A stretch of 64,000 nucleotides of DNA from a virus: the IMG/VR virus record IMGVR_UViG_3300020125_000051, positions 17,008 through 81,007 of that record; one strand, written 5' to 3'. Position 1 is the first letter of the stretch, and every line of letters starts with the position of its first letter. A program made the position numbers and the translations under genes. Below the pieces are notes generated by a model. That model saw only the letters and a list, made by a program, of their open reading frames with translations, was not told the origin of the DNA and ran no database searches. This document shows, piece by piece, positions 1 to 64,000 of the stretch.

Positions 1-117
1 GATGAACGCTTGACGACCGAAGATAAGCGTTGGGTTAAAGAGCACTTAGAGTTGGCTGGTAAAGCTGCACCACCCGTTGATATTTCTTGGATTACACTTA
101 CCTGTGGGGGGTGAAAT

Positions 118-621
118 ATGTCAGCACGACGTGGACTTAGGGGCGATAACGTAATTTACCGCCGTTCTAATGGTGAAAGCATGGCTGTTATTCTGACTGG
201 TGGTCAGGGTGACCCGCCAGCCGCACCAGCAGGTGTGCAGTCTGGATCTGGTGGAACATTAGCTGCTGCTACATATGTGTACAAGAACACATATGTTAAA
301 GATGGTGTTGAGAGCCAGCTTAGCGCAGCTAGTAATAACAACGTGACATCTGGCTCGACTTCATCTGTGGCGGTTACGGTAGCAACCGTTGCTGGTGCGA
401 CATCTTACAAGATTTATGGTCGTACTGGTGGTACCTTCCTGTTACTGAATACTATTACTGCCCCAACTGTTCTGTATACAGACACAGGTGCGGACACTCC
501 GTCTGGCGCGGCGCCAACGGCTGATTTTAATGCAAGTTTTAGAACACCGTACGCCGGACATGCGTTAACTACTGGTGTTTTGCCAGGCATTGGTGGTAAC
601 CAGTACCAGAAGACAAACTAG
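118..621 (+). CDS. Putative virion decoration protein with Ig/FN3-like beta domain
   Basis: T/A/G-rich; segment GGTLAAATYVYK...VAGATSYKIYGRT resembles the N-terminal insert of the tail tube protein at 10498. Confidence 0.55.
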   Translation: MSARRGLRGDNVIYRRSNGESMAVILTGGQGDPPAAPAGVQSGSGGTLAAATYVYKNTYVKDGVESQLSAASNNNVTSGSTSSVAVTVATVAGATSYKIYGRTGGTFLLLNTITAPTVLYTDTGADTPSGAAPTADFNASFRTPYAGHALTTGVLPGIGGNQYQKTN

Positions 622-629
622 GAGACAAG

Positions 630-770
630 ATGGCACCTAAGAAGAAGGCAGTACCAGCCAAAAAGGCGATGCCTATGAAGGCTGGTAAAGGTAAAGGTGA
701 TGGCACTGACATGGCCGACAGAATGGCAGCACTGCGCGCGAAGCGTGGTAATGGAAAGGCTGGTAAGTAA
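630..770 (+). CDS. Small Lys/Ala-rich basic protein, 46 aa (MAPKKKAVPAKKAMPMKAGK...)
   Basis: Translated by hand; SD AGGAG upstream; TAATG coupling to next ORF. Confidence 0.75.
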   Translation: MAPKKKAVPAKKAMPMKAGKGKGDGTDMADRMAALRAKRGNGKAGK

Positions 771-910
771 TGACTATGCCTAAGAAGAAGGCTGTGAAAG
801 CAACAGCCAAGAAGGTAGTAAAGAAGTCTGCCGGTGCAGCAGTAAAGCGTACTGCGGCTAAGGCAGTTCCACCAGCAGCGAAAGGTTCTGCTAACCCAGG
901 CGGTTATTAA
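770..910 (+). CDS. Small histone-H1-like basic protein, 46 aa (MTMPKKKAVKATAKKVVKKSAG...)
   Basis: Translated by hand; translationally coupled to the previous ORF. Confidence 0.75.
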   Translation: MTMPKKKAVKATAKKVVKKSAGAAVKRTAAKAVPPAAKGSANPGGY

Positions 911-911
911 A

Positions 912-1049
912 ATGGGTGCCTATGTAGGCGGCGGTTCTGGTAGTGGTGATACTCATATTTCGCAGGTAATAAGCAAAGGTAAGAAAGCTGTTAAGAAGAT
1001 TCCCGCGAAAGTGGTGAAGAAAGCAGTTCCTAAGAAGGGAGGTAAGTAA
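912..1049 (+). CDS. Small basic protein, 45 aa (...KGKKAVKKIPAKVVKKAVPKKGGK)
   Basis: Translated by hand; stop overlaps ATG of ORF 1049. Confidence 0.7.
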   Translation: MGAYVGGGSGSGDTHISQVISKGKKAVKKIPAKVVKKAVPKKGGK

Positions 1050-1369
1050 TGCCGATTTGGGCAGTCGTTCGTGATCGACCTCGGGTTTTATTCGAGGACC
1101 ACAGTAATGTTACTACCTCCACTCCAGTAGTTGGAACTTACCAGAAGTTGAACAAAGTTAGCTTTATTCTAACTAAAACCCATACTACTGGAACTTATAC
1201 GGCTACTTTTGACTGGTCACTTGATGGCAGCACCTCAATTTTCCAGACCACGTCGAGCCCAGCCAATAATACTCCAACTACTATTTCCGCAGAAGCACCA
1301 TGGGTGCGGGTGACGATATCTGCCTCCGTGTCTAATTTCACCGCACATGAGACAGTTGTGATGATATGA
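1049..1369 (+). CDS. Hypothetical beta-rich protein
   Basis: SD GGGAGG, coupled start. Confidence 0.6.
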   Translation: MPIWAVVRDRPRVLFEDHSNVTTSTPVVGTYQKLNKVSFILTKTHTTGTYTATFDWSLDGSTSIFQTTSSPANNTPTTISAEAPWVRVTISASVSNFTAHETVVMI

Positions 1370-1419
1370 AATTTCGTTATTGTAATGAGGCTCGTAATTG
1401 TAGCGATGGATGTTGACAC

Positions 1420-1713
1420 ATGAAAGCTGTTGAGACTTTACAAGATGAAATGCGAAATAAGGGATTAGTAACCGTAGGCGACCTCATTGAGTTGTTGGAG
1501 CAGCACCGGCCGGTAAAGGTGCCAGATAGATTTGCTATTAGTGGTGCGCAGTGGTTAGTTCACTGTAAACCATGTGATGGTGATAATTGGCATACTTGGC
1601 GTGACGGAGATATGCCAAGAGAGTGTTACTACTGGAAAAACTTGCGGCCCGCAGTATTGAAACAATTCAATTTAGTGGAAGTAGATGGAATCTACGATGT
1701 AGTTAGGAGCTAA
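1420..1713 (+). CDS. Hypothetical protein with CxxC motif
   Basis: ORF track; fits operon direction. Confidence 0.5.
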   Translation: MKAVETLQDEMRNKGLVTVGDLIELLEQHRPVKVPDRFAISGAQWLVHCKPCDGDNWHTWRDGDMPRECYYWKNLRPAVLKQFNLVEVDGIYDVVRS

Positions 1714-1718
1714 CTACG

Positions 1719-1880
1719 ATGACCATTACTATTGATTGGGTTTTGTTTTTACTTGCAGCCATTTGCTTCTTGTTGGGTGCTATCAGCGTAGGTGTCGCCT
1801 TTGGGGCCAATAACAGTAAAAGCATTAACTGGATGCTGCTAGGGTTTTTCTTTATTACGGTTACGTTTTTAACACCTTAG
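1719..1880 (+). CDS. Small two-helix membrane protein, 53 aa
   Basis: Translated by hand (MTITIDWVLFLLAAICFLLG...WMLLGFFFITVTFLTP); SD AGGAG. Confidence 0.6.
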   Translation: MTITIDWVLFLLAAICFLLGAISVGVAFGANNSKSINWMLLGFFFITVTFLTP

Positions 1881-1896
1881 GAAAGTAGCGACTAAG

Positions 1897-3324
1897 ATGA
1901 CTTCTCCGGATGTAGCACCAACTCTTACTAGGGTTGTCTCTAAGGAGAAGTACTTTGAAAAAATTGGTTACCAGCCGCACCCACGGCAAAAATTGTTCCA
2001 TGATTCAAAAGCACGATTTAAGATTCCTGTCTGTGGGCGGCGGTTCGGTAAAACCGTGATGGGTGCTCGTGAAGCCGAACCTACTCTCATGATACCCAAC
2101 AAAAGAGTATGGATTGTCGGACCAACTTATGACCTTGGTGAGAAGGAATTCCGGGTTATTTGGAACGACATGATTATTAAGCTAGGGCTCGGGCGCGAGA
2201 AAGAAGTTAAAAAAGCGTTTAATAAGCGTTCTGGCGATATGTATATTGAGTTTCCCTGGGGAACTAGAATAGAAGTACGCTCTGCGGATCGCCCAGAAAC
2301 ACTTGTTGGTGATGCTTTAGACTATGTCATCATGGCAGAAGCTGCAAAACATACAAAGGAAACTTGGGATCGGTTTATTCGTCCAGCCTTAGCCGACCGC
2401 AGAGGGTCAGCCACGTTTAGTACAACGCCTGAAGGTCAGAACTGGATTCATGATCTGTGGCAAATGGGGCGCAACCCACTATTTGAAGAATATGAGTCTT
2501 GGCGCTTCCCAGCTTGGGAAAACACATATGTCTATCCAGGTGGCCGGAATGATCCTGAGATAATATCTCAGGAATTAACAATGCCATCTGAGTGGTTCAT
2601 GCAAGAAATTGCGGCTGATTTCACTTCATTCATGGGTAAAATCTACTCAGAATGGGATGAACAAGTACATGTGCAGCCACATAAATATAATCCAGCTTGG
2701 AAAAACTACATTGCGTTTGACTGGGGTTTTGTTAATCCAATGGCCGCAGTAGAATTCCAAGTTGACCCGATGGACCGAGTGCATGTGTGGCGACTTCATT
2801 ACAAATCTCATATTCGGTTAGAGACCTTCCTGTGGGAAATGAAAGAGCGAGCGCAGCCCGATGGTTATAAAATTGATCTTTGCTTCGGCGACGCTGCTGA
2901 TCCTGAGGCTGTTGCCACAGTGTGTGAAAAGTTTGCTCCTTGCATAGCTGATCCTAAGTCTAAGGATAACTGGCGAGAAGGCATAGATTTAGTAAAAGGT
3001 TTTTTGAAGACCCAGACCGTAGGTGAGGCCGATGAATTCGGGACGCCTGTGGATGAGCCATGGCTCACCGTAGACAACACCTGCGGCGACCTGATTAGAG
3101 AATTCAACAACTATCGGGCTGCTGCACCTACAACTGGCAAACCGAGGAATCCTAGAGAAGATGCACAGAAGTATGATGATCACGCTTTAGATGCTTTGCG
3201 TTACGCTTTGATGCACATTTTCAAGCTAGGTTGGACCCAAAGTCTACATGACTTCATTGATGTAAGCGAAATGCACCAAGTTCCATCCACAGGTTACTTC
3301 ACATCTAAGATGAGTTTTTCATGA
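1897..3324 (+). CDS. terL: Terminase large subunit
   Basis: Walker A CGRRFGKT, Walker B-like YVIMAEAA, STTPEG coupling motif, nuclease DWG and DDHALDALRY. Confidence 0.95.
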   Translation: MTSPDVAPTLTRVVSKEKYFEKIGYQPHPRQKLFHDSKARFKIPVCGRRFGKTVMGAREAEPTLMIPNKRVWIVGPTYDLGEKEFRVIWNDMIIKLGLGREKEVKKAFNKRSGDMYIEFPWGTRIEVRSADRPETLVGDALDYVIMAEAAKHTKETWDRFIRPALADRRGSATFSTTPEGQNWIHDLWQMGRNPLFEEYESWRFPAWENTYVYPGGRNDPEIISQELTMPSEWFMQEIAADFTSFMGKIYSEWDEQVHVQPHKYNPAWKNYIAFDWGFVNPMAAVEFQVDPMDRVHVWRLHYKSHIRLETFLWEMKERAQPDGYKIDLCFGDAADPEAVATVCEKFAPCIADPKSKDNWREGIDLVKGFLKTQTVGEADEFGTPVDEPWLTVDNTCGDLIREFNNYRAAAPTTGKPRNPREDAQKYDDHALDALRYALMHIFKLGWTQSLHDFIDVSEMHQVPSTGYFTSKMSFS

Positions 3325-3534
3325 AACAGACTATTTGGCAACGTTTATCTTATTGGCCGATGTTTGGTTGGAACCACTATGTTATTCGCAGATGCACATG
3401 TCACAAACACTTCTGGCAAAGTTGGAGTGTTTAATGATAAATGCGATTTATGGATTCATGTGTGGTGGTACTTGCGTTGCGCTTATTGTAGCCGCAATCG
3501 TCTATTACTATGCGTATAAGATGTGGAATAACTC

Positions 3535-3891
3535 ATGACTACTTGTCCAAGAAGAATGCAAGAGTGGGGACCATGGGAGAAGGCTGAGAACCTAGACCAT
3601 TGGCGTAAAGATAAGACTTGTTCCTTCTGTGGGAGTCTAAATCCAGATATATTTTTGGATTTACTTGCTAAAGGAAGAGTAGCAGTTACACCTACTGATA
3701 AAAATTATAAAGCTTACGTAGAAGGTCTAGGTGTATTCAGAAAATTTTATTTTCAACATTTCGATTTTGAGCAGCAAGATAAATTTCTCGAGATTTATAA
3801 TACTGATCCTAGACCATTTAGAATGTCTGATCCTGGATATTTTTATGTATTACCGTTTTTTGCTCATAGAAGGGAGGTAGGTCATGAGTGA
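3535..3891 (+). CDS. Hypothetical protein (CSFCGS motif)
   Basis: ORF overlapping portal start. Confidence 0.55.
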   Translation: MTTCPRRMQEWGPWEKAENLDHWRKDKTCSFCGSLNPDIFLDLLAKGRVAVTPTDKNYKAYVEGLGVFRKFYFQHFDFEQQDKFLEIYNTDPRPFRMSDPGYFYVLPFFAHRREVGHE

Positions 3892-5458
3892 TAATTCGGA
3901 ATATCTATCCATAATTGCTGAGTTAGAACAGAATGCTGAGACTCGAGAAATTGCAAATACTGCACAATTAACCAAACAAATTACTCTTAACGAAGCGTTG
4001 AATAGTTATGATTTAGTTAAGGCCGTGCATGATCCAGTTAATGGATCTTATGTAGTGATGGCCGAGCGTAACCCTAAATTAGACATAAATACGGCATTCA
4101 AGGAAATGGGTTACGTATCTCCATCTCCATTTACTTCTTGGACTCGTGACGAGCGTGTTCCGGAACTTAGAGATCAAACAGGTATTCGTACTTACTATAA
4201 CATGAAGCGAGCCGACGGCATTATTCGTGGCGCGTTAAGATTACTTAAGACTCCTGTTATGGCAGCTAGATGGTTCATTGAACCAGCTAGTGATAGTACC
4301 TTAGACAAAAGCATTGCGGATTTCGTAGAACGAAACCTGTTTGAAGAGTTAAATGCACCTTGGTATCGTGTTCTTGAAGATGCGCTATTAATGTGTGAAT
4401 ATGGTTACATGCCGTTAGAAAAGGTATATGGACTAAACTCTGATGGTAAAATTGTACTAAAGAAACTAGCTCCACGACACCCACTTGATATTATGCAATG
4501 GGAATATGACACAACAGGTGGGCCAAATGGTATCGTTATGGAACCTACCCAGGCGAACAACTTTGAGTCTATTTTTGTTCCTATTGAGAAGCTAGTTGTC
4601 TTTGTATTAGAGCAAGAAGCTGGTGACATGCGTGGAATTTCAATTCTACGATCTGCCTACAAGCATTACTACTACAAAGATACACTCTACAAAATTGATG
4701 CTATCCAAAAGGAAAGACACGGAATTGGTGTTCCAATCATCAAAATCCCGCTTGGTGCCTCTGATAAGGACCGAGCACTTGCTGATGATTTGGGAAGAAA
4801 CTTGCGTACCAATGAGCGTGCCCACATATCTTTGCCAATGAACTGGGAAGTGATGTTTGCTAAGTTAGAAGGTCAGCCAGTCGACTGCTTACCTTCAATA
4901 GCACATCACAATGATCAGATTATGCAAAATATTTTAGCAAACTTCTACAAAGATCCAAGTGCTAAAGAAGATTCAATGAACATGTTCTACAAGGGAACTC
5001 GTTACATTGCATCTACTCTAGCTGAAACTTTTAATCGTCATGTCATCAAACAACTTGTAGATTTCAATTACAATCGAGGAAAATACCCAATTCTTCGTGT
5101 TCGTAGAATTGGTGAGAACGAAGACCTACGTACATGGTCGTTTGCATTCCGTAACCTAGTTGGCGCTAACGCAATCTTCCCTGATGATCCACTAGAGGAC
5201 TTCTTAAGAACAGAACTCGACCTACCACCAGCCGACAAGAAAACAGCACGTACGCCATTTGATCCTAGACAGCAACGTGCACAAGAACCTGGTCCTCCTG
5301 GTACTGTTGGTAGTCTTCCAACTCAAACATCACCTGGAAATACAACGAATCCAGCAAATAACACTGGATTACCTCATGTTGGTTTGCCTAGACAAAAGGC
5401 ACAACCACCAGTTAAACCTCCACAGAAAAACGCTGGATCTGATAGATCAGGAGGATAG
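3884..5458 (+). CDS. Portal protein (DUF935/Mu gp29-like)
   Basis: Position after terL; G.SILR..Y..Y..K and ERHGIGVP motifs; proline-rich tail. Confidence 0.9.
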   Translation: MSDNSEYLSIIAELEQNAETREIANTAQLTKQITLNEALNSYDLVKAVHDPVNGSYVVMAERNPKLDINTAFKEMGYVSPSPFTSWTRDERVPELRDQTGIRTYYNMKRADGIIRGALRLLKTPVMAARWFIEPASDSTLDKSIADFVERNLFEELNAPWYRVLEDALLMCEYGYMPLEKVYGLNSDGKIVLKKLAPRHPLDIMQWEYDTTGGPNGIVMEPTQANNFESIFVPIEKLVVFVLEQEAGDMRGISILRSAYKHYYYKDTLYKIDAIQKERHGIGVPIIKIPLGASDKDRALADDLGRNLRTNERAHISLPMNWEVMFAKLEGQPVDCLPSIAHHNDQIMQNILANFYKDPSAKEDSMNMFYKGTRYIASTLAETFNRHVIKQLVDFNYNRGKYPILRVRRIGENEDLRTWSFAFRNLVGANAIFPDDPLEDFLRTELDLPPADKKTARTPFDPRQQRAQEPGPPGTVGSLPTQTSPGNTTNPANNTGLPHVGLPRQKAQPPVKPPQKNAGSDRSGG

Positions 5459-5461
5459 CTA

Positions 5462-5731
5462 ATGCGTGCAGATCCACCTACTTCAGTTAGACAACGCAGA
5501 TTATCTGAATCTAGGCCAGATATTGCGACACATCGTCAGCGGACTGTCATAGAGCTGTCTGACCGAATGGTGAAAGGTTTTAAAAAGAACGCGCAAAGGA
5601 TTGCGGCTAAGCAAGGAATGCCTTACGATCGGGCTGCGGCCATACTAGCTGCCGGTGCCCGGCGTGCGTCATCGGCCGCAAAACGTAAAAATCCTGCTCT
5701 TAAGAAGGTTAAGGGCAAAGCTAAATCATAG
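5462..5731 (+). CDS. Basic hypothetical protein
   Basis: K/R-rich C-terminus (AAKRKNPALKKVKGKAKS); located between portal and protease. Confidence 0.6.
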   Translation: MRADPPTSVRQRRLSESRPDIATHRQRTVIELSDRMVKGFKKNAQRIAAKQGMPYDRAAAILAAGARRASSAAKRKNPALKKVKGKAKS

Positions 5732-5733
5732 GT

Positions 5734-6882
5734 TTGTCGGAAGGAGGGAAAATGGGAACTAGTTCTAGCTTTCTTGTTGATGCTTTTACATTGACTTTTG
5801 AAGAGTCTGATGGTAAGCAAAGTTCGTGGGTACACGCACTTGGGCTTGGTTCATTCAGGCACCCAACGTACGGAACCATCGATCTAACTACTGATCGTAT
5901 TAAGAACTTTGCAGATAGCGTCAAAAACAAGATTCGTGGAACAGTTGAGCCTAGCATCAACTACGTGCATGACAACAACAATGTCGCCGCTGGTTGGGTT
6001 AAGGACGCCGAGAGTCGTTCCGACGGCCTGTGGGTTTTTGTTGAGTGGGTCAGCGATGCTGCTAAAGCCATTTTAGAAAAGAAATGGCGTTACTTCTCAT
6101 CTGAGTTTACTGATGAGTGGGAAGACCCACAGGGTACTAAGCACAAGGATGTATTCATTGGTGGCGCGCTAACTAACCGTCCATTCATGAAGAACCTTGT
6201 TCCGGTCAACTTGTCGGAAGACACTGTTGATATGGCTCTTGATTTAGTATCACTAATTAGCGGTGTGGACAAGGATTCTTTGAAGGGGGGTAACGGTATG
6301 GAACTTAGCGATGCTGATGTTCAGAAGATAGTTGAAGGATTAGCCACAAAACTAGCTCCGACAACTACTCCACCAGTTCCGCCAGTACCGCAGGTTAGCC
6401 TTATGGATATTCCTGAGCTAAAGGCATTAGCAGAAGAAAACCCAATGGTTAAGCTTTTACTTGACCAGGTTGAGAAGCAGAATGCTGATCTTGCAAAGGG
6501 TGCAACTTCGCTTAAGGAAGCTGAAATTGCCCGCAAACTTACTGAGTTTGACCGGAGCAAGATTGTTCTAACGCCTGTTGCCAAGGAACTTACTGAAAAA
6601 CTGGCAATGGCTATTCCAGAGGCACTTTCAGATGACTTCTGGAAGCTTCTTACTGAAATGAAGCGTGGATCTTCATTCCTAGTAGAGCTTGGCGAGCGCA
6701 CTGGCGCAACCGTAAACTACGGAACGCCAAAGTCTTATGTTAAGCAGTTCGACGAGCTAGCTGCGTCTCTAAAGTCAGAACACAAGCTATCTGATGCAGA
6801 TTCGTACGAGCGTGCAGCCTCACAGAACCCGGCGCTATACGCTAAGTACCGTGCCGAGCTAACGAACAGTGAGGTGAAATAA
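5734..6882 (+). CDS. Capsid maturation protease / scaffold (Mu I-like)
   Basis: INYVH, AAGWV, RYFSSEF and GGALTNRPF motifs; helical scaffold-like C-terminal half. Confidence 0.9.
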   Translation: MSEGGKMGTSSSFLVDAFTLTFEESDGKQSSWVHALGLGSFRHPTYGTIDLTTDRIKNFADSVKNKIRGTVEPSINYVHDNNNVAAGWVKDAESRSDGLWVFVEWVSDAAKAILEKKWRYFSSEFTDEWEDPQGTKHKDVFIGGALTNRPFMKNLVPVNLSEDTVDMALDLVSLISGVDKDSLKGGNGMELSDADVQKIVEGLATKLAPTTTPPVPPVPQVSLMDIPELKALAEENPMVKLLLDQVEKQNADLAKGATSLKEAEIARKLTEFDRSKIVLTPVAKELTEKLAMAIPEALSDDFWKLLTEMKRGSSFLVELGERTGATVNYGTPKSYVKQFDELAASLKSEHKLSDADSYERAASQNPALYAKYRAELTNSEVK

Positions 6883-7313
6883 TGGCTGGCTCTGGCGCTA
6901 ATTTCGTTCTTGACAAGGCATTTAACTTACTATCTACTTACAACTCATCTGCTGCCGCAGGTGCACTTGCTAAGAGATTAGTTAAGTTTGCTGCTGGTGG
7001 TACAGTTGACCTTAACGTTGCTTCTAACACTCGTTCCATTGGTATCCTTATGGAGAACGTGGATGCGGTTAAGATTGCAACTGGTAAGGTTATGGCCGAT
7101 GTGCGTATGATTGGTATTGGTACCGTCAACTGCACAACTGCTGCTTCTGTGGTGCTTGGAAGCGTTCTTATGTCATCCACTGTTGGTGGTGTACTACTTG
7201 CAGCTACCTCTGCCAACATCCCAATGGGATTAGCAGTTGGTATCACTGGTACTCTTGCCGATGGTAACGACATTCAGGTGCTATTCCTCGCTGGTCTACC
7301 GGCACTACCGTAA
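6882..7313 (+). CDS. Capsid decoration/cement protein
   Basis: 143 aa G/A/V-rich beta protein between scaffold and capsid. Confidence 0.7.
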   Translation: MAGSGANFVLDKAFNLLSTYNSSAAAGALAKRLVKFAAGGTVDLNVASNTRSIGILMENVDAVKIATGKVMADVRMIGIGTVNCTTAASVVLGSVLMSSTVGGVLLAATSANIPMGLAVGITGTLADGNDIQVLFLAGLPALP

Positions 7314-7334
7314 TCTGAAGGGAGGGAAATTTAA

Positions 7335-8315
7335 ATGGCAGTTTACAATCCAACTGGATCTGGCAACGTTCACGTTGATAAGATTCTTACCCAGATCAGT
7401 GTGGCTTGGCCAAACACAGGTTTAGTTGGCGAACGCCTAATGCCAAGTGTTGGAGTACTTAAGCAGTCTGATAAGTACTACATCTTTGGACGTGAAGGTT
7501 GGCTTCCAGAAGATGACAACCGTGCACCTGGCACAGTAGCCAATGAGATCGCCGGTCTTGCCGTGTCTACGGACACATACTACGCCCGTGAACACTCTCT
7601 TCAGATCCCGGTAACTGACGAAGAGCGTGATAACGTTGACTCACCACTAGCACCAGATCGTGACGCGACCGAACTAGTTACGTCTAAGATTATGCTAGGC
7701 CGTGAAGTTGCTATTAAGACGCTAGTTACCACTACTTCTAACTATGCATCAGGTTTGAGCACAACTCTTTCTGGTGCTGCACAGTGGAACTCTGCTAACT
7801 ATGCAACTTCCGACCCTATCTCGGACCTTCGCACTGGCAAGGTTGCGGTTAACGCCCGTATCTTCCAGGACCCGAATGTTCTAGTGGTTCCTTATCAGGT
7901 TATGGCTGCGCTGGAAGACCACCCAGACTTCCTAGAGCGTATTAAGTACTCTGAGCGGGCTATCTTCTCGCCTGAGCTTCTTGCAGCAGTTCTTGGTTTC
8001 GAGACTGTTGTTGTGCCTGGTGTTGGTATCAACAATGCTAACCCTGGTGCTTCCGCCTCACTTGGTTACCTGTGGGGTAAGGATGTTGTTATGGCGTGGG
8101 TGCCTCCGCGCGCAGGTCTTAAGATTCCTGCCTTTGGTTATGAATTCACTTGGGGAACACAGTACGTAGATCGTTGGCGTGAGGAACCACGGAAGTCTGA
8201 TCTAATCCGTGCATCTCGTCGCTATGACCTTAAACTGGTTGCTCAGGGTGACCCAGGTTCTTCGGACGCTGGTAAAGCAATTGCCGGATATGTCATCAAG
8301 GCCGCGATTGCCTAG
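7335..8315 (+). CDS. Major capsid protein
   Basis: Synteny, strong SD GGGAGGG, VDKILTQISV.W N-terminus and W.....SDPI.D motif. Confidence 0.9.
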   Translation: MAVYNPTGSGNVHVDKILTQISVAWPNTGLVGERLMPSVGVLKQSDKYYIFGREGWLPEDDNRAPGTVANEIAGLAVSTDTYYAREHSLQIPVTDEERDNVDSPLAPDRDATELVTSKIMLGREVAIKTLVTTTSNYASGLSTTLSGAAQWNSANYATSDPISDLRTGKVAVNARIFQDPNVLVVPYQVMAALEDHPDFLERIKYSERAIFSPELLAAVLGFETVVVPGVGINNANPGASASLGYLWGKDVVMAWVPPRAGLKIPAFGYEFTWGTQYVDRWREEPRKSDLIRASRRYDLKLVAQGDPGSSDAGKAIAGYVIKAAIA

Positions 8316-8323
8316 GAGCGATT

Positions 8324-8623
8324 ATGCCTAAGAAAATCTTCGCTGTTACTAATGTACGAGTTGGCCCAGCAGACGACCAATACTTTGCAGCTAATAGTGT
8401 GATTGATCCAGCTAAATTTACTAAAGAGCAATTACTACAGCTGCATGAGTCTGGTGCTATTGAAATTCGTGTTGTGGATGAAGAAGTTGCTCCTGACGGT
8501 ACTGCGGTAACCGACGTAGTTCCTGAATCTACAGAAACAACAGATGCATCCACTTCTACAGAGTCTACAGAGTCAACAGACACAACCGCTTCTATGGATT
8601 CTACGGACGATACAGATAGCTAA
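8324..8623 (+). CDS. Small head-associated protein with acidic S/T tail
   Basis: Follows the capsid gene; SD AGGAG. Confidence 0.6.
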   Translation: MPKKIFAVTNVRVGPADDQYFAANSVIDPAKFTKEQLLQLHESGAIEIRVVDEEVAPDGTAVTDVVPESTETTDASTSTESTESTDTTASMDSTDDTDS

Positions 8624-9069
8624 TGGCTAGAATACAGAAAGAAGATGCGCAAGGGTGGGTAGAGTCAACTAAGTTGCCTCTATCCTCCCTTGACATTGCC
8701 TTATTAACTCAAATCGAAGGCGAAGTATTAGCAAGATTAGCCACAGCTTATGATACATCAACTTGGCTTGATCAAACTTCTACTCCGCTGGTTGTTCGAG
8801 TCATTATTGCAAAAACATATGTGGCTTGGATTTACGATAGACAGTATAGTGAGAACCAAACTGGTGGAAATGATTACGCAGCTATGTTGCGTACAAATGC
8901 TGAAATGTTAATAGTTGGCTTAGTTAATGGTACAATTGATATTCCAGGTGTTAATCCAACAGGTTCTATTCCAAGCTTCTATCCAAATGATGCATCTTCT
9001 GCACAAGATCCGACACCAGATGATACATCATTAGGACCTGCTGCATTCTCTATGGGAAAAGTATTCTGA
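8623..9069 (+). CDS. Head-tail adaptor
   Basis: Size, helical pattern and synteny. Confidence 0.7.
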   Translation: MARIQKEDAQGWVESTKLPLSSLDIALLTQIEGEVLARLATAYDTSTWLDQTSTPLVVRVIIAKTYVAWIYDRQYSENQTGGNDYAAMLRTNAEMLIVGLVNGTIDIPGVNPTGSIPSFYPNDASSAQDPTPDDTSLGPAAFSMGKVF

Positions 9070-9070
9070 T

Positions 9071-9823
9071 ATGGCGAGTAATTTCCCTAGACCCACGCCA
9101 TTCATGATTTCTGAAGCCGTAGTTCGCGGCTTAGCAATTCCTGCAATTGAAATTGATCCACGATTTAACTTTGTTCGTGGAGCTTATATATTTGCTAGTG
9201 ATATCCAATTACTAGATTTAAAGCTTAGAACATTCAAGGATCCTCTTGAAAAATCTCGAGATTTAGTGATTATTCCTGCAATTAAGCAAAATTTTGTAGA
9301 ACAGGGTCGACCACAATGGAAGCAATTATCTAAGAGAACTCTTTACAATAGACTTATTGAAGGCTATCCGCGTGGTCCAATACTTGATAAAACTGGACGA
9401 TTGAAGCGAGCTGCAACTAAGAAGAATATCTGGGCTATAACTAGTGCAATTGGCCGTCAAGGCTATGATATGTTACAGCTAAGAACAATTTATTTTGATC
9501 AATTAGTTCCATATGGTCAATTTCATCAACTTGGAGCCAGAATTCCATCTGCTAGAAATATTGGTGGTTTGTCTGGACGTTTTGGTTCTACTGGAAATCC
9601 ACTTATACCAACTAATATTAAATTCTCTAAGAGTGTAACTCCAGGTGGATTTGTAGAGCATGGACGTGTTGAATTATTCCCAACTAGTGGTGGTAAGCTT
9701 CCTGCACGCCCATTCATAGCTATAACATTACAAGATGAAGTTGAAATCTACAACCTATTTACTACACACTTAACTACTCAGGTCAATAAATTCTGGGGCA
9801 TGAAGGGTGACAAGGGACTATGA
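9071..9823 (+). CDS. Virion morphogenesis / tail completion protein (Mu gpG-like)
   Basis: W..LS..T, IL..TGRL, Y..FHQ.G and LPARPF motifs. Confidence 0.8.
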   Translation: MASNFPRPTPFMISEAVVRGLAIPAIEIDPRFNFVRGAYIFASDIQLLDLKLRTFKDPLEKSRDLVIIPAIKQNFVEQGRPQWKQLSKRTLYNRLIEGYPRGPILDKTGRLKRAATKKNIWAITSAIGRQGYDMLQLRTIYFDQLVPYGQFHQLGARIPSARNIGGLSGRFGSTGNPLIPTNIKFSKSVTPGGFVEHGRVELFPTSGGKLPARPFIAITLQDEVEIYNLFTTHLTTQVNKFWGMKGDKGL

Positions 9824-10290
9824 CCGCACCTGGACCACACACTGACACAGACGAAACTGTTGCTGAAGCTATTTTTAATCTTGTTTTTGATGATAAAGAA
9901 GATTTGGAATTAGAAGACGTATTATATGGAAATCATATAATAATTCCTCGTAATAGTGCCGCTGTTATCCAAGCTATGGGTAAAAACAGAGCTTTAGCTG
10001 GTGTCGCTGCACCAGGTGGTAGAACATTAAATACCTTAATGGTTATGATTGATCTTCACTGGTCAAAAGTTGGCGATGAATCTACGCAACGTAGATTATG
10101 CGATGCCAGAGGCACTGCGTTAGAACGTAAAATTCATGAAGATACTACCCTTGGCGGAATTGTAATTCATGGTTTCGTTAATCAGGTTGATCGTGGCGAA
10201 ACTTTATTCAATGGTAGTATGTTCAGAACAGTAAGAATGTCTTACGCTGCTACTACTAAGACATACTTATCTCCTCCTGCTGCACCGTAA
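9820..10290 (+). CDS. Tail terminator
   Basis: Synteny; D.TLGG.V motif. Confidence 0.7.
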   Translation: MTAPGPHTDTDETVAEAIFNLVFDDKEDLELEDVLYGNHIIIPRNSAAVIQAMGKNRALAGVAAPGGRTLNTLMVMIDLHWSKVGDESTQRRLCDARGTALERKIHEDTTLGGIVIHGFVNQVDRGETLFNGSMFRTVRMSYAATTKTYLSPPAAP

Positions 10291-10300
10291 AGGGGGCGCC

Positions 10301-10498
10301 ATGCACTTCGAAATAGAATCAGACAGAGAAATTTCTGTCCTTGGTGTTGGTATTTTAACACCTGGCGAGCCTCATCGGTTGACAGATGAGGAGCGCCAGA
10401 TGTTCAAAATTTACTATGGCCAAGATGTAATTGGTGCAAACTTTGCACCATATGTGAAAGTAACCGCAGTTGTTGAAAGTGCCGAGGGAGGTGAATAA
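10301..10498 (+). CDS. Small hypothetical tail-region protein
   Basis: Coupled ORF with SD. Confidence 0.6.
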   Translation: MHFEIESDREISVLGVGILTPGEPHRLTDEERQMFKIYYGQDVIGANFAPYVKVTAVVESAEGGE

Positions 10499-11766
10499 TG
10501 GCTAACGTTGGAATTGGTGCTGCTGGTATTGCCGGCGTAGCCGTAGAACAACTGACACCTGTAGTTGCACTTGCTGCTACTCCTGTCGCAGGTGGCGCAC
10601 TTACTGCTGGTACTTACAAATACTACATTACTGCAATTAATGCCAATGGTGAGACCACTAAGTCTAATGAGCTTACTGGTACTACTGCGGCTGGTAACTT
10701 AACGCTAACTCTAACCTGGACAGCAGTAACAGGTGCTACTGGGTATAAGATTTATCGTACTGCGGCCGCTGGTGCCACTGACTCTGAACTCTTGCTTACT
10801 ACTGTTGGAGCAGTTACCACATTCAATGATACTGCCGTTGGTGCACCTGCTGGTGCTTTCCCGACAACTAATACAGCAGTAGCACCAGGTACGTATGTTG
10901 CGCCGACTAAGTTCTTCTCATTCAACAGCGAATCAATTGCTGTAGTGGAAGAAACTGTTTTCCGCCGGCCAATCCGGTTGAGCGCGGACGTTATTAGCGC
11001 TGTTCCTGGTAACTTCCACCCTGAGGGTGAACTCAACCTTGAATCCATGGAAGATGTTATCATCTGGTTCCTGTGGGCTTCGAGAACAGCAATTGTAAAG
11101 ACTGGATCCTCACCTAACTTTACATATACTATTACTCCAACTCCAGCAGCTGTGCCAAATAAAACGCTATCTCTAACGATTGTTAGAAATGGTGTTGTGT
11201 TCGGTTACACTGGAGTTTGTTTAAATAACTTCAAGTTTGGTGTTGACAACGGACTTATGACGTTCAGTACCTCTGTTATTGGACGTGATGAAGCTGTTCA
11301 GTCTCTTCCTGTGCCAACATTCTCAACAGTTCTACCATTCGGTGCAGGTACATATTCTATCGAAATTCCAACAGCTTCGCCAGTGCTTGACACTGACACA
11401 TTCGAATTCTCGGTAGAAGATAACGCTGAAGCTCAATTCAGACTTAAGAACACTGGCCGTGGTGCACAGTTTATTAAGTATGGCGAGCGCAGTTCAACCA
11501 CCACAGTTGAACGTGACTTCGTTGATCGCACTGATTACGATGCGTTCAAAGCTATTACAGCGCAGTCTGTTACAATTACAGCCTCTAAGGGTTCTAACAA
11601 CTCAATTAGCATTCTTGCGCCTGTCTCCATTAAAGATACCTACACTGTGGGCTTGAGTGGTGAAGGTGATTTAGTTCGTGCTTCTATTGCTTACCAGAAC
11701 ATCATTGATGGTACTGGAAAGTCTTGGCAAATTGTAGTTAAGACACAAGAGGACATCATTCCATAG
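10498..11766 (+). CDS. Major tail tube protein with N-proximal Ig/FN3-like insertion
   Basis: Synteny before chaperone and tape measure; beta-rich tube pattern. Confidence 0.85.
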   Translation: MANVGIGAAGIAGVAVEQLTPVVALAATPVAGGALTAGTYKYYITAINANGETTKSNELTGTTAAGNLTLTLTWTAVTGATGYKIYRTAAAGATDSELLLTTVGAVTTFNDTAVGAPAGAFPTTNTAVAPGTYVAPTKFFSFNSESIAVVEETVFRRPIRLSADVISAVPGNFHPEGELNLESMEDVIIWFLWASRTAIVKTGSSPNFTYTITPTPAAVPNKTLSLTIVRNGVVFGYTGVCLNNFKFGVDNGLMTFSTSVIGRDEAVQSLPVPTFSTVLPFGAGTYSIEIPTASPVLDTDTFEFSVEDNAEAQFRLKNTGRGAQFIKYGERSSTTTVERDFVDRTDYDAFKAITAQSVTITASKGSNNSISILAPVSIKDTYTVGLSGEGDLVRASIAYQNIIDGTGKSWQIVVKTQEDIIP

Positions 11767-11775
11767 TGAGTAGAC

Positions 11776-12309
11776 ATGAATCCAATTTTATTTTGGATTT
11801 TATTTTCAATTGCATATTGGGCTCTAGCATTTTTACTAATCAAAAAGAAGATTAAATTCAACTTGGTATTTCCAAGTGCTAAGGAAATGTTTCAGTTATC
11901 TAAGGAGATTAAGGCAATGCCTGTTGGTGTAGTGCTTATTAGTACAAATAAGGTTGAGTTAACTCTATTGCCGGGTGGATACGTAACTGTTCGTCGAATG
12001 AATTACGGTGAAGAGTTAGATCGTACTGGCTTGGCAACAAAGTTTAAGATGGGGTCTACTAAAACCGAAAATGCCAAAGATTCGTTTGCTGGCGAACTAG
12101 ATATTAACACCAAGGAAATTGCTCTATGGGATTTCGCTAATTTAATTGTTGACCACAATATTACAGACGAAAACGAAAGACTATTGAATTTCAAAAACCC
12201 TGCGGACGTAGCTAGACTTCATCCTTTAGTAGGTAAAGAAATTGGTGAAGCAATTGATGCTTGGCAGTCTCAGGCATTAGAAACGAGTGATGAAGTAAAA
12301 AACTCTTAA
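11776..12309 (+). CDS. Tail assembly chaperone (probable main start ATG 11917)
   Basis: Between tail tube and tape measure; SD AAGGAG before 11917; ends at a slippery site. Confidence 0.8.
   Translation: MNPILFWILFSIAYWALAFLLIKKKIKFNLVFPSAKEMFQLSKEIKAMPVGVVLISTNKVELTLLPGGYVTVRRMNYGEELDRTGLATKFKMGSTKTENAKDSFAGELDINTKEIALWDFANLIVDHNITDENERLLNFKNPADVARLHPLVGKEIGEAIDAWQSQALETSDEVKNS
12297..12303 (+). promoter_or_regulatory. -1 programmed ribosomal frameshift heptamer A AAA AAC
   Basis: X XXY YYZ in frame just before the chaperone stop; the -1 frame is open into ORF 12327-12539. Confidence 0.8.
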
Positions 12310-12326
12310 TTGAGCTACGAAAAGCG

Positions 12327-12539
12327 GTGATGGTACCAAACGCGAAGGTAGCTCAAGAAACACAAGCAATACTTAATACCATTAGAATTTGTGAAAAATT
12401 TAATACATTGCCTAGAGACGGAGGCTATTTTTCACAAGATAGCCTATTCGTTCATATACTACAAAATGTACTAGCTTGGGATGCGCAACGAGCAGAGCTA
12501 GATAGGAGAAAGCAACAATCAAAATTGCCTACCCAATAA
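12327..12539 (+). CDS. Frameshifted (GT) extension of tail assembly chaperone
   Basis: -1 frame relative to the chaperone; ends just before the tape measure gene. Confidence 0.75.
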   Translation: MMVPNAKVAQETQAILNTIRICEKFNTLPRDGGYFSQDSLFVHILQNVLAWDAQRAELDRRKQQSKLPTQ

Positions 12540-12560
12540 TTACGAATTGAGTGGGTCAGC

Positions 12561-15500
12561 GTGCCATTTAGTGCAACAAGAGATTTATGGCTCGTCCTTA
12601 AGGCTCGTGATGAAGCATCACGAGCCATGGGTGCTTTCTCACGTGATATTCGCATGGTTGGCGACAGTGTTAAGCTAGCTAACCTACAAGCAGCTAGATC
12701 AGCATTAGTTAATCATCAAGCAATTCAACGTATGACTGGTGCATCCCAACAGGATATTCTAGTAACGCAGAGAAGAATTCAGCAACTTGATCAGCAAATT
12801 GGCCAAATGCGTGTTGCTAAAGCTGCAATGGAAGAACAACGAGTATCATCACAAAGACTCGCTTCGGCCTTGCAAGGTACTGCTGGTGTTGCAACTGCTC
12901 TAGGTACCGGATTAGTTGCTGCTGGCGCTTTTGGTCTAATGGGTCTTAAGAAGCTAGTTGATGCTTCTGTGGACTATCAGAAGCAATCCGCCTTAACTGT
13001 TACTCAGGTTGATAAGTTTGCCATCTCTCTACAAGATATTGAGAAGATTGGTCTTAGAGTAGCTAATGCTGTTGGTGTACCATTCCAGGAAATTCAGCCA
13101 GCGCTATTCGATATCTTCTCATCTATGGAAGTTGGCGCATCTGACGCTGAGAAACTTCTAACTGTATTCTCCAAAGCGGCTGTTGCTGGTCAAACAGATA
13201 TTCAAAGTGCTTCTAAAGCTACCATTGGTATTCTAAACGCTTTCCAATTACCATTAACTAGTATTAACCACTTAATGGATGTTCAGTTCCAACTGGTTAA
13301 GGAAGGTATTGGTAGCTATTCAGACTGGACAGCAAAAATTGGCCAGGTAACACCATCAGCAGTTCGGTTTGGACAGTCAGTTGATATTATGGCAGCCGCG
13401 CTGGCGGCTTCTACCCGTACTGGTCAGTTAGCATCACAGTCGGCTGCTGCTGTTGCTCGTGCAATGGATGCAATGTCCAATCCTACCGCAATAGAAGCAA
13501 TGAAGCAATTTGGAGTTAATGCTGTTGATGCTCAAGGCAACTTCCGTTCCATGATTGATATTCTGTTTGACTTTAGAAAACAACTAGATAAAATTCCAGG
13601 TGAAGCTGCAAAGACAAAAGCAATTGTTGACATCTTCAAAGGTGCTGGTGGTACCATTCAGGCTCGAAGATTCTTGCAAAACATGCTTATGACTCCAGGA
13701 AACCTAGAATTGTTCCAAAACATCTTTAAAACAATGAGTACTGAATCTGGTTCATTTGAACAAGCATATGAAACAATGGCAGGTACAGTTGCAACCCAAT
13801 CTCAACTAGTTGCTAACAAATGGGAAACACTAAAAATCGCAGCCGGAACAGCGTTGACGCCTTCATTCATGAAAGTTTTAGATATAGTTGGTAAAGTATT
13901 AGATAAATTCAACCAACTATCTCCCGCAACTCAAAAAACCATCATGACGATAATTGGATTATCTGTAGTTGGATCAATTGTAATTGGTATGTTGTTACTA
14001 TTTCTTGGGTTATTGGCTGGACTTATTGCGGCTATTACTGTCGCTGGAAGCGCAATATTAGTTGTTACTGGTGTGATGGCTGGGTTAATAGCTGGTATTG
14101 TAGCACTTACAGTGGCTTTAATTTTAGCTTGGAAGAGAAGCCAAGAGTTCCGAGATTTAATAATGAGTGTTGCTGATGTAATTGAACATTTATGGAAAGA
14201 TATAATTGTACCATTTGCACAGGATTTAGCTGCTGGATTTGAAAAGAATATTCTTCCAGCACTAATTAAGTTCCGTGACATTATTAAAAATGATGTTATG
14301 CCACTAGTAACGCATTTTGTTAAAGTTTTTGGTAGCGAATTTCTTGCTAGAGCTAAAGAAGCAGCCAACTTAATAAAAGACAAACTTGTATTTGCATTTG
14401 ACCAAATTGGGCAAGTTTTAAATAAAATTGTTATACCTGCATTCCAGTGGTTAACTAAATTTTATAAGGAACACAAAGAGACTGTTGACCAACTCATTAA
14501 AATCTTCATGCAACTTGCTAAATGGTTGTTCATCATTGGAGCAATCATTACTGGTGTGCTACTTGTAGTTTTTGGTGGTCCAATTGTTGGCATTATAGTT
14601 ACCTTTGCGCTTCTTATAGCTGGTATTGGTATTGCCATAATTTGGGTTGTCGAACGTGTTAAAGACATAATTGATTGGTTCAAGCATTTCGGCGAGCACA
14701 TGAGTTGGCTCGGTGATAGGATCTCTGATGCTTGGAAGTTCATAAAAGATCAGTTTAATCGTGGAATTGATGCCATTCGAGCTGTTTGGGAAGAGTTTTG
14801 GAACAGTAGAATTGGTAGGTTCTTAGCATCAATACTAAATGTTATTAGTTCACTTATAGAATTAGCTGTCACTATTTGGGTTGCGGTATTCAATTTCTTC
14901 CTTGATACTGTAACAACAGCATGGAATACTACTTGGAATGCTCTTTCTAGTGTTGTTCAAGCAGTTTGGGGATTCATTGGTCCATATCTACAAAGTGCTT
15001 GGGAAACCATTAGTGGCTTAGCTGTTAAGATCTGGACTCCAGTTAAGAACTTCTTTGTAGGATTATGGAATGATATTTCTAAATTTGTTACTGATAAAGC
15101 TAGAGAATTAAGAGATAATTTATCTGGCGCTTGGGAAGACATTAAGACTAGAGTTGTAAATGCTTGGAATGATGTTCGGAAATTCTTTGATGATACTGGA
15201 ACTTGGTTAAGAGATGCTGGTAGAAATCTTATTCAAGGTTTCATTGATGGTATGACAGATAAGTTTAATGCCCTTGCGGATAAGATTCGAGAGTTTGCAC
15301 AGTTCATTAAGGATCACTTCCCACACTCTCCAGCCAAGCGTGGACCTTTAGCTGGTAAGGGTGGAATGTTCTACGCAGGTCAAAACATAGTTACTCAACT
15401 AAATGATGGTATTAACAGTAGATTATCAATGGTTGGTTATGGAACTTCGCTATTAGCTAATGCGGCAGGTAACAATGCAATAGCCAGCCAAGCGAATAGT

Positions 15501-15605
15501 GGTGGTGGAAATACCATTAATCAAACCGTTAATGTTAACACTCAAGAATTGAATCCAAGAAGACAAGCAGCAGAATTAGGCTGGTTACTCGCTGGGAGCA
15601 TGTAA
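12561..15605 (+). CDS. Tape measure protein
   Basis: 1014 aa helical protein with hydrophobic segments, W-periodic repeats and PHSPAKRGPL motif. Confidence 0.95.
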   Translation: MPFSATRDLWLVLKARDEASRAMGAFSRDIRMVGDSVKLANLQAARSALVNHQAIQRMTGASQQDILVTQRRIQQLDQQIGQMRVAKAAMEEQRVSSQRLASALQGTAGVATALGTGLVAAGAFGLMGLKKLVDASVDYQKQSALTVTQVDKFAISLQDIEKIGLRVANAVGVPFQEIQPALFDIFSSMEVGASDAEKLLTVFSKAAVAGQTDIQSASKATIGILNAFQLPLTSINHLMDVQFQLVKEGIGSYSDWTAKIGQVTPSAVRFGQSVDIMAAALAASTRTGQLASQSAAAVARAMDAMSNPTAIEAMKQFGVNAVDAQGNFRSMIDILFDFRKQLDKIPGEAAKTKAIVDIFKGAGGTIQARRFLQNMLMTPGNLELFQNIFKTMSTESGSFEQAYETMAGTVATQSQLVANKWETLKIAAGTALTPSFMKVLDIVGKVLDKFNQLSPATQKTIMTIIGLSVVGSIVIGMLLLFLGLLAGLIAAITVAGSAILVVTGVMAGLIAGIVALTVALILAWKRSQEFRDLIMSVADVIEHLWKDIIVPFAQDLAAGFEKNILPALIKFRDIIKNDVMPLVTHFVKVFGSEFLARAKEAANLIKDKLVFAFDQIGQVLNKIVIPAFQWLTKFYKEHKETVDQLIKIFMQLAKWLFIIGAIITGVLLVVFGGPIVGIIVTFALLIAGIGIAIIWVVERVKDIIDWFKHFGEHMSWLGDRISDAWKFIKDQFNRGIDAIRAVWEEFWNSRIGRFLASILNVISSLIELAVTIWVAVFNFFLDTVTTAWNTTWNALSSVVQAVWGFIGPYLQSAWETISGLAVKIWTPVKNFFVGLWNDISKFVTDKARELRDNLSGAWEDIKTRVVNAWNDVRKFFDDTGTWLRDAGRNLIQGFIDGMTDKFNALADKIREFAQFIKDHFPHSPAKRGPLAGKGGMFYAGQNIVTQLNDGINSRLSMVGYGTSLLANAAGNNAIASQANSGGGNTINQTVNVNTQELNPRRQAAELGWLLAGSM

Positions 15606-17110
15606 TGTCGATTGGACTTAGCGATTACGAGTTTCAACTCGGTGATACTGGTGTGCGTCTTAATTCTGGATCGACTGTGCCTTTTGTGGACATAAGTAAA
15701 GTATCCGGTTTAGACAATGCTCCGTATCGAGAAACCATTAGAGATCATGAAGGCGCAGATGGTGGTTTCATTGATGCAGAATTTGAAAAAGGTAGAGATA
15801 TAATTCTTGAAGGTATGGTTTATGGAGACCTTACAAATGTAGAAAGTATTTTAGATTCTCTAAAATTAAATTTTGCTCCAGTTACTTCGCCAATTCCTTT
15901 TTATATCAAGCCAGGTACAGTTAACGAACGTTTAGTATTTGTTAAGTCTCGTGGGGCTCGATATGATTGGGATACTGCCAGAAGAATTGGTTGTACTGAA
16001 ATTCAATTCTTACTATTTGCTGAGGATCCACGTATATATGATGCAAACCTTTCCTCAGTAATAATTGGCTTTGGTGGTATTGCTGGTAATGGATTAGCTT
16101 TTACAACTTATTTGGATACGTTTACTCGTGTTACATCGAGTGGTTTTGGAACTTCAAACTCTGGAAATACATATACACTTACCGGAACAGCCGCAGACTT
16201 CTCCACAGATGGTACTAAAGCTAAGATTACTCTAAATGCGTCCACTACGACGGTGTACACAGCACAGCCTAACGTAACAGCAGTAGTAAACCAGTACGCA
16301 TATATTCAAGGTGCATTTTTATCTGCTACACCTACAGGTGGTAGTATCTCTGCACTGTTTGACCTACGTGCAGTAGACGCGAGCAATTATTATCGAGCCG
16401 AACTTATTTGGACAACCTCGAATACTATTCAGATAGCTCTGAGCAAGACGGTAGCAAGCGTCAATTCTTCTCTCGTCGCTGCGACTACTGTTGGTGGATT
16501 AACCTCAGCTTCGCTCATTAACGTAAGAGTTGAGGTTACACAAGGCCAGAGCGTATCAACAACTAGTGCTTTTCGTGCAAAGGTTTGGGCACAAGGTACG
16601 GCTGAACCTACAGCTTTCAACGTTGAAGCATTTGATGGTGCTGTTACAGCTGCTGGTGGATTTAAGATTAATGCTGTTCGTAACGCAGGCAATACTAACT
16701 CAGCACCCATTATATCTTTTGATCAAACTGAATTAGACGAAGGAATAGGATTTAATCTAGACTTTGGTGGTGGCGCTGCTCCCAGTGGTACTAACGTAAC
16801 TAATATTGGGAATCGTGCTACACCAATCAATTTCATTTTGCAAGGACCAATTGATAATCCAGTTATTTTTAATAACACTAGTAGTCATAATTTACAATTT
16901 GCAATTTCATTGAGTGCTAGCGATACTCTCACTATTAATACTCGGGATCGTACAGTTTATCTAAACGGAAATATAAATAGACGTAGTACTCTTGTAAATC
17001 CAGATTGGTTCTTTTTAGATCCAGGCACTAGCAATATTACATTTGGAGGATCTAGTGGTACTCCAGGTACAACTCAATTAACCATGCAATTTAGATCAGC
17101 TTGGCGGTAG
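15605..17110 (+). CDS. Distal tail protein with inserted beta domain
   Basis: Follows tape measure; F.AEDPRIY, N.GN..TP and WFFL.PG motifs flank a ~220 aa insert. Confidence 0.8.
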   Translation: MSIGLSDYEFQLGDTGVRLNSGSTVPFVDISKVSGLDNAPYRETIRDHEGADGGFIDAEFEKGRDIILEGMVYGDLTNVESILDSLKLNFAPVTSPIPFYIKPGTVNERLVFVKSRGARYDWDTARRIGCTEIQFLLFAEDPRIYDANLSSVIIGFGGIAGNGLAFTTYLDTFTRVTSSGFGTSNSGNTYTLTGTAADFSTDGTKAKITLNASTTTVYTAQPNVTAVVNQYAYIQGAFLSATPTGGSISALFDLRAVDASNYYRAELIWTTSNTIQIALSKTVASVNSSLVAATTVGGLTSASLINVRVEVTQGQSVSTTSAFRAKVWAQGTAEPTAFNVEAFDGAVTAAGGFKINAVRNAGNTNSAPIISFDQTELDEGIGFNLDFGGGAAPSGTNVTNIGNRATPINFILQGPIDNPVIFNNTSSHNLQFAISLSASDTLTINTRDRTVYLNGNINRRSTLVNPDWFFLDPGTSNITFGGSSGTPGTTQLTMQFRSAWR

Positions 17111-18232
17111 ATGATGGCAGTTATTAATCCTTGTGGATTCTTACAAAATGCTGGTGCGACTCACACAGCGGAACAGGTGCGCAACTGGCATGGACTGCTG
17201 ACTGCTGGCCGAGCTAGTTCAACAAGTCTTGTTTCTCGTGGTGGTGTTAATCCTGCTTTAGGTAATCAATTACTTGTTACCCAAACTGGATCACCTTCAA
17301 TGGCAGTTATCGTAAAATCTGGACAAGCAACTATTGGTGGTTCTGAAGGTTCTAAGCAAGGCGTATACAGTGTACTAAATGATGCTGATGTTACGTTGAG
17401 CATTAGCGCAGCCCATGCAACCTTAAATAGAATTGACCTTGTTTGTTTTAAGGTTGAAGATCAAGCTTATTCAGGTTCGGTAAATTCTAGTTCATTAGTA
17501 GTTGTTACAGGTACACCAGCTAGTTCACCTTCTCCACCGACAGCCCCAAATAACTCAATAACATTGGCGCAGGTATCGATTGTTGCCAATGATACTTCTA
17601 TTACTAATAACGAGATAACGGATAAGCGCCCGTTTATGGCTGCAACGGGTGGTGTTATTGTTTGTGCAAGTACCACGCGACCTACTGCTGGTACAGTTAG
17701 TGCTGGTCAGCTTATCTATGAGACCGACACAACTAGCATTTTGCAAACAGACAATGACGGTACATCCTGGAAGAAAATTGGACCAAAGGGTGTAATCGCG
17801 CGCGTACAGCGTACCACTACGTATAGCTCGACAGGCGCTGAGATCGGCGTCCTTAGATTAGATAATGTTCCTGTAATTTCAGGAAATATCTACTTATTGC
17901 AAGTACATGGTATGAACTTTACAGGTGGAGCAGCCAACCTGAGCGTTGCAGGACGTCTTCGGGTTAACTCGGCAGGTACGGCGACTACTGGTTCTACGCA
18001 GATTGCTGATACCGGTGATGAAGTCTCAACCTCATTTGCACCATATCAAGGTACACCACTAGCCGGTATCTACGTGCCCGGAGCTAACCAATCTCTGTCC
18101 GCATTGTTCTCAGTTGCGATTACAGGTGGTACAGGTACGGCGAGCTTTACAGGGTCTGCAACTAACCCTGTGAATTTCTTAATTACTGATCTAGGTACTG
18201 ATCCTGGTACTAGCCTAGGAACGATTCTGTAG
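17111..18232 (+). CDS. Minor tail protein
   Basis: NRIDLV, GTPASSP..P, LAQV.I and ITDKR motifs; G.LIYETDT. Confidence 0.75.
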   Translation: MMAVINPCGFLQNAGATHTAEQVRNWHGLLTAGRASSTSLVSRGGVNPALGNQLLVTQTGSPSMAVIVKSGQATIGGSEGSKQGVYSVLNDADVTLSISAAHATLNRIDLVCFKVEDQAYSGSVNSSSLVVVTGTPASSPSPPTAPNNSITLAQVSIVANDTSITNNEITDKRPFMAATGGVIVCASTTRPTAGTVSAGQLIYETDTTSILQTDNDGTSWKKIGPKGVIARVQRTTTYSSTGAEIGVLRLDNVPVISGNIYLLQVHGMNFTGGAANLSVAGRLRVNSAGTATTGSTQIADTGDEVSTSFAPYQGTPLAGIYVPGANQSLSALFSVAITGGTGTASFTGSATNPVNFLITDLGTDPGTSLGTIL

Positions 18233-18240
18233 GTGATAAG

Positions 18241-18417
18241 ATGTATCATTTAGTTAAAGAAGGCCAAACAGAAGCATTATGTGGACAATATGATGAAGAA
18301 AAGGATCAATTAGTTCCAGAAGCAGAAGCTAGAGATCCTAACGGTAGACACTTCAACTGTCCAAACTGTGACTATGTTCTACATGATGGTAAACGACATG
18401 TGGAGTCACCACAATGA
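18241..18417 (+). CDS. Small putative Zn-binding protein, 58 aa
   Basis: Translated by hand (MYHLVK...LCG...FNCPNCDYVLH); SD AGGTGA; ATGA overlap with the endolysin. Confidence 0.65.
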   Translation: MYHLVKEGQTEALCGQYDEEKDQLVPEAEARDPNGRHFNCPNCDYVLHDGKRHVESPQ

Positions 18418-19370
18418 CTACTGTCTATGGTTGGGATACCTCATCCCATGACGATACACCTACTAGTTTAGATGGATTGTCATTCTTTACCTGTAAGATT
18501 ACCGATGGCGACCATTGGTATGAAAACTCAACTGCAACCGCTAAGCTTACGGCGATGCGTGATTTTGGTTGTCCCATTCTTGGCACTTACCACGTCCTGT
18601 GGGGTAATGCGTCAATAGCCAACCAAGCTGCTTGGTATATTCAAACAATGGATAAAAGAATACCATGGTGGCGTGATTTTCCATATTGGATTTGTCAATC
18701 AGATAATGAACCATTTGGTTATAATGTAAAACCAACAATATCACAAATTAATGAATTTCATGATAGAGTTATAGACTTATCCAATGGAAAATTACCATTC
18801 GAACGACACATGGGTTATACTCCACAGTGGGTATATGGTGCTGGTGTAGCACAACAAAAGGTAGCTTGGTGGCAGTCTAACTATGGTACAAATCCCACAG
18901 GATGGTATCAAACTGTCTACAATAACACAGTTGGAAATAGTTCTTCAAAGTGGAATGGTCCTAAAGAAATAATGTTTTTGCAGTATGGATCAAACACCAC
19001 TATCGCTGGTCAAACGACAAGCGATGCTAACGCTTTTCGTGGTAGCCTAGAAGATTTGAAGAAAGTATTAGGAGGAGGAGAAGACGATATGACTCCCGAA
19101 CAGAACACGATGCTATACAATACTGCCCAGCTAACCTATGAGGCTTTAATTTTGGGTAACGATACCATGGGTGCCTCATTATTCCTTGGTAATCCACCAG
19201 TACAAACTGATGCAATACCGATTAAATTAGTACGCAAGGTAAACGATTTAATGACGAAAGTGACGGAACTCGAAGCCAAGATTGACGCTTTGCAAGCTGG
19301 CAGTGGTCTTACTTATGAGCAAACCGTACAGGCGGCTTTTGAGGGTGCACAAAAGGCTGAAACTGAGTAG
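18414..19370 (+). CDS. Endolysin, GH25-like muramidase
   Basis: YGWDTS, K.TDG, GTYH, D.E, WW.SNY, QY.S and D.NAF.G motifs of glycoside hydrolase family 25. Confidence 0.8.
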   Translation: MTTVYGWDTSSHDDTPTSLDGLSFFTCKITDGDHWYENSTATAKLTAMRDFGCPILGTYHVLWGNASIANQAAWYIQTMDKRIPWWRDFPYWICQSDNEPFGYNVKPTISQINEFHDRVIDLSNGKLPFERHMGYTPQWVYGAGVAQQKVAWWQSNYGTNPTGWYQTVYNNTVGNSSSKWNGPKEIMFLQYGSNTTIAGQTTSDANAFRGSLEDLKKVLGGGEDDMTPEQNTMLYNTAQLTYEALILGNDTMGASLFLGNPPVQTDAIPIKLVRKVNDLMTKVTELEAKIDALQAGSGLTYEQTVQAAFEGAQKAETE

Positions 19371-19372
19371 GA

Positions 19373-20461
19373 ATGACTACATACCGTTACATTTTTGGAA
19401 CGTTAGGCACCGAGCAGGTTATCGAAGAGATACCCTGCTATGGTGTCACTATGGATATGCAAATGAACCACGGAGGCCAATGGCAGGGTACTTTTCAATT
19501 AGACCAAACAGGTAAACAAAATGTAGACTTATTAGCTGCAACTGTTCCTGGACGTTGTTGGGTAGCAGCAGAACGTAATGGTATTCCAGTTTGGCTTGGA
19601 TATATTTGGAGTAGAGTTTACTCTGCACAGTCAAAGTCAGTTCAAATGTTTGCACTAAGTTTTGAACATTATCCAGAAAAAAGATTGGTGAGACAAGATA
19701 TTACATTTGCAGCTACCGAACAACGTAACATTTATAGGTCATTGTGGACTCAGATGCAATCTGATTTTGGAAGTAACTTAAATATCAATGTACCCGGCTC
19801 ATTTACAACTGTAATTACTAAGGATCTTACTGTACTTGCTACAGACTTCAAGTACTATGACAATGTCATGTCAGGTATTGCAGACGCAGTAGATGGATTT
19901 GACTGGTACATTGCAATTTCAAAGGATGGTACTAACTACCGAAAAGATTTGCTAATTGGTTATCCAACTCTCGGTAGTGGTGTAAGTGCTTCTATGAATG
20001 TATTCGAGTACCCTGGTAATATAACACAATACTATTTGACTGAGTACATGTCTGATGCTGCAACTAACTTATTTGTGTTAGGTGCAGGTGAAGGATCAGA
20101 TATGTTAGTTTCAGAATATGTAAATAGTCCATTGTTAATATCTGGATTTCCACGGTGGGATATTACAGTTAGTCGCAAAGATCTGAACGATCAAACAACC
20201 GTAGATGCTATAGCCAATCAACTTGGACAAATTAATGCACCACCCATTAATGTTATAAAAATAACTGTAAAGGGAAATTTAACTCCTGAGTTTGGAAGCT
20301 ACACTCTTGGTGATGTATGTAAGATAGTAATTAAAGATCCAAGATGGCCTAACAATGGATTTAAAGGAAATAAGAGATTATTAAAATGGACTCTAACTCC
20401 TCAATCTTCAGATAATACTGAAGAAGCCGAACTAGTATTCCAAGGTGATCCAGATGTCTGA
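19373..20461 (+). CDS. Minor tail / baseplate hub protein
   Basis: VW.G.IW.R, FEYPGNI, GAGEG and Y.LGD motifs. Confidence 0.75.
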   Translation: MTTYRYIFGTLGTEQVIEEIPCYGVTMDMQMNHGGQWQGTFQLDQTGKQNVDLLAATVPGRCWVAAERNGIPVWLGYIWSRVYSAQSKSVQMFALSFEHYPEKRLVRQDITFAATEQRNIYRSLWTQMQSDFGSNLNINVPGSFTTVITKDLTVLATDFKYYDNVMSGIADAVDGFDWYIAISKDGTNYRKDLLIGYPTLGSGVSASMNVFEYPGNITQYYLTEYMSDAATNLFVLGAGEGSDMLVSEYVNSPLLISGFPRWDITVSRKDLNDQTTVDAIANQLGQINAPPINVIKITVKGNLTPEFGSYTLGDVCKIVIKDPRWPNNGFKGNKRLLKWTLTPQSSDNTEEAELVFQGDPDV

Positions 20462-21149
20462 TAAATATAATACTGGACCAGACGATATTGTTAAGCGAAT
20501 TTCAGACCTAGAAGCGAGAATATCTACGCTTGAACGTGTGCCTAGTTTAAGCAGTGCTTCTATTGATGCCGGTGGTCTTACTGTAAAGGGTGGCAACATT
20601 CGGGTAACTGACCCTAGTGGAGTTGTACAAGTAATACTTGGGTTACAATCCGATGGTTCATATGGATTAGGTGTATTAGAATCTGGTGCAGGATTTCACC
20701 AAGTACCCTATGTATATAGTGATTTTATTCAAACAGGTGAAACTGCAACTAGCACTTCCTATCAAGATTTAGCTACTGTTGGTCCTCAAGTTACCGTTCC
20801 AGTTAGATCAAGTGGCCGAATAGTTGTATTTGCTACTGCACAGATGCAATATTTGAGTTCTACTGGTGCCAATATAACTCAAGGTGGCGTATTTAACGTA
20901 GCTATGTCAGGTGCTAATACTAGAAGTCCTGTTGATGCAAGTGACCCATTAGTGGGTGTATGGACGCAGAACATGATTGTTAGTGCTGGTACTGATACCT
21001 TTACAAATATTATTGATATTACAGCACAGGCTACTTTTATAGGATTAACTCCTGGACTAACTACTGTTACTTTGAAATATCGTAGATCAGCCACAGCAGC
21101 ATCAAATACAGATTTTTTCCGTCGTGGGTTAACTGTAATAGCCATTTAG
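20445..21149 (+). CDS. Minor tail protein
   Basis: N-terminal coiled coil (DIVKRISDLEARISTLER) followed by a beta domain. Confidence 0.7.
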   Translation: MIQMSDKYNTGPDDIVKRISDLEARISTLERVPSLSSASIDAGGLTVKGGNIRVTDPSGVVQVILGLQSDGSYGLGVLESGAGFHQVPYVYSDFIQTGETATSTSYQDLATVGPQVTVPVRSSGRIVVFATAQMQYLSSTGANITQGGVFNVAMSGANTRSPVDASDPLVGVWTQNMIVSAGTDTFTNIIDITAQATFIGLTPGLTTVTLKYRRSATAASNTDFFRRGLTVIAI

Positions 21150-21162
21150 GAGGTGATAAGAG

Positions 21163-21513
21163 ATGCCAACTACGAGACATGATATAACTGTCAATCAAGG
21201 AGCTGAGTTTACACTTAATGTACAAGCATTGAATGCTGATAGAACAGTTATGGACCTAACTGGATACACCGCAAAAATGCAAGTAAGAGATTCAAAAGGT
21301 GGCTCAACAATATACATGACCGCAAGTACTGCTGCGGGTACAATAACTATAAATGCTCCTGGTGGCATAGTTATGGTCAACGTAGGGGCGGATCTTACCA
21401 CACCTATGACATGGAATAGCGGTTGGTACGATTTAATAGTTACTGCAAGTTCAACTAATGTAAAAAGACTCGTTGAAGGTTTCGCCTCACTGAGTAAGGA
21501 AGTGACAGTCTAA
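21163..21513 (+). CDS. Baseplate/fibre attachment protein (BppU-like)
   Basis: I.QGA.F, DLTGYTA.MQVR, YDL and RLVEG motifs. Confidence 0.65.
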   Translation: MPTTRHDITVNQGAEFTLNVQALNADRTVMDLTGYTAKMQVRDSKGGSTIYMTASTAAGTITINAPGGIVMVNVGADLTTPMTWNSGWYDLIVTASSTNVKRLVEGFASLSKEVTV

Positions 21514-22391
21514 TGGCTAATGCGTTGTTCGAACAAGCTCGTCAGAAGTTTTTGGGTGCCACCATTGACTGGGATGGCCAAACCTTCTCCGCAGTTCTAA
21601 TGGATTTGACACCATCAACTTCTGATGCTGGTATTCGACAGATTACTTCATCTACTAACGCAACTCCTATCGTTGTTACTACTGCTGTGGCGCATGGCTT
21701 CAGCAATGGTGATCTCGTTTATGTAGATGGAATTGCCACAGGAACAAGTGGCAATGGATTATGGACAATTACCGCAGCTTCTGGATCTGTGTTTAGTTTA
21801 ACAGATCCAGTTTCGGGCGCTAACGCTGTAGGTAATGGCGTCGGCGCAGGTGGTTACTGTGTCAATTACGGTCAAACCGCATCCACAGTAAGTGATTTTT
21901 GGGATGACTTTGACGCATCACTTGTTGGTGGTGCATCTGGTAAGGTTAACCTTACAGGTGCTACTATTGCTGCTGGTGTGGCAGATGCTAACGATGTTAC
22001 CTTTACTGCAATTTCTGGTAACACAGTAGAAGCTATCGGTATCATTCGTGATACTGGTACAGCGTCTACTTCTGAAATGGTAGCAATCATTACCGGCAAG
22101 CAGATTGTTACCTGTAATACTACACTATCTGCTGGTACTGCGTTACTTGTAGAACCGATTAAATACGGTATCCCGAACGGCACTGTGCTGGCCTTCTCAG
22201 GTGGGCAGAATGCTACACTGACCGCCTTGGCTAACGCTGGTGATCGAGTTTTGACCGTATCGTCAACTACAGTTAACATTGGTACACGAGCACTTGCCCC
22301 GGCTACTGGCTCAGGTCTTCCTGTTACTCCTAATGGTGGCAACATTGTAGTAACATGGGACAATGGTGTCAACAAGATCTTTAAGCTATAG
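21513..22391 (+). CDS. Minor tail protein with FCCH-like beta insert
   Basis: MANALF...RQKFL, TNATPIVVTT..AHGFSNGD.V and GLPVTPNGGNI.VTW. Confidence 0.65.
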   Translation: MANALFEQARQKFLGATIDWDGQTFSAVLMDLTPSTSDAGIRQITSSTNATPIVVTTAVAHGFSNGDLVYVDGIATGTSGNGLWTITAASGSVFSLTDPVSGANAVGNGVGAGGYCVNYGQTASTVSDFWDDFDASLVGGASGKVNLTGATIAAGVADANDVTFTAISGNTVEAIGIIRDTGTASTSEMVAIITGKQIVTCNTTLSAGTALLVEPIKYGIPNGTVLAFSGGQNATLTALANAGDRVLTVSSTTVNIGTRALAPATGSGLPVTPNGGNIVVTWDNGVNKIFKL

Positions 22392-22399
22392 GAGTATAA

Positions 22400-22990
22400 A
22401 TGAGTCTTCAGACTTGGGAAGAAACGCTTGTTTCCCAACGTGTCGATAGTCCACTACAAACTACTTTCACTACAGCCAAATCAATTTTTGGTGTTGATGG
22501 TACTGACCAGTCTGCGCACTGTAAGTATACAGTACCACCAAACTTTTTTGTGCCAGGAAAAGCACTTAACATTCAGCTTCGTGGTGATATTTCCAATATT
22601 GTTACTACTCCTGGAACGATTACGTTTCAGGTAATGCTTGGTGCAGTGATTGCCTTCACGTCTGGTGCAATCAACCTCTCGACTACTGCTCACACCACGT
22701 TACCATTCTGGCTTGATTTTGATTTAACATGTCAAGTTGATGGTGGTGGTACCCAAGCTAAACTTATGGGTCAGGGCATGATGATTTCAAATACAATTGC
22801 CAACACTTCCGTTGCAGACTCAGTTGCTAACACACTACCAACATTGCTGCTACCAAATACTACACCTGCACAGGGCACTGGCTTTGATTCAACTACATCA
22901 CAAAAAATAGACATCTTCGTTGGATTCTCAGTTTCTAATGCTGGTAATGGTGTTCGGGCTCGGCAGTATCGCCTTCGCGCAATGAATTAA
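22400..22990 (+). CDS. Minor tail/structural protein
   Basis: Beta-rich; SD AGGAG; in the tail operon. Confidence 0.6.
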   Translation: MSLQTWEETLVSQRVDSPLQTTFTTAKSIFGVDGTDQSAHCKYTVPPNFFVPGKALNIQLRGDISNIVTTPGTITFQVMLGAVIAFTSGAINLSTTAHTTLPFWLDFDLTCQVDGGGTQAKLMGQGMMISNTIANTSVADSVANTLPTLLLPNTTPAQGTGFDSTTSQKIDIFVGFSVSNAGNGVRARQYRLRAMN

Positions 22991-23032
22991 GATGTTATCT
23001 TATTTGGCGGTGATAGGATAGGAGGTTAAGCA

Positions 23033-25030
23033 GTGACCTCAATCTCTAGTATTACCACCGCCACCAATAATGGTACATCAGCTACCATTTCGGTAACTAC
23101 TAGTGAATCACCAGTTACCACTAAAGTCGGCGACTTAGTTATCGTCATACACAGCAATGACTTCTATACATTATCAGCCATGCCAACACCGACGGCAACT
23201 GGATCTCCCACATTAACTAATATTGTCGACGCTGATGGTGGAACTAATCAGGCACATATTCGATCATGGCGTTATGTAGCTAATACTGCTGGTGCGCAAA
23301 CAGTTTCTGTAACGGAAACTGGTGCGCATGATGAAGAAAAATTCATGGCTGTGTACGTGCTTTCGGGTGCAAATACCAGCAACCCGATTGATGGCACACC
23401 AGCTAGCAACTTCTCAACGACTCAACAAACCAATCAAGTCTGTAATGGTATTACAGTTACTAATTCTGATTCATTTTGTATACAATCATTGGCTGCTGGT
23501 ACTGGTGTCGCTGCACCTAGCTATACTCCACCAGGTGGTACGACTAAACAATATGATCAAAATGTTGGTGGTGGTTCTCACGGTGGTGGAACCATTCAAC
23601 TGTCTGCTTCTGGTGCTACTGGTAACTTTACGTGGACTATTCCGCCATCTGGTACACCATATGCTTCAGTTACGTTTGCAATTGCTAATGGCACAACACC
23701 AGCTGTATTGGGAATGCAATCTACTAATAGACACCCAGGACGTGGAACTGGTGTAGCAAGATTCATTCAAACCAGAGCATCATTCGAAACTGTTCAAACC
23801 GCAGTTGATCAAACTGTAACTGCTAATGGTATATCCGGTTCGGAAATACTAGGTAACACCTTAACAGCGCCCGCAATTCCAGCAAACGCAATACCAGGGT
23901 CTGAAAGATTTGGCGCTGCGCTTACTGCGCCCAGCATTACCACAGGTATAACTACATCTGAAGGTCTTGGTTCACCAACTATAACACTTACCGTTACATC
24001 CAACTCAATTACTTCTAATGAAACTTTCGGTGCTGCTACTGTAGCTCAGGGTGTTTCTGACAATAGCATTACTAGCAATGAGGTTTTTGGGGCTGCCTCT
24101 GTTTCATTGACAGTTCCGGCAAATAGTATAACAAGCAGCGAACGTGTCGGTTCACCTGTGGTGTCTCTGACAGTAACCCCACAGGCAATAACAACGAATG
24201 AGCAATTTGGTAGCGCCAGTGTCTCAATTGGAGTAAATCCACAAGGTATTACATCTAATGAGCGACTTGGTTCTCCAACAATAACACTTACGGTTACTGC
24301 TAATAGTATTTCAAGTTCTGAGATAGCTGGCAATCCGAATATCGCGGCCGCTAGCTCCGTTACGCCACAGGCAATTAACAGCGCTGAGCAGGTCGGTCAG
24401 CCGGCCGTAACGGCTACCTACACGATAAATGCTCATGGTATTCCGTCTAGTGAGTCAATTGGTAATTCAACTGTTACATTAACAGTCGCAGCTAATAACA
24501 TATCAAGCAACGAACGTGTTGGTAATCCTGGTATCCAAGTTATCGTAGCAGCTAACGCAGGTAGTATTTCGTCTAGTGAAACGTTTGGTAATGCTACTGT
24601 ATCTAGTACATATACTGTAACTGCAAATGGTATTACTAGCGAAAACAAAATTGGAAATGCGAGTGTAGCTGCGGCAGCCGTTATAACTGCTGGTTCAATT
24701 ACTTCAAGTGAAACTTTCGGAAAACCTGCTGTAACAACTGGTGCTGTCACAGTACAAGTACAAAGTATTTCATCAAGTGAACAATTCGGTAGATCCATTG
24801 TTTCACTAGGTTTACTTGCTTCAACCATTCAGGCACAAAGTATAACTAGTGAGAATAGATTTGGAACTCCATTTGTTGGACCAGAGGTAGATGACGCTAT
24901 TATCTGGCGTGCTGATAGAAACGTTGTTTATGTAGAAGATGCAGATGTAGATTCTACTGTGGCAATCGATGTTGTTGTTTATGAACGAGATGACTTAATA
25001 GATGCAATTACTGGACCTGATGTAATTTAG
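23033..25030 (+). CDS. Tail fibre-like repeat protein
   Basis: Many ~20-aa repeats of A.SI.S.E..G...V; last gene of the structural operon. Confidence 0.7.
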   Translation: MTSISSITTATNNGTSATISVTTSESPVTTKVGDLVIVIHSNDFYTLSAMPTPTATGSPTLTNIVDADGGTNQAHIRSWRYVANTAGAQTVSVTETGAHDEEKFMAVYVLSGANTSNPIDGTPASNFSTTQQTNQVCNGITVTNSDSFCIQSLAAGTGVAAPSYTPPGGTTKQYDQNVGGGSHGGGTIQLSASGATGNFTWTIPPSGTPYASVTFAIANGTTPAVLGMQSTNRHPGRGTGVARFIQTRASFETVQTAVDQTVTANGISGSEILGNTLTAPAIPANAIPGSERFGAALTAPSITTGITTSEGLGSPTITLTVTSNSITSNETFGAATVAQGVSDNSITSNEVFGAASVSLTVPANSITSSERVGSPVVSLTVTPQAITTNEQFGSASVSIGVNPQGITSNERLGSPTITLTVTANSISSSEIAGNPNIAAASSVTPQAINSAEQVGQPAVTATYTINAHGIPSSESIGNSTVTLTVAANNISSNERVGNPGIQVIVAANAGSISSSETFGNATVSSTYTVTANGITSENKIGNASVAAAAVITAGSITSSETFGKPAVTTGAVTVQVQSISSSEQFGRSIVSLGLLASTIQAQSITSENRFGTPFVGPEVDDAIIWRADRNVVYVEDADVDSTVAIDVVVYERDDLIDAITGPDVI

Positions 25031-25040
25031 CACAAACACG

Positions 25041-25077
25041 AAAAGGGCGGTCTTCCTCTAATGGAAGCCGCCCTTTT
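25041..25077. terminator. Bidirectional intrinsic terminator
   Basis: AAAAGGGCGG-TCTTCC...GGAAG-CCGCCCTTTT between convergent operons. Confidence 0.85.
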
Positions 25078-25079
25078 CT

Positions 25080-25520
25080 TTACAAAGATTTTAGTTTTTC
25101 TGTTGCTTCTTCCATCCATATCTTGTTCTTCATTCGATGTCGGAATAAAAGTCTCATCGCATCGTTTCCATGTGGATGACCAATATTATATACACCCATT
25201 ACCTTGAGTTTTTTATCATCCCAGAAGCCTTTGCCATCACTTGGTGTTATCTTAATCACTTCTAAACAATTTAGTTGTGCATAAAGTTCAATCACACCAA
25301 TATACTCAACGCCGGTGAACACAACACCTTTCATGTTCTGGCGGAAGTGAAAAGCTTCGTAGATTATGGTTTTAGGTTGAAGTGCTGATAATACATCATA
25401 TAAAGTTTCATGCGGATGTGGATAAAGGTCTGCTCTTACTTCAAATGATCTATATTCATCACTTGTCTTGGTAGCGAATCCTGTGGTGGTTCCTGGGTCT
25501 AGCGCGCAAATGTCAGCCAT
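25080..25520 (-). CDS. RuvC-like Holliday junction resolvase
   Basis: ALDPGTTTGFA, IIYE.F and H..DA motifs. Confidence 0.8.
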   Translation of the reverse strand: MADICALDPGTTTGFATKTSDEYRSFEVRADLYPHPHETLYDVLSALQPKTIIYEAFHFRQNMKGVVFTGVEYIGVIELYAQLNCLEVIKITPSDGKGFWDDKKLKVMGVYNIGHPHGNDAMRLLFRHRMKNKIWMEEATEKLKSL

Positions 25521-25745
25521 TTAGGTTTAATCCACCTCGCATTTTCTTTTTAGCTAAACTAAGTTTTACACGCTCTAAAAAGTCATCAGCCTTAGCTTTG
25601 CAGTTGCCACATCCACATAAATCTTCTATTGGTATGTTGATATGACAGGTATGACAATGAGCTGAATCGGCTAAACAGCACTTACAATTTGTACATAAGG
25701 CTGTTAGAACTTCATTGTTAAGCTTAGTTAGTGATGCTGCCATAA

Positions 25746-26090
25746 TTATTCCTTGGGATTGGTGGTTGCTGCACTAACTATATCCTTATCTGGTGCAGTC
25801 GTGATGGCTTCACCAGCAGCTACTATTTGAGGGTTATTAATTGGGTCAGGTACGTAGACTGCTACCCTCGCGTTTGGAGTAACAGCCGGTCGTGTCCAAA
25901 CGGCTTGAATTACTGCAAGTATCGCGGCAATAAATCCAATTAACGAGTTTGGCACCTCAGGCGATAAAACTATGCCAATTGAAGATAGTAATAGTACTAA
26001 CGCCATTATGGCACCACGCAATAATGCTGGGTCAAGATGAACTAACTTCCACCAAAAATTATCCTTAGGATTTTCCTGTGGATTCGTCAT
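25746..26090 (-). CDS. Holin-like membrane protein
   Basis: DPALLRG, two hydrophobic helices, then R..VTP. Confidence 0.6.
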   Translation of the reverse strand: MTNPQENPKDNFWWKLVHLDPALLRGAIMALVLLLSSIGIVLSPEVPNSLIGFIAAILAVIQAVWTRPAVTPNARVAVYVPDPINNPQIVAAGEAITTAPDKDIVSAATTNPKE

Positions 26091-26092
26091 TA

Positions 26093-28108
26093 TTACTCCT
26101 GTCCACGGTATATGGTTGGTAAATCTCTTCTCTTAATCTGTGATGGTGGATCTAATTCATTTGCAATAGACCGTAGAGTGTCAGCAACTACTTTTGCACT
26201 TTCAGAAGTAAAGTCATAAATAGTTTGCATATAAGAGGTAGCTCTTGGTTCATCTGGCGTTTCATCTGGAGTAAGTCGTTGAACTATTACTTTATACATC
26301 ATGCCAAACCATCTATTCTTGTTTCATAGTAGATTACTGGCTTACCAAAATTACTTGGAAATGCAACTTTGGCATGTGGAAACATTGCTCTTGGTTCAAT
26401 GGTAACTTCAAACTCTACTTCATGGGAAAGTCTTTTGAATCTTACTTTCTTAAATGGCATCCACCATCTACTAATATAAGTATATTTAAAGTGATCCCAC
26501 CAAGTACAATAATGTGTTGACGTTACAGTTTTAGTTCTTCTTATTGTTTGAGGTTCACCAGTTGCCGCAGTTAGCACATATGCTTTTAATGTTATAACGA
26601 GTTGATCTAAAGATTGATCAAGCACAATCTTTGGATCTACACATACTTCTAGTTCTCTTCTGCTGACTAGTTTAGTAAACCCGACATTTTTCCATTGAGC
26701 TAATTGTTCATGTGGCATTGTTGCTTCAGTTGGAGATTTATCCATTGTCATTGCCATCAAGCATCAATCTATCTGCCAACTTGCGATGAATTTCGATAAT
26801 ACCAATTATCTTGTACCAAGGCAAATCACCGTCTGTGAATAACACAGGATGGTTAGTCAGTACTACTCCGTCATCAGTTATACGCTGAGACACTGACAAT
26901 ATTACATACTCTTGCAGCATTTCACCTGGATCTACAACTCCATATGCTTCAAGAGCATTTTGAATTGCAGCAGTAAGTGCTTCATCGGCTTTAACTTGCG
27001 CATCAGTTCTGTTCATTAACATTTTTCCTAGTTCCATCCTCATTGAATAGTGAGCAATCACCTGGACAACACTGGTGATAGTCAGGCATACACTCTGTGC
27101 ATGACCATTGATTTTTTGCTTTATGTTTTGTATAGTGTAATTTCATTTGTACATTACAAAGTCGCCAGAAATGACCTTGCGTATTATTGCCAGTGTGATG
27201 ACCACATCTAGCACATATTAGACAACGACAGGTATATCCACCATGACCGTCACTATAAACAGGTGGACGTTCTGCGTCACATCCTTCTACTCTTGGTACA
27301 CCATGTTTATCTTTGATCAAATTGTTTGAACTCATCTAACAATTCCTTCGCAAAATCTTCTTCACCAAAGAATGCACGTTCAAGTGTATCAAGTGGCATT
27401 ACACATTCATTTAATTCAAAATCCCATAGAGATCCTTCCTTAGTACAGAAGAGTCCAAATGGATGATACATCTTGATTAGTTCTGGTGATATAGAATTTT
27501 CATGTTGTTGACAGGCGAGTACACCTGGGTAAAAACCTTGACCATCTAATGTATTCAACATAAAATGTCTTGTTACTGGAGATTTGTTACATTCGTATTC
27601 TGATTCAAAATTTGGACTTGAATTATAACCACAACTATTTCCATTCCAACCTCGCATAGGACCTACTCGGTCATCCATGGTTCATCCCAATCAAGTACTG
27701 GAATATCTTTGTGAAATCCTTGCAGCGAATTAACTACCCAATCAAGTTTGTCTGTCGGACATGTAGCTATTAATTCCGGCTCACGCATATAATTTTCGGT
27801 GTATATCTCGTTGCCTTTAACTCTGAAGCATTTCAATGGTGTCATAGCTACCATGGCAGTCCTCGCAAATCTGATTCATGTGCCCAATCTTGGGTATAGT
27901 TACATTTTTCAGTTGGACAAATCCAACCATCAACCGTAGCTTCTAGTACGTGGCTGCTATCATATCCACAGGTGTATGGATGCCTACGATAATCCCGTTG
28001 GGATTCGTTTAAATTGTAGACTTGTTGCTCAGTCCACGGTGCTCGTGTCATCACCAAGGCCACTTTCCTATTATATAAAATCTTGCATAGTGTTTGGAGC
28101 CACAGCAA
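26093..28108 (-). other. Run of tightly packed small hypothetical ORFs (26093, 26299, 26738, 27003, 27307, 27663, 27848)
   Basis: Abutting or overlapping ORFs on the - strand, several Cys/His-rich. Confidence 0.55.
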
Positions 28109-28775
28109 TTAGTTGTTTTAGTATTTGTTTCGCCAATTCTTGAATTTCACCATCAGCAGCAGGATGATTTCGTTTTTGAATCACTTCGCGCCAAGCTCGC
28201 ATGTTTCCAGTGACAATTAATTTAGTTTCTGTAGCATTTGGTAATACCGATCTAGCAACTTGACGTGCGTATTTGCGTGAGACACCTTGTTGACTTAACA
28301 ATTCGACAATAGACGAATATTTGCGTTTAGCATCTTCCATTGTATTTCTTAGTACTGTATCAAGAATATCATAGGTAGTTGATGAATTTAAATTTGGAGG
28401 AATAATATATTTTGCTGCTGATTCATCTACATAACGCTGAGATAATTGCGAATAAGAAAGATGTCTGTGTCTAATTAATTCATGAGTTAGTGATCTTGAT
28501 ATTTCAGCAATATAGAATGAAGCTGAAGCGTGCTCTAGCACCGATGCATGGTTACTACTAATAATGTTGGCTAAATAATTTTTATTGAGTTTTGTCTTTT
28601 CATTAGGTCTATCCCATGATTGATAACATAGTCTGCCTGCAAATTCGGCCAATAAATCTGCATCAGTAATATCACTATCAATTGGAAATTCCTGCGGAAT
28701 CCAACCAGCAATTGGAAGTACTGGTAAATTTACCATTGTATAGGCTACTAATGTTACAATCATTACCAAGGCCAC
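28071..28775 (-). CDS. thyX: FAD-dependent thymidylate synthase
   Basis: H.SVLEH, RSLTHELIRHRHLSYSQLSQRYV, AR.VLP and N.R.W motifs. Confidence 0.95.
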   Translation of the reverse strand: MALVMIVTLVAYTMVNLPVLPIAGWIPQEFPIDSDITDADLLAEFAGRLCYQSWDRPNEKTKLNKNYLANIISSNHASVLEHASASFYIAEISRSLTHELIRHRHLSYSQLSQRYVDESAAKYIIPPNLNSSTTYDILDTVLRNTMEDAKRKYSSIVELLSQQGVSRKYARQVARSVLPNATETKLIVTGNMRAWREVIQKRNHPAADGEIQELAKQILKQLIAVAPNTMQDFI

Positions 28776-29089
28776 TTTCCTATTAACCAGCTAGGACGTT
28801 GTTCTTCATTGCTTGCTGCTCTAGGGTTATCTGGATTTAAACCCCATTCGTAACTCCAGTTGCAATCTTCATTTTCACAATATAGGTCACCAGCAGAACC
28901 ACAGTTCATGCAAGATACCCAATGTCCATCGCCTCGCTGATAAGTGTGACAAGAGTTACCAACCCAAATTGGTGAAGTTCCACATTTTGGACATGGTGCA
29001 TCTATATATGGATCATATTTTCCTTCAACAAAAATCATTTGTGTTCGTTCTGGTTCTTGTTTTGTAGTCCTCTTTAAAAAATTCAACAT
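28763..29089 (-). CDS. Zn-ribbon hypothetical protein
   Basis: CPKC, CMNC and C....C motifs. Confidence 0.55.
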   Translation of the reverse strand: MLNFLKRTTKQEPERTQMIFVEGKYDPYIDAPCPKCGTSPIWVGNSCHTYQRGDGHWVSCMNCGSAGDLYCENEDCNWSYEWGLNPDNPRAASNEEQRPSWLIGKWPW

Positions 29090-31419
29090 TACAGATCACT
29101 CCATCGCTTTCCAATCGAAACATCTACTGCGAATGGTACGTAATCAGTAAATGTAGTAGCTGCTTTAACCATTGATTCACGAGCGATCTCAATTACTTCA
29201 TCTGCATTTTCTTCTTTACATTCAAAGATCATCGCGTCGTGAATAGTTAATCTAGTAATTGCTCGACCACGAAGCTTTGGCTGTAAATCAATGAGTGAAG
29301 TCAGGCAGATATCACTTGCAATTGATTGTGGTAGAAAGCTCAATCCTTCATTGAGAACGTCATGTCTGTTTTGATCAGTGATCAGCCAGAACGAACGTTT
29401 ACGTCCAAATGGCGTGAGAAGATCATCACCATTAAGAATTTGGTTTTTAACGGCTGTTTGCCACTGGATAACCTTAGAAATTAGCGTGTTAAACTCACGC
29501 ATTAGAATCTTGGTTTCCGTGAGAGAAATGCTAGAGCCTTGTTGTTGTAGCTCCTGGCAAATAGCTTCTACACCGCGACCATAAGCATTGCCATAGAAGA
29601 TGGACTTCATGCTTACGCGATTTTCTTTACTCCATTTACCTACACCGTAGATATCATTGCAAAGTTCATTGAAGATATCACGATCTGGGTCGCGGAAGAT
29701 ATTAGCTAAATACTCGTCTTGCGCCAAAGTCGTAATAACACGACCTTCTGCTTGTTTGTAGTCAAGCTGAATAAGCACATTCGCTTCATCTTCCACGGTG
29801 AATTGATGCTTGATCCGCTTATCCCTGACAATATTTTGCATGTTCGGGTTCTTAGAAGCAAGACGGCCTGACGTCGTACCATGGAGTGTGTACGTGGTGA
29901 ATACCTTATCACCGTATATTCTTTTTTGGAAGCCTTTGACATACGTACCATTAAGCTTCGTTCTACGGCGATGTAAGAGAAGTTGACTAATGAATGTTCT
30001 AACGGTTCCTGAGATTGCATCTTTTTGAAGTAGTCTTTCTAGGAGATCCTTATTTGTAGAAGGTAGAATCATACCTTGTTCGGCAAACCATCTAGTGATT
30101 TGCAACGGTGAACGCGGGTTTAGTGCCCTACCTGTGGTGTTTGCTATCTCACCTTCGAATTCAAATAGTTCTTTTTCTAAGATTGCTTGCAGTTCTATAC
30201 TGTATTTTTCATCAAATGACATTCCAGCACGTTCTAAGAACATCAACGCATTGGATGCCTTGATTAAGAAATCGTGTTCGAAACGTTCTCTTTCGGTGAA
30301 CCGCTCACTAAACAAACGCCACAGATCGTAGGTGACCGTGACATCATAAGCGTTATATTTGTATAGAACACTCCTCGGGATGTCAGCATAGTTTCCACCT
30401 CTTGGAATATATTTGTGAATCTCCGACTCCCAGTCCGGAGTGCCCAACAACTCAATCCCAAGCTTTTTAAGTCCATGCTGTCCGGGTCGTTCGTCAAGAC
30501 AATAAGACATGAGCATTGTGTCGGCATAGGCTTCTAACTCACCGAAGTGGGGGTACAATCCTGCCAGGTCAAATTTAGCATTGTGCGCAATAATAGGACG
30601 GGATCGTAAATATCTTGCGAACAAAGGCGAAACTTTTGCATCCGTAAGTCCACGTCCAGAGAATACGACTGCTTTTCCGGGTCTATAGCAGATACCCACG
30701 CATAGCAAACCATATTGATCTGGGTGGACGTAAGTGTTGTCTTTTTCAATGCCACACTCAATATCGATAACGATAGGTCCCTCAACTGTTTCCAGTCTTT
30801 GGATTGCTTCTCTAGTCGCATCTGGAGAGTCAAACGAAACGAATTGAGGCTCACTCCAATTTGCATATGTTGTTCCTCGTAATTTGGCCGTATCTGATAC
30901 AAATGATGGGAATGCGTCTGGCGCACGCAAGCAATATGCTGGATGCCAAGTTGCAACTACAGACACACGTTCGTCTTCTATATATGGTTTTGGCGCACCG
31001 ATACGCAAAGATGATATTTTCTTCTTTGGATTAATTAAAGCGCTGGCTGCGGTACCTCCGACCGCTAAAATCTTTTCTACGCCGCTGTGAGCTAGCTCGG
31101 CATCGAGCCTAGGCTTGCACGCGGCGACCGCAGCTTTCGGTGGATCATCGTTATTCTCTGGTCTACACAAACAAATGTTGGTAACCATGACATCTTGTCG
31201 ATGATACCCATTGTGTTGAAGTACTTGATCTAGTAATTTACCAGATGGACCAGTAAATGGAATACCTCGAACAGCCTCATATGCGCCCGGCGCTTCTCCT
31301 ATGATGGCGAGCTTAGCTCTTGGCTGTGGGTTTTGGGTAGGCACGAATGGTGCGGTTTGAAAAGGACATTCCCAACATTTAGCATATGGCGCCTTGGAAT
31401 GGCGCATCTCATCAGGCAT
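29089..31419 (-). CDS. polA: DNA polymerase I family A with N-terminal uracil-DNA glycosylase domain
   Basis: UDG family 4 motifs (C..C, GEAPG, GIPF.GPSG, HPAY.LR); 3'-5' exonuclease DIE/HNAKFD/YNAYD; polymerase motifs DYKQAE, R...K...YG..YG and HD. Confidence 0.95.
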   Translation of the reverse strand: MPDEMRHSKAPYAKCWECPFQTAPFVPTQNPQPRAKLAIIGEAPGAYEAVRGIPFTGPSGKLLDQVLQHNGYHRQDVMVTNICLCRPENNDDPPKAAVAACKPRLDAELAHSGVEKILAVGGTAASALINPKKKISSLRIGAPKPYIEDERVSVVATWHPAYCLRAPDAFPSFVSDTAKLRGTTYANWSEPQFVSFDSPDATREAIQRLETVEGPIVIDIECGIEKDNTYVHPDQYGLLCVGICYRPGKAVVFSGRGLTDAKVSPLFARYLRSRPIIAHNAKFDLAGLYPHFGELEAYADTMLMSYCLDERPGQHGLKKLGIELLGTPDWESEIHKYIPRGGNYADIPRSVLYKYNAYDVTVTYDLWRLFSERFTERERFEHDFLIKASNALMFLERAGMSFDEKYSIELQAILEKELFEFEGEIANTTGRALNPRSPLQITRWFAEQGMILPSTNKDLLERLLQKDAISGTVRTFISQLLLHRRRTKLNGTYVKGFQKRIYGDKVFTTYTLHGTTSGRLASKNPNMQNIVRDKRIKHQFTVEDEANVLIQLDYKQAEGRVITTLAQDEYLANIFRDPDRDIFNELCNDIYGVGKWSKENRVSMKSIFYGNAYGRGVEAICQELQQQGSSISLTETKILMREFNTLISKVIQWQTAVKNQILNGDDLLTPFGRKRSFWLITDQNRHDVLNEGLSFLPQSIASDICLTSLIDLQPKLRGRAITRLTIHDAMIFECKEENADEVIEIARESMVKAATTFTDYVPFAVDVSIGKRWSDL

Positions 31420-31426
31420 TAACTAC

Positions 31427-31723
31427 CTACTGTTCTACTAAAATTTTCTCCGCTGTAGAACCAAAAATCAAATCATTAGATCCTAGTAACTCAACATCAA
31501 CCCATAATAATTCATGGCCATCGCAGTAGACATAGTTTAATTCATTAGAAAGATCTTTAACAACTTGAGGTAGATTTGCACCCTCTCTTACGTTATCTTT
31601 CAACCATGCATTAACCTTTTCTTTCAAGGTTACTGTGTTGAATGGAATAGTGTCTAATGGTCCATGAAATTTAACAGTTATTCGATGTGTTCCGTGGGTA
31701 ACTCTTATTCCTATATAAGGCAT
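31427..31723 (-). CDS. Hypothetical protein
   Basis: Coupled between primase and polymerase. Confidence 0.55.
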   Translation of the reverse strand: MPYIGIRVTHGTHRITVKFHGPLDTIPFNTVTLKEKVNAWLKDNVREGANLPQVVKDLSNELNYVYCDGHELLWVDVELLGSNDLIFGSTAEKILVEQ

Positions 31724-33954
31724 TATACATTTCCAATGTATCTCGGTTGTCCACCCATGTTGACAGCATAGGCAAGCCGACGCTGGACAATGGTAGTCAT
31801 TAAAGACTCCATTCTCTTAGCATCCAACTTGAAGATTCTCATTATTTCAGATCTGGAAATTCCATTAGATCCAGCCTTGTTGATTATCTCCAGAATTGAA
31901 TCAACCATACGTTCGTCTTGACTCTTGCCAACTCCATTAACGATCTCACTAGCGTATGTATACCAGTGACGACCATAGTAAATTGCATGTAGTATGTCAT
32001 CTAATTCAACTACTATATCTCCAGTCTCACCCTGACGCGACGCAGCTATTAACAATGCTGCTTTTAGTATTGATTTAGCTAGTCGGTCATACATTGGTGT
32101 TAAATGACTTAATCCTGTTTCCATAGCAGCATTTGTAAGCGTTGTTTCTAATTCGTTGTATCTATCCCATGCCTGTGGGGTTAGCGTTGCATTAAATTCA
32201 GGTTTGATATTAGCAGATCTATTACCATCAGGCATTGCAACTAATCTAGGTGAATTAAAGTTCACATCTAATGTGAATAATTCTTCCTTGATCTTTTCTT
32301 TTTCTTCCATGTTGATTGCTACCGGCGGACCCACAGGACGTACTCTAGTGGGATCAGCCTTAGCGGTAATGAAGATAAATCTTGGTACGAAACCGCTATT
32401 AATGTGTTCGTCATTAAGAATGGATACCATTTTGGTTTTGGTTGCACCAGCATAAATTATGAAGATTGGATTCTTAATGATGATCTCTTCTTTACGAAGA
32501 AGACGCTTTAGATTATCTCCATCATATAGCTTAGTTAGATGTTCTGCCATGCCAGCCATATAATCTTTGTGAGCCATGGCATCTAGCAAACCATTGAATT
32601 CATCACGGTGATAAATCGATGGCTTACCAGTACGATCCTTCATTGCTGAAAGAATACCTTCTGGTGAACCATCGGTACCCATGATGGCATCCGGATTAAT
32701 TTCATAAAGTAGGTTTAAAGCCAACTTCATTGAAGTGGTTTTTCTGGTGAGCGTTGTGTCTGCAACGATCATGAACCACATGTTTGGGATTACAGTTCCG
32801 AATGACGTAGGTAGGCGAACTGAGCCAGAAATGATAGCGCTCAATATGATGAACGCACCAGCTTGGTGATATTGTGGTGCTGAGTCTGTTAAGCTTGATG
32901 CCCAATCTATATATCTTTCGATGAAAGTTTTGCGAGCTTGTACTTTGCGTGTTTCTTCATCACTTATTAAGTCAGGTATTACTGCTGTGGGAGTTGGTAC
33001 TAAATTGTGAAATTCAGCTTCTTTTACAAAGATTTTTTGAACTTCACTCCACATGTTACTTTGTGGTCGACCATCGCGCTTGTATTTATTACACTTGGCA
33101 TCCCACATGATAACGAATGTCTCTTCTTGAGACATTCCAGCTTCAGCACAAAGATTTCCTAGCTTCCATTGTGCTGCACTCCAGTCCTCATCGGTTTCTG
33201 GAACTAAGTCGAATAAGCCAAAGGCTTGTGGATTAAGGGTTCGACGATAGCGCTGGAGAATATCAATTGCTGACTCTTGTGGCAAGTCCTTAGGACTCGG
33301 CATAGAAGCTGTAGTGTGAGCAAGCGCTTTGTACATGGGATAAACGTCAAAATCTTTTGGTCTATATAGTGCAGTATTTGTTGCCTGCACAATGACCATT
33401 GGAGCATTTTGAATATCACCATATTTGTAGTTTGGTGTATATGGGACTCTTAGTAGTTGTGTTAAATCCCAACCGCTACGGTCTGCTCCTTTATTTGCAT
33501 GGAAATAAGCAATTCTCATGCAAATTGATTCGGCTTCATGTGGGTCCATTGGTGACGCTAAACGCCACAGAGCCTGCCATCTTCCAGCACTTGTTTGCAT
33601 TACAATGGAGGCCGGAACTTGCAAGAGATCAGGGCTACATTCGTCTAGGTCCGCCCATAACGATGTGCATTCAGAGACATCGTCCTTCTTGCGTCTTTGT
33701 ACTTTTAGTAGTTGAGGACAAAAGTAGACGTGAGTTAGAGTATTAGCTTTTTCATTGATATCCTCACACATTTCGTGTAGTTGCTCAGGATAATGAAAAA
33801 ACTTCTCTTCGAAACTCCTATCTAAATGGCTTTTATACGCAATACAAACATAGCCAGATTCATCTCCAAATACTAATCTAAAGAAATCGCGCCGACGCTC
33901 TCGTGTAATTTCAACTGCGTCTCGGAAGGTGGAGTATGCTTGCATTTTTTGCAC
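31723..33954 (-). CDS. Primase (RepB-like N-terminus) fused to a helicase-like DUF3987-type domain
   Basis: LWADLD, TS.GRWQALW and LLRVP motifs; C-terminal TRKTT, SPEG, RDEF and GF.PRF. Confidence 0.85.
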   Translation of the reverse strand: MQKMQAYSTFRDAVEITRERRRDFFRLVFGDESGYVCIAYKSHLDRSFEEKFFHYPEQLHEMCEDINEKANTLTHVYFCPQLLKVQRRKKDDVSECTSLWADLDECSPDLLQVPASIVMQTSAGRWQALWRLASPMDPHEAESICMRIAYFHANKGADRSGWDLTQLLRVPYTPNYKYGDIQNAPMVIVQATNTALYRPKDFDVYPMYKALAHTTASMPSPKDLPQESAIDILQRYRRTLNPQAFGLFDLVPETDEDWSAAQWKLGNLCAEAGMSQEETFVIMWDAKCNKYKRDGRPQSNMWSEVQKIFVKEAEFHNLVPTPTAVIPDLISDEETRKVQARKTFIERYIDWASSLTDSAPQYHQAGAFIILSAIISGSVRLPTSFGTVIPNMWFMIVADTTLTRKTTSMKLALNLLYEINPDAIMGTDGSPEGILSAMKDRTGKPSIYHRDEFNGLLDAMAHKDYMAGMAEHLTKLYDGDNLKRLLRKEEIIIKNPIFIIYAGATKTKMVSILNDEHINSGFVPRFIFITAKADPTRVRPVGPPVAINMEEKEKIKEELFTLDVNFNSPRLVAMPDGNRSANIKPEFNATLTPQAWDRYNELETTLTNAAMETGLSHLTPMYDRLAKSILKAALLIAASRQGETGDIVVELDDILHAIYYGRHWYTYASEIVNGVGKSQDERMVDSILEIINKAGSNGISRSEIMRIFKLDAKRMESLMTTIVQRRLAYAVNMGGQPRYIGNV

Positions 33955-34029
33955 GCCTACCCCTTAGTATAAAACACAGCCACCAATAGCTCTAGGTTAG
34001 AGCTATTGATGACTGCGTTGAACTAATTA

Positions 34030-34497
34030 TTATTTAGGAAGAAGAGTATTTCCGCTAGACTTACTCTTCACGTCGGCTGCCTTTTTGAAACCCTTAACCT
34101 CAAAACGCTCTGATAGTTCTGTACCATCATCCAATGTTCTTGCTGGCTGCTTGAATCCCTTAACTACAACTGATTCCCCTAGCAGCTTCTCAAGTGGTGG
34201 AACAGTAAAATCACCAGCGTTAGGATCATATCCAAGTGCCCGCATTAGCTGAGCAAGTGTGTAGAGAGAACCATCAAAAAGCATGATTGAGGAAAGAAGA
34301 CTAGTACCAGCGTAGGCGCCTTCTTGAATGACTAGGGTTAGCTGCCAAAATGGCTTGCCAACATTGGGCTTACCCGGCTTAACGTACTTAATCTTACCAT
34401 CCGTGATATTAACTAAATACTCACCAGATGGAGGAACTTCGCGTACCTTGGAAGTTGCTTCTTCATTAGTAAAATTAACTTTCAATGGCTGTGTCAT
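34030..34497 (-). CDS. DUF669-like ssDNA-binding protein
   Basis: P.GEY.V.I motif; OB-fold size; next to the AAA ATPase. Confidence 0.7.
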   Translation of the reverse strand: MTQPLKVNFTNEEATSKVREVPPSGEYLVNITDGKIKYVKPGKPNVGKPFWQLTLVIQEGAYAGTSLLSSIMLFDGSLYTLAQLMRALGYDPNAGDFTVPPLEKLLGESVVVKGFKQPARTLDDGTELSERFEVKGFKKAADVKSKSSGNTLLPK

Positions 34498-35236
34498 TAA
34501 CCTTTAGTCCTTTGACTGCGTTCCAGATGGCTGACATTGTTGGTTTTTGTATGACCTGAGCTAGTTTGTTAGTTCTATCTTTAGCTACAGTGTCTTGAGT
34601 GGCCCCACACAGTAACGCTCGTATATTATCTCCTTCATGTTCTATGTTGTAGAGATAAGCCACGATGTCTAGGAATCCAGCAACCTCATCGGCCACCTTG
34701 CCTGATAAATATGGCTTTCTTCTTATAGCACCTGTCATTTGATTTCTGTCTGTTTTGCCAAGTGCCGTAAAAATGGTGTTTACTGGTAAATCACGGAAAG
34801 CTCTTACAAATTTGCGGGTTTGCTCAATGTTGATATTCCATTCTCGAATACCAGGAACATCGGCGTCACGCTCTTGATGTTCTTCTACCAGTCTCTTCAT
34901 GATTTTGTCCATTGACATCTTCTGTACCTCAGTAAGACTGTCAATGACAATTGTGTTGAATCCATGATTACCCGCATATAGCTCGTCATACACTAGTTGC
35001 ATGTCTGACCAGGATTTAATTCTTATGGATTCAACATCTGGGTAGAAGTCTTTCAACGATAACATTCCGCCTTCAATGTCAAGGAATAATACCCTGCGCA
35101 TTTCAGGCACATCATCTGATGATCCGGCCAGTGTAGTCTTACCAACACCACTATCACCATATACTAACATATTAAAGTGTGGTGGTTGATCAGATACTTT
35201 TGTAACTGGCAAACCTGCGATTTTAGTCAAAGACAT
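34475..35236 (-). CDS. AAA_24 / Sak4-like ATPase
   Basis: YGDSGVGKTT, LDIEGG, VIDSLTE and AKDRT motifs. Confidence 0.85.
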   Translation of the reverse strand: MSLTKIAGLPVTKVSDQPPHFNMLVYGDSGVGKTTLAGSSDDVPEMRRVLFLDIEGGMLSLKDFYPDVESIRIKSWSDMQLVYDELYAGNHGFNTIVIDSLTEVQKMSMDKIMKRLVEEHQERDADVPGIREWNINIEQTRKFVRAFRDLPVNTIFTALGKTDRNQMTGAIRRKPYLSGKVADEVAGFLDIVAYLYNIEHEGDNIRALLCGATQDTVAKDRTNKLAQVIQKPTMSAIWNAVKGLKVNDTAIES

Positions 35237-35363
35237 CCAATATCCTTAATGTACCATTTGTCCGAATTGGTTGCTTTGTCTGTAATTTTCGTTGAATAGC
35301 TTAGTGTATCACCGCAGGTCAGCCAGCACAAGCCGTCTAGAGATCAGACTTCGTCAATTTTCA

Positions 35364-35516
35364 CTATTCGTTATCGTCGTATTCTTCTTCGTTTTCATCA
35401 TCGTCATCGTCCTCATCTTCTTCGTTATCGAAGTCATAAGGACCGTCAGTATCCTCTTCTAGGTCGAAGTTGTCACTATCGACCATGGTCTTTACGTTCT
35501 CTTCTGGTTCATTCAT
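35364..35516 (-). CDS. Highly acidic 50-aa protein
   Basis: Translated by hand; 28 of 50 residues are D/E and one is K. Confidence 0.7.
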   Translation of the reverse strand: MNEPEENVKTMVDSDNFDLEEDTDGPYDFDNEEDEDDDDDENEEEYDDNE

Positions 35517-36152
35517 TTGGTTTCTTCTTTCTCTTTGTATATTTCTCTTACTGGACGGTGGCCGCAGTCACACCAAGTGCCACCCTTACAACGTACAGGT
35601 TGATAATCATGATCATAATTGCGGCAATGCTCACATACAAAATTCATATCATGATCCCACCATTACTCATTAGTGAGTATTACCTTGACGTAATAAAGTG
35701 TTACATCACTTAGAACGTCTGCATACACATGCTCAACATTAGTAACTCTAAAGGTGCGTCGTGTGTGTCTAATTTGATCTAAGGTTACTAATTCATCAAC
35801 TCTTGGAATTGGTCGATAAATAGAATCCGCACTGATTGGTGTTTTAGCTATTTCATTAAGTTTGGAATTTTCTTTGTCTAATGTGTAAAAGATTATTTGC
35901 ATTAATCAGTTTCCTCAGGTTTTGTTTCCCATGATTCCGGTAGGGTAGTGTCGGGTGAGCCATGTGTTAATGCGCGCCGCTTCAAGATGATCGTAATAGA
36001 GACCACGACAAACGAGATGACTCCAGCAATAAGTCCCGTCCTTAGCATACGAAGCTTTAAGGGCACGGAACTTCCAGTAGGCTTTAAACTTGCATCTTCC
36101 CGATTTTCCATCACACTGCCTCGGCACTTTCAGTTGAGTTACCCATGGCATT

Positions 36153-36620
36153 TCAGAAGCTACTCGCTTCCTCACTACTAAGGTTGAATTCATCTTTTAT
36201 AGATCCATCTGGGTAAAAGATTCTGAGTTTACGTTTTGTTTGTCGAGCATAGTTGATGGTATACCAAGTACCAGAGTGAAGTTTTGGGCTCATACTGTCT
36301 GGAAATGCAAGTAGTCTTTCACAATCATCAACTATAGCTCTATTTCTGGCTAGATATCCACGAGCAGTCATTAAATCATTCGAAAGATCAACGGCTATTG
36401 TTGATAAATAAGTTTTGTTAAGTGGTGGATATCCTATTATCCAAGTATAACCAACACCATTTAATAAAATTGTTAATTCTTCATCTACACCAACACAACA
36501 GCCTTGGCGAAATGTTATTGGTTGTGAATGAATACTTAACACTCCACAATAATTCTCAGCTCCTGAGCGCTGTAGTTGGTTCATACCATGACGAGAACCA
36601 GTAACGCCTAGGTTAATCAT
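36153..36620 (-). CDS. SLOG-superfamily (DprA/YspA-like) nucleotide-binding protein
   Basis: GVTGSR, G...GVD, RN..IV...LLAF and SGTW.TI.YA motifs. Confidence 0.75.
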   Translation of the reverse strand: MINLGVTGSRHGMNQLQRSGAENYCGVLSIHSQPITFRQGCCVGVDEELTILLNGVGYTWIIGYPPLNKTYLSTIAVDLSNDLMTARGYLARNRAIVDDCERLLAFPDSMSPKLHSGTWYTINYARQTKRKLRIFYPDGSIKDEFNLSSEEASSF

Positions 36621-36687
36621 TTTGTTATCCTAAGCACCTTAATGATAAAGTCAAGAATCTTGTTAACGATATAAAGTAACCAAAGCT

Positions 36688-37035
36688 TCATTCCGCACTG
36701 TCCGCGTAATCCTGTGAGATTCCATGTCCAATCGGATTAGCTTTGAAATCACGTTTCTTGACTTCTGTCCAGCGTGATTGAATTACTGTACTAAGATCAA
36801 TGTCTGCTTCATTGGCAACATCACAAATCTTAATAAACACGTCGCCAAGTTCTTTCTTGATTTCTTCTTGCCATTCAGTGTATGAGCCACGAACTTGTTG
36901 GTATTGTTTGAGAATGGCTCGACATAGCTCACCAACTTCTTCCGCTAGTCCTACTACGGCTGACATTGGTGTACCCTTGCCAAAGTTATGTTCTACCCAT
37001 TTTTCTACTTCGAATTGGTAATCTTCAATGTTCAT
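36688..37035 (-). CDS. MazG-like nucleotide pyrophosphohydrolase
   Basis: LAEEVGEL and ELGDV motifs. Confidence 0.85.
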   Translation of the reverse strand: MNIEDYQFEVEKWVEHNFGKGTPMSAVVGLAEEVGELCRAILKQYQQVRGSYTEWQEEIKKELGDVFIKICDVANEADIDLSTVIQSRWTEVKKRDFKANPIGHGISQDYADSAE

Positions 37036-37621
37036 CTTTATCCTTAGGAGCTAACAATGGACGAAGCCTAGCTATTTGATGGTCTGTCAAAGGTGGCGCG
37101 TTATCAACCAACTTCTTGATATACTCATCAATGTCTATTACAGGCTTAGGCTTTGGCTTTGTCACGATCATCCCAACGCTTATTTGTCAGACGCTGAATC
37201 ACGCTTACCACCTGGATCCTTTATATCTTGATCCGTTCTACGTGGATTATCTTTCTTACCATCAGTTCTGGTGTGGTCTGGCTTCGGGTCTTTACTCATC
37301 ATTTCACCTCACAACAAATAAGAGCATTCCAACATACACCACTAGTCCTCCACATCCCACAGTTAAGATGAGAGCAAGTATGAAGGATGCTACGTATTTC
37401 ACTGAGATAGGGATTTTTCTGTCAATGCGCTTAATAACACTTTAACCATAGTAGCTAATGTAGATTCAATGGTTGGGCCAATTGCTTCCCAACCGTTATC
37501 ATTAGTACGGGCATAAGCATACCAATAACCATGCGGATATTGGTTAGATGATGCTGGATCAAAATCTAATTTAAAAGAATTAAATTCTGTCATGTCTTTT
37601 ATGTCATCCTTAACTATAAAC

Positions 37622-38887
37622 TCACTCAGTACTCGCTTCTTTTTCCTCGTAATAATGTAGTTCTTTCTTCTCAAACATTGTACTAAGTGTATACAGGTAA
37701 TCTTCACCCATATTTTGACCTAGACAAGGTTGTCTAAAAGAACACCAAGTACAAGAGAATCGTCCTGGCTGTGGATAAACCCGAGGTTCATCAATCATAT
37801 CTAACGCTTCAAGTGCAATGACCTTACCGGCATTCTCAACTTCAGCTTCATTCTTATGAATTTGATGGCGCTGCGTAAATCCTGGACCTTCACTAGATAA
37901 CCAATGTAGGTATTCATCGTATAGACCCATTTGCCAACCGTTAATATCATGTTTTTGTATTGTCTTAAGCGCTAGTTCTGGCGTGGTCATCGTCAGCTTG
38001 TTGGTCGAGACTAGCCGACCTTTGTAGGCTCGTTTAAGCACCTCAGGTGCTTGTGGGAACGTCTTTTTTATCTCGACGTAGACGAATCCGGCCACGGAAA
38101 TTCCAAGCGTAGATAATGCCCAAATGTAAGAGACTATCTGGTCATCTAGCTGTAGGAAAGAAGCTTCTTGGTCTTCATCTAATAAACGTGCGGTTGTTTT
38201 CCAGTCGACAATCCAGTATCGTCCTAGTTCATCTTGGAATAATGCGTCGAGTCGACCGCCATACGTTACTGGCAAACCTTTCCAATATTTAGAATTTTTA
38301 CCAAGATCCAATAATGTTACAGTTTTACCATTATGATCAATATATTGTATATCCAAATCTTCCTTAGAAGATTCATGTTTAATGAATTTGGTCCAGCACT
38401 GACTACACTTACACCACAATTGTTCATTGGTGTCAGGATGCTTAATAGGAACTTCAAATCCTACTTCAACTCTGATTGGTGTCCAGCGCTTGTCATAGTG
38501 AGGTGACATGTTGTTACAGTAATACCGAATCATGTTCAAGCCTAGATCAACTCTAGTCTTATATGATTCGAGAATTGTCACATCTGGATCTGAATTCATT
38601 TTTTGATAAGCTTTTAGCTGCTTGCTGCATCTCGTGCGAAATGCAACAAGCGCTAAATCAGTCCGAATTTCTAATGGAGACATCCAAGTTCGAGGTTCAT
38701 AGAAAATCTCCATAGCTTCATGGAATGCGACTCCAAACTCCAGTGGTTCCGCTGTTACCTGTGGGTAGTACATGTCACGGTACACCCAATGCCAACGACG
38801 TCGACACGCACGAAAAGCTCGTCGCTCGGATGTATGTATCTGGTGAGTAAGCTTGTTATCAATATACCACTGGATGTCTTGAGTCAC
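37622..38887 (-). CDS. Cas4/RecB-like PD-(D/E)XK exonuclease
   Basis: S...F..CRR, G.AFH, GRLD, VDWKT, Q...Y and C-terminal CTWC.F...C. Confidence 0.85.
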   Translation of the reverse strand: MTQDIQWYIDNKLTHQIHTSERRAFRACRRRWHWVYRDMYYPQVTAEPLEFGVAFHEAMEIFYEPRTWMSPLEIRTDLALVAFRTRCSKQLKAYQKMNSDPDVTILESYKTRVDLGLNMIRYYCNNMSPHYDKRWTPIRVEVGFEVPIKHPDTNEQLWCKCSQCWTKFIKHESSKEDLDIQYIDHNGKTVTLLDLGKNSKYWKGLPVTYGGRLDALFQDELGRYWIVDWKTTARLLDEDQEASFLQLDDQIVSYIWALSTLGISVAGFVYVEIKKTFPQAPEVLKRAYKGRLVSTNKLTMTTPELALKTIQKHDINGWQMGLYDEYLHWLSSEGPGFTQRHQIHKNEAEVENAGKVIALEALDMIDEPRVYPQPGRFSCTWCSFRQPCLGQNMGEDYLYTLSTMFEKKELHYYEEKEASTE

Positions 38888-40239
38888 TAATCTGGCCTTC
38901 CATAATTACCATCAACACGCGGATACAAGTGAACGTAATCTTCCCAAACTCTACCATAATTATTGGTTGACCATAGACAATATTCATCAGGTCTAAGTTC
39001 ATATAGATCAATGAGTTTGACAGCACTTACAAAGTGCTCATCACCATCGTTTCGTGATATAACAAATCCACCATGTAATGCGTACTTAGGCATGTTGCTC
39101 CTAGTTATATTTATGTCATTGCTCACCGAAATGAGCAATCACAAAATTATAACCCTCTTGCTTCTATCCTAATTCTTGCTTGTCCTTCACTACCAAAATC
39201 ATAGTTAATGTTTTCAACAATAAATACAATTTCTGGATAATGCACAAAAGTAAGCCTTTGAAAGATGCCGTGTAGCATGATAATAGGCATTTGATTTGGT
39301 GTTAGTTTCTTTTTCTTAAATGGCCACATCAGTATAACTCACTGTGATCGTCAAACGATCTTGGAGTTTCAATCGGCTCTGAAATTGGCACTACCTTAAT
39401 AAATTCTTGTGGAATGATTTCGAAATTGTCTACGTATTGCAGAGCCTTAACGAAGTCTTCCCATTCGTTTTCGCGAAAAGTAAGTGTACCATTGCGGCCA
39501 TGAGTTGTTAGTTCATCAGTACCAGACCATACATTAACATGTACGTGTCCACCCAATTTTTGCCATCTAAGTCGAAAGTGTGTCATTATTAAGCTTCCTT
39601 ACCTCTATTAAACCAAGCTGTCCTACGTTTAGTTGCTGTTTCAAAAGCGGCTAAACAAGACATTAAATACTTAGCTAAGATTATGTCTGGTGTATCTGAA
39701 AAGCTTTCTCTACTGTGTTTATTAAGTAAGTCTCTAAGCTCTTCTTCAAGAGGCATCTTCAACATCATCCAATTCTTCTATAGTTTCACCAATGCAATCA
39801 TCTTTAGAGTTAGCAGTTTGTGATCTACCGCAAATACTACAAACCCAATTATGTTCGAGTGGAGGCTTATAAGTTTTACGTAGTGCTATTAATATAATAT
39901 CTGTTAGTGGCAACATTTCGTCCTCTGCCACATTTTTATAAAATGATAGTTCTCTTTCGTCAATTCTAAATGAATATACTTTTTTAGTCATCGTCGCTAG
40001 GTTCTCCTGGACACTTAGATCCAATGCTTGAGTACCACATCTGGTCACAATGAAAACACATTGGACCTTCTATTGTAAGAAGATTTTCAGTATCAAAGTT
40101 TTGTTGTGATCTTGCTGGTTCTTCTACTTTGAATACAGCAACAAAAATCCAAAGATGGCGACCCGCGTATTCAGGCATGGTAGCATGAATTTTACGCGGG
40201 TCGCCTCTCTGAATAATTCCTGAATTTGTAATAAAAGCT

Positions 40240-41631
40240 TTATTCATCGTCATCCTCATCTAACTCTTCAAACGTTGGATCGATTTTGGTGTCACCAATT
40301 AGTCGCTTGATCCAAGACCACTTCTGCTGAATTACCTTAATTCGCTTAGCATCAATGGTATCATTAGCGAGAATGTCAATTACTTGGACGGCACTTCGTT
40401 GTCCGATTCGGTGGAGTCGGTCTTCGGCCTGGAGGTTAAGAGCATTTGACCATGACCGATCAATGAATACAACGGTACTTGCCGCAGTAAGCGTAATTCC
40501 AACCCCACCGGCAGATATAGTTCCAGCAAATACTTGAATTTTGCCCTCTTGAAAATTGGTAATAATTCTTGCCCTCTCATCGTTAGGGGTTTCACCAATG
40601 AACTTCCCACAGGTAATACCTTTCTTTTCGAGTCGAGTGGCTAGAAGCTTAATAACTTGGGCAAACTGACTGAAAACTACAATCTGCTCATTAGTTGATT
40701 GAATTATCTCAACTAATGCGTCAATTTTGGCTGAAGGTTCGGACAAAAACATTTTGCCCTTATCTTCATCAAACTCAGCAAATGCGCAAGCAAATTGCTG
40801 CAATCTGGTGAGTTGGGCAATCACCACAGGAGCAACTACAGCTTCATGTTCGTGCTCACCAATCCAAGCAAGCATGTTCTCTTTCATGGAATTGTAGGCA
40901 CGACGTTGCTGTGGATGAAGATCAACTCTTACTTCTGTGTAATACTTTTCGGGAAGGTCGAACAGAACTTCTTCTTTGCGACGACGTACGTAAAAACCTT
41001 CCATTTGCCGCTGTAGTTCTTCGGCGTTGTTCACACCAATAATAGTCTTGTAACCGTTGAAGTTATCAAAGATGATATGGTTGTTGTAGTACTTCCAATA
41101 GCTACTCCAGAAATTCGGATATAGCCAATTCAAAATACTCCAAAGATCATCCGGTTTATCAAATGCAGGCGTTCCGGTTAGTGCTGTCTTGTAGCCTGTG
41201 GGAATTGCCTTCAAATGAACAGATTGCTTCGATTTTCTATTTTGTAATGCATGTGCTTCATCTGCAATAATATGGAACCACTTTACGTCTTCAAGTTCTG
41301 GAATTAAACGTAATGCTGGCCAATGCATAATGAATACATCATAAACATCATCTTCAAGCTCACTAGTGAAGTGAGTACGATCTTTGTTGTTTATAGGTAA
41401 AATTCTAAGATCAGGTGCCCACTGGAACCATGCTTTCGTCCAGGTGGACACCATGGCCAGTGGGCACACGATCAAAGTCTTTAGTTTGTAATTAGGAAAC
41501 TCTGCCCGGCGACGTAAATCAAGTGCAATAGCTTCGTGAGTCTTACCAAGACCCATATCATCACCGATGAGCACAGATTGTACGCGCTGTAGTTTGTTTA
41601 CTGCTTCTTCTTGAAATGGAAAAAGTTTCAT
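40240..41631 (-). CDS. SNF2-family helicase
   Basis: DDMGLGKT, DEAH, LTGTP, GG.GITLT and QAEDR.HRIGQ motifs. Confidence 0.92.
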   Translation of the reverse strand: MKLFPFQEEAVNKLQRVQSVLIGDDMGLGKTHEAIALDLRRRAEFPNYKLKTLIVCPLAMVSTWTKAWFQWAPDLRILPINNKDRTHFTSELEDDVYDVFIMHWPALRLIPELEDVKWFHIIADEAHALQNRKSKQSVHLKAIPTGYKTALTGTPAFDKPDDLWSILNWLYPNFWSSYWKYYNNHIIFDNFNGYKTIIGVNNAEELQRQMEGFYVRRRKEEVLFDLPEKYYTEVRVDLHPQQRRAYNSMKENMLAWIGEHEHEAVVAPVVIAQLTRLQQFACAFAEFDEDKGKMFLSEPSAKIDALVEIIQSTNEQIVVFSQFAQVIKLLATRLEKKGITCGKFIGETPNDERARIITNFQEGKIQVFAGTISAGGVGITLTAASTVVFIDRSWSNALNLQAEDRLHRIGQRSAVQVIDILANDTIDAKRIKVIQQKWSWIKRLIGDTKIDPTFEELDEDDDE

Positions 41632-41650
41632 GGTTGTCTCACCTCCTAAT

Positions 41651-41983
41651 TTATCTTGTTTCCCCTCCGGTTAGTTGCTGTGATAATAGTGCTTGGTTTG
41701 CACGTTCTACAGCCTCATCGGAACGAGGTGGTAGTTTTGGAAAACTTTTAGCTCTATTGGTAGATGGTGGTGGCACTGTACCATCACGATTTACCGTGAT
41801 TACATAGGTTGTGTCGTACCATCTACATCTATTGTTCATGCACCTAAAAGTGTGCAATGTATTGCCGCGTGATCCTGGTTTTACACTCTCAGCTACGCCG
41901 GGAGTTTCACAAATAGGACAACGTCTGGCTTCATCGTATGTCGTGTCCACTATGAGAATGTCCATCCAATTCCGCTGAAACAA
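41651..41983 (-). CDS. Zn-ribbon protein
   Basis: CPIC...C.N.RC. Confidence 0.55.
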   Translation of the reverse strand: MFQRNWMDILIVDTTYDEARRCPICETPGVAESVKPGSRGNTLHTFRCMNNRCRWYDTTYVITVNRDGTVPPPSTNRAKSFPKLPPRSDEAVERANQALLSQQLTGGETR

Positions 41984-42428
41984 TTTTAATCGCAGCTTCC
42001 AAATTAGATACTCTAATTCGAAGATCAGCTAATTCTTGTAACGTTTGTTGCCATTTATTTGGCGCAATCCTCGAATTTGTGGAACCTTGACCTTCTCTAA
42101 AAGCGTTAAACTGTTCTACTGTTGGCTTATAGTGTAGCAGATAAACACTTTTGGAACTAGGTCCACCTCTTTTCAAAGAGGTGAAACAGCGCATTGTATT
42201 TAGTAGAACTGAGGCATCGTTAACAGCCGAACTTGATAATCCAATTTCTTTTGATATACCATTACCTCTAACGTTTCCAATAAAAAGCTGGATCAATTCA
42301 TTTGGATTTTCTACTGGAAATCCATATTCAAGTAGATATTCGGCTTTAACTTCTCTACTGTTAGCAAACATATAGTTTATAATGTCTAATGCATTTCTAA
42401 ATGCAACAGTGGTGCCATCTGGGCTCAT
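41931..42428 (-). CDS. Hypothetical protein with C-terminal coiled coil
   Basis: ORF track; abuts neighbouring genes. Confidence 0.55.
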   Translation of the reverse strand: MSPDGTTVAFRNALDIINYMFANSREVKAEYLLEYGFPVENPNELIQLFIGNVRGNGISKEIGLSSSAVNDASVLLNTMRCFTSLKRGGPSSKSVYLLHYKPTVEQFNAFREGQGSTNSRIAPNKWQQTLQELADLRIRVSNLEAAIKIVSAELDGHSHSGHDIR

Positions 42429-43298
42429 TTACTTTTCCTTTGTAAAGGGAACCGGGAATGGCTCACCACTACGCCATGAAATGGCACTACGACGTGTTCC
42501 ATTGACAAAATCATTCCAGGTTTTGATATAGTAAGCAAGATGCAAAACGGCATCTCTTCTAACACCAGTAGTACCCTTTGACCTAATTAGGTAATTTCTA
42601 AGTACTAGAATTGGACTATCCTTGGTTAGATTCTCGCCTGTTCTAAGCGATTCCAAGAAATCTTCATGCTGTCCTTCTGGATAAGCACGCTCACACACGT
42701 AATATCCTACAGTAGCGGCAGATGCAATCATGCCAACACCTACTAGTGGTGTACAATATGGAAGATATTCATCAATTCGAGACATCTGAACAGTTTTGAG
42801 AATCTGCTCGTTTGGTACCTTAACTCGCTTCCAGAACTTAAACTCATGCTCATCAAACAAGTAAAGCAAACGAGCACAAGCGGCTAGATGGAGTTGATTT
42901 GCATATCCAGCGATTGCAAGAATTTGCTGTGCAGACCGCGCAAGACCCATATCTAGATATTTGAAGATATCTTCATCTAGACCCCAAGTTACTTGGAATT
43001 GAATCTTAATCTTCGGTTGTGGTGGATATACGGTATCACCTTCGGTTGCACCTTCTTCGGCTGCCTGCACTAATGCAAGTAGTCGATGCTGTCCATCCGC
43101 CAAATGAGCTTTCTTGTTAAAGCCAATGCCTTGATGAGTTAGGCGCCAATTTCCCTTAAGCATTTCAAGTGCATAATTGTTTACTATTCTTATACTAACT
43201 GGTCGGTTTGTGCCATCTACTCCACGCTCGTAGGGTAGATTAGCTGCAAGAAATTCTTTAGCCTTATTAACGTCTATTACTGTAGTTTCTGTTTTCAC
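42429..43298 (-). CDS. ParB/Srx-like N-terminal domain protein
   Basis: NR.....V..YA..M..G.W and LADGQHRL.A motifs. Confidence 0.75.
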   Translation of the reverse strand: MKTETTVIDVNKAKEFLAANLPYERGVDGTNRPVSIRIVNNYALEMLKGNWRLTHQGIGFNKKAHLADGQHRLLALVQAAEEGATEGDTVYPPQPKIKIQFQVTWGLDEDIFKYLDMGLARSAQQILAIAGYANQLHLAACARLLYLFDEHEFKFWKRVKVPNEQILKTVQMSRIDEYLPYCTPLVGVGMIASAATVGYYVCERAYPEGQHEDFLESLRTGENLTKDSPILVLRNYLIRSKGTTGVRRDAVLHLAYYIKTWNDFVNGTRRSAISWRSGEPFPVPFTKEK

Positions 43299-43506
43299 TA
43301 TTTGTACTCCATGTACGCATTAACCAATAAATTGTAGTTCTGCCTATTCCAGTCATCATAGCTAAACCTGTTACTGGTTGAGTTTTTGCGGCTAGAACGA
43401 ATAAATTTGCAACTTGTTCTCTGGCTTCTATAACTTCAGTTTCTGCTGTCTTTAATCGATTTACCGCCTCCATAAGAGCCTGATTAACACTCATATTAGG
43501 CTCCAA
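43267..43506 (-). CDS. Small HTH protein
   Basis: VTGLAMMTGIGRTTIY helix-turn-helix pattern. Confidence 0.65.
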   Translation of the reverse strand: MEPNMSVNQALMEAVNRLKTAETEVIEAREQVANLFVLAAKTQPVTGLAMMTGIGRTTIYWLMRTWSTNSENRNYSNRR

Positions 43507-44221
43507 AATTCTTGATTATATTAGTTGAATTGACGTTTAGCCAGGAATACTGAAACCAAGCACGAGTAGCTGTGGTACTAATACCACCAGATAGTGGATT
43601 ACCAAAATTCAGATAAGCATTGTTTGCTGAAATTGGATTAGCCATGCCCTCTATGTATATCTGAACATTTTGTTCGTGCCGCTTTTTTGCTGCTTCTTCT
43701 TCTTGCTTTTCTTTTGCCCAAGCCAGAAGTTCCTCATCTGGTGGGAAGTTTTTGCATAATGTAGCAAAATTATTATAAAATGGTATATTATATACGTGCG
43801 CAACATCTAACAATGTTGTAAATGCCGGATCTGAATGCATTGGAAATCGAGCTATTGCTAGTATTTCTGCTTTTTCGGCTCGGAAACCTCTAGTACCTCT
43901 AGCAATTGTGCCAGTACCTTCAACCACACCAATTACCAAATGATCAGTGCTTAAACTTATACTACCGTAGGCTAAATCAGCTAAATCATCTGGTGAGTAT
44001 CTAGCATAAAAACCACAGGTACATTTTGGCTCGAATTTGTGATTTGCAATTTCACCACATACAGTGGTGACTTTATTACACATTGCGTGATTCAGTCCTG
44101 GCTGCCAAGTATACCCAGCATTAATGGCATGTAAACCTGTCGCATTGACATGCCAAAACCGGTAGCCACGTAAGCTACCGGCAACTAGTGGTTTATCATC
44201 ACTATACTCGTTCGAGGACAA
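43496..44221 (-). CDS. Hypothetical protein (G.R.W...CTCGFYA...GTRGFRA)
   Basis: Long ORF with SD AGGAGG. Confidence 0.65.
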   Translation of the reverse strand: MSSNEYSDDKPLVAGSLRGYRFWHVNATGLHAINAGYTWQPGLNHAMCNKVTTVCGEIANHKFEPKCTCGFYARYSPDDLADLAYGSISLSTDHLVIGVVEGTGTIARGTRGFRAEKAEILAIARFPMHSDPAFTTLLDVAHVYNIPFYNNFATLCKNFPPDEELLAWAKEKQEEEAAKKRHEQNVQIYIEGMANPISANNAYLNFGNPLSGGISTTATRAWFQYSWLNVNSTNIIKNFGA

Positions 44222-44353
44222 TGGGTTCCTCCTGAGGTACTTTTTCTAACCGCTCAGGTTCTACAGGTGCAGGAGTAGCATCTAGCTTTTCATAAACTGC
44301 AACTTGAACTACTTCTCCAATGTCACACATTTCATTCCTTTCTAAATATTATG

Positions 44354-44425
44354 TGGACCAGGCAGGAATCGAACCTACGACACGAAGATTAAGAGTCATC
44401 TGCTCTACCATTGAGCTACTGGTCC
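44354..44425 (-). tRNA. tRNA-Lys(CTT)
   Basis: Cloverleaf; anticodon loop CTCTTAA. Confidence 0.92.
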
Positions 44426-44486
44426 AATGTTAGCCTACTGCCATGATCATGTCAATAGCCTAACATACATTGATTAATTTAAATAC

Positions 44487-44975
44487 TTAAAACCATGTGT
44501 AGTAGTCCCAGCGCTTTTCATACATAATAAGCGATGGTACGTAATTAGCTTCAATTTGATGCTTCCACATTAGCATTCGGCCAGTTCGACCGTTACCATC
44601 AACAAATGGATGTATATGCTCAAACCTTACATGTTCATGAATTGGATCTAAGGTGAACCAATTCAACATGTGTGTCAGCCAATCATCCATTCTTTCTTGA
44701 ATTTCACGCCAATGTGGACACATTCTGCCACCAACAGTAACATTGTTGACACGGTATGATCCTGCGCCACCAGTTCTAGCCGGTAGTAGATTCTTCATGA
44801 TAAGACCATGAAGATGGAGAATCATTTCTCCGGTAAATGGCATTGATTGCTTAATAAGCCATTGCCATGCGACTAAGCTTTGTTCTATTTCTCTTGGATC
44901 TGTAACACTCTCGATTAAATTCGATTGCGTGATATGTTCACGCATATCGAACTCACTCATCATCGTCGTCGTCAT
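44487..44975 (-). CDS. Fic-domain protein
   Basis: Intact HPFVDGNGRTGR motif. Confidence 0.9.
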   Translation of the reverse strand: MTTTMMSEFDMREHITQSNLIESVTDPREIEQSLVAWQWLIKQSMPFTGEMILHLHGLIMKNLLPARTGGAGSYRVNNVTVGGRMCPHWREIQERMDDWLTHMLNWFTLDPIHEHVRFEHIHPFVDGNGRTGRMLMWKHQIEANYVPSLIMYEKRWDYYTWF

Positions 44976-45319
44976 CTGGATCCCAACCTAGTTCATCTTC
45001 GATTTCTTGTTTAGCTTCATAAAACTGTTCTTTGGCATAGATATCATCCATTTTAGATTGAACACGTATGGGTTCAATACCAAGTACTAGTCTTTCGTAG
45101 TTCATCTTAGATGGCTTACGACATCTACTACAAACCCACAGACCTGATGAAACGTCTAGCGTAAAACCATCTTGTTTCTGCCATACACCTCTGATGATAC
45201 AGTTACACCACGGGTGGATGTTCATTTCCAGTCTGTACACCATCAATAATGTCCAATTCTATTTTTGCCCAATAAGTTTTTGTAGTTCTAGTGTAATGAT
45301 CAAATCTACTTTCAACATG

Positions 45320-45392
45320 CACCCGTAACTGGATTCGAACCAGCAACCTCATCCTTAGAAGGGATTTGCTCTATCCATTGAGCTATACGGGC
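45320..45392 (-). tRNA. tRNA-Arg(TCT)
   Basis: Cloverleaf; loop CTTCTAA. Confidence 0.92.
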
Positions 45393-45539
45393 TTTTTATT
45401 TAGCATTGCAATTTGTTCTTTACGCAGTTTATTGTCTGGCTTATGACCTTTTGCATAACCATCACATTTGTTGCTACCAAGTTCATCTTTCCATTTAGTG
45501 CCATCCCACCAAATATCAATGGTACATTGCACACATTCT

Positions 45540-45848
45540 CTAGGTTTCTGTGTGCGTGACATTTTCAGGCAAACCTACTAATCTTCTCAATCGTCTAACT
45601 TCTTCAATCGAAAGTACATTTGGTATTACGTAACGACTATTTCTACACAATTCTTTACATTCAGCGCAACGACAACCGTGAGTTTTGTAACAAGTTAAAC
45701 TTGGATGGATGTGTTGTAACACCTTTGGCTCAGATTTTCCGAATTTTCGCTTTTCTCTTTTTGTCGAGGCTAATTTTTTACATTCTATACAACGACAACC
45801 ATGACTCTCATAACAAGTCACGCTTGGGTGTCTATGTGGAAGTCCCAT
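45540..45848 (-). CDS. Protein with two H....CY..HGCRC..C Zn motifs
   Basis: Internal duplication of the motif. Confidence 0.7.
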   Translation of the reverse strand: MGLPHRHPSVTCYESHGCRCIECKKLASTKREKRKFGKSEPKVLQHIHPSLTCYKTHGCRCAECKELCRNSRYVIPNVLSIEEVRRLRRLVGLPENVTHTET

Positions 45849-45996
45849 TTTTTGGTTCCCGTGCTCTCGGACGTGTCAAAATAATTCCGGCCCGCTCGCG
45901 CTTCCTAGCAGCCGTGTTGAGCGCGCGGCACGCGACACATCGGCAGCCATGTTTCTTATAGCATGTTTCACTAGGATGTTTGTGTTTTCTTGGCAC
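45832..45996 (-). CDS. Small CRC-motif Zn protein (GTG start just after tRNA-Leu)
   Basis: HPSETCYKKHGCRCVAC; the upstream part of the track ORF overlaps the tRNA. Confidence 0.65.
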   Translation of the reverse strand: MPRKHKHPSETCYKKHGCRCVACRALNTAARKRERAGIILTRPRAREPKNGTST

Positions 45997-45997
45997 G

Positions 45998-46070
45998 TAT
46001 GGATGATGGGAGTCGAACCCATAACTAACAGTTTTTGAAACTGTTTCCTCTTCCATTGGGATACATCCAT
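45998..46070 (-). tRNA. tRNA-Leu(CAA)
   Basis: Cloverleaf; loop TTCAAAA; short variable arm. Confidence 0.9.
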
Positions 46071-46345
46071 ATAACCAACAGACAGCTAGAATACGTAACG
46101 CATCCAACCCGGTGGCTGCCTGTTGGAGTATTCAATTTGTTTTACATCCAGACGAAGTCATTTGGGTCGAACATTTTTCCTCATCCTTTCTACTAATTTT
46201 TTGGTGGTGGGGACAGAGCCGACCTGATCACCTTCATTGTAGCTCAGACAGATACTCTCAACTAATAGCGCTATTTATTGAAAATAGAGCTGAACAGCCT
46301 ATGACACTACAATGTTATCCCCTTATTACATCGGCTAGGGCACCG

Positions 46346-46416
46346 CTCCATGACCTAGGTTCGAACTAAGACTACCGCATCCAGAGCGCAGCGTGCTACC
46401 ATTACACCATCATGGA
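46346..46416 (-). tRNA. tRNA-Gln(CTG)
   Basis: Cloverleaf; loop CTCTGGA. Confidence 0.9.
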
Positions 46417-46994
46417 ATATTTAGTTATTCTGGTTCATAGAAATCACATTCAGGATCGCCTGGATCACATTCGTGTCCACAATAATCACAAGCTACATCA
46501 TCTGCTTGGATGTGTCCATAGCCAGGTTCACGCTCCTGTGGTGCTTTGGGATTGACTGGCAATGGTGGACTCTGATTTAAAGTATTGTGCTTACAGATAC
46601 AACACTCTCGACACAAAGGCATACCCATGAGCATGTACTCTTCGTCTCTACAGATGTAGCAACTTACATAATAAACTTTGGGTTGTGAATAAATATTAGG
46701 TGATTCTAGCATCCAATATGCTGGATCGCTAGATTGCATTTTCATAGTACATCCAAATCTGTAATATCTGGAATATGTTTATTTGGCACAATGCCCTGTT
46801 CATGATGAATTATAGCAACTTCAACTAACTGTTTTAGAATTTGTACTTCATCCCATGGTAACTGCAACATCTTGGCATAACCCTTTTTGTCACTCCATAA
46901 TAAAGCATATACATTTGGGTTTCCAGCACGTTCAATTAAGTCTACACTTTTATTGCGAACTCTATCACTGAAGAGATTTGTTTGCTTATCCACG

Positions 46995-47067
46995 AGCCGA
47001 CAGGAGGAATCGAACCCCCGACATTCTCATTACAAGTGAGACACTCTTCCAACTGAGTTATGCCGGC
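46995..47067 (-). tRNA. tRNA-Thr(TGT)
   Basis: Cloverleaf; loop CTTGTAA. Confidence 0.92.
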
Positions 47068-47078
47068 ATATTAAGTTA

Positions 47079-47624
47079 TTATTCCATTGCTACAAGATAA
47101 TCCTTCGGCAAATTCCAACCTAGAAGTGCAAGCCGGCGAATGCCATTTTTAACCATACCACTTCCTTGACCATTCATTGGTACGTTAGCTTTGGCATCAA
47201 CTAAAATTGCACTAAACTTATTTTGTCCCTCGGACGTCATATATTGTACAGTATTGTGTAATACCACAACAATAGATGCACCTGAGATGGTCCAACGCTT
47301 AGTTGGCATTAACTCTTTACGATTATCTTCGTAATCATTAACATGAACATGTGGAGTTGGACAATGAATGTCACAACTGCGGCGATCAAATTTAGTAAGT
47401 GGTCTTTGCGATTTTGGCTCTACTTTTTGTCCTGTTAGAGTACAAAGACGATTTACTATTTCAAGTTGTCTAGTATCTACATATAAACTTACCTGTGGTG
47501 TTTTGCGTGCTGCGTGTGTCTTCTTGGTAATACCAGCCTTTACTTCTATTACGGCTGCAAACCAAGCAAGTTCACCAATTGTCAAGTTAGGATTTTCTAT
47601 TACTGTATTTTTTCTTATTGCCAT
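47079..47624 (-). CDS. LAGLIDADG-like protein, degenerate motif
   Basis: ELAWFAAVIEVKAGI resembles the LAGLIDADG helix and is followed by the typical beta/alpha pattern. Confidence 0.5.
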   Translation of the reverse strand: MAIRKNTVIENPNLTIGELAWFAAVIEVKAGITKKTHAARKTPQVSLYVDTRQLEIVNRLCTLTGQKVEPKSQRPLTKFDRRSCDIHCPTPHVHVNDYEDNRKELMPTKRWTISGASIVVVLHNTVQYMTSEGQNKFSAILVDAKANVPMNGQGSGMVKNGIRRLALLGWNLPKDYLVAME

Positions 47625-47625
47625 G

Positions 47626-47699
47626 TACCAGCGATGGGACTCGAACCCATAACCACCAATTTATAAGATTGGCTGCTCTAACCATTAGCATACGCTGGC
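47626..47699 (-). tRNA. tRNA-Ile(TAT)
   Basis: Cloverleaf; stem CCAAT/ATTGG, loop CTTATAA. Confidence 0.88.
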
Positions 47700-47721
47700 T
47701 CAGCCCTTGCGGGCCTTTGTG

Positions 47722-47796
47722 TTATTTAGTTGGTTTCGGTGGTGGTGGCGGCGGTGGTTTCGGTGGACGTGGCAATGGGTTGTCAATCGGTGTCAT
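47722..47796 (-). CDS. Proline-rich micropeptide, 24 aa (MTPIDNPLPRPPKPPPPPPPKPTK)
   Basis: Translated by hand; SD AGGA. Confidence 0.6.
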   Translation of the reverse strand: MTPIDNPLPRPPKPPPPPPPKPTK

Positions 47797-47801
47797 AATT
47801 C

Positions 47802-47894
47802 CTACTTAGTTGGTTTCGGTGAATTTGGTGCCGGTCTTGGATCTATTGGTTTAACTGGATCTCTCGGTGGATATGGTGGATTTGGATTTGTCAT
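47802..47894 (-). CDS. Proline-rich micropeptide, 30 aa (MTNPNPPYPPRDPVKPIDPRPAPNSPKPTK)
   Basis: Translated by hand; same PKPTK end as its neighbour. Confidence 0.6.
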   Translation of the reverse strand: MTNPNPPYPPRDPVKPIDPRPAPNSPKPTK

Positions 47895-47895
47895 G

Positions 47896-47966
47896 CTGAA
47901 CCACTAGGATTCGAACCTAGATTCATGGAACCAAAATCCATTGGCCTGCCGTTAGCCGATGGTTCA
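47896..47966 (-). tRNA. tRNA-Gln(TTG)
   Basis: Cloverleaf; loop TTTTGGT. Confidence 0.9.
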
Positions 47967-47977
47967 ATGCTATTGCG

Positions 47978-48050
47978 TGATCCATCTCGGGCTCGAACCG
48001 AGGACATGCGGATTAAAAGTCCGCCACTCTACCAACTGAGTTAATGGATC
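47978..48050 (-). tRNA. tRNA-Lys(TTT)
   Basis: Cloverleaf; loop CTTTTAA. Confidence 0.92.
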
Positions 48051-48058
48051 TCTCATTT

Positions 48059-49563
48059 TCATTTGTATTTCTTAGGAAGATAGGAAGTCATATTTACTTC
48101 CGATGCTATACGTACCCATTTATTATGGATAGCACGTAATTCACTTTCAGTAGCACGCGGTTCGTTGATATGTGCATCTAGAAAAAACTGCCAAATTTCA
48201 GGATAGTTTTTCCCAATGCACGCACCAGATTGCATGTTTGGCATTATGAACCTACTTTACTTCCATCATCTTGCCAATAAAATTCACCATTAACACCCAC
48301 TGGTCGATGAACACCACAGTGTACACAATAAGTGGCGCCATAGAAACCAGGATTACGCGCGTAAGTTTCCGCAATCGGTTGACTCATTCTTGTTTCAGTA
48401 CCACAGTACTCGTGGATATAAGTACGTCGTACTGGACGAACGAATCCTTTAGCTCTTTCTTCCTCAGAAAGAACCAAATAAATTTCTGCTTGTGGAATAG
48501 CTGGACCATCTAATGATTCAGCACCATGTGTGAGGCGCGGGTCATTAGGGTCTGAAGTTACATTACCCATCAGAATGCATCCCAAAGTGCAGAGTGACGA
48601 TGAGGGAAATTCTGGAAATCATAATCTTCTAATTCCTCAATAGGCATTTTTAGCATTTCACTTGCTGCTAAACGCCACCGAGTGCGATCTTTACCATTTG
48701 CTTTAGCGCGATATACTTGCTCACTCTTTGGACGACCATAGATACCACTAGTGTAGTAATGTTCTCTGGTGAAGTTAAATTCACACCAGTACTGTACACC
48801 ATCAAAATCACAAACACCCTTACGGTGATCGTGGTCTTCCACTCTCATCTGTGGGTTTTGCCGAAGCCTAACTTCCCACGGAGTAGTCTTATCGGTTTTA
48901 GACATGTTAGTTTGCACCAATCTGCAAACTGGACCATCCAGTTTACTATAACATGTCTTCTCCTCTCCTCATAAGCATCACCTGATACATGATACTCACA
49001 ATCATCTTTCCAACAAAGATTGTCGGATCCATATAGTTTAGAGCTAGCTTCACAACTATTTGCTATTGGTACTGAATAAACTTCTGGCTCAAACTTAAGC
49101 ATAACACGACTGGTCCGATTTGACAAGCCGTATATAACGTTACCAAGCCACTCAAATCGGGATAATTGGGACATAACGCCACAGCACGGACAAAAGCGAT
49201 GCCAAATAAACTCATATATTGGCATCCACCACGGTACTCTAACAATCGCTAGTTTGTCACCATCTTTATGTGACAAGACATGAACTTGTAACATATGTCC
49301 TCCTCGGACCTAGATACTGTTCATGTCTGTTTCCTTTCTGCTTGATTCGGAGTTAACTTCATACACCATAAACAAAAATCATGTTCTGGACGACCACATT
49401 GATCTGCTTCTGGACTATGACCGAAGAAGAAACAAATAGTACTTTGAATTCGATCATAGATCCAACCCAAAGAGTCGACTGTTCTAGTAGATTTTTCAAA
49501 TTGATCATATCTATGTTCAAACCAGAACATGATTTTTTGTTGAAATCTTTCTTTCTTATTCAC
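48059..49563 (-). other. Run of small hypothetical ORFs (48059, 48244, 48570, 48845, 49321)
   Basis: Abutting - strand ORFs, several Cys/His-rich. Confidence 0.55.
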
Positions 49564-49564
49564 G

Positions 49565-49635
49565 CTCCACCACCAGGATTCGAACCTAGATCAACCGATT
49601 AACAGTCGGTCGCACTGCCCTTGTGCTATGGTGGA
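49565..49635 (-). tRNA. tRNA-Asn(GTT)
   Basis: Cloverleaf; loop CTGTTAA. Confidence 0.92.
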
Positions 49636-49642
49636 ATGATCT

Positions 49643-49978
49643 TTATATTTTGAAGAAACTTTTTATCTTTACGATAATGTCATATAATATTTCTTGGTTT
49701 TGAACTTGAAATTTAATTAGTTTTATTACGCGCCACCAAATTACAAAAGCAATGGCGCCAATTACTATTGTCCAACCTTTAATAGCATCCATTCGTTCGA
49801 GGTGTGGAGCTACAAGTGAATAAATGAATGCTACCGCAAGCGCTAACATGAAGAAGAGTACATGCTTACCCATAGAATCACGCCATGGTTTTAACAGCGC
49901 GTACAATATGCAAAACGTTACGAATCCAGCAACAACAATCCAAACCAGAATCATCAACACAATCTCAGGGAGAGCCAT
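49643..49978 (-). CDS. Putative holin-like protein with three TM helices
   Basis: Three hydrophobic helices; Y.....PW....G..V pattern. Confidence 0.6.
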   Translation of the reverse strand: MALPEIVLMILVWIVVAGFVTFCILYALLKPWRDSMGKHVLFFMLALAVAFIYSLVAPHLERMDAIKGWTIVIGAIAFVIWWRVIKLIKFQVQNQEILYDIIVKIKSFFKI

Positions 49979-50210
49979 GGTTATTCCTTCTAAGCATGCT
50001 GTCGTTCATGGCTGCTGTAAAACTATCTACGCGGTACTTCACACGTCGAGCGCTCGCTACAGCTTTTGCTAGTTCTGGTAATTGTTGCTTTGTCTCAGCC
50101 AATTTTGTTTGGGCATTTTGCAATTTCTCATCTACTGAATCCTCATCAGTAAATGATGCTGCGGATCTCTCGGCTATCTTACGTTTTGTTAACCAATTCC
50201 ATAGCTTCAT
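49965..50210 (-). CDS. Small coiled-coil protein of lysis-cassette type
   Basis: Coupled between two membrane-protein genes. Confidence 0.55.
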   Translation of the reverse strand: MKLWNWLTKRKIAERSAASFTDEDSVDEKLQNAQTKLAETKQQLPELAKAVASARRVKYRVDSFTAAMNDSMLRRNNHGSP

Positions 50211-50521
50211 TATAAAACCTTCTCAACCGTTTGTGGCGGTAAGGCAGCTATCATTCCTTGCGCCCGGGAGACCTCTAGAATCTGTTCTATTTTTGAAGCT
50301 AGTAAATCATTTCGTTCATCTTGCAGTTTGTTAATTGTTTCAAGCTTATCGATGTATTTGTCTTTGTCTTGCAAAGACCTTTCATATAAAGCAACTATCT
50401 TATCTACTGCTGATTTTGTATATATTGCACCACTTCGAAGACCCAGGAATAAAAGAGCCAGAAATGCACCAGCCATGCCAAATTGAAGCCATGGCACAAT
50501 GTCGATGCCATTCGGTCCCAT
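50210..50521 (-). CDS. Single-TM coiled-coil membrane protein
   Basis: N-terminal TM helix, G.IYT, then coiled coil. Confidence 0.6.
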   Translation of the reverse strand: MGPNGIDIVPWLQFGMAGAFLALLFLGLRSGAIYTKSAVDKIVALYERSLQDKDKYIDKLETINKLQDERNDLLASKIEQILEVSRAQGMIAALPPQTVEKVL

Positions 50522-50591
50522 TTTTGCCTCATCTTGAATTGGTGCTCAACCGACCCCTCAGAGATTACGTCATAAAGGGCCGGCGAGACAA

Positions 50592-50849
50592 CTAATCAGC
50601 ACCATTTAATACCTCATAGCACTTCTGACAATCAAAATACACATCGTTGTCAGGATTTTGTGCATCTTCTAATGTGATGGCACGATCGCCCATGACCGCA
50701 TCACCACAGAAGCTGTTCATTGTTTCTAAGTTAATAACATGTGTAGTTGGTTCATTAATTTCTGTCATGTTATTCCTTAATTGAGGTTCTAATTGTCCAG
50801 GAGTTTCCCATGGTAATGCATATCTCCATGCTGGGTTCCTAGTAATCAC
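50592..50849 (-). CDS. Hypothetical Zn-binding protein
   Basis: H...CG...FDCQKC pattern, similar to 18241-18417. Confidence 0.55.
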   Translation of the reverse strand: MITRNPAWRYALPWETPGQLEPQLRNNMTEINEPTTHVINLETMNSFCGDAVMGDRAITLEDAQNPDNDVYFDCQKCYEVLNGAD

Positions 50850-50850
50850 G

Positions 50851-50922
50851 GTTCCACAGTAGGATTCGAACCTACACTATCACCGTTACCGGGCTGCCTC
50901 TACCAATTGGGCTATATGGAAC
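50851..50922 (-). ncRNA. tRNA-like RNA lacking an anticodon loop (CCG-GTAA-CGG tetraloop hairpin)
   Basis: Intact acceptor, D and T arms; truncated anticodon arm. Confidence 0.75.
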
Positions 50923-51060
50923 TTTATAGGATATGGTTACTGTTCGTTTCGAGTTGCTTTCAGTGTATACCCTAGCTGACCCTGACGAACCTGACCCATT
51001 TACTCATCTACCATCGTGGGATTTAAATCGTCGACTCCCACTCCCTCACCATATCTTACG

Positions 51061-51133
51061 CGATACCGACGGGATTCGAACCCGCATAATCCACCGTGAC
51101 AGGGTGGTGCACTGACCATTATGCTACGGTACC
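51061..51133 (-). tRNA. tRNA-Asp(GTC)
   Basis: Cloverleaf; loop CTGTCAC. Confidence 0.92.
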
Positions 51134-51477
51134 TTATTTAGTTATTTGCGAATATCTATCTTATGAGAACGCAATCTGGCAACTACTGAGTTTCTAGTCC
51201 AAACTATGCCAGTTGAATTAAAATCATCTATTATTTCATTAATGACTGCGTTACGCACATTAGCTTCAATACGTGTATGATAAGCAGCTAGTACAGGTTC
51301 CATGGCTTCGATCATTTGTCCACCGACACCTGCAAAGAAATCCGCCATAGCAGATGCTTCTTCGGGAGTAAGTGTGCCATTCATGTATACACTTGCTAGG
51401 AACTTATTACGAATTGCATCGTGCGATACAACAGTCATCTTAGTTCTTCCTGTGGTGTTTATTATTGATGGTACATG

Positions 51478-51550
51478 TGGAGAATATCGGATTCGAACCG
51501 ATCACCTCTGCCTTGCAAAAGCAGCGCTCTACCAAATGAGCTAATCCCCC
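51478..51550 (-). tRNA. tRNA-Ala(TGC)
   Basis: Cloverleaf; loop TTTGCAA; G3-U70 pair. Confidence 0.92.
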
Positions 51551-51644
51551 AATGACATATTGGGTGTGGTCCCATACCAGAATTCTAAACCCCTATCCAC
51601 AAAAGGGGTACTCTTGGCAGCGGTGCATATGTCAGACACCTCAG

Positions 51645-51725
51645 TGGGCATGGTTGGTATCGAACCAACTTTGCGTTATACGCATCGGTTTTACAGACCG
51701 ATCCCTGGACCTCCAGGACACACCC
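51645..51725 (-). tRNA. tRNA-Tyr(GTA), atypical short D loop
   Basis: Loop CTGTAAA; long variable arm; D arm CCTGG-AGGT-CCAGG. Confidence 0.8.
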
Positions 51726-52186
51726 ATATTCAATTATTATTCTCTTGATTTATTATTTGGATGTTCTGGACATTTATATTGATGTTCGAATCCGCGACAA
51801 CCTAAGCAATCATTGAACCAAGCTTCAATGTATCCATACCATCCACCTTTAGATCTAGATATGGTAGCATCTATCCTTTTAGCATTAGTGAATTCATCTG
51901 ATCTGATAACAACAGATACAATCGAAGACATTTGTAAGAATGTTTCGGTTGGTTCATCGCTGTACCATTCGCCCCATGTTCCATCTTTTATTATTCTTGT
52001 AGCCATGTCGGGATATGCCTCAGTTCCCATCTAGCATTGGCTGATGCTCTCTTACAATCATCACATCTACAACCATATCTATACTTAGTTGTAGTTCCAT
52101 GTGCAGGATCTCCATATTCTTTTTGTTCTAGCTTAGTTCTCATTGGCATTGTAATAATCTCCAATGCTATACATATATACAATTTT

Positions 52187-52264
52187 TGGTCGGGATAGTA
52201 GGATTTGAACCTACGGCCCCTGCGTCCCAAACGCAGTGCTCGTACCAAACTGAGCTATATCCCG
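52187..52264 (-). tRNA. tRNA-Pro(TGG), CCA encoded
   Basis: Cloverleaf; loop TTTGGGA. Confidence 0.93.
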
Positions 52265-52462
52265 TTGACTGGTGCAATGTTAGATAACGGAGGCGTAGGC
52301 ACATTAGGTGACTAGACTAATGCACGGCGTTTCTATTTGCATCTAAACATTGCGGTGATTGTAGTTGGTAATGGCTTCTGCTGTCGAGCATTATTAACAG
52401 TACCTACTACAACACTTTTACCAGTTGTTGGCTACAAACCCATGCATTGATTTATAGCTACG

Positions 52463-52534
52463 TAGTCTCGGAGGGAGTCGAGCCCTCTTCACAGCGGTGA
52501 AAGCGCTGTATCCTAACCCATAGACGACGAGACC
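52463..52534 (-). tRNA. tRNA-Glu(TTC)
   Basis: Cloverleaf; loop CTTTCAC. Confidence 0.88.
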
Positions 52535-52687
52535 TTATTTAATTGGTGATAGGTTGGTAGTTTCCTTAACACTACCGGTGCCACATTTTGAGCACATATC
52601 CGCAACTCAATATGTAGTCCACCACTGCCCTTTGTGTACTGTATTTATGCGGCCCATACAGCCTTACTGGATAGGCTACCCCTATCG

Positions 52688-52761
52688 TTGGACACCACAG
52701 GATCGAACTGTGCACCTCTACGTTATCGGCGTAGCGCTCTAACCAAATGAGCTAGTGTCCA
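52688..52761 (-). tRNA. tRNA-Ile(GAT)
   Basis: Cloverleaf; loop CCGATAA. Confidence 0.9.
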
Positions 52762-52864
52762 ATAACCCTCACCCTAGACAACTGGCATTGCTAGAGACTC
52801 TTGGGCTACGCACCTGCCAGGGCACTTGCATCGCAACGAGATTAACGAGTCCCGCCCAATACCG

Positions 52865-52935
52865 TACAGACAGAGAGGATCGAACTCTCGCTAGTAGATT
52901 GAGAATCTACCGGTCTGCCATTAACCTATGCCTGC
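52865..52935 (-). tRNA. tRNA-Glu(CTC)
   Basis: Cloverleaf; loop TTCTCAA. Confidence 0.88.
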
Positions 52936-53103
52936 TCACTACCAACTAACTTAATTGATAATACTTCATTTTCTTGGGCCATGAAAATACAAACTCCACC
53001 AGCGATGAACCTAAACCAACCACCTAATTGCTTATATTCATCAGCAATTACTATAGTAGGGATAGATGGTGTCTTAACATATCTTACATCATATTTATTC
53101 ATG

Positions 53104-53176
53104 TGCTTCCGGTGAGATTCGAACTCACACTTAAAGGATTTTAAGTCCTTCGCCTCTGCCATTGGGCTACGAAAGC
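53104..53176 (-). tRNA. tRNA-Leu(TAA)
   Basis: Cloverleaf; loop CTTAAAA. Confidence 0.92.
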
Positions 53177-53230
53177 TAGGTGACTATCCTTTACGGCGAT
53201 AGTCGTTCCGCTTCCTGTCGGGAAGTTATA

Positions 53231-54820
53231 TTAGATTCTACCTGCGCTAAACGCAGAAACCAATTTAGGCAAGTTTGAATCTGCGCCCGCTACGTCTAGC
53301 ATACCACTATCTGTGGGATTTGCAATAGAAAATCGCGTTGGAGTACATGCAACAACAATCAACTTTGCGTCATGACCTATAAACCTGCGATAATCCTTCA
53401 ATGCAACATGAGGATGTACATTACCAGCCCATGTTTCACTATCAGTCATTACCACAAAGGTATCAACGTCGATGCCACGTTCCTTGGCATATACCATTGG
53501 CAGTGAACAATCTGTACTACCAAAATTGCGATCCTTAGTTCTTTGCATTACTTCAGCTAGTGACATATTAGGTGCTATTCCCAAATCAACAAAATTCTGG
53601 GAGAATCCCATGATTTGGTAGAATGGCTCAGTTCTGGCAATCGTCATTGACATAGCTGCGCAAACTTCGGCAGCAGTTAAGTCAATGCCAGCCATCGACT
53701 GAGACATAGAACCAGAAACATCAAGAGCTATCATGGTACGCTTGTTAGCTGGTTCTACGTACTTAAAGGCACGATAGAAACCATCATCAAGTGCATTTAC
53801 GATAACAGGATTAGTTGCCCAATTCTTTTCATAGGTGTGACTCCATGCGTACTTACGATCACGCTGACCACGCTGATGCACAGTAGATGCTAGCAAATAC
53901 TGGAAAGGATGCAAGCGCGTACGCTGAATCATTTCCTCATCTACAAGCTTATCTGCATATGCACGAGCAAAGTGCATGTCCTCGAAAGCACCAATACGAG
54001 CAAGTCTAGTGATATTACGTACTAGAGCCTGACCGTTAAGCTGTCCATTACCGAAAAGCATCTTCCATACATCAGGAACCTTTAGGAATTGAGTAGGAAT
54101 GGCTTCCCAGGGAAGATTTGGATAACGCTCTAGTGCTGAAAGCACATGTCCTATCATGGTAGATGCTTGCATCCGCTTGAATCCAGCAATTATCAGCGGA
54201 TCTACATTAACTTCATTATCAAAGCCATGCACGAAATCGCCAATTGCCTTATTCAATCCCACAGGATGTGAAAGCATGAGCAAACCCTTGTGGGTCCAGC
54301 CGTTCCGTTGACGGTACTTTACCACCTGATACGCAAGGCTGTCAACATCCTTGCTAATGTACCAATCGGCAATCGCGCGCCGCTTTGCTCGTCCCCAACC
54401 ACCTAGAAGTTTGATATATTCAGCAAACTCGAATAGATGAGTTGACGTGCGACACACCTTAGCTAAGTCCTGCGAAGATTTTGCCTTGCCAAAGGTAAAC
54501 AGCGCGGCCAAACAAAAAATTGCAGGACTATTGCGGAAAGCACGGCCAGACTGTGAGATTTCAACTACAGTATCACGAACTAACTGCTCATCACGCTCAA
54601 TTAGTTCGCGTAGAAAGTTGATGTTATCCTTAGTAAGCTTCTGCTCGTCAACATAGTATGTTCCACCTTCGGTACCCAAAATAAGAAAACGCTCTAGGCG
54701 AGTCTTATCTGTTACCTCAAACGTAAAACCACCAGCATTGTTAGCAACCTGCCGAGGATCTTCTTGCTCTGACTGTGGTATTGGTGTTCCTAGTGTTCTT
54801 GAAAATACGTTGTTTGCCAT
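53231..54820 (-). CDS. rsr: Ro60/Rsr RNA-binding protein (TROVE + vWA)
   Basis: QV.NNAGGF.F, RL.RFLILG.EGGTYY, GGWGR..RRAI..WY, KYRQR.GW.H..L...SHP, AL.RN, DVSGSM MIDAS, TDCSLPM and TDSETW.G..HP motifs. Confidence 0.96.
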   Translation of the reverse strand: MANNVFSRTLGTPIPQSEQEDPRQVANNAGGFTFEVTDKTRLERFLILGTEGGTYYVDEQKLTKDNINFLRELIERDEQLVRDTVVEISQSGRAFRNSPAIFCLAALFTFGKAKSSQDLAKVCRTSTHLFEFAEYIKLLGGWGRAKRRAIADWYISKDVDSLAYQVVKYRQRNGWTHKGLLMLSHPVGLNKAIGDFVHGFDNEVNVDPLIIAGFKRMQASTMIGHVLSALERYPNLPWEAIPTQFLKVPDVWKMLFGNGQLNGQALVRNITRLARIGAFEDMHFARAYADKLVDEEMIQRTRLHPFQYLLASTVHQRGQRDRKYAWSHTYEKNWATNPVIVNALDDGFYRAFKYVEPANKRTMIALDVSGSMSQSMAGIDLTAAEVCAAMSMTIARTEPFYQIMGFSQNFVDLGIAPNMSLAEVMQRTKDRNFGSTDCSLPMVYAKERGIDVDTFVVMTDSETWAGNVHPHVALKDYRRFIGHDAKLIVVACTPTRFSIANPTDSGMLDVAGADSNLPKLVSAFSAGRI

Positions 54821-54824
54821 TTTT

Positions 54825-54850
54825 GAACGACCCCTTTCAAGGGATATATT
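54825..54850 (-). promoter_or_regulatory. Permuted Ro-type helix covering the rsr ribosome-binding site
   Basis: - strand AATATATCCCT-TGAA-AGGGGTCGTTC-AAAA-ATG contains both conserved Y-stem strands (TATATCC, GGGTCG). Confidence 0.6.
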
Positions 54851-54863
54851 GTGTTACATTACG

Positions 54864-54932
54864 TGGCATGGGTAGGATTCGAACCTACTTCCCTAGGACT
54901 GCGTAGCTTTTCCAATTAAGCCAATCCATGCC
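54864..54932 (-). ncRNA. tRNA-like RNA with defective anticodon arm
   Basis: GGCATGG/CCATGCC acceptor, D arm, perfect T arm; only 17 nt between D and T arms. Confidence 0.7.
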
Positions 54933-54935
54933 AAG

Positions 54936-55024
54936 TGGGGACACATGGAGTCGAACCATGTCAACTCAGACTGATCAATCTGAGGGCTAGTTTTGATCAG
55001 TATATACTAGCGTCCAAAGTCCCC
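54936..55024 (-). ncRNA. tRNA-like RNA with enlarged D arm and complementary D/anticodon loops
   Basis: GGGGAC/GTCCCC acceptor, GCTAGT/ACTAGC, CTCAGA/TCTGAG and CATGG-TTCGACT-CCATG. Confidence 0.7.
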
Positions 55025-55030
55025 TTGAAT

Positions 55031-55161
55031 GTTGGATATAGTTTGATAATCGGGGTTTTTGATAGCTCTTGGGCTCCGAATCGAACGGAGACCTTATACT
55101 TTTCAAGTATATATGCTACCTTTTACACTACCCTAGATAACCGACTATCGATCGACCCAAC
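55031..55161 (-). ncRNA. Y-RNA-like Y1: Ro-type stem carrying a complete tRNA-Phe-like cloverleaf
   Basis: GTTGGGTCGA..GTCGGTTATC...CCGATTATC..TATATCCAAC. Confidence 0.8.
55066..55137 (-). tRNA. tRNA-Phe(GAA)-like cloverleaf embedded in Y1
   Basis: TCTAGGG/CCCAAGA acceptor with one mismatch, TATAC-TTGAAAA-GTATA, CTCCG-TTCGATT-CGGAG. Confidence 0.7.
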
Positions 55162-55170
55162 AAAAATCTA

Positions 55171-56397
55171 TTAACCTTCTGCCATGATCTGATTATCTAT
55201 GTTTGCACCAGATGAATCTAGCACATTTCCAGAAATTGATAATCCGCCGCAGCCATCAGTGTGCTTAGCTGGAAAACCAGTACCAGGGAAAATAGGTCCA
55301 AATCTGTTGTTTAACAACGAACCGCGGTTCTGAGCACAGTAAACTGTGTACGAACCACCAACAAGTAAGTTGTTAGTAATTGTTAAGTTAGACTGAATTC
55401 CATGCCCAAAGTTTGGATCATTTGGGGGTCCAGAAGTAAATGTAGCATTGTCATCAGTCATTAAAACTGTGTTATGAATATACTGAATGTTGCTTTCGGA
55501 AGCAGAGCGCGCTGGCCAAACCTGAATACCATCAGTATGTGGATCTGGCGCTACACTATCACCCTTGAACATTCCATGTATATAAGAATCACGAATCGTG
55601 AAAACTGAGTTTGCGTCGCCACCGTTTTCGCAATTGCTAATATCGGCGCCAGTTACAAACAAAAATTCATCACCAAAAGCAGTACCACCATGCATACTAG
55701 GACCACAGAAAACAGACACATGATCCATAGTAGTTACGCCGCCACTATCGGCTGCACCAGCGGTTTCTACAACATAACCTGGAACATTGCAATTAACTGC
55801 AACATTCCTAAATGTTACATTTTGAGCTGTAATTACAGGACATCCAACAATAGTAACGTCATGAATTACTGCACCAGCAGTACCAAAGGTTAATGAGCCA
55901 CTATATGCTGGTAGACTTCCATGCGCGCCTGCCGTTGTGGCATCAGGGAAACCACAGGAACCAGGATTAGCCGCGCAATTGTTACCAGAAGGTGGTGGAC
56001 TCGTAGTAGTCGGAGGTGGAGTTGTCGTTGGTGGTGGATTAGTGGTAGTAGGTGGTGGAGTAGTAGTAGGTGGAACAGTCACCGTTGGTGATGGTGACGG
56101 AGAACCTGTTACTGTAGAACTAGGTGTTGGTGTTGGTGTTGCGGTTAGTCCTGCAATAACCTTTTGCTTGATTATAATACATTGTTGTGCTCTTGTCCGC
56201 TCAGCGGATGTAGTTGCAAATTGTAGGTCTAACTGACATTGTCTTAATAATCGTTGTGCATCGGTTAAATCTGAACTAGCATCCGCTGACGCTCGTTCAT
56301 TATTTGTAAAGATAACTAATGCACCAGTAATTAATGCCATAACTGCAAACCAAATTGCAATTTTCTGCCTTGTTGAACTTATGTGCGTTTCGAGCAT
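55171..56397 (-). CDS. Secreted protein: signal peptide, P/T linker, parallel beta-helix-like domain
   Basis: Hydrophobic N-terminus ending ASA; PPTTT repeats; PDATTAG, I.DSYIH, HTDGIQ and NN.L.GG.Y motifs. Confidence 0.75.
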   Translation of the reverse strand: MLETHISSTRQKIAIWFAVMALITGALVIFTNNERASADASSDLTDAQRLLRQCQLDLQFATTSAERTRAQQCIIIKQKVIAGLTATPTPTPSSTVTGSPSPSPTVTVPPTTTPPPTTTNPPPTTTPPPTTTSPPPSGNNCAANPGSCGFPDATTAGAHGSLPAYSGSLTFGTAGAVIHDVTIVGCPVITAQNVTFRNVAVNCNVPGYVVETAGAADSGGVTTMDHVSVFCGPSMHGGTAFGDEFLFVTGADISNCENGGDANSVFTIRDSYIHGMFKGDSVAPDPHTDGIQVWPARSASESNIQYIHNTVLMTDDNATFTSGPPNDPNFGHGIQSNLTITNNLLVGGSYTVYCAQNRGSLLNNRFGPIFPGTGFPAKHTDGCGGLSISGNVLDSSGANIDNQIMAEG

Positions 56398-56465
56398 TGT
56401 ACCTCCACTAGAAGAACTAACCGGAGATCAATGTCCAAATTATCACTTCCATTCATTTTAGCACG

Positions 56466-56548
56466 CGGAAGCTAAAGGAGTCGAACCCTTAGGTATTACC
56501 CTAGCCAGATTTTCAAGACCTGTTGCCCACCACTGAGCGCTAGCTTCC
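56466..56548 (-). tRNA. tRNA-Ser(TGA)
   Basis: Loop CTTGAAA; long variable arm. Confidence 0.9.
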
Positions 56549-56553
56549 TTGAG

Positions 56554-56625
56554 ATATCGGATATATTTGCGTTAATTGGATGGTCTGCAGAAACAGTTGA
56601 TAACCAATTAGCTTTGACCCGATAT
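56554..56625 (-). ncRNA. Y-RNA-like Y2 (minimal)
   Basis: ATATCGGGTCAAAG..ATTGGTTATC..CCAATTA..TATATCCGATAT. Confidence 0.75.
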
Positions 56626-56630
56626 TTAAA

Positions 56631-56825
56631 TTAGAGTAGTTCTCCTGCTAACTTTGTCATTGCTGATTTTGCTTCATGCAGTTTAACACATAGCGGAGAA
56701 TATAGAACTTTACCTGAACAATGTTGGGCAGCGTTTGCTTCTGAGTTTCTTTCCTCACGTACTATTGCCCAAATTAGTGCTTCATGTACCTTGTCAATTT
56801 CACGAATGATATCTGCTCTGTCCAA
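56631..56825 (-). CDS. Hypothetical protein
   Basis: Abuts the NlpC/P60 gene. Confidence 0.5.
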   Translation of the reverse strand: MDRADIIREIDKVHEALIWAIVREERNSEANAAQHCSGKVLYSPLCVKLHEAKSAMTKLAGELL

Positions 56826-57590
56826 TTATACAAACCTCTTAGCGGCATAGAATGAATACAAGTTGTTAATGATTACACCTTGCTTGTATCCGGCAGCTTC
56901 GACAATCTTACCATTACCAATATAGACAAACACATGACCAATGAACGGCCAAACTATATCTCCAGGTTGTAGATTGTTGCGAGACACCCGAACACCTTGG
57001 TTAGAATAAAGGATCTGTGCATCTTGATGAGGCACATTAATTCCAACCTGAGCTAGTGACATCATCACAAGACCAGAACAATCAAATGCATATGGTCCAG
57101 CAGCAGCCCAAGAATAACGCTTGCCAACCTGAGCTAATGCGTAGTTGACAATTCTTTGCGCTCTTGAAGTGTTAGCTGATGCTACTGTGGTGGTTGCCTT
57201 AATTACTGGCTTAGTTACTGGTGCCGTGGCAGGTACCGAACTAACCACAGGTGCAGTAGGTACAAAAATTTGCTGACCTACACCAAGCTGATTGCAGTTG
57301 GCAAGTTTATTATACTGACAAATACCTGGCCAATACCCAGGATTCGAATAGACAGCGTTGGAAATACCAAAAAGACTTCCATAAGGAGAAGGATACTTTT
57401 GAGTAGTAATCCAAGTGCCAATTGGCTTCGCTACGGCCACCGATTCAACAGCTTTTGCTGTTTCTGTTGCTGCCACTACCTTCTGGTCGACTATTGTCGT
57501 CGCTCCCGCAGGAGTTGCAATGGCAAAAACGCTAATACTTATGAGTAGGCTGCCTAATGAAGCTTTTATGGCAGACTTGGATCTAGACAT
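56826..57590 (-). CDS. Secreted LysM-like + NlpC/P60 peptidoglycan endopeptidase
   Basis: Signal peptide; LysM-like SLFGIS...W..I...N....L.VGQ.I.VP; Y.W...GP..FDCSGL, LQPGD and HV..Y.G.G motifs. Confidence 0.9.
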   Translation of the reverse strand: MSRSKSAIKASLGSLLISISVFAIATPAGATTIVDQKVVAATETAKAVESVAVAKPIGTWITTQKYPSPYGSLFGISNAVYSNPGYWPGICQYNKLANCNQLGVGQQIFVPTAPVVSSVPATAPVTKPVIKATTTVASANTSRAQRIVNYALAQVGKRYSWAAAGPYAFDCSGLVMMSLAQVGINVPHQDAQILYSNQGVRVSRNNLQPGDIVWPFIGHVFVYIGNGKIVEAAGYKQGVIINNLYSFYAAKRFV

Positions 57591-57764
57591 TTATATCCTA
57601 TCTCTTTGCGAAAACAGACAGGATGAGCTAGTTAGAGTTTAAAGTCTGTTTTCGCCCCTGTTTGAATATTAAATTGTATTTTAGATGCATGTTAGCTTTG
57701 TTTCACCACCCTTTTAGAGGCAAGTATACGGATCTCCCGTATCACCATACGCTAACATGCAACG

Positions 57765-57836
57765 TGCCAAGAGCAGGACTCGAACCTGCGCATCATGTTC
57801 TTCAGACATGCGCTCTGCCAACTGAGCTATCGAGGC
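57765..57836 (-). tRNA. tRNA-Phe(GAA)
   Basis: Loop CTGAAGA; two acceptor-stem mismatches. Confidence 0.82.
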
Positions 57837-57840
57837 AATG

Positions 57841-57900
57841 ATAAGGATATATTTTTGTCATCGTTATTTGCTGTGATAACCGATGAACTTTGACCCTTAT
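57841..57900 (-). ncRNA. Y-RNA-like Y3 (minimal, 60 nt)
   Basis: ATAAGGGTCAAAG..ATCGGTTATC..CGATGA..TATATCCTTAT. Confidence 0.72.
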
Positions 57901-57908
57901 CTCAAAAC

Positions 57909-58313
57909 TTAAATTCCGTCTAGAATGTCTGGTGCGGCTGTTTCTTCTGCTGTTGGTGCTGTCGTCGCTGGTGGCTCTGGCGATGCTGCCTCAACGGCAG
58001 TGTCGAGTGTAGTAAGTTGATTGCTCGCATCAGTTAGTGCAGTCTCGGCATCACTGAGTGCTGAAAGTGCACCAGTAACATCTGGCGAAGCCTGGCTAAG
58101 TAGCCGAGTAACATCCTTAACTAATTCAATCGTGTTTTTGAGCACTGTCTGAGTAGCTGTAGAAACTTCAGCTACCTTAGCAGTTAGTTCGTCGACGCCT
58201 GCCATTACCTGATCCACCTTTGCTGGTAGTTCTGGATCACTTACCACGGTAGTGTGGAAGTGTATGGTAGTAACGGATGATGGGATTCCATCTAGATGGA
58301 AGAAAACATCCAT
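57909..58313 (-). CDS. Acidic coiled-coil protein
   Basis: Heptad-like A/L/V pattern. Confidence 0.6.
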   Translation of the reverse strand: MDVFFHLDGIPSSVTTIHFHTTVVSDPELPAKVDQVMAGVDELTAKVAEVSTATQTVLKNTIELVKDVTRLLSQASPDVTGALSALSDAETALTDASNQLTTLDTAVEAASPEPPATTAPTAEETAAPDILDGI

Positions 58314-58336
58314 TTGACCAACTTTCTTTAGTGCAG

Positions 58337-58409
58337 AGCCACAGGTAGGAATTGAACCTACGAAAACAGGTTTTGCAGACCTGCGCCTTTACCATTCGGC
58401 CACAGTGGC
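58337..58409 (-). tRNA. tRNA-Cys(GCA)
   Basis: Loop CTGCAAA; U73. Confidence 0.9.
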
Positions 58410-58410
58410 G

Positions 58411-58487
58411 TGGGGTGTATGACGGGATTTGAACCCGCGAATGACTAGAGTCACATTCTAGCTCCTGATGCCTCCGGATCATACACC
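58411..58487 (-). tRNA. tRNA-His(GTG), G-1:C73 and CCA encoded
   Basis: Loop ATGTGAC. Confidence 0.85.
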
Positions 58488-58489
58488 AG

Positions 58490-58562
58490 TACCAACGAGG
58501 GGAGTCGAACCCCTAACAACTAGAACCTAAATCTAGCGCCTCTGCCATTGGGCTACGTTGGC
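58490..58562 (-). tRNA. tRNA-Leu(TAG)
   Basis: Loop TTTAGGT. Confidence 0.9.
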
Positions 58563-59015
58563 AAGTTATTAGGATTCCATTCATGGTATGTTACAGTTGA
58601 AATCCTTTTGATTGTACGAGTTAACACAGTTCTATTGCTAAATTGCAACATACATTCATCACAAATATTAATCATTAACTGGTGAATATTAGACATTGGA
58701 TCCCAGACCGTACTACCATATTGTCCACTTGAGTAAAATGTAGTAGCTTCTTGTGGTTGGAAATTCCATCGGTTAGTATCTCTATCCGAGTCAGGTTTAA
58801 AGACAGGTTCCAATTCTTTATCACATTTGAAACAATTAACTGGTAGCTTCATTTTTGTCTCCAGACATAAAAAGATGGTTCCTTTTGTTATCAAGAGTAG
58901 GAACCAAAAAGCTCTCCGTCAACAAGGAATTTTTTCAGCCCGGTTACGTCTGGCTTAAAATTATGTTGACTCAAACGTTTCGACGGTTACCTTTATACCG
59001 AGGTAACAGCGGTTG

Positions 59016-59642
59016 CTAATTAAGTAACGCTGTATCAGTCACAGTGTAAGAACCTCGGGAGATCCATACATAACCTGTGGTGTTGTTAAATTCAACCTGG
59101 AACATTGTTGACTTATTTACGTCAGTGCCAAATCCATTGATTGTGCCAGCGAAAGCCATGATTGGGTTATTCCACTGATCGCAAAGCTGCGCTACTGCCG
59201 CAGTACCAGCAAAGTGGTTCTTGACTGAGCGCCAAGCAAAGTTTACTAATGGAACACCACGATCATTGTTTTCAATTCGAATCTTATAGAATTGCTGCGA
59301 ATTGGCAAACAATGCTGGTTGAGCATTATCAGAAACGTAAACTGTCGTAAATCCTACGGTTCTTATGATACCCTTCCCACAGGAGACTTGAATAACCGAA
59401 GAATCTTCGATTTTCTTGCCATCTGAGTTATATCGATCAAACATATGATCAGTATCAAAGCCTAAACTTTCGCAATGAGCCTGATACACAAGTTGGCCAT
59501 CAGTACCATAGTTATAGATGGTACCTGGTGAATTTCCCAATGCTCGCATAGCTGCCGCAATTGAATTGCTGACACTTGAGCAGCCAGATAAAGTAACTAT
59601 TGCTAGCACTAGACCAGCTAGTACTACAAAACTTTTTTTCAT
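59016..59642 (-). CDS. Lipoprotein
   Basis: MKK, hydrophobic core, LSGC lipobox. Confidence 0.8.
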   Translation of the reverse strand: MKKSFVVLAGLVLAIVTLSGCSSVSNSIAAAMRALGNSPGTIYNYGTDGQLVYQAHCESLGFDTDHMFDRYNSDGKKIEDSSVIQVSCGKGIIRTVGFTTVYVSDNAQPALFANSQQFYKIRIENNDRGVPLVNFAWRSVKNHFAGTAAVAQLCDQWNNPIMAFAGTINGFGTDVNKSTMFQVEFNNTTGYVWISRGSYTVTDTALLN

Positions 59643-59643
59643 T

Positions 59644-60057
59644 TTATCCTTTATTTGTTTTATTTGTCAAATTTTGTGTTGCTCTATACTGACGATCGTA
59701 TAACCGTTTATACTCTTTACATAAATCACATCTACAATGATGATAAGTATACCCAGAACCAGTACCGTGCGGTACTGACCTATTATAGTTTTCATCATTG
59801 TTTTTTAATGCATGACAAGTTTTACATAAAACTTGGCATTTAGCTAATTCATTTATTCGCTTTGGATTTGTTTTGGCTAATGACCATACGCTCGCCACGG
59901 CGAATCCTTTGGAAGATTTATCTTTGTGATCCACTTCCAAATTTTCTTTAGAACCACACCGTTTGCATGGACCGTTTTCGTTGATCCACTCTTCTCTTCT
60001 AGCCTTAATCCAAGCCAATTGGTATTCACGTTTGTCTTCTTTTGAAGCAAAGGGCAT
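59644..60057 (-). CDS. HNH endonuclease with C-terminal CRC Zn motif
   Basis: C..CG...LEVDH, CQVLC..CH..K and HGT.SGY....CRC..C; start taken at MPFAS. Confidence 0.8.
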   Translation of the reverse strand: MPFASKEDKREYQLAWIKARREEWINENGPCKRCGSKENLEVDHKDKSSKGFAVASVWSLAKTNPKRINELAKCQVLCKTCHALKNNDENYNRSVPHGTGSGYTYHHCRCDLCKEYKRLYDRQYRATQNLTNKTNKG

Positions 60058-60080
60058 AATCACCACCCTATTATAATAAG

Positions 60081-60163
60081 CGGAAGATAAAGGATTCGAA
60101 CCTTTGGAGGTTTCCCCCACTGTCTTAGCAGGACAGCCCGATCGTCCACTCTGGCAATCTTCC
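60081..60163 (-). tRNA. tRNA-Ser(GCT)
   Basis: Loop CTGCTAA; long variable arm. Confidence 0.9.
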
Positions 60164-60216
60164 AGATGCTAGCAGAGCCACGCAACTCTGCTAGCATTTC
60201 TCCTCCCCCGGAGAAG

Positions 60217-60288
60217 AACCGATGACCAGAATCGAACTGGCATACTCTGATTGGAAGTCAGATTCCTTAACCATTAGGAGACATCGGC
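60217..60288 (-). tRNA. tRNA-Gly(TCC)
   Basis: Loop CTTCCAA; U73. Confidence 0.9.
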
Positions 60289-60290
60289 AG

Positions 60291-60421
60291 ATGTTGGATA
60301 TAACTTGTGATCGGCGTTTTGTTCTACTTCCCAATTCTGGGTTGGGCGTGCTAAATTACACTAAACTCAACAGTTTCCTGTTTTCTTGGGTTAGATAACC
60401 AATCAACTTTCGACCCAACAT
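60291..60421 (-). ncRNA. Y-RNA-like Y4: tRNA-like domain opened at the T loop
   Basis: Ro-type stem, GAAA-capped acceptor, D arm, and CCCAA-CCCAGAA-TTGGG arm. Confidence 0.75.
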
Positions 60422-60727
60422 GTAAAACATAATCCGCACCAGTGCAACATACGTTGGACGATGCGGAAGATTGATTGCCCTTCCAATCATAGCGTCTAGA
60501 ACGCTTATGGTTCCAAGCCTGTGATCTTCCCCAATATGATTGGAAGGGCATTTGCAGCACACGGGACAATGGTACCATTGTAAGGCGCCCGGTGCAACAG
60601 CAATAAAACCATGGTAGTGATGGGCTGACCTAATTTCACCACACTTATAGTTCGTCACGAAGATTATTGAACTATAAGACTACAGCCAGTACCGACCATC
60701 GATAGCACCACACCATGGAGCTAGTGC

Positions 60728-60837
60728 TATGGATATATTAGCGAATATCGGGTTTAACTAGGCGCCGAGCCATCGATGGAGTCGAACCATCTTTCGTCTG
60801 ATTAACAGTCAGATAACCAATATTCTTTCGACCCATA
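60728..60837 (-). ncRNA. Y-RNA-like Y5: tRNA-Asn-like domain opened at the D loop
   Basis: Ro-type stem, TCTGA-CTGTTAA-TCAGA, and GATGG-TTCGACT-CCATC. Confidence 0.78.
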
Positions 60838-60840
60838 ACG

Positions 60841-60911
60841 CGCGAACTGTAGGATTCGAACCCACAATAACCGCTTTGGAGACGGTTGTGTTACCATTAC
60901 ACTAAGTTCAC
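60841..60911 (-). tRNA. tRNA-Trp(CCA)
   Basis: Loop CTCCAAA. Confidence 0.9.
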
Positions 60912-61020
60912 TAGAGCAGTGGATATCTGTGATGCACTCACCACTGCGTTGTGCAATGACATACGGCCGTATGCCAACCCGCTAACCATACTTGTTGAGC
61001 TTTCGGTTAGTTCGGTCCAG

Positions 61021-61093
61021 TACCCTCAGAAGGAATTGAACCTTCTACTTCTACGTTCGTAGCGTAGCGCTCTGTCCGATGAGCTATGAGGGT
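61021..61093 (-). tRNA. tRNA-Arg(ACG)
   Basis: Loop CTACGAA. Confidence 0.9.
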
Positions 61094-61098
61094 TAAAA

Positions 61099-61232
61099 GT
61101 TTGGATATAAGTTGAAATCGGTGTTTTTATATGCGCTCTGCCACTGAGCTAATATACGGAATTTCACCGTACGATACAGGAGTCGAACCTGTGACCTCAT
61201 ATTCCTGATAACCAATTTCTGTCGACCCAAAC
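61099..61232 (-). ncRNA. yrlA: YrlA-type Y RNA (Y6): tRNA-like domain opened at the anticodon loop
   Basis: Ro-type stem, then T arm ACAGG-TTCGACT-CCTGT, loop-closed acceptor, and D arm TAGCTCAGTGGCAGAGC. Confidence 0.88.
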
Positions 61233-61238
61233 CAAAGA

Positions 61239-61403
61239 CTAATTAACAAATGATTGGAACGCAGATATTACGTCGTTGTCGTCACTTACAGCTTCAACAA
61301 TACGTTTAGCTGCCTTTGCCAATTCTGAATCTGGCGCTGTTTCAATGAGATCCTTTAAATCTATTTGTGAAACATCAACCAGTGGTGTAAAGACTTGATC
61401 CAT
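61239..61403 (-). CDS. FxSxx-COOH (FxsA)-like peptide, 54 aa
   Basis: Translated by hand: MDQVFTPLVDVSQIDLKDLIETAPDSELAKAAKRIVEAVSDDNDVISAFQSFVN; SD GAGG. Confidence 0.72.
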   Translation of the reverse strand: MDQVFTPLVDVSQIDLKDLIETAPDSELAKAAKRIVEAVSDDNDVISAFQSFVN

Positions 61404-61567
61404 TTTTACCTCATTATAGAAATGTGTCTGGCGCTGTCCCCAATATCACAGCCTCTAGCAACCTACCCCACCAGCTACATTATTTTGATTACGTGTCTCG
61501 AACCAACACCACACGCTTGTCAGACCCATACTGGTGCAGGATGTCTGATTTCCACTAAAAAGCTAAT

Positions 61568-61635
61568 GATACAGATATAAAAACGCTATCGGAGTAATCA
61601 TCCAGTAAGATAACCGACAGCAATCGACCCGCATC
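61568..61635 (-). ncRNA. Y-RNA-like Y7 (minimal)
   Basis: GATGCGGGTCGA..GTCGGTTATC..CCGATAGC..TATATCTGTATC. Confidence 0.72.
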
Positions 61636-61644
61636 ATAAAAAGT

Positions 61645-61798
61645 CTCGTGAATATAGTTAAGAATCGACCGTTTATTCTCACACGCTATGGACATAAACC
61701 ACTACGTGCTGCCACTGCCATGTGGCGTGCTACTGGAGTAAATCCAGTAACAGGATTCGAACCTGTAATTAGATAATCGATTCAATTCGACTCACGAG
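61645..61798 (-). ncRNA. Y-RNA-like Y8: T arm, closed acceptor and an extra domain
   Basis: Compensated stem GAGTCGA/TATATTC and ATCGA/TCGAT; ACAGG-TTCGAAT-CCTGT; TACTGGA/TCCAGTA. Confidence 0.75.
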
Positions 61799-62160
61799 TC
61801 AAATCCTTGCCAATCTTTAAAATCTGGAAAAGCTTCTTCAATCGTGTATGTCAACCTTGGTCGAGTGGGATTTATTACCCTAGTTTTCGACTTAGGCTTT
61901 TTGGCACGATCATTATTGCAATTTATATGCGCAAGTACCATATTATCATCTGATCGTGCTTCTTCTTTTGTACAGAATTGAAGTTCTTTAATGTGCTCAC
62001 GGGACGCTTCGTCTCTGCGACATGGATTGAAGCAGATTTGACATATCCCGTTATCACGAACAAAGATTCGATTCAATTGCACAGTTTTATCGTTTGAATC
62101 TTTTCTATTTCTACGGGCTGTAGCATTCATTGTTTCATAATTAGGCTTTTTACGGCTCAC
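61792..62160 (-). CDS. HNH endonuclease
   Basis: RD.GICQIC, S.EHI and N.VLAH..CN motifs. Confidence 0.8.
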   Translation of the reverse strand: MSRKKPNYETMNATARRNRKDSNDKTVQLNRIFVRDNGICQICFNPCRRDEASREHIKELQFCTKEEARSDDNMVLAHINCNNDRAKKPKSKTRVINPTRPRLTYTIEEAFPDFKDWQGFDS

Positions 62161-62272
62161 ATATTATCACCACCTAGCTTTTTTAGTGCAACTCTTCTTC
62201 CATCACCACGGCATGTGAACATGTTGGGCGGCAGATGCTTCATAATGGAACCTTTAGTTGCCATCGTATCAG

Positions 62273-62346
62273 TGGCGGGAATCGGATTCGAACCGATGAC
62301 CTCTCGGCTTATGAGGCCGGAATGCTGACCACTGCACTACCCCGCT
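62273..62346 (-). tRNA. tRNA-Met(CAT), initiator-like 1:72 mismatch
   Basis: Loop CTCATAA; A1-C72 mismatch. Confidence 0.88.
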
Positions 62347-62432
62347 ATGATGGTGGATTGTTGGAAATTGCTTAATAGAGCCAACTTCTCTTCGGATATT
62401 ATACCGGATATTGGACATCCACCATGCCCTAG

Positions 62433-62504
62433 TACACTCAGAAGGAATCGAACCTTCAACCCTCGCGGTGTAAACGCGATGCTCTGCCATTGAGCTACGA
62501 GTGC
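62433..62504 (-). tRNA. tRNA-Val(TAC)
   Basis: Loop TTTACAC. Confidence 0.92.
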
Positions 62505-62805
62505 AAAGTGCAGCAGAATTTCCGGGGAATGGCGGGGGCCATTTTAATTCTGCTGCACGTCTAGCTGTCCAATTAATAAGTATGTGGGTATCCTTTTTCG
62601 CCCCTTAAGCGATACCCGTTCTTAATCTGTGGACTACAATTCGGGAATTGTAATCGGGACTATCCGCGTGGTAGTGGTGAAACTACCACGCTCTAACGCA
62701 GCCGCACAAGGGTAAAATTGGACGAAAACCCCTCGGGCGCATTAGGCTTTTGAAAACTATCAAATTTTCAAAGGTCTATTTGGGTGTCAACCCGCTGTCA
62801 CATCT

Positions 62806-62834
62806 ACGGTACGGGGTCGAGTCACCGCTGTCAA
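62806..62834 (-). promoter_or_regulatory. Housekeeping-sigma promoter facing the tRNA/Y-RNA island
   Basis: TTGACA-17 nt-TACCGT (TAnnnT -10 element). Confidence 0.65.
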
Positions 62835-62951
62835 GACTTTATCTGAAAAATCTATTTACGCAGGTCAGAGCCTTGATCAATTGATCAGGTTCGATGTAGA
62901 CATGTGTACGAACGTGCACATTCAGACAAATGTGCACGAACGTACGCAAAT

Positions 62952-63955
62952 CTAGTTTACTAAAAAGTCCTTACTTTTTTGATCTAACCATAGCCACATA
63001 AACCCACCAGTTTGCGGTGTTACTGCAAACGATGACATTCCATCTACGCGCTTATGATCCATCAATCTGGCTATCAGACCAAAAATTTCCGCATTGGTAT
63101 CAGATATTCGATAAGGAAATTTTGATGAACCAGAAGATATGATATTAGCCATAAAATGCGCCAAGTATCCAAGAAGGATCATCACGATCTGGAATGATTG
63201 CTAGTGCCTTAATTGCTTTGTCTAACAGTTGATTGGCTTGATGCAAAATTATTGGTGGGCTAATAAGCTCTGCGCCCCAATCGTTAGCTTCATAAGTCCG
63301 TGCTGACAAAATGAGACCAGGGTAGTCATATGAACAATATGTTTCAATTGTTACCCCAATTTTTTGCATAGCTTCTCGGCGTCGAGCCCAGTAGCCAACA
63401 CTTACTTCCGGATCTACCCATCTTTCAGTAAATCCAACAATTTCTGCCAATAGCAAGTTTTCAATATCATCAACAGTTTGATGCCTATCTTCAAGAATAT
63501 GCCGTAGCTTACTGGCTGGCTTATACTTGAAATTCCACTTTGAATCTCTATTGCCAAGATTATAGCCATAAGCAAGAATTGATCTAGGACTACTTCCCAT
63601 TATCATCTACCTTATTCACGTAATCCATTAGGTTTTCATGATCTTCATAACACGTTTTATTCTTACATGGAGTTTCGTGCTTATAAACTGTTACTAGTTT
63701 ATAACAATCTGGTCGATTCTTTGCATTTGGATGACATAGCCGTTCGTTATTATATCCACGACTAAAACCACCAGCAAAGTTTGAACACTGTCGACCACAG
63801 TGATCACATTTTGTCACTTTACAAACTGCATCTGAACCAAAAAGGCTTCTCTTTGGTTTTGGTCTATTGTCAACTAACGGCATTATTTTCCTCTCACACT
63901 CTTTTAATTTAAAGCTACTTACGAGGTTTACGAGCGCACCATGGTCGTTTTGCAT
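62952..63955 (-). other. Three hypothetical ORFs (62952, 63145, 63590)
   Basis: Overlapping - strand ORFs. Confidence 0.5.
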
Positions 63956-64000
63956 AACTGAATATTGCGGATACCAATTGAACTTCTATGTCTCCGTTAA

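Follow-up and report, generated by a model that had tools for sequence, protein, structure and literature searches.

Can a phage make its messages by cutting them out from between its tRNAs? The question is raised by an uncultured soil phage in which several protein-coding ORFs appear to begin at the very nucleotide where a tRNA gene ends. The initial annotation had proposed that almost every tRNA gene in this region encodes only the first C of CCA, that in at least seven cases an ATG or GTG follows this C immediately, with a further short ORF at 45318, and that tRNA 3' processing by RNase Z, cutting after the discriminator, switches on translation of the downstream gene as a leaderless mRNA. 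We therefore examined the whole stretch of DNA concerned, 64,000 nucleotides and hereafter called the window, as well as related phage sequences.

ARAGORN found 29 tRNA genes, all on the minus strand. Rfam's tRNA model ended one base before ARAGORN's end at each junction checked, indicating that ARAGORN's last base is C74. All 29 genes encode N73-C74; in 28 of them the C is followed by a non-C base, whereas tRNA-Pro(tgg) has a full CCA. The eight start sites of the initial annotation were all present, so that its observation was confirmed, and two more were found (ATG 51476 and GTG 56464). The relevant features, all on the minus strand, are as follows.

44353..62504 (-), array of 29 tRNA genes interspersed with small ORFs, all on one strand.
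47625..47699 (-), tRNA-Ile(tat), ending ...GGTAC (A73, C74).
47079..47624 (-), 181-aa ORF with its ATG directly after C74 of tRNA-Ile(tat), the strongest case; it fills the whole gap, with its stop 11 nt before tRNA-Thr; codon score +81; the only alternative start is a TTG at codon 14, without a Shine-Dalgarno; the database gene call has the same length.
46994..47067 (-), tRNA-Thr(tgt), ending ...GGCTC (T73, C74).
46742..46993 (-), 83-aa ORF with its GTG directly after C74 of tRNA-Thr; its TGA overlaps the ATG of the next gene (ATGA at 46745); the first 41 codons score +18.7, with no other start before codon 42; the database gene call has the same length.
46425..46745 (-), 106-aa Cys-rich gene coupled to the preceding ORF; its homologue in the related contig L026 itself abuts tRNA-Thr at C74+1.
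53103..53176 (-), tRNA with anticodon TAA (Leu), 74 nt.
52926..53102 (-), 58-aa ORF with its ATG directly after C74; its last 10 nt, including the stop codon, overlap the 5' end of tRNA-Glu(ctc); the first 40 codons score +21.5.
47895..47966 (-), tRNA-Gln(ttg).
47802..47894 (-), 30-codon proline-rich ORF with its ATG directly after C74; codon score +16.7, though composition may bias this.
45997..46070 (-), tRNA with anticodon CAA (Leu), 74 nt.
45832..45996 (-), 54-aa G+C-rich ORF with its GTG directly after C74; it carries an HPSxTCYxxHGCRCxxC motif from codon 7, shared with the next ORF (45540-45848), and has no alternative start before the motif; weak PHROG hits to HTH and HNH-associated families; codon usage atypical at -7.
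49564..49635 (-), tRNA-Asn(gtt).
49321..49563 (-), 80-aa ORF with its GTG directly after C74; this start is less certain, as the first 11 codons are ambiguous and an ATG at codon 12 (49530) is possible, although it has no Shine-Dalgarno.
50850..50921 (-), degenerate tRNA-like element, called Leu(taa), 72 nt, by ARAGORN; its Rfam tRNA score of 36 bits is the lowest in the array; conserved in the related contig L025.
50592..50849 (-), 85-aa ORF with its GTG directly after C74; most family members are about 60 aa and begin at the position of the internal ATG 50768, which has an AAGGA Shine-Dalgarno; one 86-aa homologue shares the 27-aa N-terminal extension.
45259..45318 (-), 19-codon ORF of doubtful coding status with its ATG directly after C74 of tRNA-Arg(tct) (45319-45392); in L026 and L003 the same tRNA is followed at once by ATG ORFs of 42 and at least 33 codons.
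51462..51476 (-), ATG directly after tRNA-Ala, opening only 4 codons, probably chance or a relic; the real gene follows at +38 with a Shine-Dalgarno.
56453..56464 (-), GTG directly after tRNA-Ser(tga), opening only 3 codons, probably chance; the next gene, at 56397, has a GGAGG Shine-Dalgarno.

To determine whether this arrangement exceeds chance, we counted start codons at each offset from the tRNA ends. RTG was found at position +1 after C74 at 10 of 29 tRNAs, against about 1.2 expected from a background frequency of 0.042 (binomial P = 1.7e-7), and no other offset from -20 to +60 exceeded 5. RTG followed by an open frame of 30 codons or more was found at 7 of 29 tRNAs, against a background of 0.0126 per position (P = 6e-8); these seven ORFs have 30-181 codons. 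Spacing across related phages, which had been named beforehand as a test, gave the same picture in close relatives. Four related IMG/VR contigs, L025, L026, L027 and L030, keep the same tRNA order and show the junction at 19 of 51 tRNAs (16 of 44 in L025-L027 and 3 of 7 in L030), always with ORFs of 40-124 codons. The pooled count was 23 of 73 with an ORF of 30 codons or more (P = 6e-26). The excess is, however, confined to this clade: more distant actinophage tRNA arrays linked to a Ro60 gene, two of them from cultured Streptomyces phages, were at chance level (5 of 105, P = 0.46), as was a random IMG/VR sample (9 of 55). Across the window and L025-L027, start offsets were bimodal: offset 0 occurred 22 times, each offset from 1 to 12 at most once, and offsets of 13 nt or more usually carried a strong Shine-Dalgarno (often -7 to -16 kcal/mol).

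We next asked if these are the true starts. Codon usage was coding from codon 1, with no alternative start for 13-41 codons, and was of the coding type in 20 of 23 abutting ORFs. The Ile(tat)-abutting orthologues in L025 and L030 share residues 1-12, with synonymous changes at codons 2, 4, 10 and 12, whereas the Thr-abutting orthologues swap GTG for ATG and carry an in-frame codon indel. The Gln(ttg)-abutting ORFs of L026 and L027 align from residue 1. Furthermore, family member P0008 starts at the ATG abutting tRNA-Leu(caa) in L024/L027, and its N-terminus matches that of the family. Independent database gene calls for the Ile(tat)- and Thr-abutting ORFs of the window have the same lengths. 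These findings showed that the starts are real, though two of the seven window cases, GTG 50849 and GTG 49563, are weaker because of their plausible internal starts.

No other initiation signal was found at these junctions. Shine-Dalgarno energies were weak, and none of the window starts has a usable Shine-Dalgarno except inside the paired acceptor stem of tRNA-Asn. A TANNNT -10 hexamer at the right distance was present at 2 of 26 abutting junctions against 5 of 54 others, and a sigma-70 scan was at the level of shuffled sequence. The 5' ends look like leaderless initiation regions: the first 36 nt fold at -1.9 kcal/mol, against -4.2 for internal windows (P = 1.5e-5), codons 2-7 are 49% A, and 9 of the 22 starts at offset 0 are GTG, a codon that works well for leaderless mRNAs in mycobacteria and Streptomyces (PMC9031893).

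The initial interpretation was partly supported: genes starting exactly at N73-C-RTG and expressed as processing-generated leaderless mRNAs remains the best-supported reading, but the site of the cut needs changing. A cut after the discriminator, as in classical RNase Z, would leave a one-base C leader. Yet published dRNA-seq maps in two actinobacteria place the 5'-monophosphate end of tRNA trailers just after C74, which in this phage would leave a truly leaderless 5'-P-RUG. In Streptomyces coelicolor, Table S4 of PMC4681348 lists such ends right after the first C following the discriminator for most CCA-less and CCA-encoding tRNAs, whereas E. coli cuts downstream of CCA. Propionibacterium acnes, which has no obvious RNase Z homologue, also cuts between the two Cs (PMC3848588). 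Streptomyces phages pSt2308 and Phredrick likewise encode only C74. Exactness would matter, since in Caulobacter each extra 5' base roughly halves leaderless translation (PMC8459731). The host is probably an actinobacterium, though this is only inferred: 350 of 355 tblastn hits of Ro60 were in actinophages, the best being 57% to Streptomyces phages, and the best hits of the terminase, portal and DNA polymerase were also actinophages. On the other hand, G+C is 42% and no WhiB gene was found.

We considered the possibility that the mechanism is the same but that the cut falls between N73 and C74, as the initial annotation had it. RNase Z cuts after N73 in well-studied bacteria, the junction N73|C-R-U-G fits the RN|CNU preference of mycobacterial RNase E shown in M. 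smegmatis (PMC10641625), and a few S. coelicolor tRNAs show a second cut before the C, for example CTA|c|t. However, most S. coelicolor trailer ends map after C74, and one extra 5' base also inhibits leaderless translation in E. coli. C74 is moreover kept in nearly every tRNA gene of the clade's contigs, and in none of them does the start codon sit at position 74, which is hard to explain if the cut were at N73, because the CCA-adding enzyme can add all three bases. We regard this version as possible but doubtful. It appears less likely that ribosomes start internally, without a Shine-Dalgarno, on unprocessed polycistronic RNA, the abutment reflecting only tight packing. The array is indeed very compact, with several ORFs ending 4-11 nt before the next tRNA and one overlapping it, and Shine-Dalgarno-independent initiation on leadered mRNAs occurs in actinobacteria. 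Yet packing alone predicts a spread of small offsets, which was not observed; the start codon would sit against a stably folded acceptor stem, and genes of the same array that are not at offset 0 usually keep a strong Shine-Dalgarno.

It is also unlikely that the junction is mainly a footprint of cassette exchange, by recombination or insertion at tRNA borders, not selected for expression. In favor of this idea, tRNA order is conserved among the four genomes while the ORFs behind the same tRNA (Ile-tat, Thr, Leu-taa, Pro) are not homologous, the 83-aa ORF of the window is an extra one lying between tRNA-Thr and a gene that abuts tRNA-Thr in L026, and one abutting ORF has weak similarity to HNH-associated motifs. 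No recognisable homing endonuclease or integrase was, however, present among the abutting ORFs, and exchange through flanking tRNA homology would not by itself put a start codon at position 75; this idea is compatible with the main explanation rather than an alternative to it. Two further readings are very unlikely. Primary leaderless transcripts from promoters inside the tRNA genes are conceivable, as promoter-defined leaderless mRNAs are common in actinobacteria (PMC3848588, PMC4681348), but the -10 hexamer is no more frequent at abutting junctions than at other tRNAs. That the ORFs are not translated genes could be argued because most are ORFans and three of the ten RTGs open fewer than 20 codons, close to the roughly 1.2 expected by chance, but coding-type codon usage, synonymous-only divergence and in-frame indels between orthologues, a conserved protein family and stop-start overlaps with downstream genes argue against it.

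The closest known arrangement is the tRNA punctuation of animal mitochondrial transcripts (Ojala, Montoya and Attardi 1981; reviewed in PMC4394434 and PMC6056719), in which, as here, tRNA genes directly flank ORFs on one strand and some ORFs are bounded by tRNAs on both sides; in this phage too, tRNA excision would release mRNAs that begin at or next to the start codon and are translated without a Shine-Dalgarno. By contrast, a bacteriophage would rely on bacterial enzymes, only about a third of the tRNAs would be used in this way, the start follows C74 and not the discriminator, stop codons are complete with no need for polyadenylation to finish them, and many units are multi-gene with translational coupling. 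The actinobacterial cut after C74 (PMC4681348, PMC3848588), made by an unidentified enzyme, concerns the same gene architecture (N73-C74 encoded, CA added later), and the mapped trailer end at position 75 is exactly where the phage start codons sit, but those papers describe tRNA maturation only and do not report the trailer as a translatable leaderless mRNA. Promoter-defined leaderless mRNAs of actinobacteria (PMC4633059, PMC3848588, PMC4681348) and lambda cI share the AUG or GUG at the very 5' end, the lack of a Shine-Dalgarno and a weakly structured, A-rich start region, but their 5' end is a triphosphate made by transcription initiation, whereas here it would be a monophosphate made by RNA cutting. 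In E. coli, the endonuclease MazF is likewise reported to create leaderless mRNAs after transcription (Vesper et al. 2011; discussed and disputed in PMC9031893); MazF leaves a 5'-hydroxyl, acts under stress and the model is contested, whereas the cut here would be a constitutive tRNA-maturation step leaving a 5'-phosphate. The degenerate element at 50850-50921 abuts an open frame, as do the t-elements, tRNA-like structures reported to define mRNA ends in plant mitochondria (Forner et al. 2007), though it may or may not be cut and the gene behind it may use its internal start with a Shine-Dalgarno. Finally, the identical N73-C-ATG geometry is present in the cultured Streptomyces phage Phredrick (OR553903), in which annotators called gene 122 after tRNA-Phe and gene 132 after tRNA-Arg(tcg); there it is rare (2 of 24 tRNAs) and is not commented on in the papers that could be searched. 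We found no paper describing such an arrangement.

Taken together, we favor, with moderate confidence, the following explanation. The array would be transcribed as long precursors, and the host, probably an actinobacterium, would cut each tRNA's 3' end endonucleolytically just after C74, the CCA-adding enzyme then adding C75 and A76. Our analysis establishes the exact geometry, its excess over chance, the reality of the starts, the absence of Shine-Dalgarno and promoter signals and the recurrence in relatives; the cut after C74 and efficient AUG/GUG leaderless translation in actinobacteria are taken from the literature, while co-transcription, cutting at this site in this host and translation of the 5'-monophosphate product are inferred without RNA evidence. 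As far as we could find, translation of processed 5'-monophosphate leaderless RNA has not been shown in actinobacteria, and for the 58-aa ORF at 53102, whose stop lies inside the next tRNA, full processing would give a message without a stop codon. In this view, the downstream fragment begins with a 5'-monophosphate directly on AUG or GUG and is a leaderless mRNA that ribosomes can translate without a Shine-Dalgarno. At least five genes in the window, and probably seven, would be expressed in this way, as would about 19 in the four related contigs, the genes behind them often being translationally coupled. Where one ORF fills the gap between two tRNAs, RNase P cutting at the next tRNA would also set the 3' end of the message, giving a mitochondrion-like punctuation.

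The phage has a complete 81,007-bp IMG/VR genome with direct terminal repeats, of which bases 17008-81007 were analyzed, and a G+C content of about 42%. It occurs nearly clonally in many soil metagenomes. Only soil-metagenome DNA contigs were found to contain it and no RNA dataset was listed for it. A comparison of four sequencing runs showed almost no differences in the ORFs, so that no variation was available for a test of selection. ARAGORN found 29 tRNA genes, confirmed with Rfam, all on the minus strand between 44353 and 62504. Several other features of this array and of the rest of the window are the following.
53231-54820, minus strand: Ro60/TROVE RNA-binding protein (Pfam TROVE plus the Ro60 vWA domain), encoded in the middle of the tRNA array, as in Streptomyces and Mycobacterium phages; Rfam found no Y RNA nearby.
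55171-56397, minus strand: 408-aa protein inside the array without a Pfam or PHROG hit, placed by a protein atlas nearest to right-handed beta-helix proteins, mostly from Actinomycetota, which is a lead only.
45997-46070, 50850-50921, 53103-53176 and 58489-58562, minus strand: the four tRNAs with leucine anticodons (CAA, TAA, TAA, TAG), all only 72-74 nt long and lacking the long variable arm of normal bacterial tRNA-Leu, whereas the Ser and Tyr tRNAs of the array are 82-84 nt.
29089-31419, minus strand: family A DNA polymerase with an N-terminal uracil-DNA-glycosylase-superfamily domain ahead of the 3'-5' exonuclease domain.

The Ro60 sequence gave 350 of 355 tblastn hits in actinophages, the best (57%) being to Streptomyces phages, whose own Ro60 gene also lies in a tRNA array. 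Terminase, portal and DNA polymerase also had their best hits in actinophages, and the tRNA genes have the C74-only architecture of Streptomyces phages. An actinobacterial host, which would translate leaderless mRNAs efficiently, is therefore likely but not proven; the G+C content is 42% and no WhiB gene was found. No CCA-adding enzyme was found in the phage either.

The initial annotation had proposed that ORFs start exactly at N73-C-RTG behind tRNA genes, and this observation was confirmed. Rfam's tRNA model ends at the discriminator and ARAGORN's end is one base further at each junction checked, which identifies the last base called by ARAGORN as C74. In 28 of the 29 genes, N73-C is followed by a non-C base, so that C74 is encoded while C75 and A76 are not; only tRNA-Pro(tgg) has a full CCA. 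ATG or GTG follows C74 directly at 10 of the 29 tRNAs, i.e. the eight listed in the initial annotation plus ATG 51476 and GTG 56464. No other offset from -20 to +60 has more than five RTGs and, with a background RTG frequency of 0.042, P = 1.7e-7. Seven of the ten open 30-181 codons, an event that has a frequency of 0.0126 per position in the minus-strand gene block (P = 6e-8). The three short frames (19, 4 and 3 codons) are close to the roughly 1.2 RTGs expected by chance.

We next assessed whether these are real gene starts. A codon-usage log-odds model trained on the long ORFs of the phage scored the abutting ORFs as coding in frame.
Codon evidence and nearest alternative start for three ORFs abutting a tRNA.
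tRNA-Ile(tat), ATG 47624: 181 aa; codon score +81 overall; nearest alternative start TTG at codon 14, without a Shine-Dalgarno.
tRNA-Thr, GTG 46993: 83 aa; first 41 codons +18.7; no alternative start before codon 42.
tRNA-Leu(taa), ATG 53102: 58 aa; first 40 codons +21.5; no alternative start before codon 41.

Five of the seven RTGs are the first start codon after an in-frame stop, and the TGA of the Thr ORF overlaps the ATG of the next gene. Public gene calls for the 181-aa and 83-aa proteins have the same lengths. These two proteins have no relatives among cultured phages, or in a set of 5.8 billion proteins beyond their own records, and an AlphaFold2 model of the 181-aa ORF had a pLDDT of 33, which is unusable. 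The starts lack a Shine-Dalgarno: duplex energies ran from 0.1 to -3.5 kcal/mol, against a median of -5.8 for the long ORFs of the phage, the exception being tRNA-Asn, where the match lies in the paired acceptor stem. Two cases are weaker. For the ORF behind the tRNA-like element (GTG 50849), most family members are about 60 aa long and begin at the position of the internal ATG 50768, which has an AAGGA Shine-Dalgarno; a single 86-aa homologue (P0003), which is not in IMG/VR, shares the 27-residue N-terminal extension. The first 11 codons of the Asn ORF are uninformative. The Leu(caa) ORF has an atypical, G+C-rich codon usage, but its conserved HPSxTCYxxHGCRC motif starts at codon 7 with no other start before it. 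Two further features concern the ORFs behind tRNA-Leu(caa) and tRNA-Gln(ttg).
45540-45996, minus strand: two adjacent small ORFs carrying three copies of an HPSxTCYxxHGCRCxxC motif; the first ORF is much more G+C-rich than the phage, which suggests recent acquisition from a high-G+C actinophage or host.
47722-47894, minus strand: two consecutive proline-rich mini-ORFs (30 and about 24 codons) following tRNA-Gln(ttg); a similar 26-codon proline-rich frame starts with GTG directly after tRNA-Val in Streptomyces phage pSt2308 (L020, near 15437-15514).

To extend these findings, we turned to related phages. Relatives identified through Ro60 were too distant. Their arrays also encode only C74, but RTG at C74+1 is at chance level, with 1 of 53 in relatives L002-L006, 2 of 28 in Streptomyces phage pSt2308 and 2 of 24 in Streptomyces phage Phredrick. 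The family of the 85-aa ORF that starts at GTG 50849, and a conserved non-coding motif, led to four closer contigs (L025, L026, L027 and L030), which keep the tRNA order of the window.
tRNAs with RTG at C74+1 in the four closer relatives.
L025: 7 of 16.
L026 (a complete 75.8-kb phage): 7 of 22.
L027: 2 of 6.
L030: 3 of 7.

Every one of these 19 (of 51 tRNAs) opens 40-124 codons. When the window was pooled with L025-L027, leaving out L030, 23 of 73 tRNAs had an abutting ORF of 30 codons or more (P = 6e-26). In the same four sequences, the offsets of the first start opening at least 35 codons were bimodal: offset 0 occurred 22 times (13 ATG and 9 GTG) and each offset from 1 to 12 at most once, whereas offsets of 13 nt or more usually had a strong Shine-Dalgarno, often -7 to -16 kcal/mol.

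Comparison of orthologues confirmed the starts. The Ile(tat)-abutting ORFs of L025 and L030 share residues 1-12, while codons 2, 4, 10 and 12 differ synonymously (CGT to AGA at codon 2). The Thr-abutting orthologues swap GTG for ATG and differ by one whole codon at position 4, and the Gln(ttg)-abutting ORFs of L026 and L027 align from residue 1 at 38% identity. P0008, a member of the family of the 85-aa ORF, starts at the ATG abutting tRNA-Leu(caa) in contigs L024/L027, and its N-terminus lines up with those of members that have their own starts. In contrast, ORFs behind the same tRNA (Ile-tat, Thr, Leu-taa, Pro) are mostly unrelated between phages, and the gene that abuts tRNA-Thr in L026 is, in the window, the second, coupled gene behind the 83-aa abutting ORF. 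Of 24 abutting ORFs, six fill the whole gap to the next tRNA, with stops lying 4-11 nt before it or, for the 58-aa ORF of the window, 10 nt inside tRNA-Glu(ctc) (52926-52935, minus strand), where RNase P cutting would remove the stop codon; the others head multi-gene cassettes.

The arrays also contain two recurring elements behind tRNAs.
46196-46344, minus strand, with copies at 10719-10860 of L025 and 16302-16436 of L026, and also in L030 and L031: conserved non-coding element of about 135 nt directly behind a tRNA, with the invariant core GGGATAAC...GTGTCATAGGCTGT; the L025 copy contains a T-arm-like GGGGTTCAAATCCTCCCC.
About 60800-60839, minus strand, and after tRNA-Trp and tRNA-Ile(gat) in L002-L006 and after tRNA-Ile(gat) in L021: recurring motif of the form GGGYCGA...ATCGGTTATCT, possibly a hairpin; the 32-codon frame that it opens in the window is probably not a gene.
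The first element could be a Y-RNA-like partner of Ro60, though a three-sequence consensus fold gave only weak support. It also occurs in a 119-kb phage contig that has a single tRNA; G004, a contig found through the conserved non-coding motif, has only one tRNA and adds nothing on spacing.

We considered the possibility that the abutting starts reflect internal promoters or a sequence bias at tRNA ends. A TANNNT -10 hexamer at the right distance was found at 2 of 26 abutting junctions and at 5 of 54 others, and internal promoters are therefore unlikely. Scans for sigma-70 promoters and for terminators gave counts close to those of shuffled sequence. The reading of RTG as a general tRNA-processing signal was rejected. 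Relatives prefer T or G at position 75 without TG following, and in a random IMG/VR sample of 55 unrelated tRNAs reading N73-C-A-T the next base was G in only 9, indicating that no general sequence bias creates ATG there. The first 36 nt of the abutting ORFs are less structured than internal windows (-1.9 against -4.2 kcal/mol, P = 1.5e-5), and codons 2-7 are 49% A.

The initial annotation, in proposing that tRNA 3' processing generates leaderless mRNAs, assumed that RNase Z cuts after the discriminator, which would leave a one-base C leader; published 5'-end maps fit the geometry better. In S. coelicolor, Table S4 of Romero et al. 2014 lists 5'-monophosphate trailer ends right after the first C that follows the discriminator for most CCA-less tRNAs (for example GCTc/gc, GTAC/ag and CGAc/tc, the slash marking the cut), and between the two Cs for most CCA-encoding ones, while E. 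coli is cut downstream of CCA (PMC4681348). Lin et al. 2013 observed the same cut between the Cs in P. acnes, which has no obvious RNase Z, and left the enzyme open (PMC3848588). A cut after C74 would leave 5'-P-RUG, and only in that case would the start codon be the first base of the RNA. M. smegmatis RNase E, however, prefers RN/CNU (PMC10641625), a motif that N73/C-R-U-G fits, and a cut before C74 cannot be excluded. In Caulobacter each extra 5' base roughly halves leaderless translation and in E. coli one base already inhibits it (PMC8459731), which would explain why the spacing is exact, and why C74 is kept while the start is never placed at position 74. GUG works well for leaderless mRNAs in mycobacteria and Streptomyces (PMC9031893), which fits the 9 GTG among the 22 starts at offset 0. 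The position of the starts and their spacing rest on the sequence comparisons made here, whereas co-transcription of tRNAs and ORFs, which are all on one strand, the cut in this host (supported only by the maps from S. coelicolor and P. acnes) and translation of the monophosphate product are all inferred.

The closest system is mitochondrial tRNA punctuation, from which the present arrangement differs by its presumed reliance on bacterial enzymes, a start after C74, complete stop codons, use at only about a third of the tRNAs and the presence of multi-gene coupled cassettes. Literature searches on tRNA punctuation in phages, on tRNase Z with leaderless mRNAs and on actinobacteriophage tRNA with leaderless mRNAs found no description of this arrangement. 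The annotators of the cultured Streptomyces phage Phredrick did call two CDSs directly after tRNAs (genes 122 and 132, which abut tRNA-Phe and tRNA-Arg(tcg)), without comment in the literature that we could search. What is added here is a clade-wide, statistically sharp case with comparative proof of the starts, and a match between the spacing and an experimentally mapped actinobacterial cut site.

A further, tentative possibility is that in this phage clade the conserved tRNA scaffold acts as a set of portable expression sockets, any ORF recombined in directly behind C74 becoming a leaderless mRNA once the host matures the tRNA. Unrelated accessory genes would then be swapped in and out at exactly C74/RTG, and their translation would be switched on by, and timed with, tRNA 3' processing. 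This would be a bacterial-virus counterpart of mitochondrial punctuation, and a natural demonstration that processed 5'-monophosphate leaderless mRNAs are translated.

In practice, gene callers and annotators should accept starts that abut tRNAs, and tRNA-ORF fusions could serve as compact expression parts for Streptomyces or Mycobacterium. If processing does generate these messages, a routine tRNA-maturation cut doubles as a translation switch in bacteria, providing a constitutive route to leaderless mRNAs made after transcription, which so far has been proposed only for the disputed MazF case. It would explain why actinophage tRNA genes keep C74 and would point to the still unidentified actinobacterial nuclease that cuts after C74. 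It would also show how phages express tightly packed, fast-changing accessory genes without promoters or ribosome-binding sites.

What the first reader, a model, noticed from the sequence alone, without database searches (positions are those of the whole stretch)
53231..61798. Phage Ro60 with an array of eight modular Y RNAs that display tRNA in all four circular permutations
Seen in the sequence: a full Ro60/Rsr gene and eight - strand elements (55031, 56554, 57841, 60291, 60728, 61099, 61568, 61645). All share 5' G(G/A)GTCRA-n-TYG(G/A)TTATC ... CRAT-n-TATATYY 3'. The outer closing helix differs in every copy but always pairs, and Y8 shows two compensatory G-C to A-U changes. The cargo differs: an intact tRNA (Y1), a tRNA opened at the T loop (Y4), at the D loop (Y5) or at the anticodon loop (Y6, the known YrlA design), a T arm plus an unknown domain (Y8), and no tRNA cargo (Y2, Y3, Y7). 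Established: bacterial Rsr binds a bulged GNCGA helix of Y RNAs; YrlA RNAs mimic tRNA and are known from some phages; rsr-yrl loci are linked to RNA repair and decay. Inference: a toolkit in which one protein ring is loaded with interchangeable tRNA-face adaptors. These could be decoys for host anticodon nucleases or tRNA-targeting toxins, or tethers for tRNA-processing enzymes. I know of no description of T-loop-, D-loop- or acceptor-attached Y RNAs, or of this many per locus, but could not search.
Basis: partly seen in the sequence, partly recalled or inferred. Interest (0 to 1): 0.96.

Follow-up and report, generated by a model that had tools for sequence, protein, structure and literature searches.

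The report
Phage Ro60 gene, eight Y RNAs
An uncultured 81-kb soil phage carries a gene for the ring-shaped RNA-binding protein Ro60 and eight genes for its small partner RNAs (Y RNAs) threaded through its tRNA cluster; the system is a known kind, but several of these RNAs imitate tRNA in layouts I found described nowhere.

Summary
A full-length Ro60 gene (53231-54820, - strand) lies beside eight - strand RNAs that share one two-helix closing stem. A covariance model of that stem finds exactly these eight in the whole 81,007-bp phage genome. In relatives it hits almost only near Ro60 genes, always on their strand, with compensatory changes at 15 of 16 pairs. The stem carries the Ro60-contact word of bacterial Y RNAs. 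It is the same module as in a mycobacteriophage YrlA-type element and in bacterial rsr loci. So these are unannotated Y RNA genes, a known kind of system.

Arrays are common in this lineage: 2-6 in GenBank Streptomyces phages and 11-14 in one relative, so eight is not a record. This scan has also noted such arrays on other DNA.

"All four circular permutations" is only partly right. Y6 and Y8 have the known YrlA order. Y1 (whole tRNA cloverleaf joined at its acceptor end) and Y4 (stem in the T-arm position) are real designs that recur in the closest relatives. Y5 is the YrlA order plus an anticodon-like hairpin, minus the D arm, not a D-loop permutation.

Function (adaptor or decoy) is inferred. 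No RNA data exist.

The parts
53231..54820 (-). Ro60/Rsr gene, 529 aa: TROVE ring plus vWA domain with MIDAS motif
   Evidence: Pfam hits; PDB matches 2nvo and 1yvp; 57% identical to 'Ro-like RNA binding protein' of Streptomyces phages
55030..55162 (-). Y1: Y stem enclosing a native-order tRNA cloverleaf (55066-55137, anticodon GAA, G73, A4.A69 mismatch), joined through the acceptor end
   Evidence: R2 63.3 bits; tRNA 55.9 bits; ARAGORN. The same design occurs in G003 L055:8703-8831 and G005 L057:9961-10096
56554..56625 (-). Y2: plain hairpin Y RNA (YrlB-like); tRNA-Ser starts 5 nt downstream
   Evidence: R2 54.7 bits; fold; sub-threshold Rfam hit RF01656, a nematode sRNA family, 28.5 bits
57840..57901 (-). 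Y3: plain hairpin Y RNA; tRNA-Phe starts 3 nt downstream
   Evidence: R2 56.2 bits; fold
60291..60421 (-). Y4: capped acceptor-like stem, then UA, a D arm (GUGU-AAUUUA-GCAC), G, and an anticodon-like arm (CCCAA-CCCAGAA-UUGGG). No T arm: the Y module sits where the T loop would be. tRNA-Gly starts 2 nt downstream
   Evidence: R2 65.4 bits. The D and anticodon-like hairpins appear in the MFE. The full cloverleaf is -28.3 against MFE -32.6 kcal/mol. No tRNA model hit. A probable counterpart with the same outer helix and exact tRNA spacers is in G005
60726..60839 (-). Y5: anticodon-like hairpin (loop CUGUUAA, identical to the phage's tRNA-Asn loop), 5 nt, T arm, 3-bp hairpin; no D arm. Starts right after tRNA-Trp
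   Evidence: R2 50.9 bits; local tRNA model match to positions 9-63, 21.2 bits; alignment with full-length counterparts; the same truncated plan in G003 L055:11519-11631
61098..61233 (-). Y6: YrlA-type (T arm, closed acceptor hairpin, D arm; Y stem at the anticodon position); tRNA-Arg starts 4 nt downstream
   Evidence: R2 63.1 bits; Rfam YrlA 24.6 bits, below the gathering score of 69
61566..61637 (-). Y7: plain hairpin Y RNA, in tandem with Y8
   Evidence: R2 57.4 bits; fold
61645..61798 (-). Y8: variant stem (GAGUCGA / UAUAUUC), T arm, 7-bp closed hairpin, expanded D-like region (YrlA order). The stop codon of the upstream HNH ORF lies inside its 5' stem
   Evidence: R2 63.9 bits; Rfam YrlA 13.6 bits; ORF list

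Best explanation
The locus is a phage Ro60 gene with eight unannotated Y RNA genes of the bacterial and actinophage YrlA/YrlB kind, embedded in the phage's tRNA operon.

Shown: all eight share one docking module. It consists of a variable outer helix ending in G-G-G.U-U:A, an unpaired CGA (word GUCRA), a second covarying helix, and a conserved UUAUC / AAAC junction. This module occurs almost only next to Ro60 genes.

Inferred:
1. The array is transcribed with the tRNAs.
2. RNase P and tRNA 3'-end processing of the abutting tRNAs cut out the Y RNAs, or at least set one end of five of them.
3. Phage Ro60 binds the shared stem.
4. The second module of each RNA then decides what the Ro60 particle meets.

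Three RNAs are bare hairpins. Five present tRNA-like bodies fused to the stem at three different places: the anticodon/N26 side (Y5, Y6, Y8), the acceptor end (Y1) and the T-loop position (Y4).

By analogy with Rsr-Y RNA-PNPase in D. radiodurans and in Thermus phage phiLo, the most likely role is as tethers or gates. They would couple Ro60 to host exoribonucleases or tRNA-recognising enzymes during infection.
For: - The motif is far above chance, and R2 finds exactly 8 hits in the complete genome.
- Across 229 kb of the window plus 9 related Ro60 loci there are 33 hits. All lie on the Ro60 strand, nearly all within 3 kb upstream of Ro60.
- Covariation: 84% of cells pair against 63% in shuffles and about 40% when partners are slid; 15 of 16 pairs show changes on both sides.
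- Whole records of Phredrick, Faust, Bmoc, Bxz1, G002, G003 and G005 give 2-11 hits each, clustered at Ro60.
- In a pattern scan of IMG/VR, 5 of 6 contigs with a structurally valid match carry Ro60, and the sixth is a 77%-complete fragment. None of the 23 chance-like contigs has Ro60 in the stretch fetched.
- The word GUCGAAAG in Y4 and Y5 equals the GNCGAAN0-1G motif that Chen et al. 2014 link to Rsr binding, and it resembles GGUCCGA of vertebrate Y RNAs (PMC4201824).
- The same stem frames a T arm / acceptor / D arm element upstream of Ro60 in mycobacteriophage Bxz1.
- R2 hits overlap sub-threshold Rfam YrlA hits in bacterial rsr loci.
- tRNAs abut the Y elements: 2-5 nt follow Y2, Y3, Y4 and Y6, and about 0 nt precede Y5. 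In L002 the order is tRNA-Y-tRNA-Y-tRNA.
- D. radiodurans Y RNAs are likewise co-transcribed with a tRNA (PMC4201824).
- phiLo Ro60 binds two phage Y-like RNAs and forms a complex with host PNPase (PMC12135203).
Against: - There is no expression, end-mapping or binding evidence: no RNA run holds this DNA.
- No element reaches Rfam's YrlA gathering score; the best is 24.6 against 69.
- Only 2 of 8 carry the exact GNCGAAN0-1G word.
- The 5' ends of Y1, Y2, Y3, Y6 and Y8 lie 5-8 nt after, or overlap, the stop codon of an upstream ORF, with no tRNA there. They may stay attached to mRNAs.
- No promoter or terminator signal stands above chance.
- The partner of the second modules is unknown, and no PNPase or RNA-repair gene was seen in the window.
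Confidence: 0.78

Rival explanations
1. Decoy toolkit. The tRNA-like modules, some with authentic anticodon loops, are baits for host tRNA-cleaving defence nucleases or toxins. Ro60 holds or protects them.
For: Anticodon-like hairpins (5-bp stem, 7-nt loop CU-NNN-A-N) sit in front of the T arm in Y5 and in many relatives, with different triplets:
- GUU in Y5, identical to the phage's tRNA-Asn loop
- GUG and GUC
- GAU
- UUU and CAU

The nested cloverleaves show GAA, GCG and CCA in three phages. Y1 has G73 and an acceptor mismatch, and a canonical tRNA-Phe exists elsewhere in the genome. It therefore looks like a mimic rather than a decoder.
Against: - No defence nuclease or target is identified.
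- The triplets follow no known nuclease target set. My own idea of a queuosine-family UGU loop failed on the G003 and G005 loops.
- Three of the eight RNAs have no tRNA part.
- The known YrlA function is tethering, not bait.
Confidence: 0.15
2. Only the docking stem, and perhaps a T/D elbow, is functional. The variety of cargo is evolutionary debris from tRNA gene duplications, deletions and rearrangements in a tRNA-rich region.
For: - Y5 lacks about 30 nt that its counterparts in Phredrick, Faust, L002 and L006 have.
- Y4's cloverleaf is 4.3 kcal/mol above the MFE and gives no tRNA model hit.
- Y1 and Y4 share the outer helix and two words in swapped order, as a rearrangement would leave.
- Cargo sequences are barely alignable between phages.
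Against: - The three unusual plans recur in phages whose Ro60 is only 61-62% identical. The nested cloverleaf is in G003 and G005, the T-position cloverleaf with exact tRNA spacers is in G005, and the truncated Y5 plan is in G003.
- Stems of the anticodon-like hairpin covary while the loop frame CU...A is kept.
Confidence: 0.2
3. The stems are cis-acting 3'-end or processing structures of the tRNA-punctuated mRNAs. They would act as protective 3' hairpins or nuclease entry sites, not as free Y RNAs.
For: - In four cases an ORF stop is followed after 5-8 nt by a Y stem and then by a tRNA (Y2, Y3, Y6) or by more RNA (Y1).
- The HNH stop codon lies inside Y8.
- The segment between tRNA-Trp and tRNA-Gly reads Y5-ORF-Y4.
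Against: - Conserved unpaired bases match the Ro60 contact word.
- The elements track Ro60 genes across phages and bacteria.
- In relatives, Y elements stand directly between tRNAs with no ORF.
- There are no U tracts.
Confidence: 0.08
4. Y1 is simply a working tRNA-Phe gene. Its precursor carries a Y-like leader-trailer helix, so Ro60 would chaperone or time its maturation. RNase P and 3' processing would release a normal tRNA.
For: - The tRNA model scores 55.9 bits, inside the range of the phage's other tRNAs (36-69).
- The T loop and the D-loop GG are canonical.
- N73 is followed by C, as in the phage's other tRNA genes.
- M. smegmatis YrlA is cut by RNase P and receives CCA (PMC4201824).
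Against: - It has G73 instead of the A73 usual for tRNA-Phe (own knowledge), and an A.A mismatch in the acceptor stem.
- A canonical tRNA-Phe(GAA) with A73 lies at 57764-57836.
- The counterparts in G003 and G005 have non-canonical T loops, and the G005 one is missed by ARAGORN.
Confidence: 0.15

Closest known systems
YrlA and YrlB Y RNAs of S. Typhimurium, M. smegmatis and mycobacteriophages (Chen et al. 2014, PMC4201824; Rfam RF02553; structure in Wang et al. 2018, bioRxiv 10.1101/312249)
   Same: - Encoded beside Ro60/rsr on the same strand.
- Terminal stem with the GNCGAA-type word.
- One class with T arm, closed acceptor and D arm (Y6, Y8, partly Y5), and one class of plain hairpins (Y2, Y3, Y7).
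- The same stem is seen in Bxz1.
   Different: - Eight per locus instead of the two or so described.
- None reaches the Rfam gathering score.
- Y1 (native-order cloverleaf joined at the acceptor end) and Y4 (stem at the T-loop position) have no described counterpart that I could find.
- The hairpin that the paper calls 'V' here has the frame of an anticodon loop.
Thermus phage phiLo Ro60 with Yrl1 and Yrl2 (NAR 2025, PMC12135203)
   Same: A phage-encoded Ro60 with Y-like RNAs upstream. The RNAs have a stem-bulge-stem plan with a CGAA word. A complex with host PNPase was shown there.
   Different: phiLo has two simple RNAs, and no tRNA-like modules are reported in the passages I read. The host phylum differs. 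Here nothing has been tested biochemically.
D. radiodurans Yrn1/Yrn2 and the Rsr-Y RNA-PNPase machine (Chen et al. 2013, 2014)
   Same: Y RNAs are made from a polycistronic precursor with a tRNA. According to the paper, the order of the T and D arms relative to the 5' end differs from YrlA, so more than one topology is already known.
   Different: That is one or two RNAs per genome in a bacterium, not a set of three attachment designs in one locus.
Vertebrate Y RNAs and nematode stem-bulge RNAs
   Same: The 5' strand GGGUCGA...GGUUAUC resembles GGUCCGA...GUUAUC of human Y RNAs (own knowledge of the hY1 sequence). Y2 gives a sub-threshold hit to RF01656, a nematode sRNA family that, as far as I recall, belongs to the stem-bulge Y homologues.
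   Different: No Rfam Y_RNA hit. The second helix and the junction are specific to the bacterial and phage lineage.
Circularly permuted tRNA genes of red algae and archaea (Soma et al. 2007, as cited in Wang et al. 2018)
   Same: tRNA bodies written in rotated order with a closed acceptor stem.
   Different: Those are processed through a circular intermediate into working tRNAs. Here the rotation point carries a protein-docking stem, and no splicing motif was looked for.

Membership tests
Y RNA (Ro60-associated non-coding RNA) | Encoded close to a Ro60/rsr gene, on the same strand (bacterial and phage Y RNAs) | tested here: met
   All 8 lie within 7 kb upstream of Ro60 on its strand. The same holds for 33 of 33 hits in the window and relatives.
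Y RNA (Ro60-associated non-coding RNA) | Stem formed by the 5' and 3' ends, carrying the conserved Ro60-contact word (GNCGAAN0-1G in bacteria, GGUCCGA in vertebrates) | tested here: met
   The stem with covariation is present in all 8. The exact word is in Y4 and Y5, and the core GUCRA is in all 8.
Y RNA (Ro60-associated non-coding RNA) | Bound by Ro60 in vivo or in vitro | not testable with these tools
   Needs RIP or EMSA.
Y RNA (Ro60-associated non-coding RNA) | Discrete stable small RNA (characterised ones are 80-130 nt, Chen 2014) | not testable with these tools
   No RNA run holds the DNA. Predicted sizes are 62-72 nt (Y2, Y3, Y7), 114-136 nt (Y1, Y4, Y5, Y6) and 154 nt (Y8).
YrlA (Rfam RF02553) | Score at or above the Rfam gathering threshold (69 bits) | tested here: not met
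   Best scores are Y6 24.6 and Y8 13.6 bits. The model also finds nothing at threshold in Bxz1, Phredrick or Faust, so it is too narrow for phage members.
YrlA (Rfam RF02553) | Order T arm, closed acceptor stem-loop, D arm inside the Ro-binding stem | tested here: met
   Met for Y6 and Y8 (expanded D region). Y5 has the T arm and a vestigial acceptor only. Not met for Y1, Y2, Y3, Y4 and Y7.
tRNA (for the insert of Y1) | Cloverleaf scoring above the RF00005 gathering score, called by ARAGORN | tested here: met
   55.9 bits against 29; ARAGORN tRNA-Phe(gaa) 55065-55137.
tRNA (for the insert of Y1) | Identity and end features of a decoding tRNA-Phe (A73, fully paired acceptor stem, free ends after processing) | tested here: inconclusive
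   G73 and an A4.A69 mismatch. The ends are buried in the Y stem, and whether RNase P frees them is unknown.

The most novel reading that the evidence does not exclude
A lineage of actinobacterial phages has turned the Ro60/Y RNA pair into a combinatorial kit. One docking stem is fused to tRNA bodies at three different points (acceptor end, T-loop position, anticodon/N26 side). Ro60 particles thus present different faces of a tRNA, including authentic anticodon loops of varying identity, to host tRNA-recognising enzymes or tRNA-targeting defence nucleases. Each design would have its own partner.
Probability: 0.25. Interest if true: 0.8.

Novelty: new variant of a known kind. Interest (0 to 1): 0.6.

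Why it matters
What the tRNA-like half of bacterial Y RNAs does is still open; Chen et al. 2014 raise it as a question. These phages provide a natural experiment. The same Ro60 handle is joined to a tRNA body at different points and with different anticodon-like loops, and the designs are conserved across phages whose Ro60 proteins are only about 60% identical. That shows which tRNA faces stay exposed, and it gives a defined set of RNAs to test for partners such as RNase P, modification enzymes, PNPase or anticodon nucleases.

In practice, dozens of sequenced actinobacteriophages carry 2-14 unannotated Y RNA genes that the current Rfam YrlA model misses at its threshold. A stem-only model recovers them.

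Tried and rejected
- Megablast of the locus against GenBank phages: no match.
- Rfam at gathering scores: only tRNAs in the window, and tRNAs plus tmRNAs in 8 relatives' loci.
- Sequencing runs: no RNA holder is listed. 24 soil metagenome DNA runs hold the stretch. Contigs of four runs laid on it show no variants, so no population-level covariation test was possible.
- Promoter and terminator scan: counts are as in shuffles.
- PHROGs and Pfam on neighbouring ORFs: no RNA repair or decay enzyme; the 408-aa ORF next to Y1 has no family.
- My idea that the anticodon-like hairpin mimics queuosine-family tRNAs (loop CUGUNAA in Y5, Phredrick, Faust, L002): dropped. G003 has CUGAUAU and G005 has CUUUUAA and CUCAUAA, and Bxz1, Bmoc and Cece differ again.
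- Y4 cloverleaf by energy: 4.3 kcal/mol worse than the MFE, and no tRNA model hit on the 135 nt alone. The reading rests on the G005 counterpart, not on Y4 itself.
- Matching the eight to G003's seven by global alignment: scores too low to assign pairs.
- Scan of genome contigs with the Ro60 protein: only 3 MAG loci, so no test against the experimentally studied M. smegmatis locus.
- Chen 2014 supplements and the two Wolin-laboratory reviews are not held.
- A possible ninth element at 54836-55033 is not detected by either model. I leave it out of the count.


Full report
**What the window is.** The window is bases 17008-81007 of an 81,007-bp IMG/VR virus record with direct terminal repeats, rated 100% complete. 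Large ORFs, untested, fill the + strand up to about 25 kb. Replication genes lie on the - strand: family A DNA polymerase, primase, SNF2 helicase and ThyX. From about 44 kb onward, 29 tRNA genes sit on the - strand. The Ro60 ORF (53231-54820, -) is full length. It has TROVE and Ro60-type vWA domains and a MIDAS motif, and it matches D. radiodurans Rsr and X. laevis Ro60 end to end. Its nearest named relatives are the 'Ro-like RNA binding proteins' of Streptomyces phages of the Stanwilliamsviridae, at 57% identity. The DNA occurs unchanged in many soil metagenomes.

**The observation.** The 5' word GGTCRA-N-GGTTATC occurs 7 times, all on the - strand within 6.5 kb, against 0.05 expected. Y8 carries a variant of it. 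All eight stretches fold into the same frame:
- an outer helix of 4-6 variable pairs plus G-C, G-C, G.U, U-A;
- an internal loop with CGA on the 5' side and UAU on the 3' side;
- a second helix whose sequence differs in each copy but always pairs;
- a junction UUAUC / AAAC.

I built two covariance models, one from the eight elements (R1) and one of the stem only (R2). R2 finds exactly the eight in the whole genome.

**Is it a real RNA family tied to Ro60?**
- In the window plus nine related Ro60 loci (229 kb, both strands), R2 gives 33 hits. All are on the Ro60 strand and nearly all lie within 3 kb upstream of Ro60.
- On their alignment, 84% of cells pair, against 63% after shuffling and about 40% with slid partners. 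Fifteen of 16 pairs show changes on both sides. A G.U pair is kept in 29 of 33 sequences, and the neighbouring U-A switches to C-G. That alignment is fitted to the model, but the slid controls share this bias.
- Whole-record searches give 6 hits in Phredrick, 6 in Faust, 2 in Bmoc and 2 in Bxz1, and 6 in G002, 6 in G003 and 11 in G005. Looser locus-level searches give 7 in G003 and 14 in G005.
- An exact-pattern scan of IMG/VR gave 29 contigs. Only 6 have a paired outer helix. Five of those 6 encode Ro60 and the sixth is a fragment. None of the 23 others has Ro60 in the stretch fetched.

**Is it a Y RNA?**
- Chen et al. 2014 define a 5' word GNCGAAN0-1G that overlaps the Rsr-protected bases and resembles vertebrate GGUCCGA (PMC4201824). 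Y4 and Y5 read GUCGAAAG, and all eight keep GUCRA.
- In mycobacteriophage Bxz1, the same stem frames three elements upstream of Ro60. The middle one has a T arm, closed acceptor and D arm, which is the YrlA plan that paper reports for mycobacteriophages.
- In two Anaerolineae genomes, R2 hits flank rsr and overlap sub-threshold Rfam YrlA hits.
- Rfam's YrlA model gives only 24.6 bits on Y6 and 13.6 on Y8, against a threshold of 69. It also misses the relatives, Bxz1 included, at threshold.

Membership of the broad Y RNA class is therefore well supported by anatomy and context. Formal Rfam membership is not met, and binding is untested.

**The second modules.**
- *Y2, Y3, Y7* are plain hairpins, like the YrlB/Yrn2 class.
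- *Y6* has the YrlA order with near-consensus T and D arms.
- *Y8* has a T arm, a 7-bp closed hairpin and an expanded D-like region, again in YrlA order.
- *Y5* aligns along its 5' half and its 3' tail with elements of Phredrick, Faust, L002, L003 and L006. Those read anticodon-like hairpin, 5 nt, T arm, closed acceptor, D arm. Y5 lacks about 30 nt, covering most of the acceptor hairpin and the D loop. The same short plan is present in G003, so it is stable. It derives from the YrlA order and is not a separate D-loop permutation.
- *Y1* encloses a native-order cloverleaf that scores 55.9 bits as tRNA. It has G73 and an A.A mismatch, and a canonical tRNA-Phe lies elsewhere. G003 has a nested cloverleaf at the matching position (ARAGORN Arg-GCG). 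G005 has one that folds as a perfect nested cloverleaf (z = -5.9) with a CCA loop and a non-canonical T loop.
- *Y4* has a D arm almost identical to that of the phage's tRNA-Gln, then G, then a 5-bp/7-nt hairpin, preceded by a capped acceptor-like stem. On its own this is weak. But G005 L056:2393-2523 shares Y4's outer helix. It reads 5-nt strand, 7-bp closed acceptor, UA, D arm, G, anticodon-like arm, 5-nt variable loop, then the 5-nt strand that pairs with the first. Every spacer is that of a tRNA, and the Y module stands where the T loop would be. The 5-bp closing helix and the 7-bp acceptor hairpin appear in its minimum-energy fold.

Three attachment points thus recur in this lineage. A fourth, in the D loop, was not found.

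**Processing.** tRNA genes start 2-5 nt after Y2, Y3, Y4 and Y6, and Y5 starts right after tRNA-Trp. In L002 the order is tRNA-Y-tRNA-Y-tRNA with 3-5-nt gaps. tRNA processing would therefore set these ends, as for D. radiodurans Yrn2-tRNA-Yrn1. The other ends follow ORF stop codons by 5-8 nt, so some elements may remain mRNA 3' ends. This is the main open point.

**Function.** All of this is inference. By analogy with Rsr-Y RNA-PNPase and with phiLo Ro60-Yrl-PNPase, I favour tethering or gating. The decoy idea remains possible, because the anticodon-like hairpins keep the CU-NNN-A frame with varying triplets. No target is known.

**Novelty.** In the library I could search I found no paper describing more than a few Y RNAs per phage locus, or acceptor-end or T-position designs. 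Wang et al. 2018 already describe YrlA as resembling a circularly permuted tRNA. Chen et al. 2014 note that Yrn1 and YrlA differ in arm order. Earlier notes of this scan report Y RNA arrays of 4-14 in other phages, including Streptomyces phages. The array as such is therefore a new member of a known kind; the Y1 and Y4 designs are the new variant.

Noticed in passing
window 58414-58487 (-): A tRNA-sized gap between tRNA-Cys and tRNA-Leu folds as a cloverleaf with anticodon loop AUGUGAC (GUG), an 8-bp acceptor stem with G-1:C73 and a normal T arm. It is probably a tRNA-His that ARAGORN missed because of an odd D arm. Rfam tRNA-Sec gives 27.4 bits.
   Followed up: partly
window 54836-55033 (-): Between Y1 and the Ro60 start codon, an 8-bp helix (UUCAAGGG / CCCUUGAA, next to a TATATCC word) encloses two more tRNA-like domains. 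One has acceptor, D and T arms but a truncated anticodon arm (tRNA model 23.7 bits). The fold has z = -3.6. Neither Y model detects it, so it is not counted as a ninth Y RNA.
   Followed up: partly
window 54821-54865 (-): The Ro60 leader holds TATATCC and GGGGTCG in reversed order around the likely ribosome-binding site. The small hairpin is not more stable than shuffles (-6.2 kcal/mol, z = -0.3), and it competes with the closing helix of the element above.
   Followed up: partly
window 55163-55173, 56626-56633, 57902-57911, 61234-61241, 61792-61798: Five Y stems begin 5-8 nt after, or overlap, the stop codon of an upstream ORF. The segment between tRNA-Trp and tRNA-Gly reads Y5-ORF-Y4. Y stems may therefore double as mRNA end structures in tRNA-punctuated transcripts.
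   Followed up: no
L057:7571-7710, L057:8576-8718, L055:11519-11631, L001:8140-8277, L002:9259-9398, L021:5724-5867, L023:3788-3925: The hairpin in front of the T arm of many YrlA-type elements ('V' in Chen 2014) has a 4-5-bp stem and a 7-nt loop of the form CU-NNN-A-N. It lies 4-5 nt before the T arm, which is the geometry of an anticodon arm plus variable loop. The triplets differ between phages (UUU, CAU, GAU, GUG, GUC, UCA, UCC).
   Followed up: partly
window Y1 (55027-55165) and Y4 (60289-60423): Y1 and Y4 share the outer helix, the D-arm word TAGTGTAA and the word CCCAAGA (the acceptor 3' strand in Y1). The last two stand in swapped order. This is what a tandem duplication followed by end deletions would leave, but one shared 7-mer is near chance expectation.
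   Followed up: partly
G005 (L056 1-12000, L057 98000-110163): A 110-kb phage with terminal repeats and a Ro60 61% identical to this one carries 11 (strict) to 14 (loose) Y stems upstream of Ro60. This is the largest array seen here.
   Followed up: partly
L020:8452-8508 (Gordonia phage GMA2): A Pistol ribozyme match above the Rfam gathering score (56.8 against 34.5 bits) lies between tRNA-Trp and tRNA-Gln, just downstream of the phage's Ro60 gene and a sub-threshold YrlA hit.
   Followed up: no
window, all tRNA genes 44353-62504 (-): Almost every tRNA gene encodes the discriminator base plus a single C and not the full CCA. Only tRNA-Pro has CCA.
   Followed up: no

What the first reader, a model, noticed from the sequence alone, without database searches (positions are those of the whole stretch)
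54821..54852. Ro-binding helix mimic over the rsr Shine-Dalgarno: candidate autoregulatory operator
The - strand leader reads AATATATCCCT-TGAA-AGGGGTCGTTCAAAA-ATG. It contains both conserved Y-stem strands (TATATCC and GGGTCG) in reversed order, joined by a short loop, so the same bulged helix can form as a hairpin. The likely SD (AAGGGG) lies inside it. Inference: free Ro60 binds its own mRNA and blocks translation until titrated by Y RNAs, analogous to ribosomal-protein autoregulation.
Basis: partly seen in the sequence, partly recalled or inferred. Interest (0 to 1): 0.82.

Follow-up and report, generated by a model that had tools for sequence, protein, structure and literature searches.

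The report
Y-RNA-mimic hairpin before phage Ro60 gene
Just before the start of this soil phage's gene for the RNA-binding protein Ro60 lies a small hairpin that copies, with its two strands swapped, the stem by which Ro60 is thought to grip its partner Y RNAs. The same hairpin recurs before Ro60 genes of many phages and Nocardia, so Ro60 probably limits its own synthesis, though nobody has tested this.

Summary
On the - strand, 54848-54826 reads TAT|ATCCCT-tgaa-AGGGGT[C]GTT, 5 nt before the rsr ATG at 54820, and the only Shine-Dalgarno (GAAAGG) lies in its loop and 3' strand. The helix matches the lower stem of the seven Y-like RNAs I verified in the window (GGGTCR...TATATCC), with the strand order reversed.

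It is not chance. A hairpin of the same design lies 3-26 nt before the rsr start in 59 loci, giving 49 distinct sequences. They include the closest relatives, Streptomyces phages, Microbacterium phage Cece, Sinorhizobium jumbo phage Phosso and about 16 bacterial chromosomes or MAGs, nearly all Nocardia. The stem covaries. The bulged C, the G·U after it and a purine-purine mismatch stay constant.

Best reading (about 0.55): an autogenous translational operator that free Ro60 binds in competition with Y RNAs. Binding and repression are inferred, not shown.

Caveats for this window:
- It is the only copy with U instead of A after the CG (GUCGUU versus the Y-RNA hallmark GNCGAA).
- A long-range pairing with 55029-55022 competes in the unprocessed transcript.

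I found no paper describing this in the held library. Earlier notes of this scan report the same element on at least eight other genomes.

The parts
54826..54848 (-). Leader hairpin: a permuted copy of the Ro-type helix. 5' strand UAU|AUCCCU (54848-54840), loop UGAA (54839-54836), 3' strand AGGGGU (54835-54830), bulged C54829, then GUU (54828-54826).
   Evidence: Sequence. Pair probabilities. The same geometry occurs in 59 rsr leaders.
54831..54838 (-). Shine-Dalgarno (GAAAGGGG). Its first three bases are in the loop and the rest in the 3' strand of the hairpin. It lies 10 nt before the start codon.
   Evidence: Read from the sequence. There is no other purine-rich stretch between the hairpin and the ATG. 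Relatives L014 (AGGAGG) and L044 (GAAAGG) have the SD in the same place.
53231..54820 (-). rsr: Ro60/Rsr homologue of 529 aa, the gene that the hairpin precedes.
   Evidence: Pfam vWA_Ro60 5e-59 and TROVE 1.7e-33. PDB 2nvo E 1e-104 and 1yvp E 2e-97. The MAN... start is shared with L014.
55034..55158 (-). Nearest Y-like RNA. 5' GGGTCG (55158-55153) and 3' TATATCC (55040-55034) enclose a tRNA-Phe-like cloverleaf (55065-55137). It serves as the reference for the helix that the leader copies.
   Evidence: The upper stem GAUAGUCGG/CCGAUUAUC is read.
54866..55024 (-). Two tRNA-like modules between the last Y RNA and the leader (about 55024-54945 and 54930-54866). If tRNA-processing enzymes cut them out, the rsr mRNA would begin near 54865 and keep only the local hairpin.
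   Evidence: Rfam tRNA 23.7 bits, below the cut-off, for 54866-54930. T-arm GGTTCGA motifs in the sequence. Processing is inferred.
55022..55029 (-). UUCAAGGG, complementary to CCCUUGAA (54843-54836). This long-range pairing competes with the hairpin.
   Evidence: Minimum-free-energy fold of the 256-nt stretch. The hairpin probability falls to 0.32 with 260 nt of upstream RNA. No such drop with 260 nt upstream in the relatives; I saw no equivalent upstream complement in L014 (by eye).

Best explanation
The hairpin is a cis-acting operator in the rsr mRNA leader that presents the Ro60-binding helix of Y RNAs. That helix is a G/C-rich stem, a variable pair, a bulged C, a G.U pair and then a mismatch. 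Here it forms as a stand-alone stem-loop over or next to the ribosome-binding site.

The proposed mechanism is as follows. Ro60 that is not occupied by the phage's many Y RNAs binds the hairpin, clamps the weak pairs beyond the bulge and keeps the 30S subunit off the SD and start codon. When Y RNAs are in excess they take up Ro60 and translation goes on. This would match Ro60 output to Y-RNA supply, as ribosomal proteins are matched to rRNA.

Shown here: the structure, its position at the RBS, its likeness to Y stems, and its conservation with covariation. Inferred: Ro60 binding, repression and competition with Y RNAs.
For: 1. The hairpin is anchored to the rsr start. The G after the bulge lies 3-26 nt before the start codon in every case. 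The SD is inside the 3' strand (window, L014, L044, L023, L049, Riptide, Mandalore) or abuts it, as in CGAAAGGAG.

2. It is conserved across distant Ro60 genes of 37-61% identity: 42 phage loci, 17 bacterial or MAG loci, mostly Nocardia, and phages Cece and Phosso.

3. The stem covaries.
- The pair next to the bulge is G-C in 36, A-U in 7 and U-A in 4 sequences.
- Stem sequences range over GGG/CCC, GAG/CUC, UGAG/UUCA and GUGAC/GUUAC.
- 98% of cells are paired.
- The covariation score is 0.635 against 0.250 +/- 0.019 in 500 partner shuffles (0 of 500 reach it), and 0.06-0.18 when partners are slid.

4. The invariant features are those of the Y-RNA Ro site: bulge C in 46 of 49, U.G or C-G after it in 47 of 49, and then AxA or AxG in 40 of 49. 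GNCGAA is exact in 22 of 49. This is the GNCGAAN0-1G / 'CGAA' hallmark of bacterial and phage Y RNAs (PMC4201824; PMC12135203).

5. Unusual Y-stem variants recur in the leader of the same genome: GAGCCGGA in L025, GAGTCGAA/ATATTCA in L022, and a U bulge with CUU|GUU in L029 and L040.

6. A strict pattern finds the motif in 27 of 80 loci within 210 nt of the rsr start, against 68 hits in about 966 kb elsewhere.

7. The Ro60 gene is full length.
Against: - No binding or expression data exist for any member.
- The window's copy has U, not A, at the two positions after CG. The A there is protected by Rsr in Deinococcus Yrn1 (PMC4201824), so this copy may bind weakly.
- The pairs beyond the bulge have predicted probability near 0 without protein.
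- In Streptomyces phages the leader core (GGGCCG) differs from their Y cores (GGGTCG). Over all loci, same-genome likeness barely exceeds cross-genome likeness: 10.05 against 9.65 of 14 positions.
- Many rsr genes lack the hairpin, including Bxz1, GMA2 and most loci below 47% identity. Some have a whole Y RNA in its place.
- My structural alignment was fitted to the structure and the sequences are related, so the shuffle statistics overstate independence.
Confidence: 0.55

Rival explanations
1. Ro60 does bind the leader hairpin, but the effect is not repression. Binding could protect the 5' end of the mRNA from nucleases, as Ro60 stabilises Y RNAs. It could load newly made Ro60 in cis, or recruit PNPase to degrade the message.
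For: The same structural and comparative evidence as for the main reading. In several clades the SD lies outside the stem, 3-7 nt downstream, so occlusion is not forced by the anatomy. Ro60-Y RNA-PNPase complexes are known (PMC12135203).
Against: The hairpin is always within about 26 nt of the start codon, inside the usual 30S footprint. In the window's own clade it contains the SD. A mere stabiliser would not need that placement.
Confidence: 0.12
2. The hairpin acts without Ro60. It could be an ordinary SD-masking stem, a processing site for RNase III or RNase E that frees rsr from the tRNA/Y transcript, or the site of another protein.
For: In the window's clade the 5' strand (UCCCU) resembles an anti-SD sequence pairing with the SD. 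The gene sits in a densely processed tRNA/Y array. No promoter-like site lies between the array and rsr.
Against: This reading does not explain the bulged C, the following G.U and the purine mismatch, which are constant while the stem sequence changes. It does not explain why these features equal the Y-RNA motif, or why the hairpin is tied to rsr in phages and in Nocardia chromosomes that lack tRNA arrays. The stem of 5-9 bp is short for RNase III.
Confidence: 0.15
3. Specific to this window: TATATCC-CUUGAA is the 3' strand of a larger Y-like RNA that encloses the two tRNA-like modules by pairing with UUCAAGGG at 55029-55022. On this reading the GGGTCG next to it is incidental.
For: The minimum-free-energy fold of the 256-nt stretch uses this long-range helix. 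It lowers the local hairpin to probability 0.32. Every other TATATCC of the array is a Y-RNA 3' strand followed 7-10 nt later by a tRNA or tRNA-like 5' end.
Against: The long-range helix has no CG-bulge motif, so it is not a Ro-type stem. No comparable long-range competition appears in L014, L016 or L044, which keep the local hairpin. The GGGG involved also forms the acceptor stem of the first tRNA-like module. Excision of the tRNA-like modules would remove the partner.
Confidence: 0.08
4. Chance juxtaposition of two short words, with no function.
For: Each word is only 6-7 nt, and GGGTCG is not enriched in the window.
Against: The hairpin is conserved with compensatory changes in 49 distinct sequences at the same place before the same gene. 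It is about 23-fold enriched near rsr starts.
Confidence: 0.02

Closest known systems
Ro60-binding lower stem of Y RNAs (vertebrate Y RNAs; bacterial and phage YrlA/YrlB/Yrn1; Thermus phage phiLo Yrl1/2; motif GNCGAAN0-1G or 'CGAA')
   Same: Same helix: a G/C-rich stem, a variable pair, a bulged C, a G.U pair and then an A-rich mismatch. In this window both strands carry the same words as the phage's own Y RNAs (GGGTCG / TATATCC).
   Different: The strand order is reversed. The CG-bulge strand is 3' and a 3-7 nt loop closes the end where a Y RNA has its termini. There is no upper stem, no GGTTATC and no tRNA-like module. It is part of an mRNA leader, not a stable small RNA. This copy reads CGUU, not CGAA. 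The Rfam YrlA model scores 14.5 bits against a cut-off of 69.
E. coli thrS operator (threonyl-tRNA synthetase represses its own translation through a tRNA-Thr anticodon-arm mimic next to the SD); from my own knowledge
   Same: A protein's main RNA ligand is copied as a small stem-loop beside the RBS of its own mRNA. The real ligand competes with the operator, so synthesis follows ligand supply.
   Different: Different protein and fold. thrS regulation is proven by genetics and structures, whereas nothing is tested here. The Ro60 mimic is strand-permuted rather than a direct copy.
Ribosomal-protein operators (S8/spc, L1, S15, L20) and the phage MS2 coat-protein operator hairpin; from my own knowledge
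   Same: Feedback by an RNA-binding protein on a leader structure that resembles its primary site. The MS2 operator is likewise a short hairpin with a single bulged base covering an RBS.
   Different: Those systems serve ribosome or virion assembly. Here the partner RNAs are non-coding Y RNAs, and the element is shared by phages and bacteria.
rsr loci with a complete Y RNA directly before the gene (M. smegmatis YrlA/YrlB; mycobacteriophage Bxz1; loci L006, L007, L026, L041, L046, L054)
   Same: A Ro-type helix lies in the transcript just upstream of rsr. Chen et al. report that YrlA and YrlB lie upstream of rsr and come from one precursor (PMC4201824).
   Different: There the helix is the normal terminal stem of a full Y RNA, 17-55 nt or more from the start codon. 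Here it is a minimal permuted hairpin on the RBS.

Membership tests
Y RNA / YrlA (Rfam RF02553, RF00019) | Stem formed by the RNA's 5' and 3' ends, with the GNCGAA strand on the 5' side | tested here: not met
   The CG-bulge strand is on the 3' side and the helix is closed by a 4-nt loop. This copy reads GUCGUU.
Y RNA / YrlA (Rfam RF02553, RF00019) | Upper stem plus a large loop or tRNA-like module; match to the covariance model | tested here: not met
   YrlA model 14.5 bits against a gathering score of 69, E 5.2, and the match is misregistered. There is no GGTTATC after the GGGTCG.
Y RNA / YrlA (Rfam RF02553, RF00019) | Stable small RNA bound by Ro60 | not testable with these tools
   No RNA run holds the phage.
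Autogenous translational operator by ligand mimicry (thrS, r-protein and MS2 type) | Site lies in the regulator's own mRNA at or next to the RBS | tested here: met
   The hairpin spans 54848-54826, the SD 54838-54831 and the ATG is at 54820. The gap to the start codon is 3-26 nt in 59 loci.
Autogenous translational operator by ligand mimicry (thrS, r-protein and MS2 type) | Site resembles the protein's primary RNA ligand | tested here: met
   It has the same helix and constant features as the Y stems of the same genomes. The resemblance is partial in this window (CGUU).
Autogenous translational operator by ligand mimicry (thrS, r-protein and MS2 type) | The protein binds the site | not testable with these tools
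   Needs EMSA, filter binding or CLIP.
Autogenous translational operator by ligand mimicry (thrS, r-protein and MS2 type) | Binding lowers translation and the free ligand relieves it | not testable with these tools
   Needs reporter fusions and toeprinting.
Intrinsic terminator | G+C-rich stem followed by a U run | tested here: not met
   No terminator-like site at the hairpin. The tail is GUUCAAAAAUG.
Sigma-70-type promoter for rsr | -35 and -10 hexamers on the - strand upstream of the gene | tested here: not met
   No - strand match between 54850 and 55170. The only overlapping match is on the + strand, and the total count does not exceed the shuffles.

The most novel reading that the evidence does not exclude
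A widespread feedback circuit, undescribed in the literature I could search, sets Ro60 level against Y-RNA supply in phages and bacteria. Ro60 would read a strand-swapped minimal copy of its Y-RNA docking helix on its own ribosome-binding site, so that Y RNAs act as anti-repressors of Ro60 synthesis. The hairpin would also define the minimal Ro60 recognition element: bulged C, G.U and a purine mismatch on any 5-bp stem.
Probability: 0.5. Interest if true: 0.8.

Novelty: new variant of a known kind. Interest (0 to 1): 0.68.

Why it matters
How cells and phages set the amount of Ro60, a conserved RNA-quality-control protein and human autoantigen, relative to its Y RNAs is not known. In the papers I could search, Y RNAs are described as tethers, gates and tRNA mimics, not as regulators of Ro60 synthesis.

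A conserved operator that copies the Y-RNA docking helix would give Ro60 the same feedback logic as ribosomal proteins and ThrRS. It would assign Y RNAs a role as titrating ligands. The natural variation in 49 sequences would define a minimal Ro60 recognition motif that is easy to test by EMSA and reporter assays.

It is also a practical annotation mark: the hairpin pinpoints the true rsr start and flags Ro60/Y-RNA systems in phage genomes.

Tried and rejected
- **Promoter idea.** I first suspected that TATATCC, preceded by CCGAT and lying 8-11 nt before tRNA genes, was a phage promoter. I dropped this when the full elements showed covarying upper stems with GGGTCR...GGTTATC partners, meaning Y-like RNAs.
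- **Near relatives.** Megablast of the locus against phage records found nothing.
- **Loose structural descriptor.** Any 5-bp stem plus a C/U bulge plus G was uninformative: 4.9 per kb near rsr against 2.8 per kb elsewhere. Only the stricter pattern and the curated alignment discriminate.
- **MAFFT.** It misaligned hairpins with different loop lengths, so the structural alignment was made by script.
- **Covariance model.** Model R1, built from ten hairpins of uniform geometry, found 45 of 46 hits on the rsr strand, mostly leaders. It missed the window's copy because of seed bias, so I did not use it as evidence for the window.
- **Same-genome co-variation.** Over all loci, likeness between leader and Y cores of the same genome is weak: 10.05 against 9.65 of 14. 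Only the rare variants co-occur.
- **Expression data.** No RNA holder is listed among the public runs.
- **Strain variation.** Contigs of four soil runs laid on 54300-55300 were identical to the window, so they gave no information on strain-level variation.
- **Literature.** The review PMC6542706 is not held.

Full report
**What is there**

The window is part of an 81-kb virus record with terminal repeats from soil metagenomes. It has 41.9% G+C and 29 tRNA genes, all on the - strand. The ORF 54820-53231 (-) is a full-length Ro60/Rsr: Pfam vWA_Ro60 5e-59 and TROVE 1.7e-33, with matches to D. radiodurans Rsr 2nvo (E 1e-104) and Xenopus Ro60 1yvp (E 2e-97).

In register with the other examples it is UAU|AUCCCU-ugaa-AGGGGU[C]GUU, at 54848-54826. 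It has six inner pairs, a bulged C54829, then U54846.G54828 and A54847-U54827. The only SD-like stretch, GAAAGGGG (54838-54831), spans the loop and the 3' strand, 10 nt before the ATG.

**The Y RNAs it copies**

Seven elements on the same strand share 5' GGGTCR, 6-14 nt, GGTTATC ... CCGAT-like, 7-8 nt, TATATYY 3'. Their spans are:
- 61630-61573
- 61228-61103
- 60834-60731
- 60416-60296
- 57896-57845
- 56620-56559
- 55158-55034

Their upper stems differ in sequence but always pair. Examples are AAAUUGG/CCGAUUU, GAAUAUUGG/CCGAUAUUC, UAAUUGG/CCAAUUA and GAUAGUCGG/CCGAUUAUC, read. They are therefore real Y-like RNAs with a common lower stem: G-C, G-C, G.U, U-A, bulged C, G.U, AxA.

The leader hairpin reproduces this lower stem pair for pair as far as the G.U after the bulge; its next position is an A-U pair where the Y stems have AxA. 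The CG-bulge strand is placed 3' and a tetraloop closes the end where a Y RNA has its termini. I verified seven.

**Is it chance?**

Within the window alone the case rests on two short words. GGGTCG is not enriched overall, although TATATCC is. The decisive evidence is comparative.

Ro60 relatives were fetched from four sources:
- IMG/VR
- GenBank phages
- GTDB genomes

A hairpin of the same design lies directly before the rsr start in 59 of the loci examined, giving 49 distinct sequences. The carriers are:
- The closest relatives (59-61% protein identity). L014, L044 and L016 keep UAUAUCC.../...GGGUCGA.
- Streptomyces phages of the Stanwilliamsviridae. Phredrick, Faust and Blueeyedbeauty have UAUGCCCA-aaa-UGGGC[C]GAA; Riptide and Mandalore have GCCUU-agaa-AGGGC[C]G.
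- An uncultured clade (L001/L036 and others) with UAUUCCCA...UGGGA[C]GAA.
- Others with quite different stems: L025 GCUCGAA/UUCGAGC[C]GGA, L022 AUUCAAU/AUUGAGU[C]GAA, and L029, L040 and L045 GUUAC/GUGAC[U]GA.
- Microbacterium phage Cece and the Sinorhizobium jumbo phage Phosso.
- About 16 bacterial chromosomes or MAGs, nearly all Nocardia, with CA(U/C)|GCCCC...GGGGC[C]GAA followed by cGAGG and the ATG.

Across six pair columns:
- 98% of cells are standard pairs.
- The pair next to the bulge is G-C in 36, A-U in 7 and U-A in 4 sequences.
- The covariation score is 0.635, against 0.250 +/- 0.019 for 500 partner shuffles (none reach it) and 0.06-0.18 when partners are slid.

A strict pattern finds the motif within 210 nt of the rsr start in 27 of 80 viral loci, against 68 hits in about 966 kb elsewhere. 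That is roughly 23-fold enrichment.

These statistics carry a caveat. I fitted the alignment to the structure and the sequences are related, so the numbers overstate independence. The variety of stem sequences is nevertheless plain.

**What stays constant**

While the stem changes, the following are kept:
- the bulge: C in 46 of 49, U in 3
- the following G paired with U or C: 47 of 49
- a purine-purine mismatch after it: AxA in 29, AxG in 11
- an exact match to GNCGAA: 22 of 49

This is the hallmark reported for bacterial and phage Y RNAs: GNCGAAN0-1G in Chen et al. 2014 (PMC4201824) and the 'CGAA motif' used to find Yrl1/2 of Thermus phage phiLo, which bind its Ro60 in EMSA (PMC12135203). 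Rsr protects the equivalent nucleotides of Deinococcus Yrn1.

Rare Y-stem variants recur in the leader of the same genome:
- GAGCCGGA in L025, in four Y RNAs and the leader
- GAGTCGAA with AUAUUCA in L022
- the U bulge with CUU|GUU in L029 and L040

Over all loci this same-genome match is weak: 10.05 against 9.65 of 14 positions. Streptomyces phages use GGGCCG in the leader but GGGUCG in their Y RNAs. The leader therefore falls within the family's motif range rather than tracking each genome exactly.

**Position**

The G after the bulge is 3-26 nt from the start codon in every case. In the window's clade, and in Riptide, Mandalore, L023 and L049, the SD is inside the hairpin. Elsewhere the SD abuts it, as in CGAAAGGAG.

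The inner stem is moderately stable, with pair probabilities of 0.5-1.0. The pairs beyond the bulge have probability near 0 without protein. This fits a site that needs a protein clamp to become inhibitory.

**Mechanism proposed**

The best-supported reading is an autogenous translational operator. Ro60 not occupied by Y RNAs binds the mimic and blocks 30S access, and abundant Y RNAs compete and relieve the block. The anatomy, the conservation and the likeness to the Y site are shown. Binding, repression and titration are inferred.

I put this at about 0.55. The rivals are:
- **Ro60 binding with another outcome**, such as stabilisation, cis-loading or PNPase recruitment: 0.12.
- **A Ro60-independent SD-masking or processing hairpin**: 0.15. 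It does not explain the constant bulge, G.U and mismatch, or the tie to rsr in Nocardia.
- **A window-specific long-range helix**: 0.08.
- **Chance**: 0.02.

**Window-specific caveats**

1. This is the only one of 49 distinct hairpins with U at the position after CG (GUCGUU). That turns the usual AxA mismatch into an A-U pair. If the A is contacted by Ro60, as in Yrn1, this copy may be a weaker site.
2. In a 256-nt transcript the minimum-free-energy fold pairs UUCAAGGG (55029-55022) with CCCUUGAA (54843-54836). With 260 nt of upstream RNA the hairpin probability falls to 0.32.
   - This helix lacks the CG-bulge motif.
   - No comparable competition appears in L014, L016 or L044.
   - It uses the G run of the first tRNA-like module's acceptor stem.
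   - It would vanish if the two tRNA-like modules (55024-54866) are excised.
3. No sigma-70-like promoter lies between the array and rsr on the - strand, and no terminator sits at the hairpin. rsr is therefore probably co-transcribed with the Y/tRNA-like array and released by processing. This is inference.

**Distribution**

The element is patchy. Many rsr genes instead have a complete Y RNA immediately upstream: L006, L007, L026, L027, L041, L046, L050, L054 and Bxz1. Others have nothing recognisable: Farewell, GMA2 and most viral loci below 47% identity.

**Novelty**

Six full-text searches (four useful) and readings of Chen et al. 2014 and the phiLo paper found no mention of Ro60 autoregulation or of a leader element. 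Rfam 15 has no matching family. The library lacks most subscription papers, so absence is not proof.

Notes of this scan report the same permuted hairpin before rsr on at least eight other genomes, with the same untested reading. They are AI notes, not independent evidence. I reached my reading from my own loci before seeing them.

The kind of mechanism, feedback by mimicry of the primary RNA ligand, is classical (thrS, ribosomal proteins, MS2 coat). Its use by Ro60 and the strand-swapped design appear new.

Noticed in passing
window 61109-61103, 60302-60296, 57851-57845, 56565-56559, 55040-55034 (- strand): Each Y-like RNA ends 7-10 nt before the 5' end of a tRNA gene (Arg, Gly, Phe, Ser) or a tRNA-like module. 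Y-RNA 3' ends may therefore be set by RNase P cleavage of the downstream tRNA.
   Followed up: partly
window 57896-57845 and 56620-56559 (- strand): Two short, cargo-less Y-like RNAs (52 and 62 nt) read GGGTCA instead of GGGTCG. One carries CCAAT in place of CCGAT, with a compensating change in the upper stem.
   Followed up: partly
window 55065-55137 (- strand): The 'tRNA-Phe(GAA)' called by ARAGORN and Rfam sits inside the stem of a Y-like RNA (55158-55034). It is probably that RNA's tRNA-like domain. A separate tRNA-Phe lies at 57764-57836.
   Followed up: partly
window 55024-54945 and 54930-54866 (- strand): Two tRNA-like modules with canonical GGTTCGA T arms are not called by ARAGORN. The second scores 23.7 bits on Rfam tRNA, lacks a normal anticodon arm and ends in CCA.
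   Followed up: partly
window 55171-56397 (- strand): A 408-aa ORF directly upstream of the Y/rsr block has no Pfam match.
   Followed up: no
L029 357-480 and 2432-2454; L040 about 590 and 2437-2455: One phage lineage has a bulged U instead of C, and CUU|GUU instead of UAU|N, in both its Y RNA stem and its rsr leader hairpin.
   Followed up: partly
L009 about 2375-2395, also L010, L012, L017-L019: In Streptomyces phages a separate GC-rich hairpin (GCCGG-loop-CCGGC) lies about 20 nt upstream of the Ro-mimic hairpin. It may be a terminator or a second leader element.
   Followed up: no
L102, L110, L120, L127-L172 (Nocardia), about 1420-1460: Nocardia chromosomal rsr genes have a full Y RNA upstream, ending in ACGCCCG-type 3' strands. 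This is followed by the permuted leader hairpin and the SD.
   Followed up: partly
window 54823-54850 (+ strand): A sigma-70-like match (TTGAAC-16-TATATT, 9 of 12) lies on the opposite strand over the hairpin. The number of such matches in the region does not exceed the shuffles.
   Followed up: no
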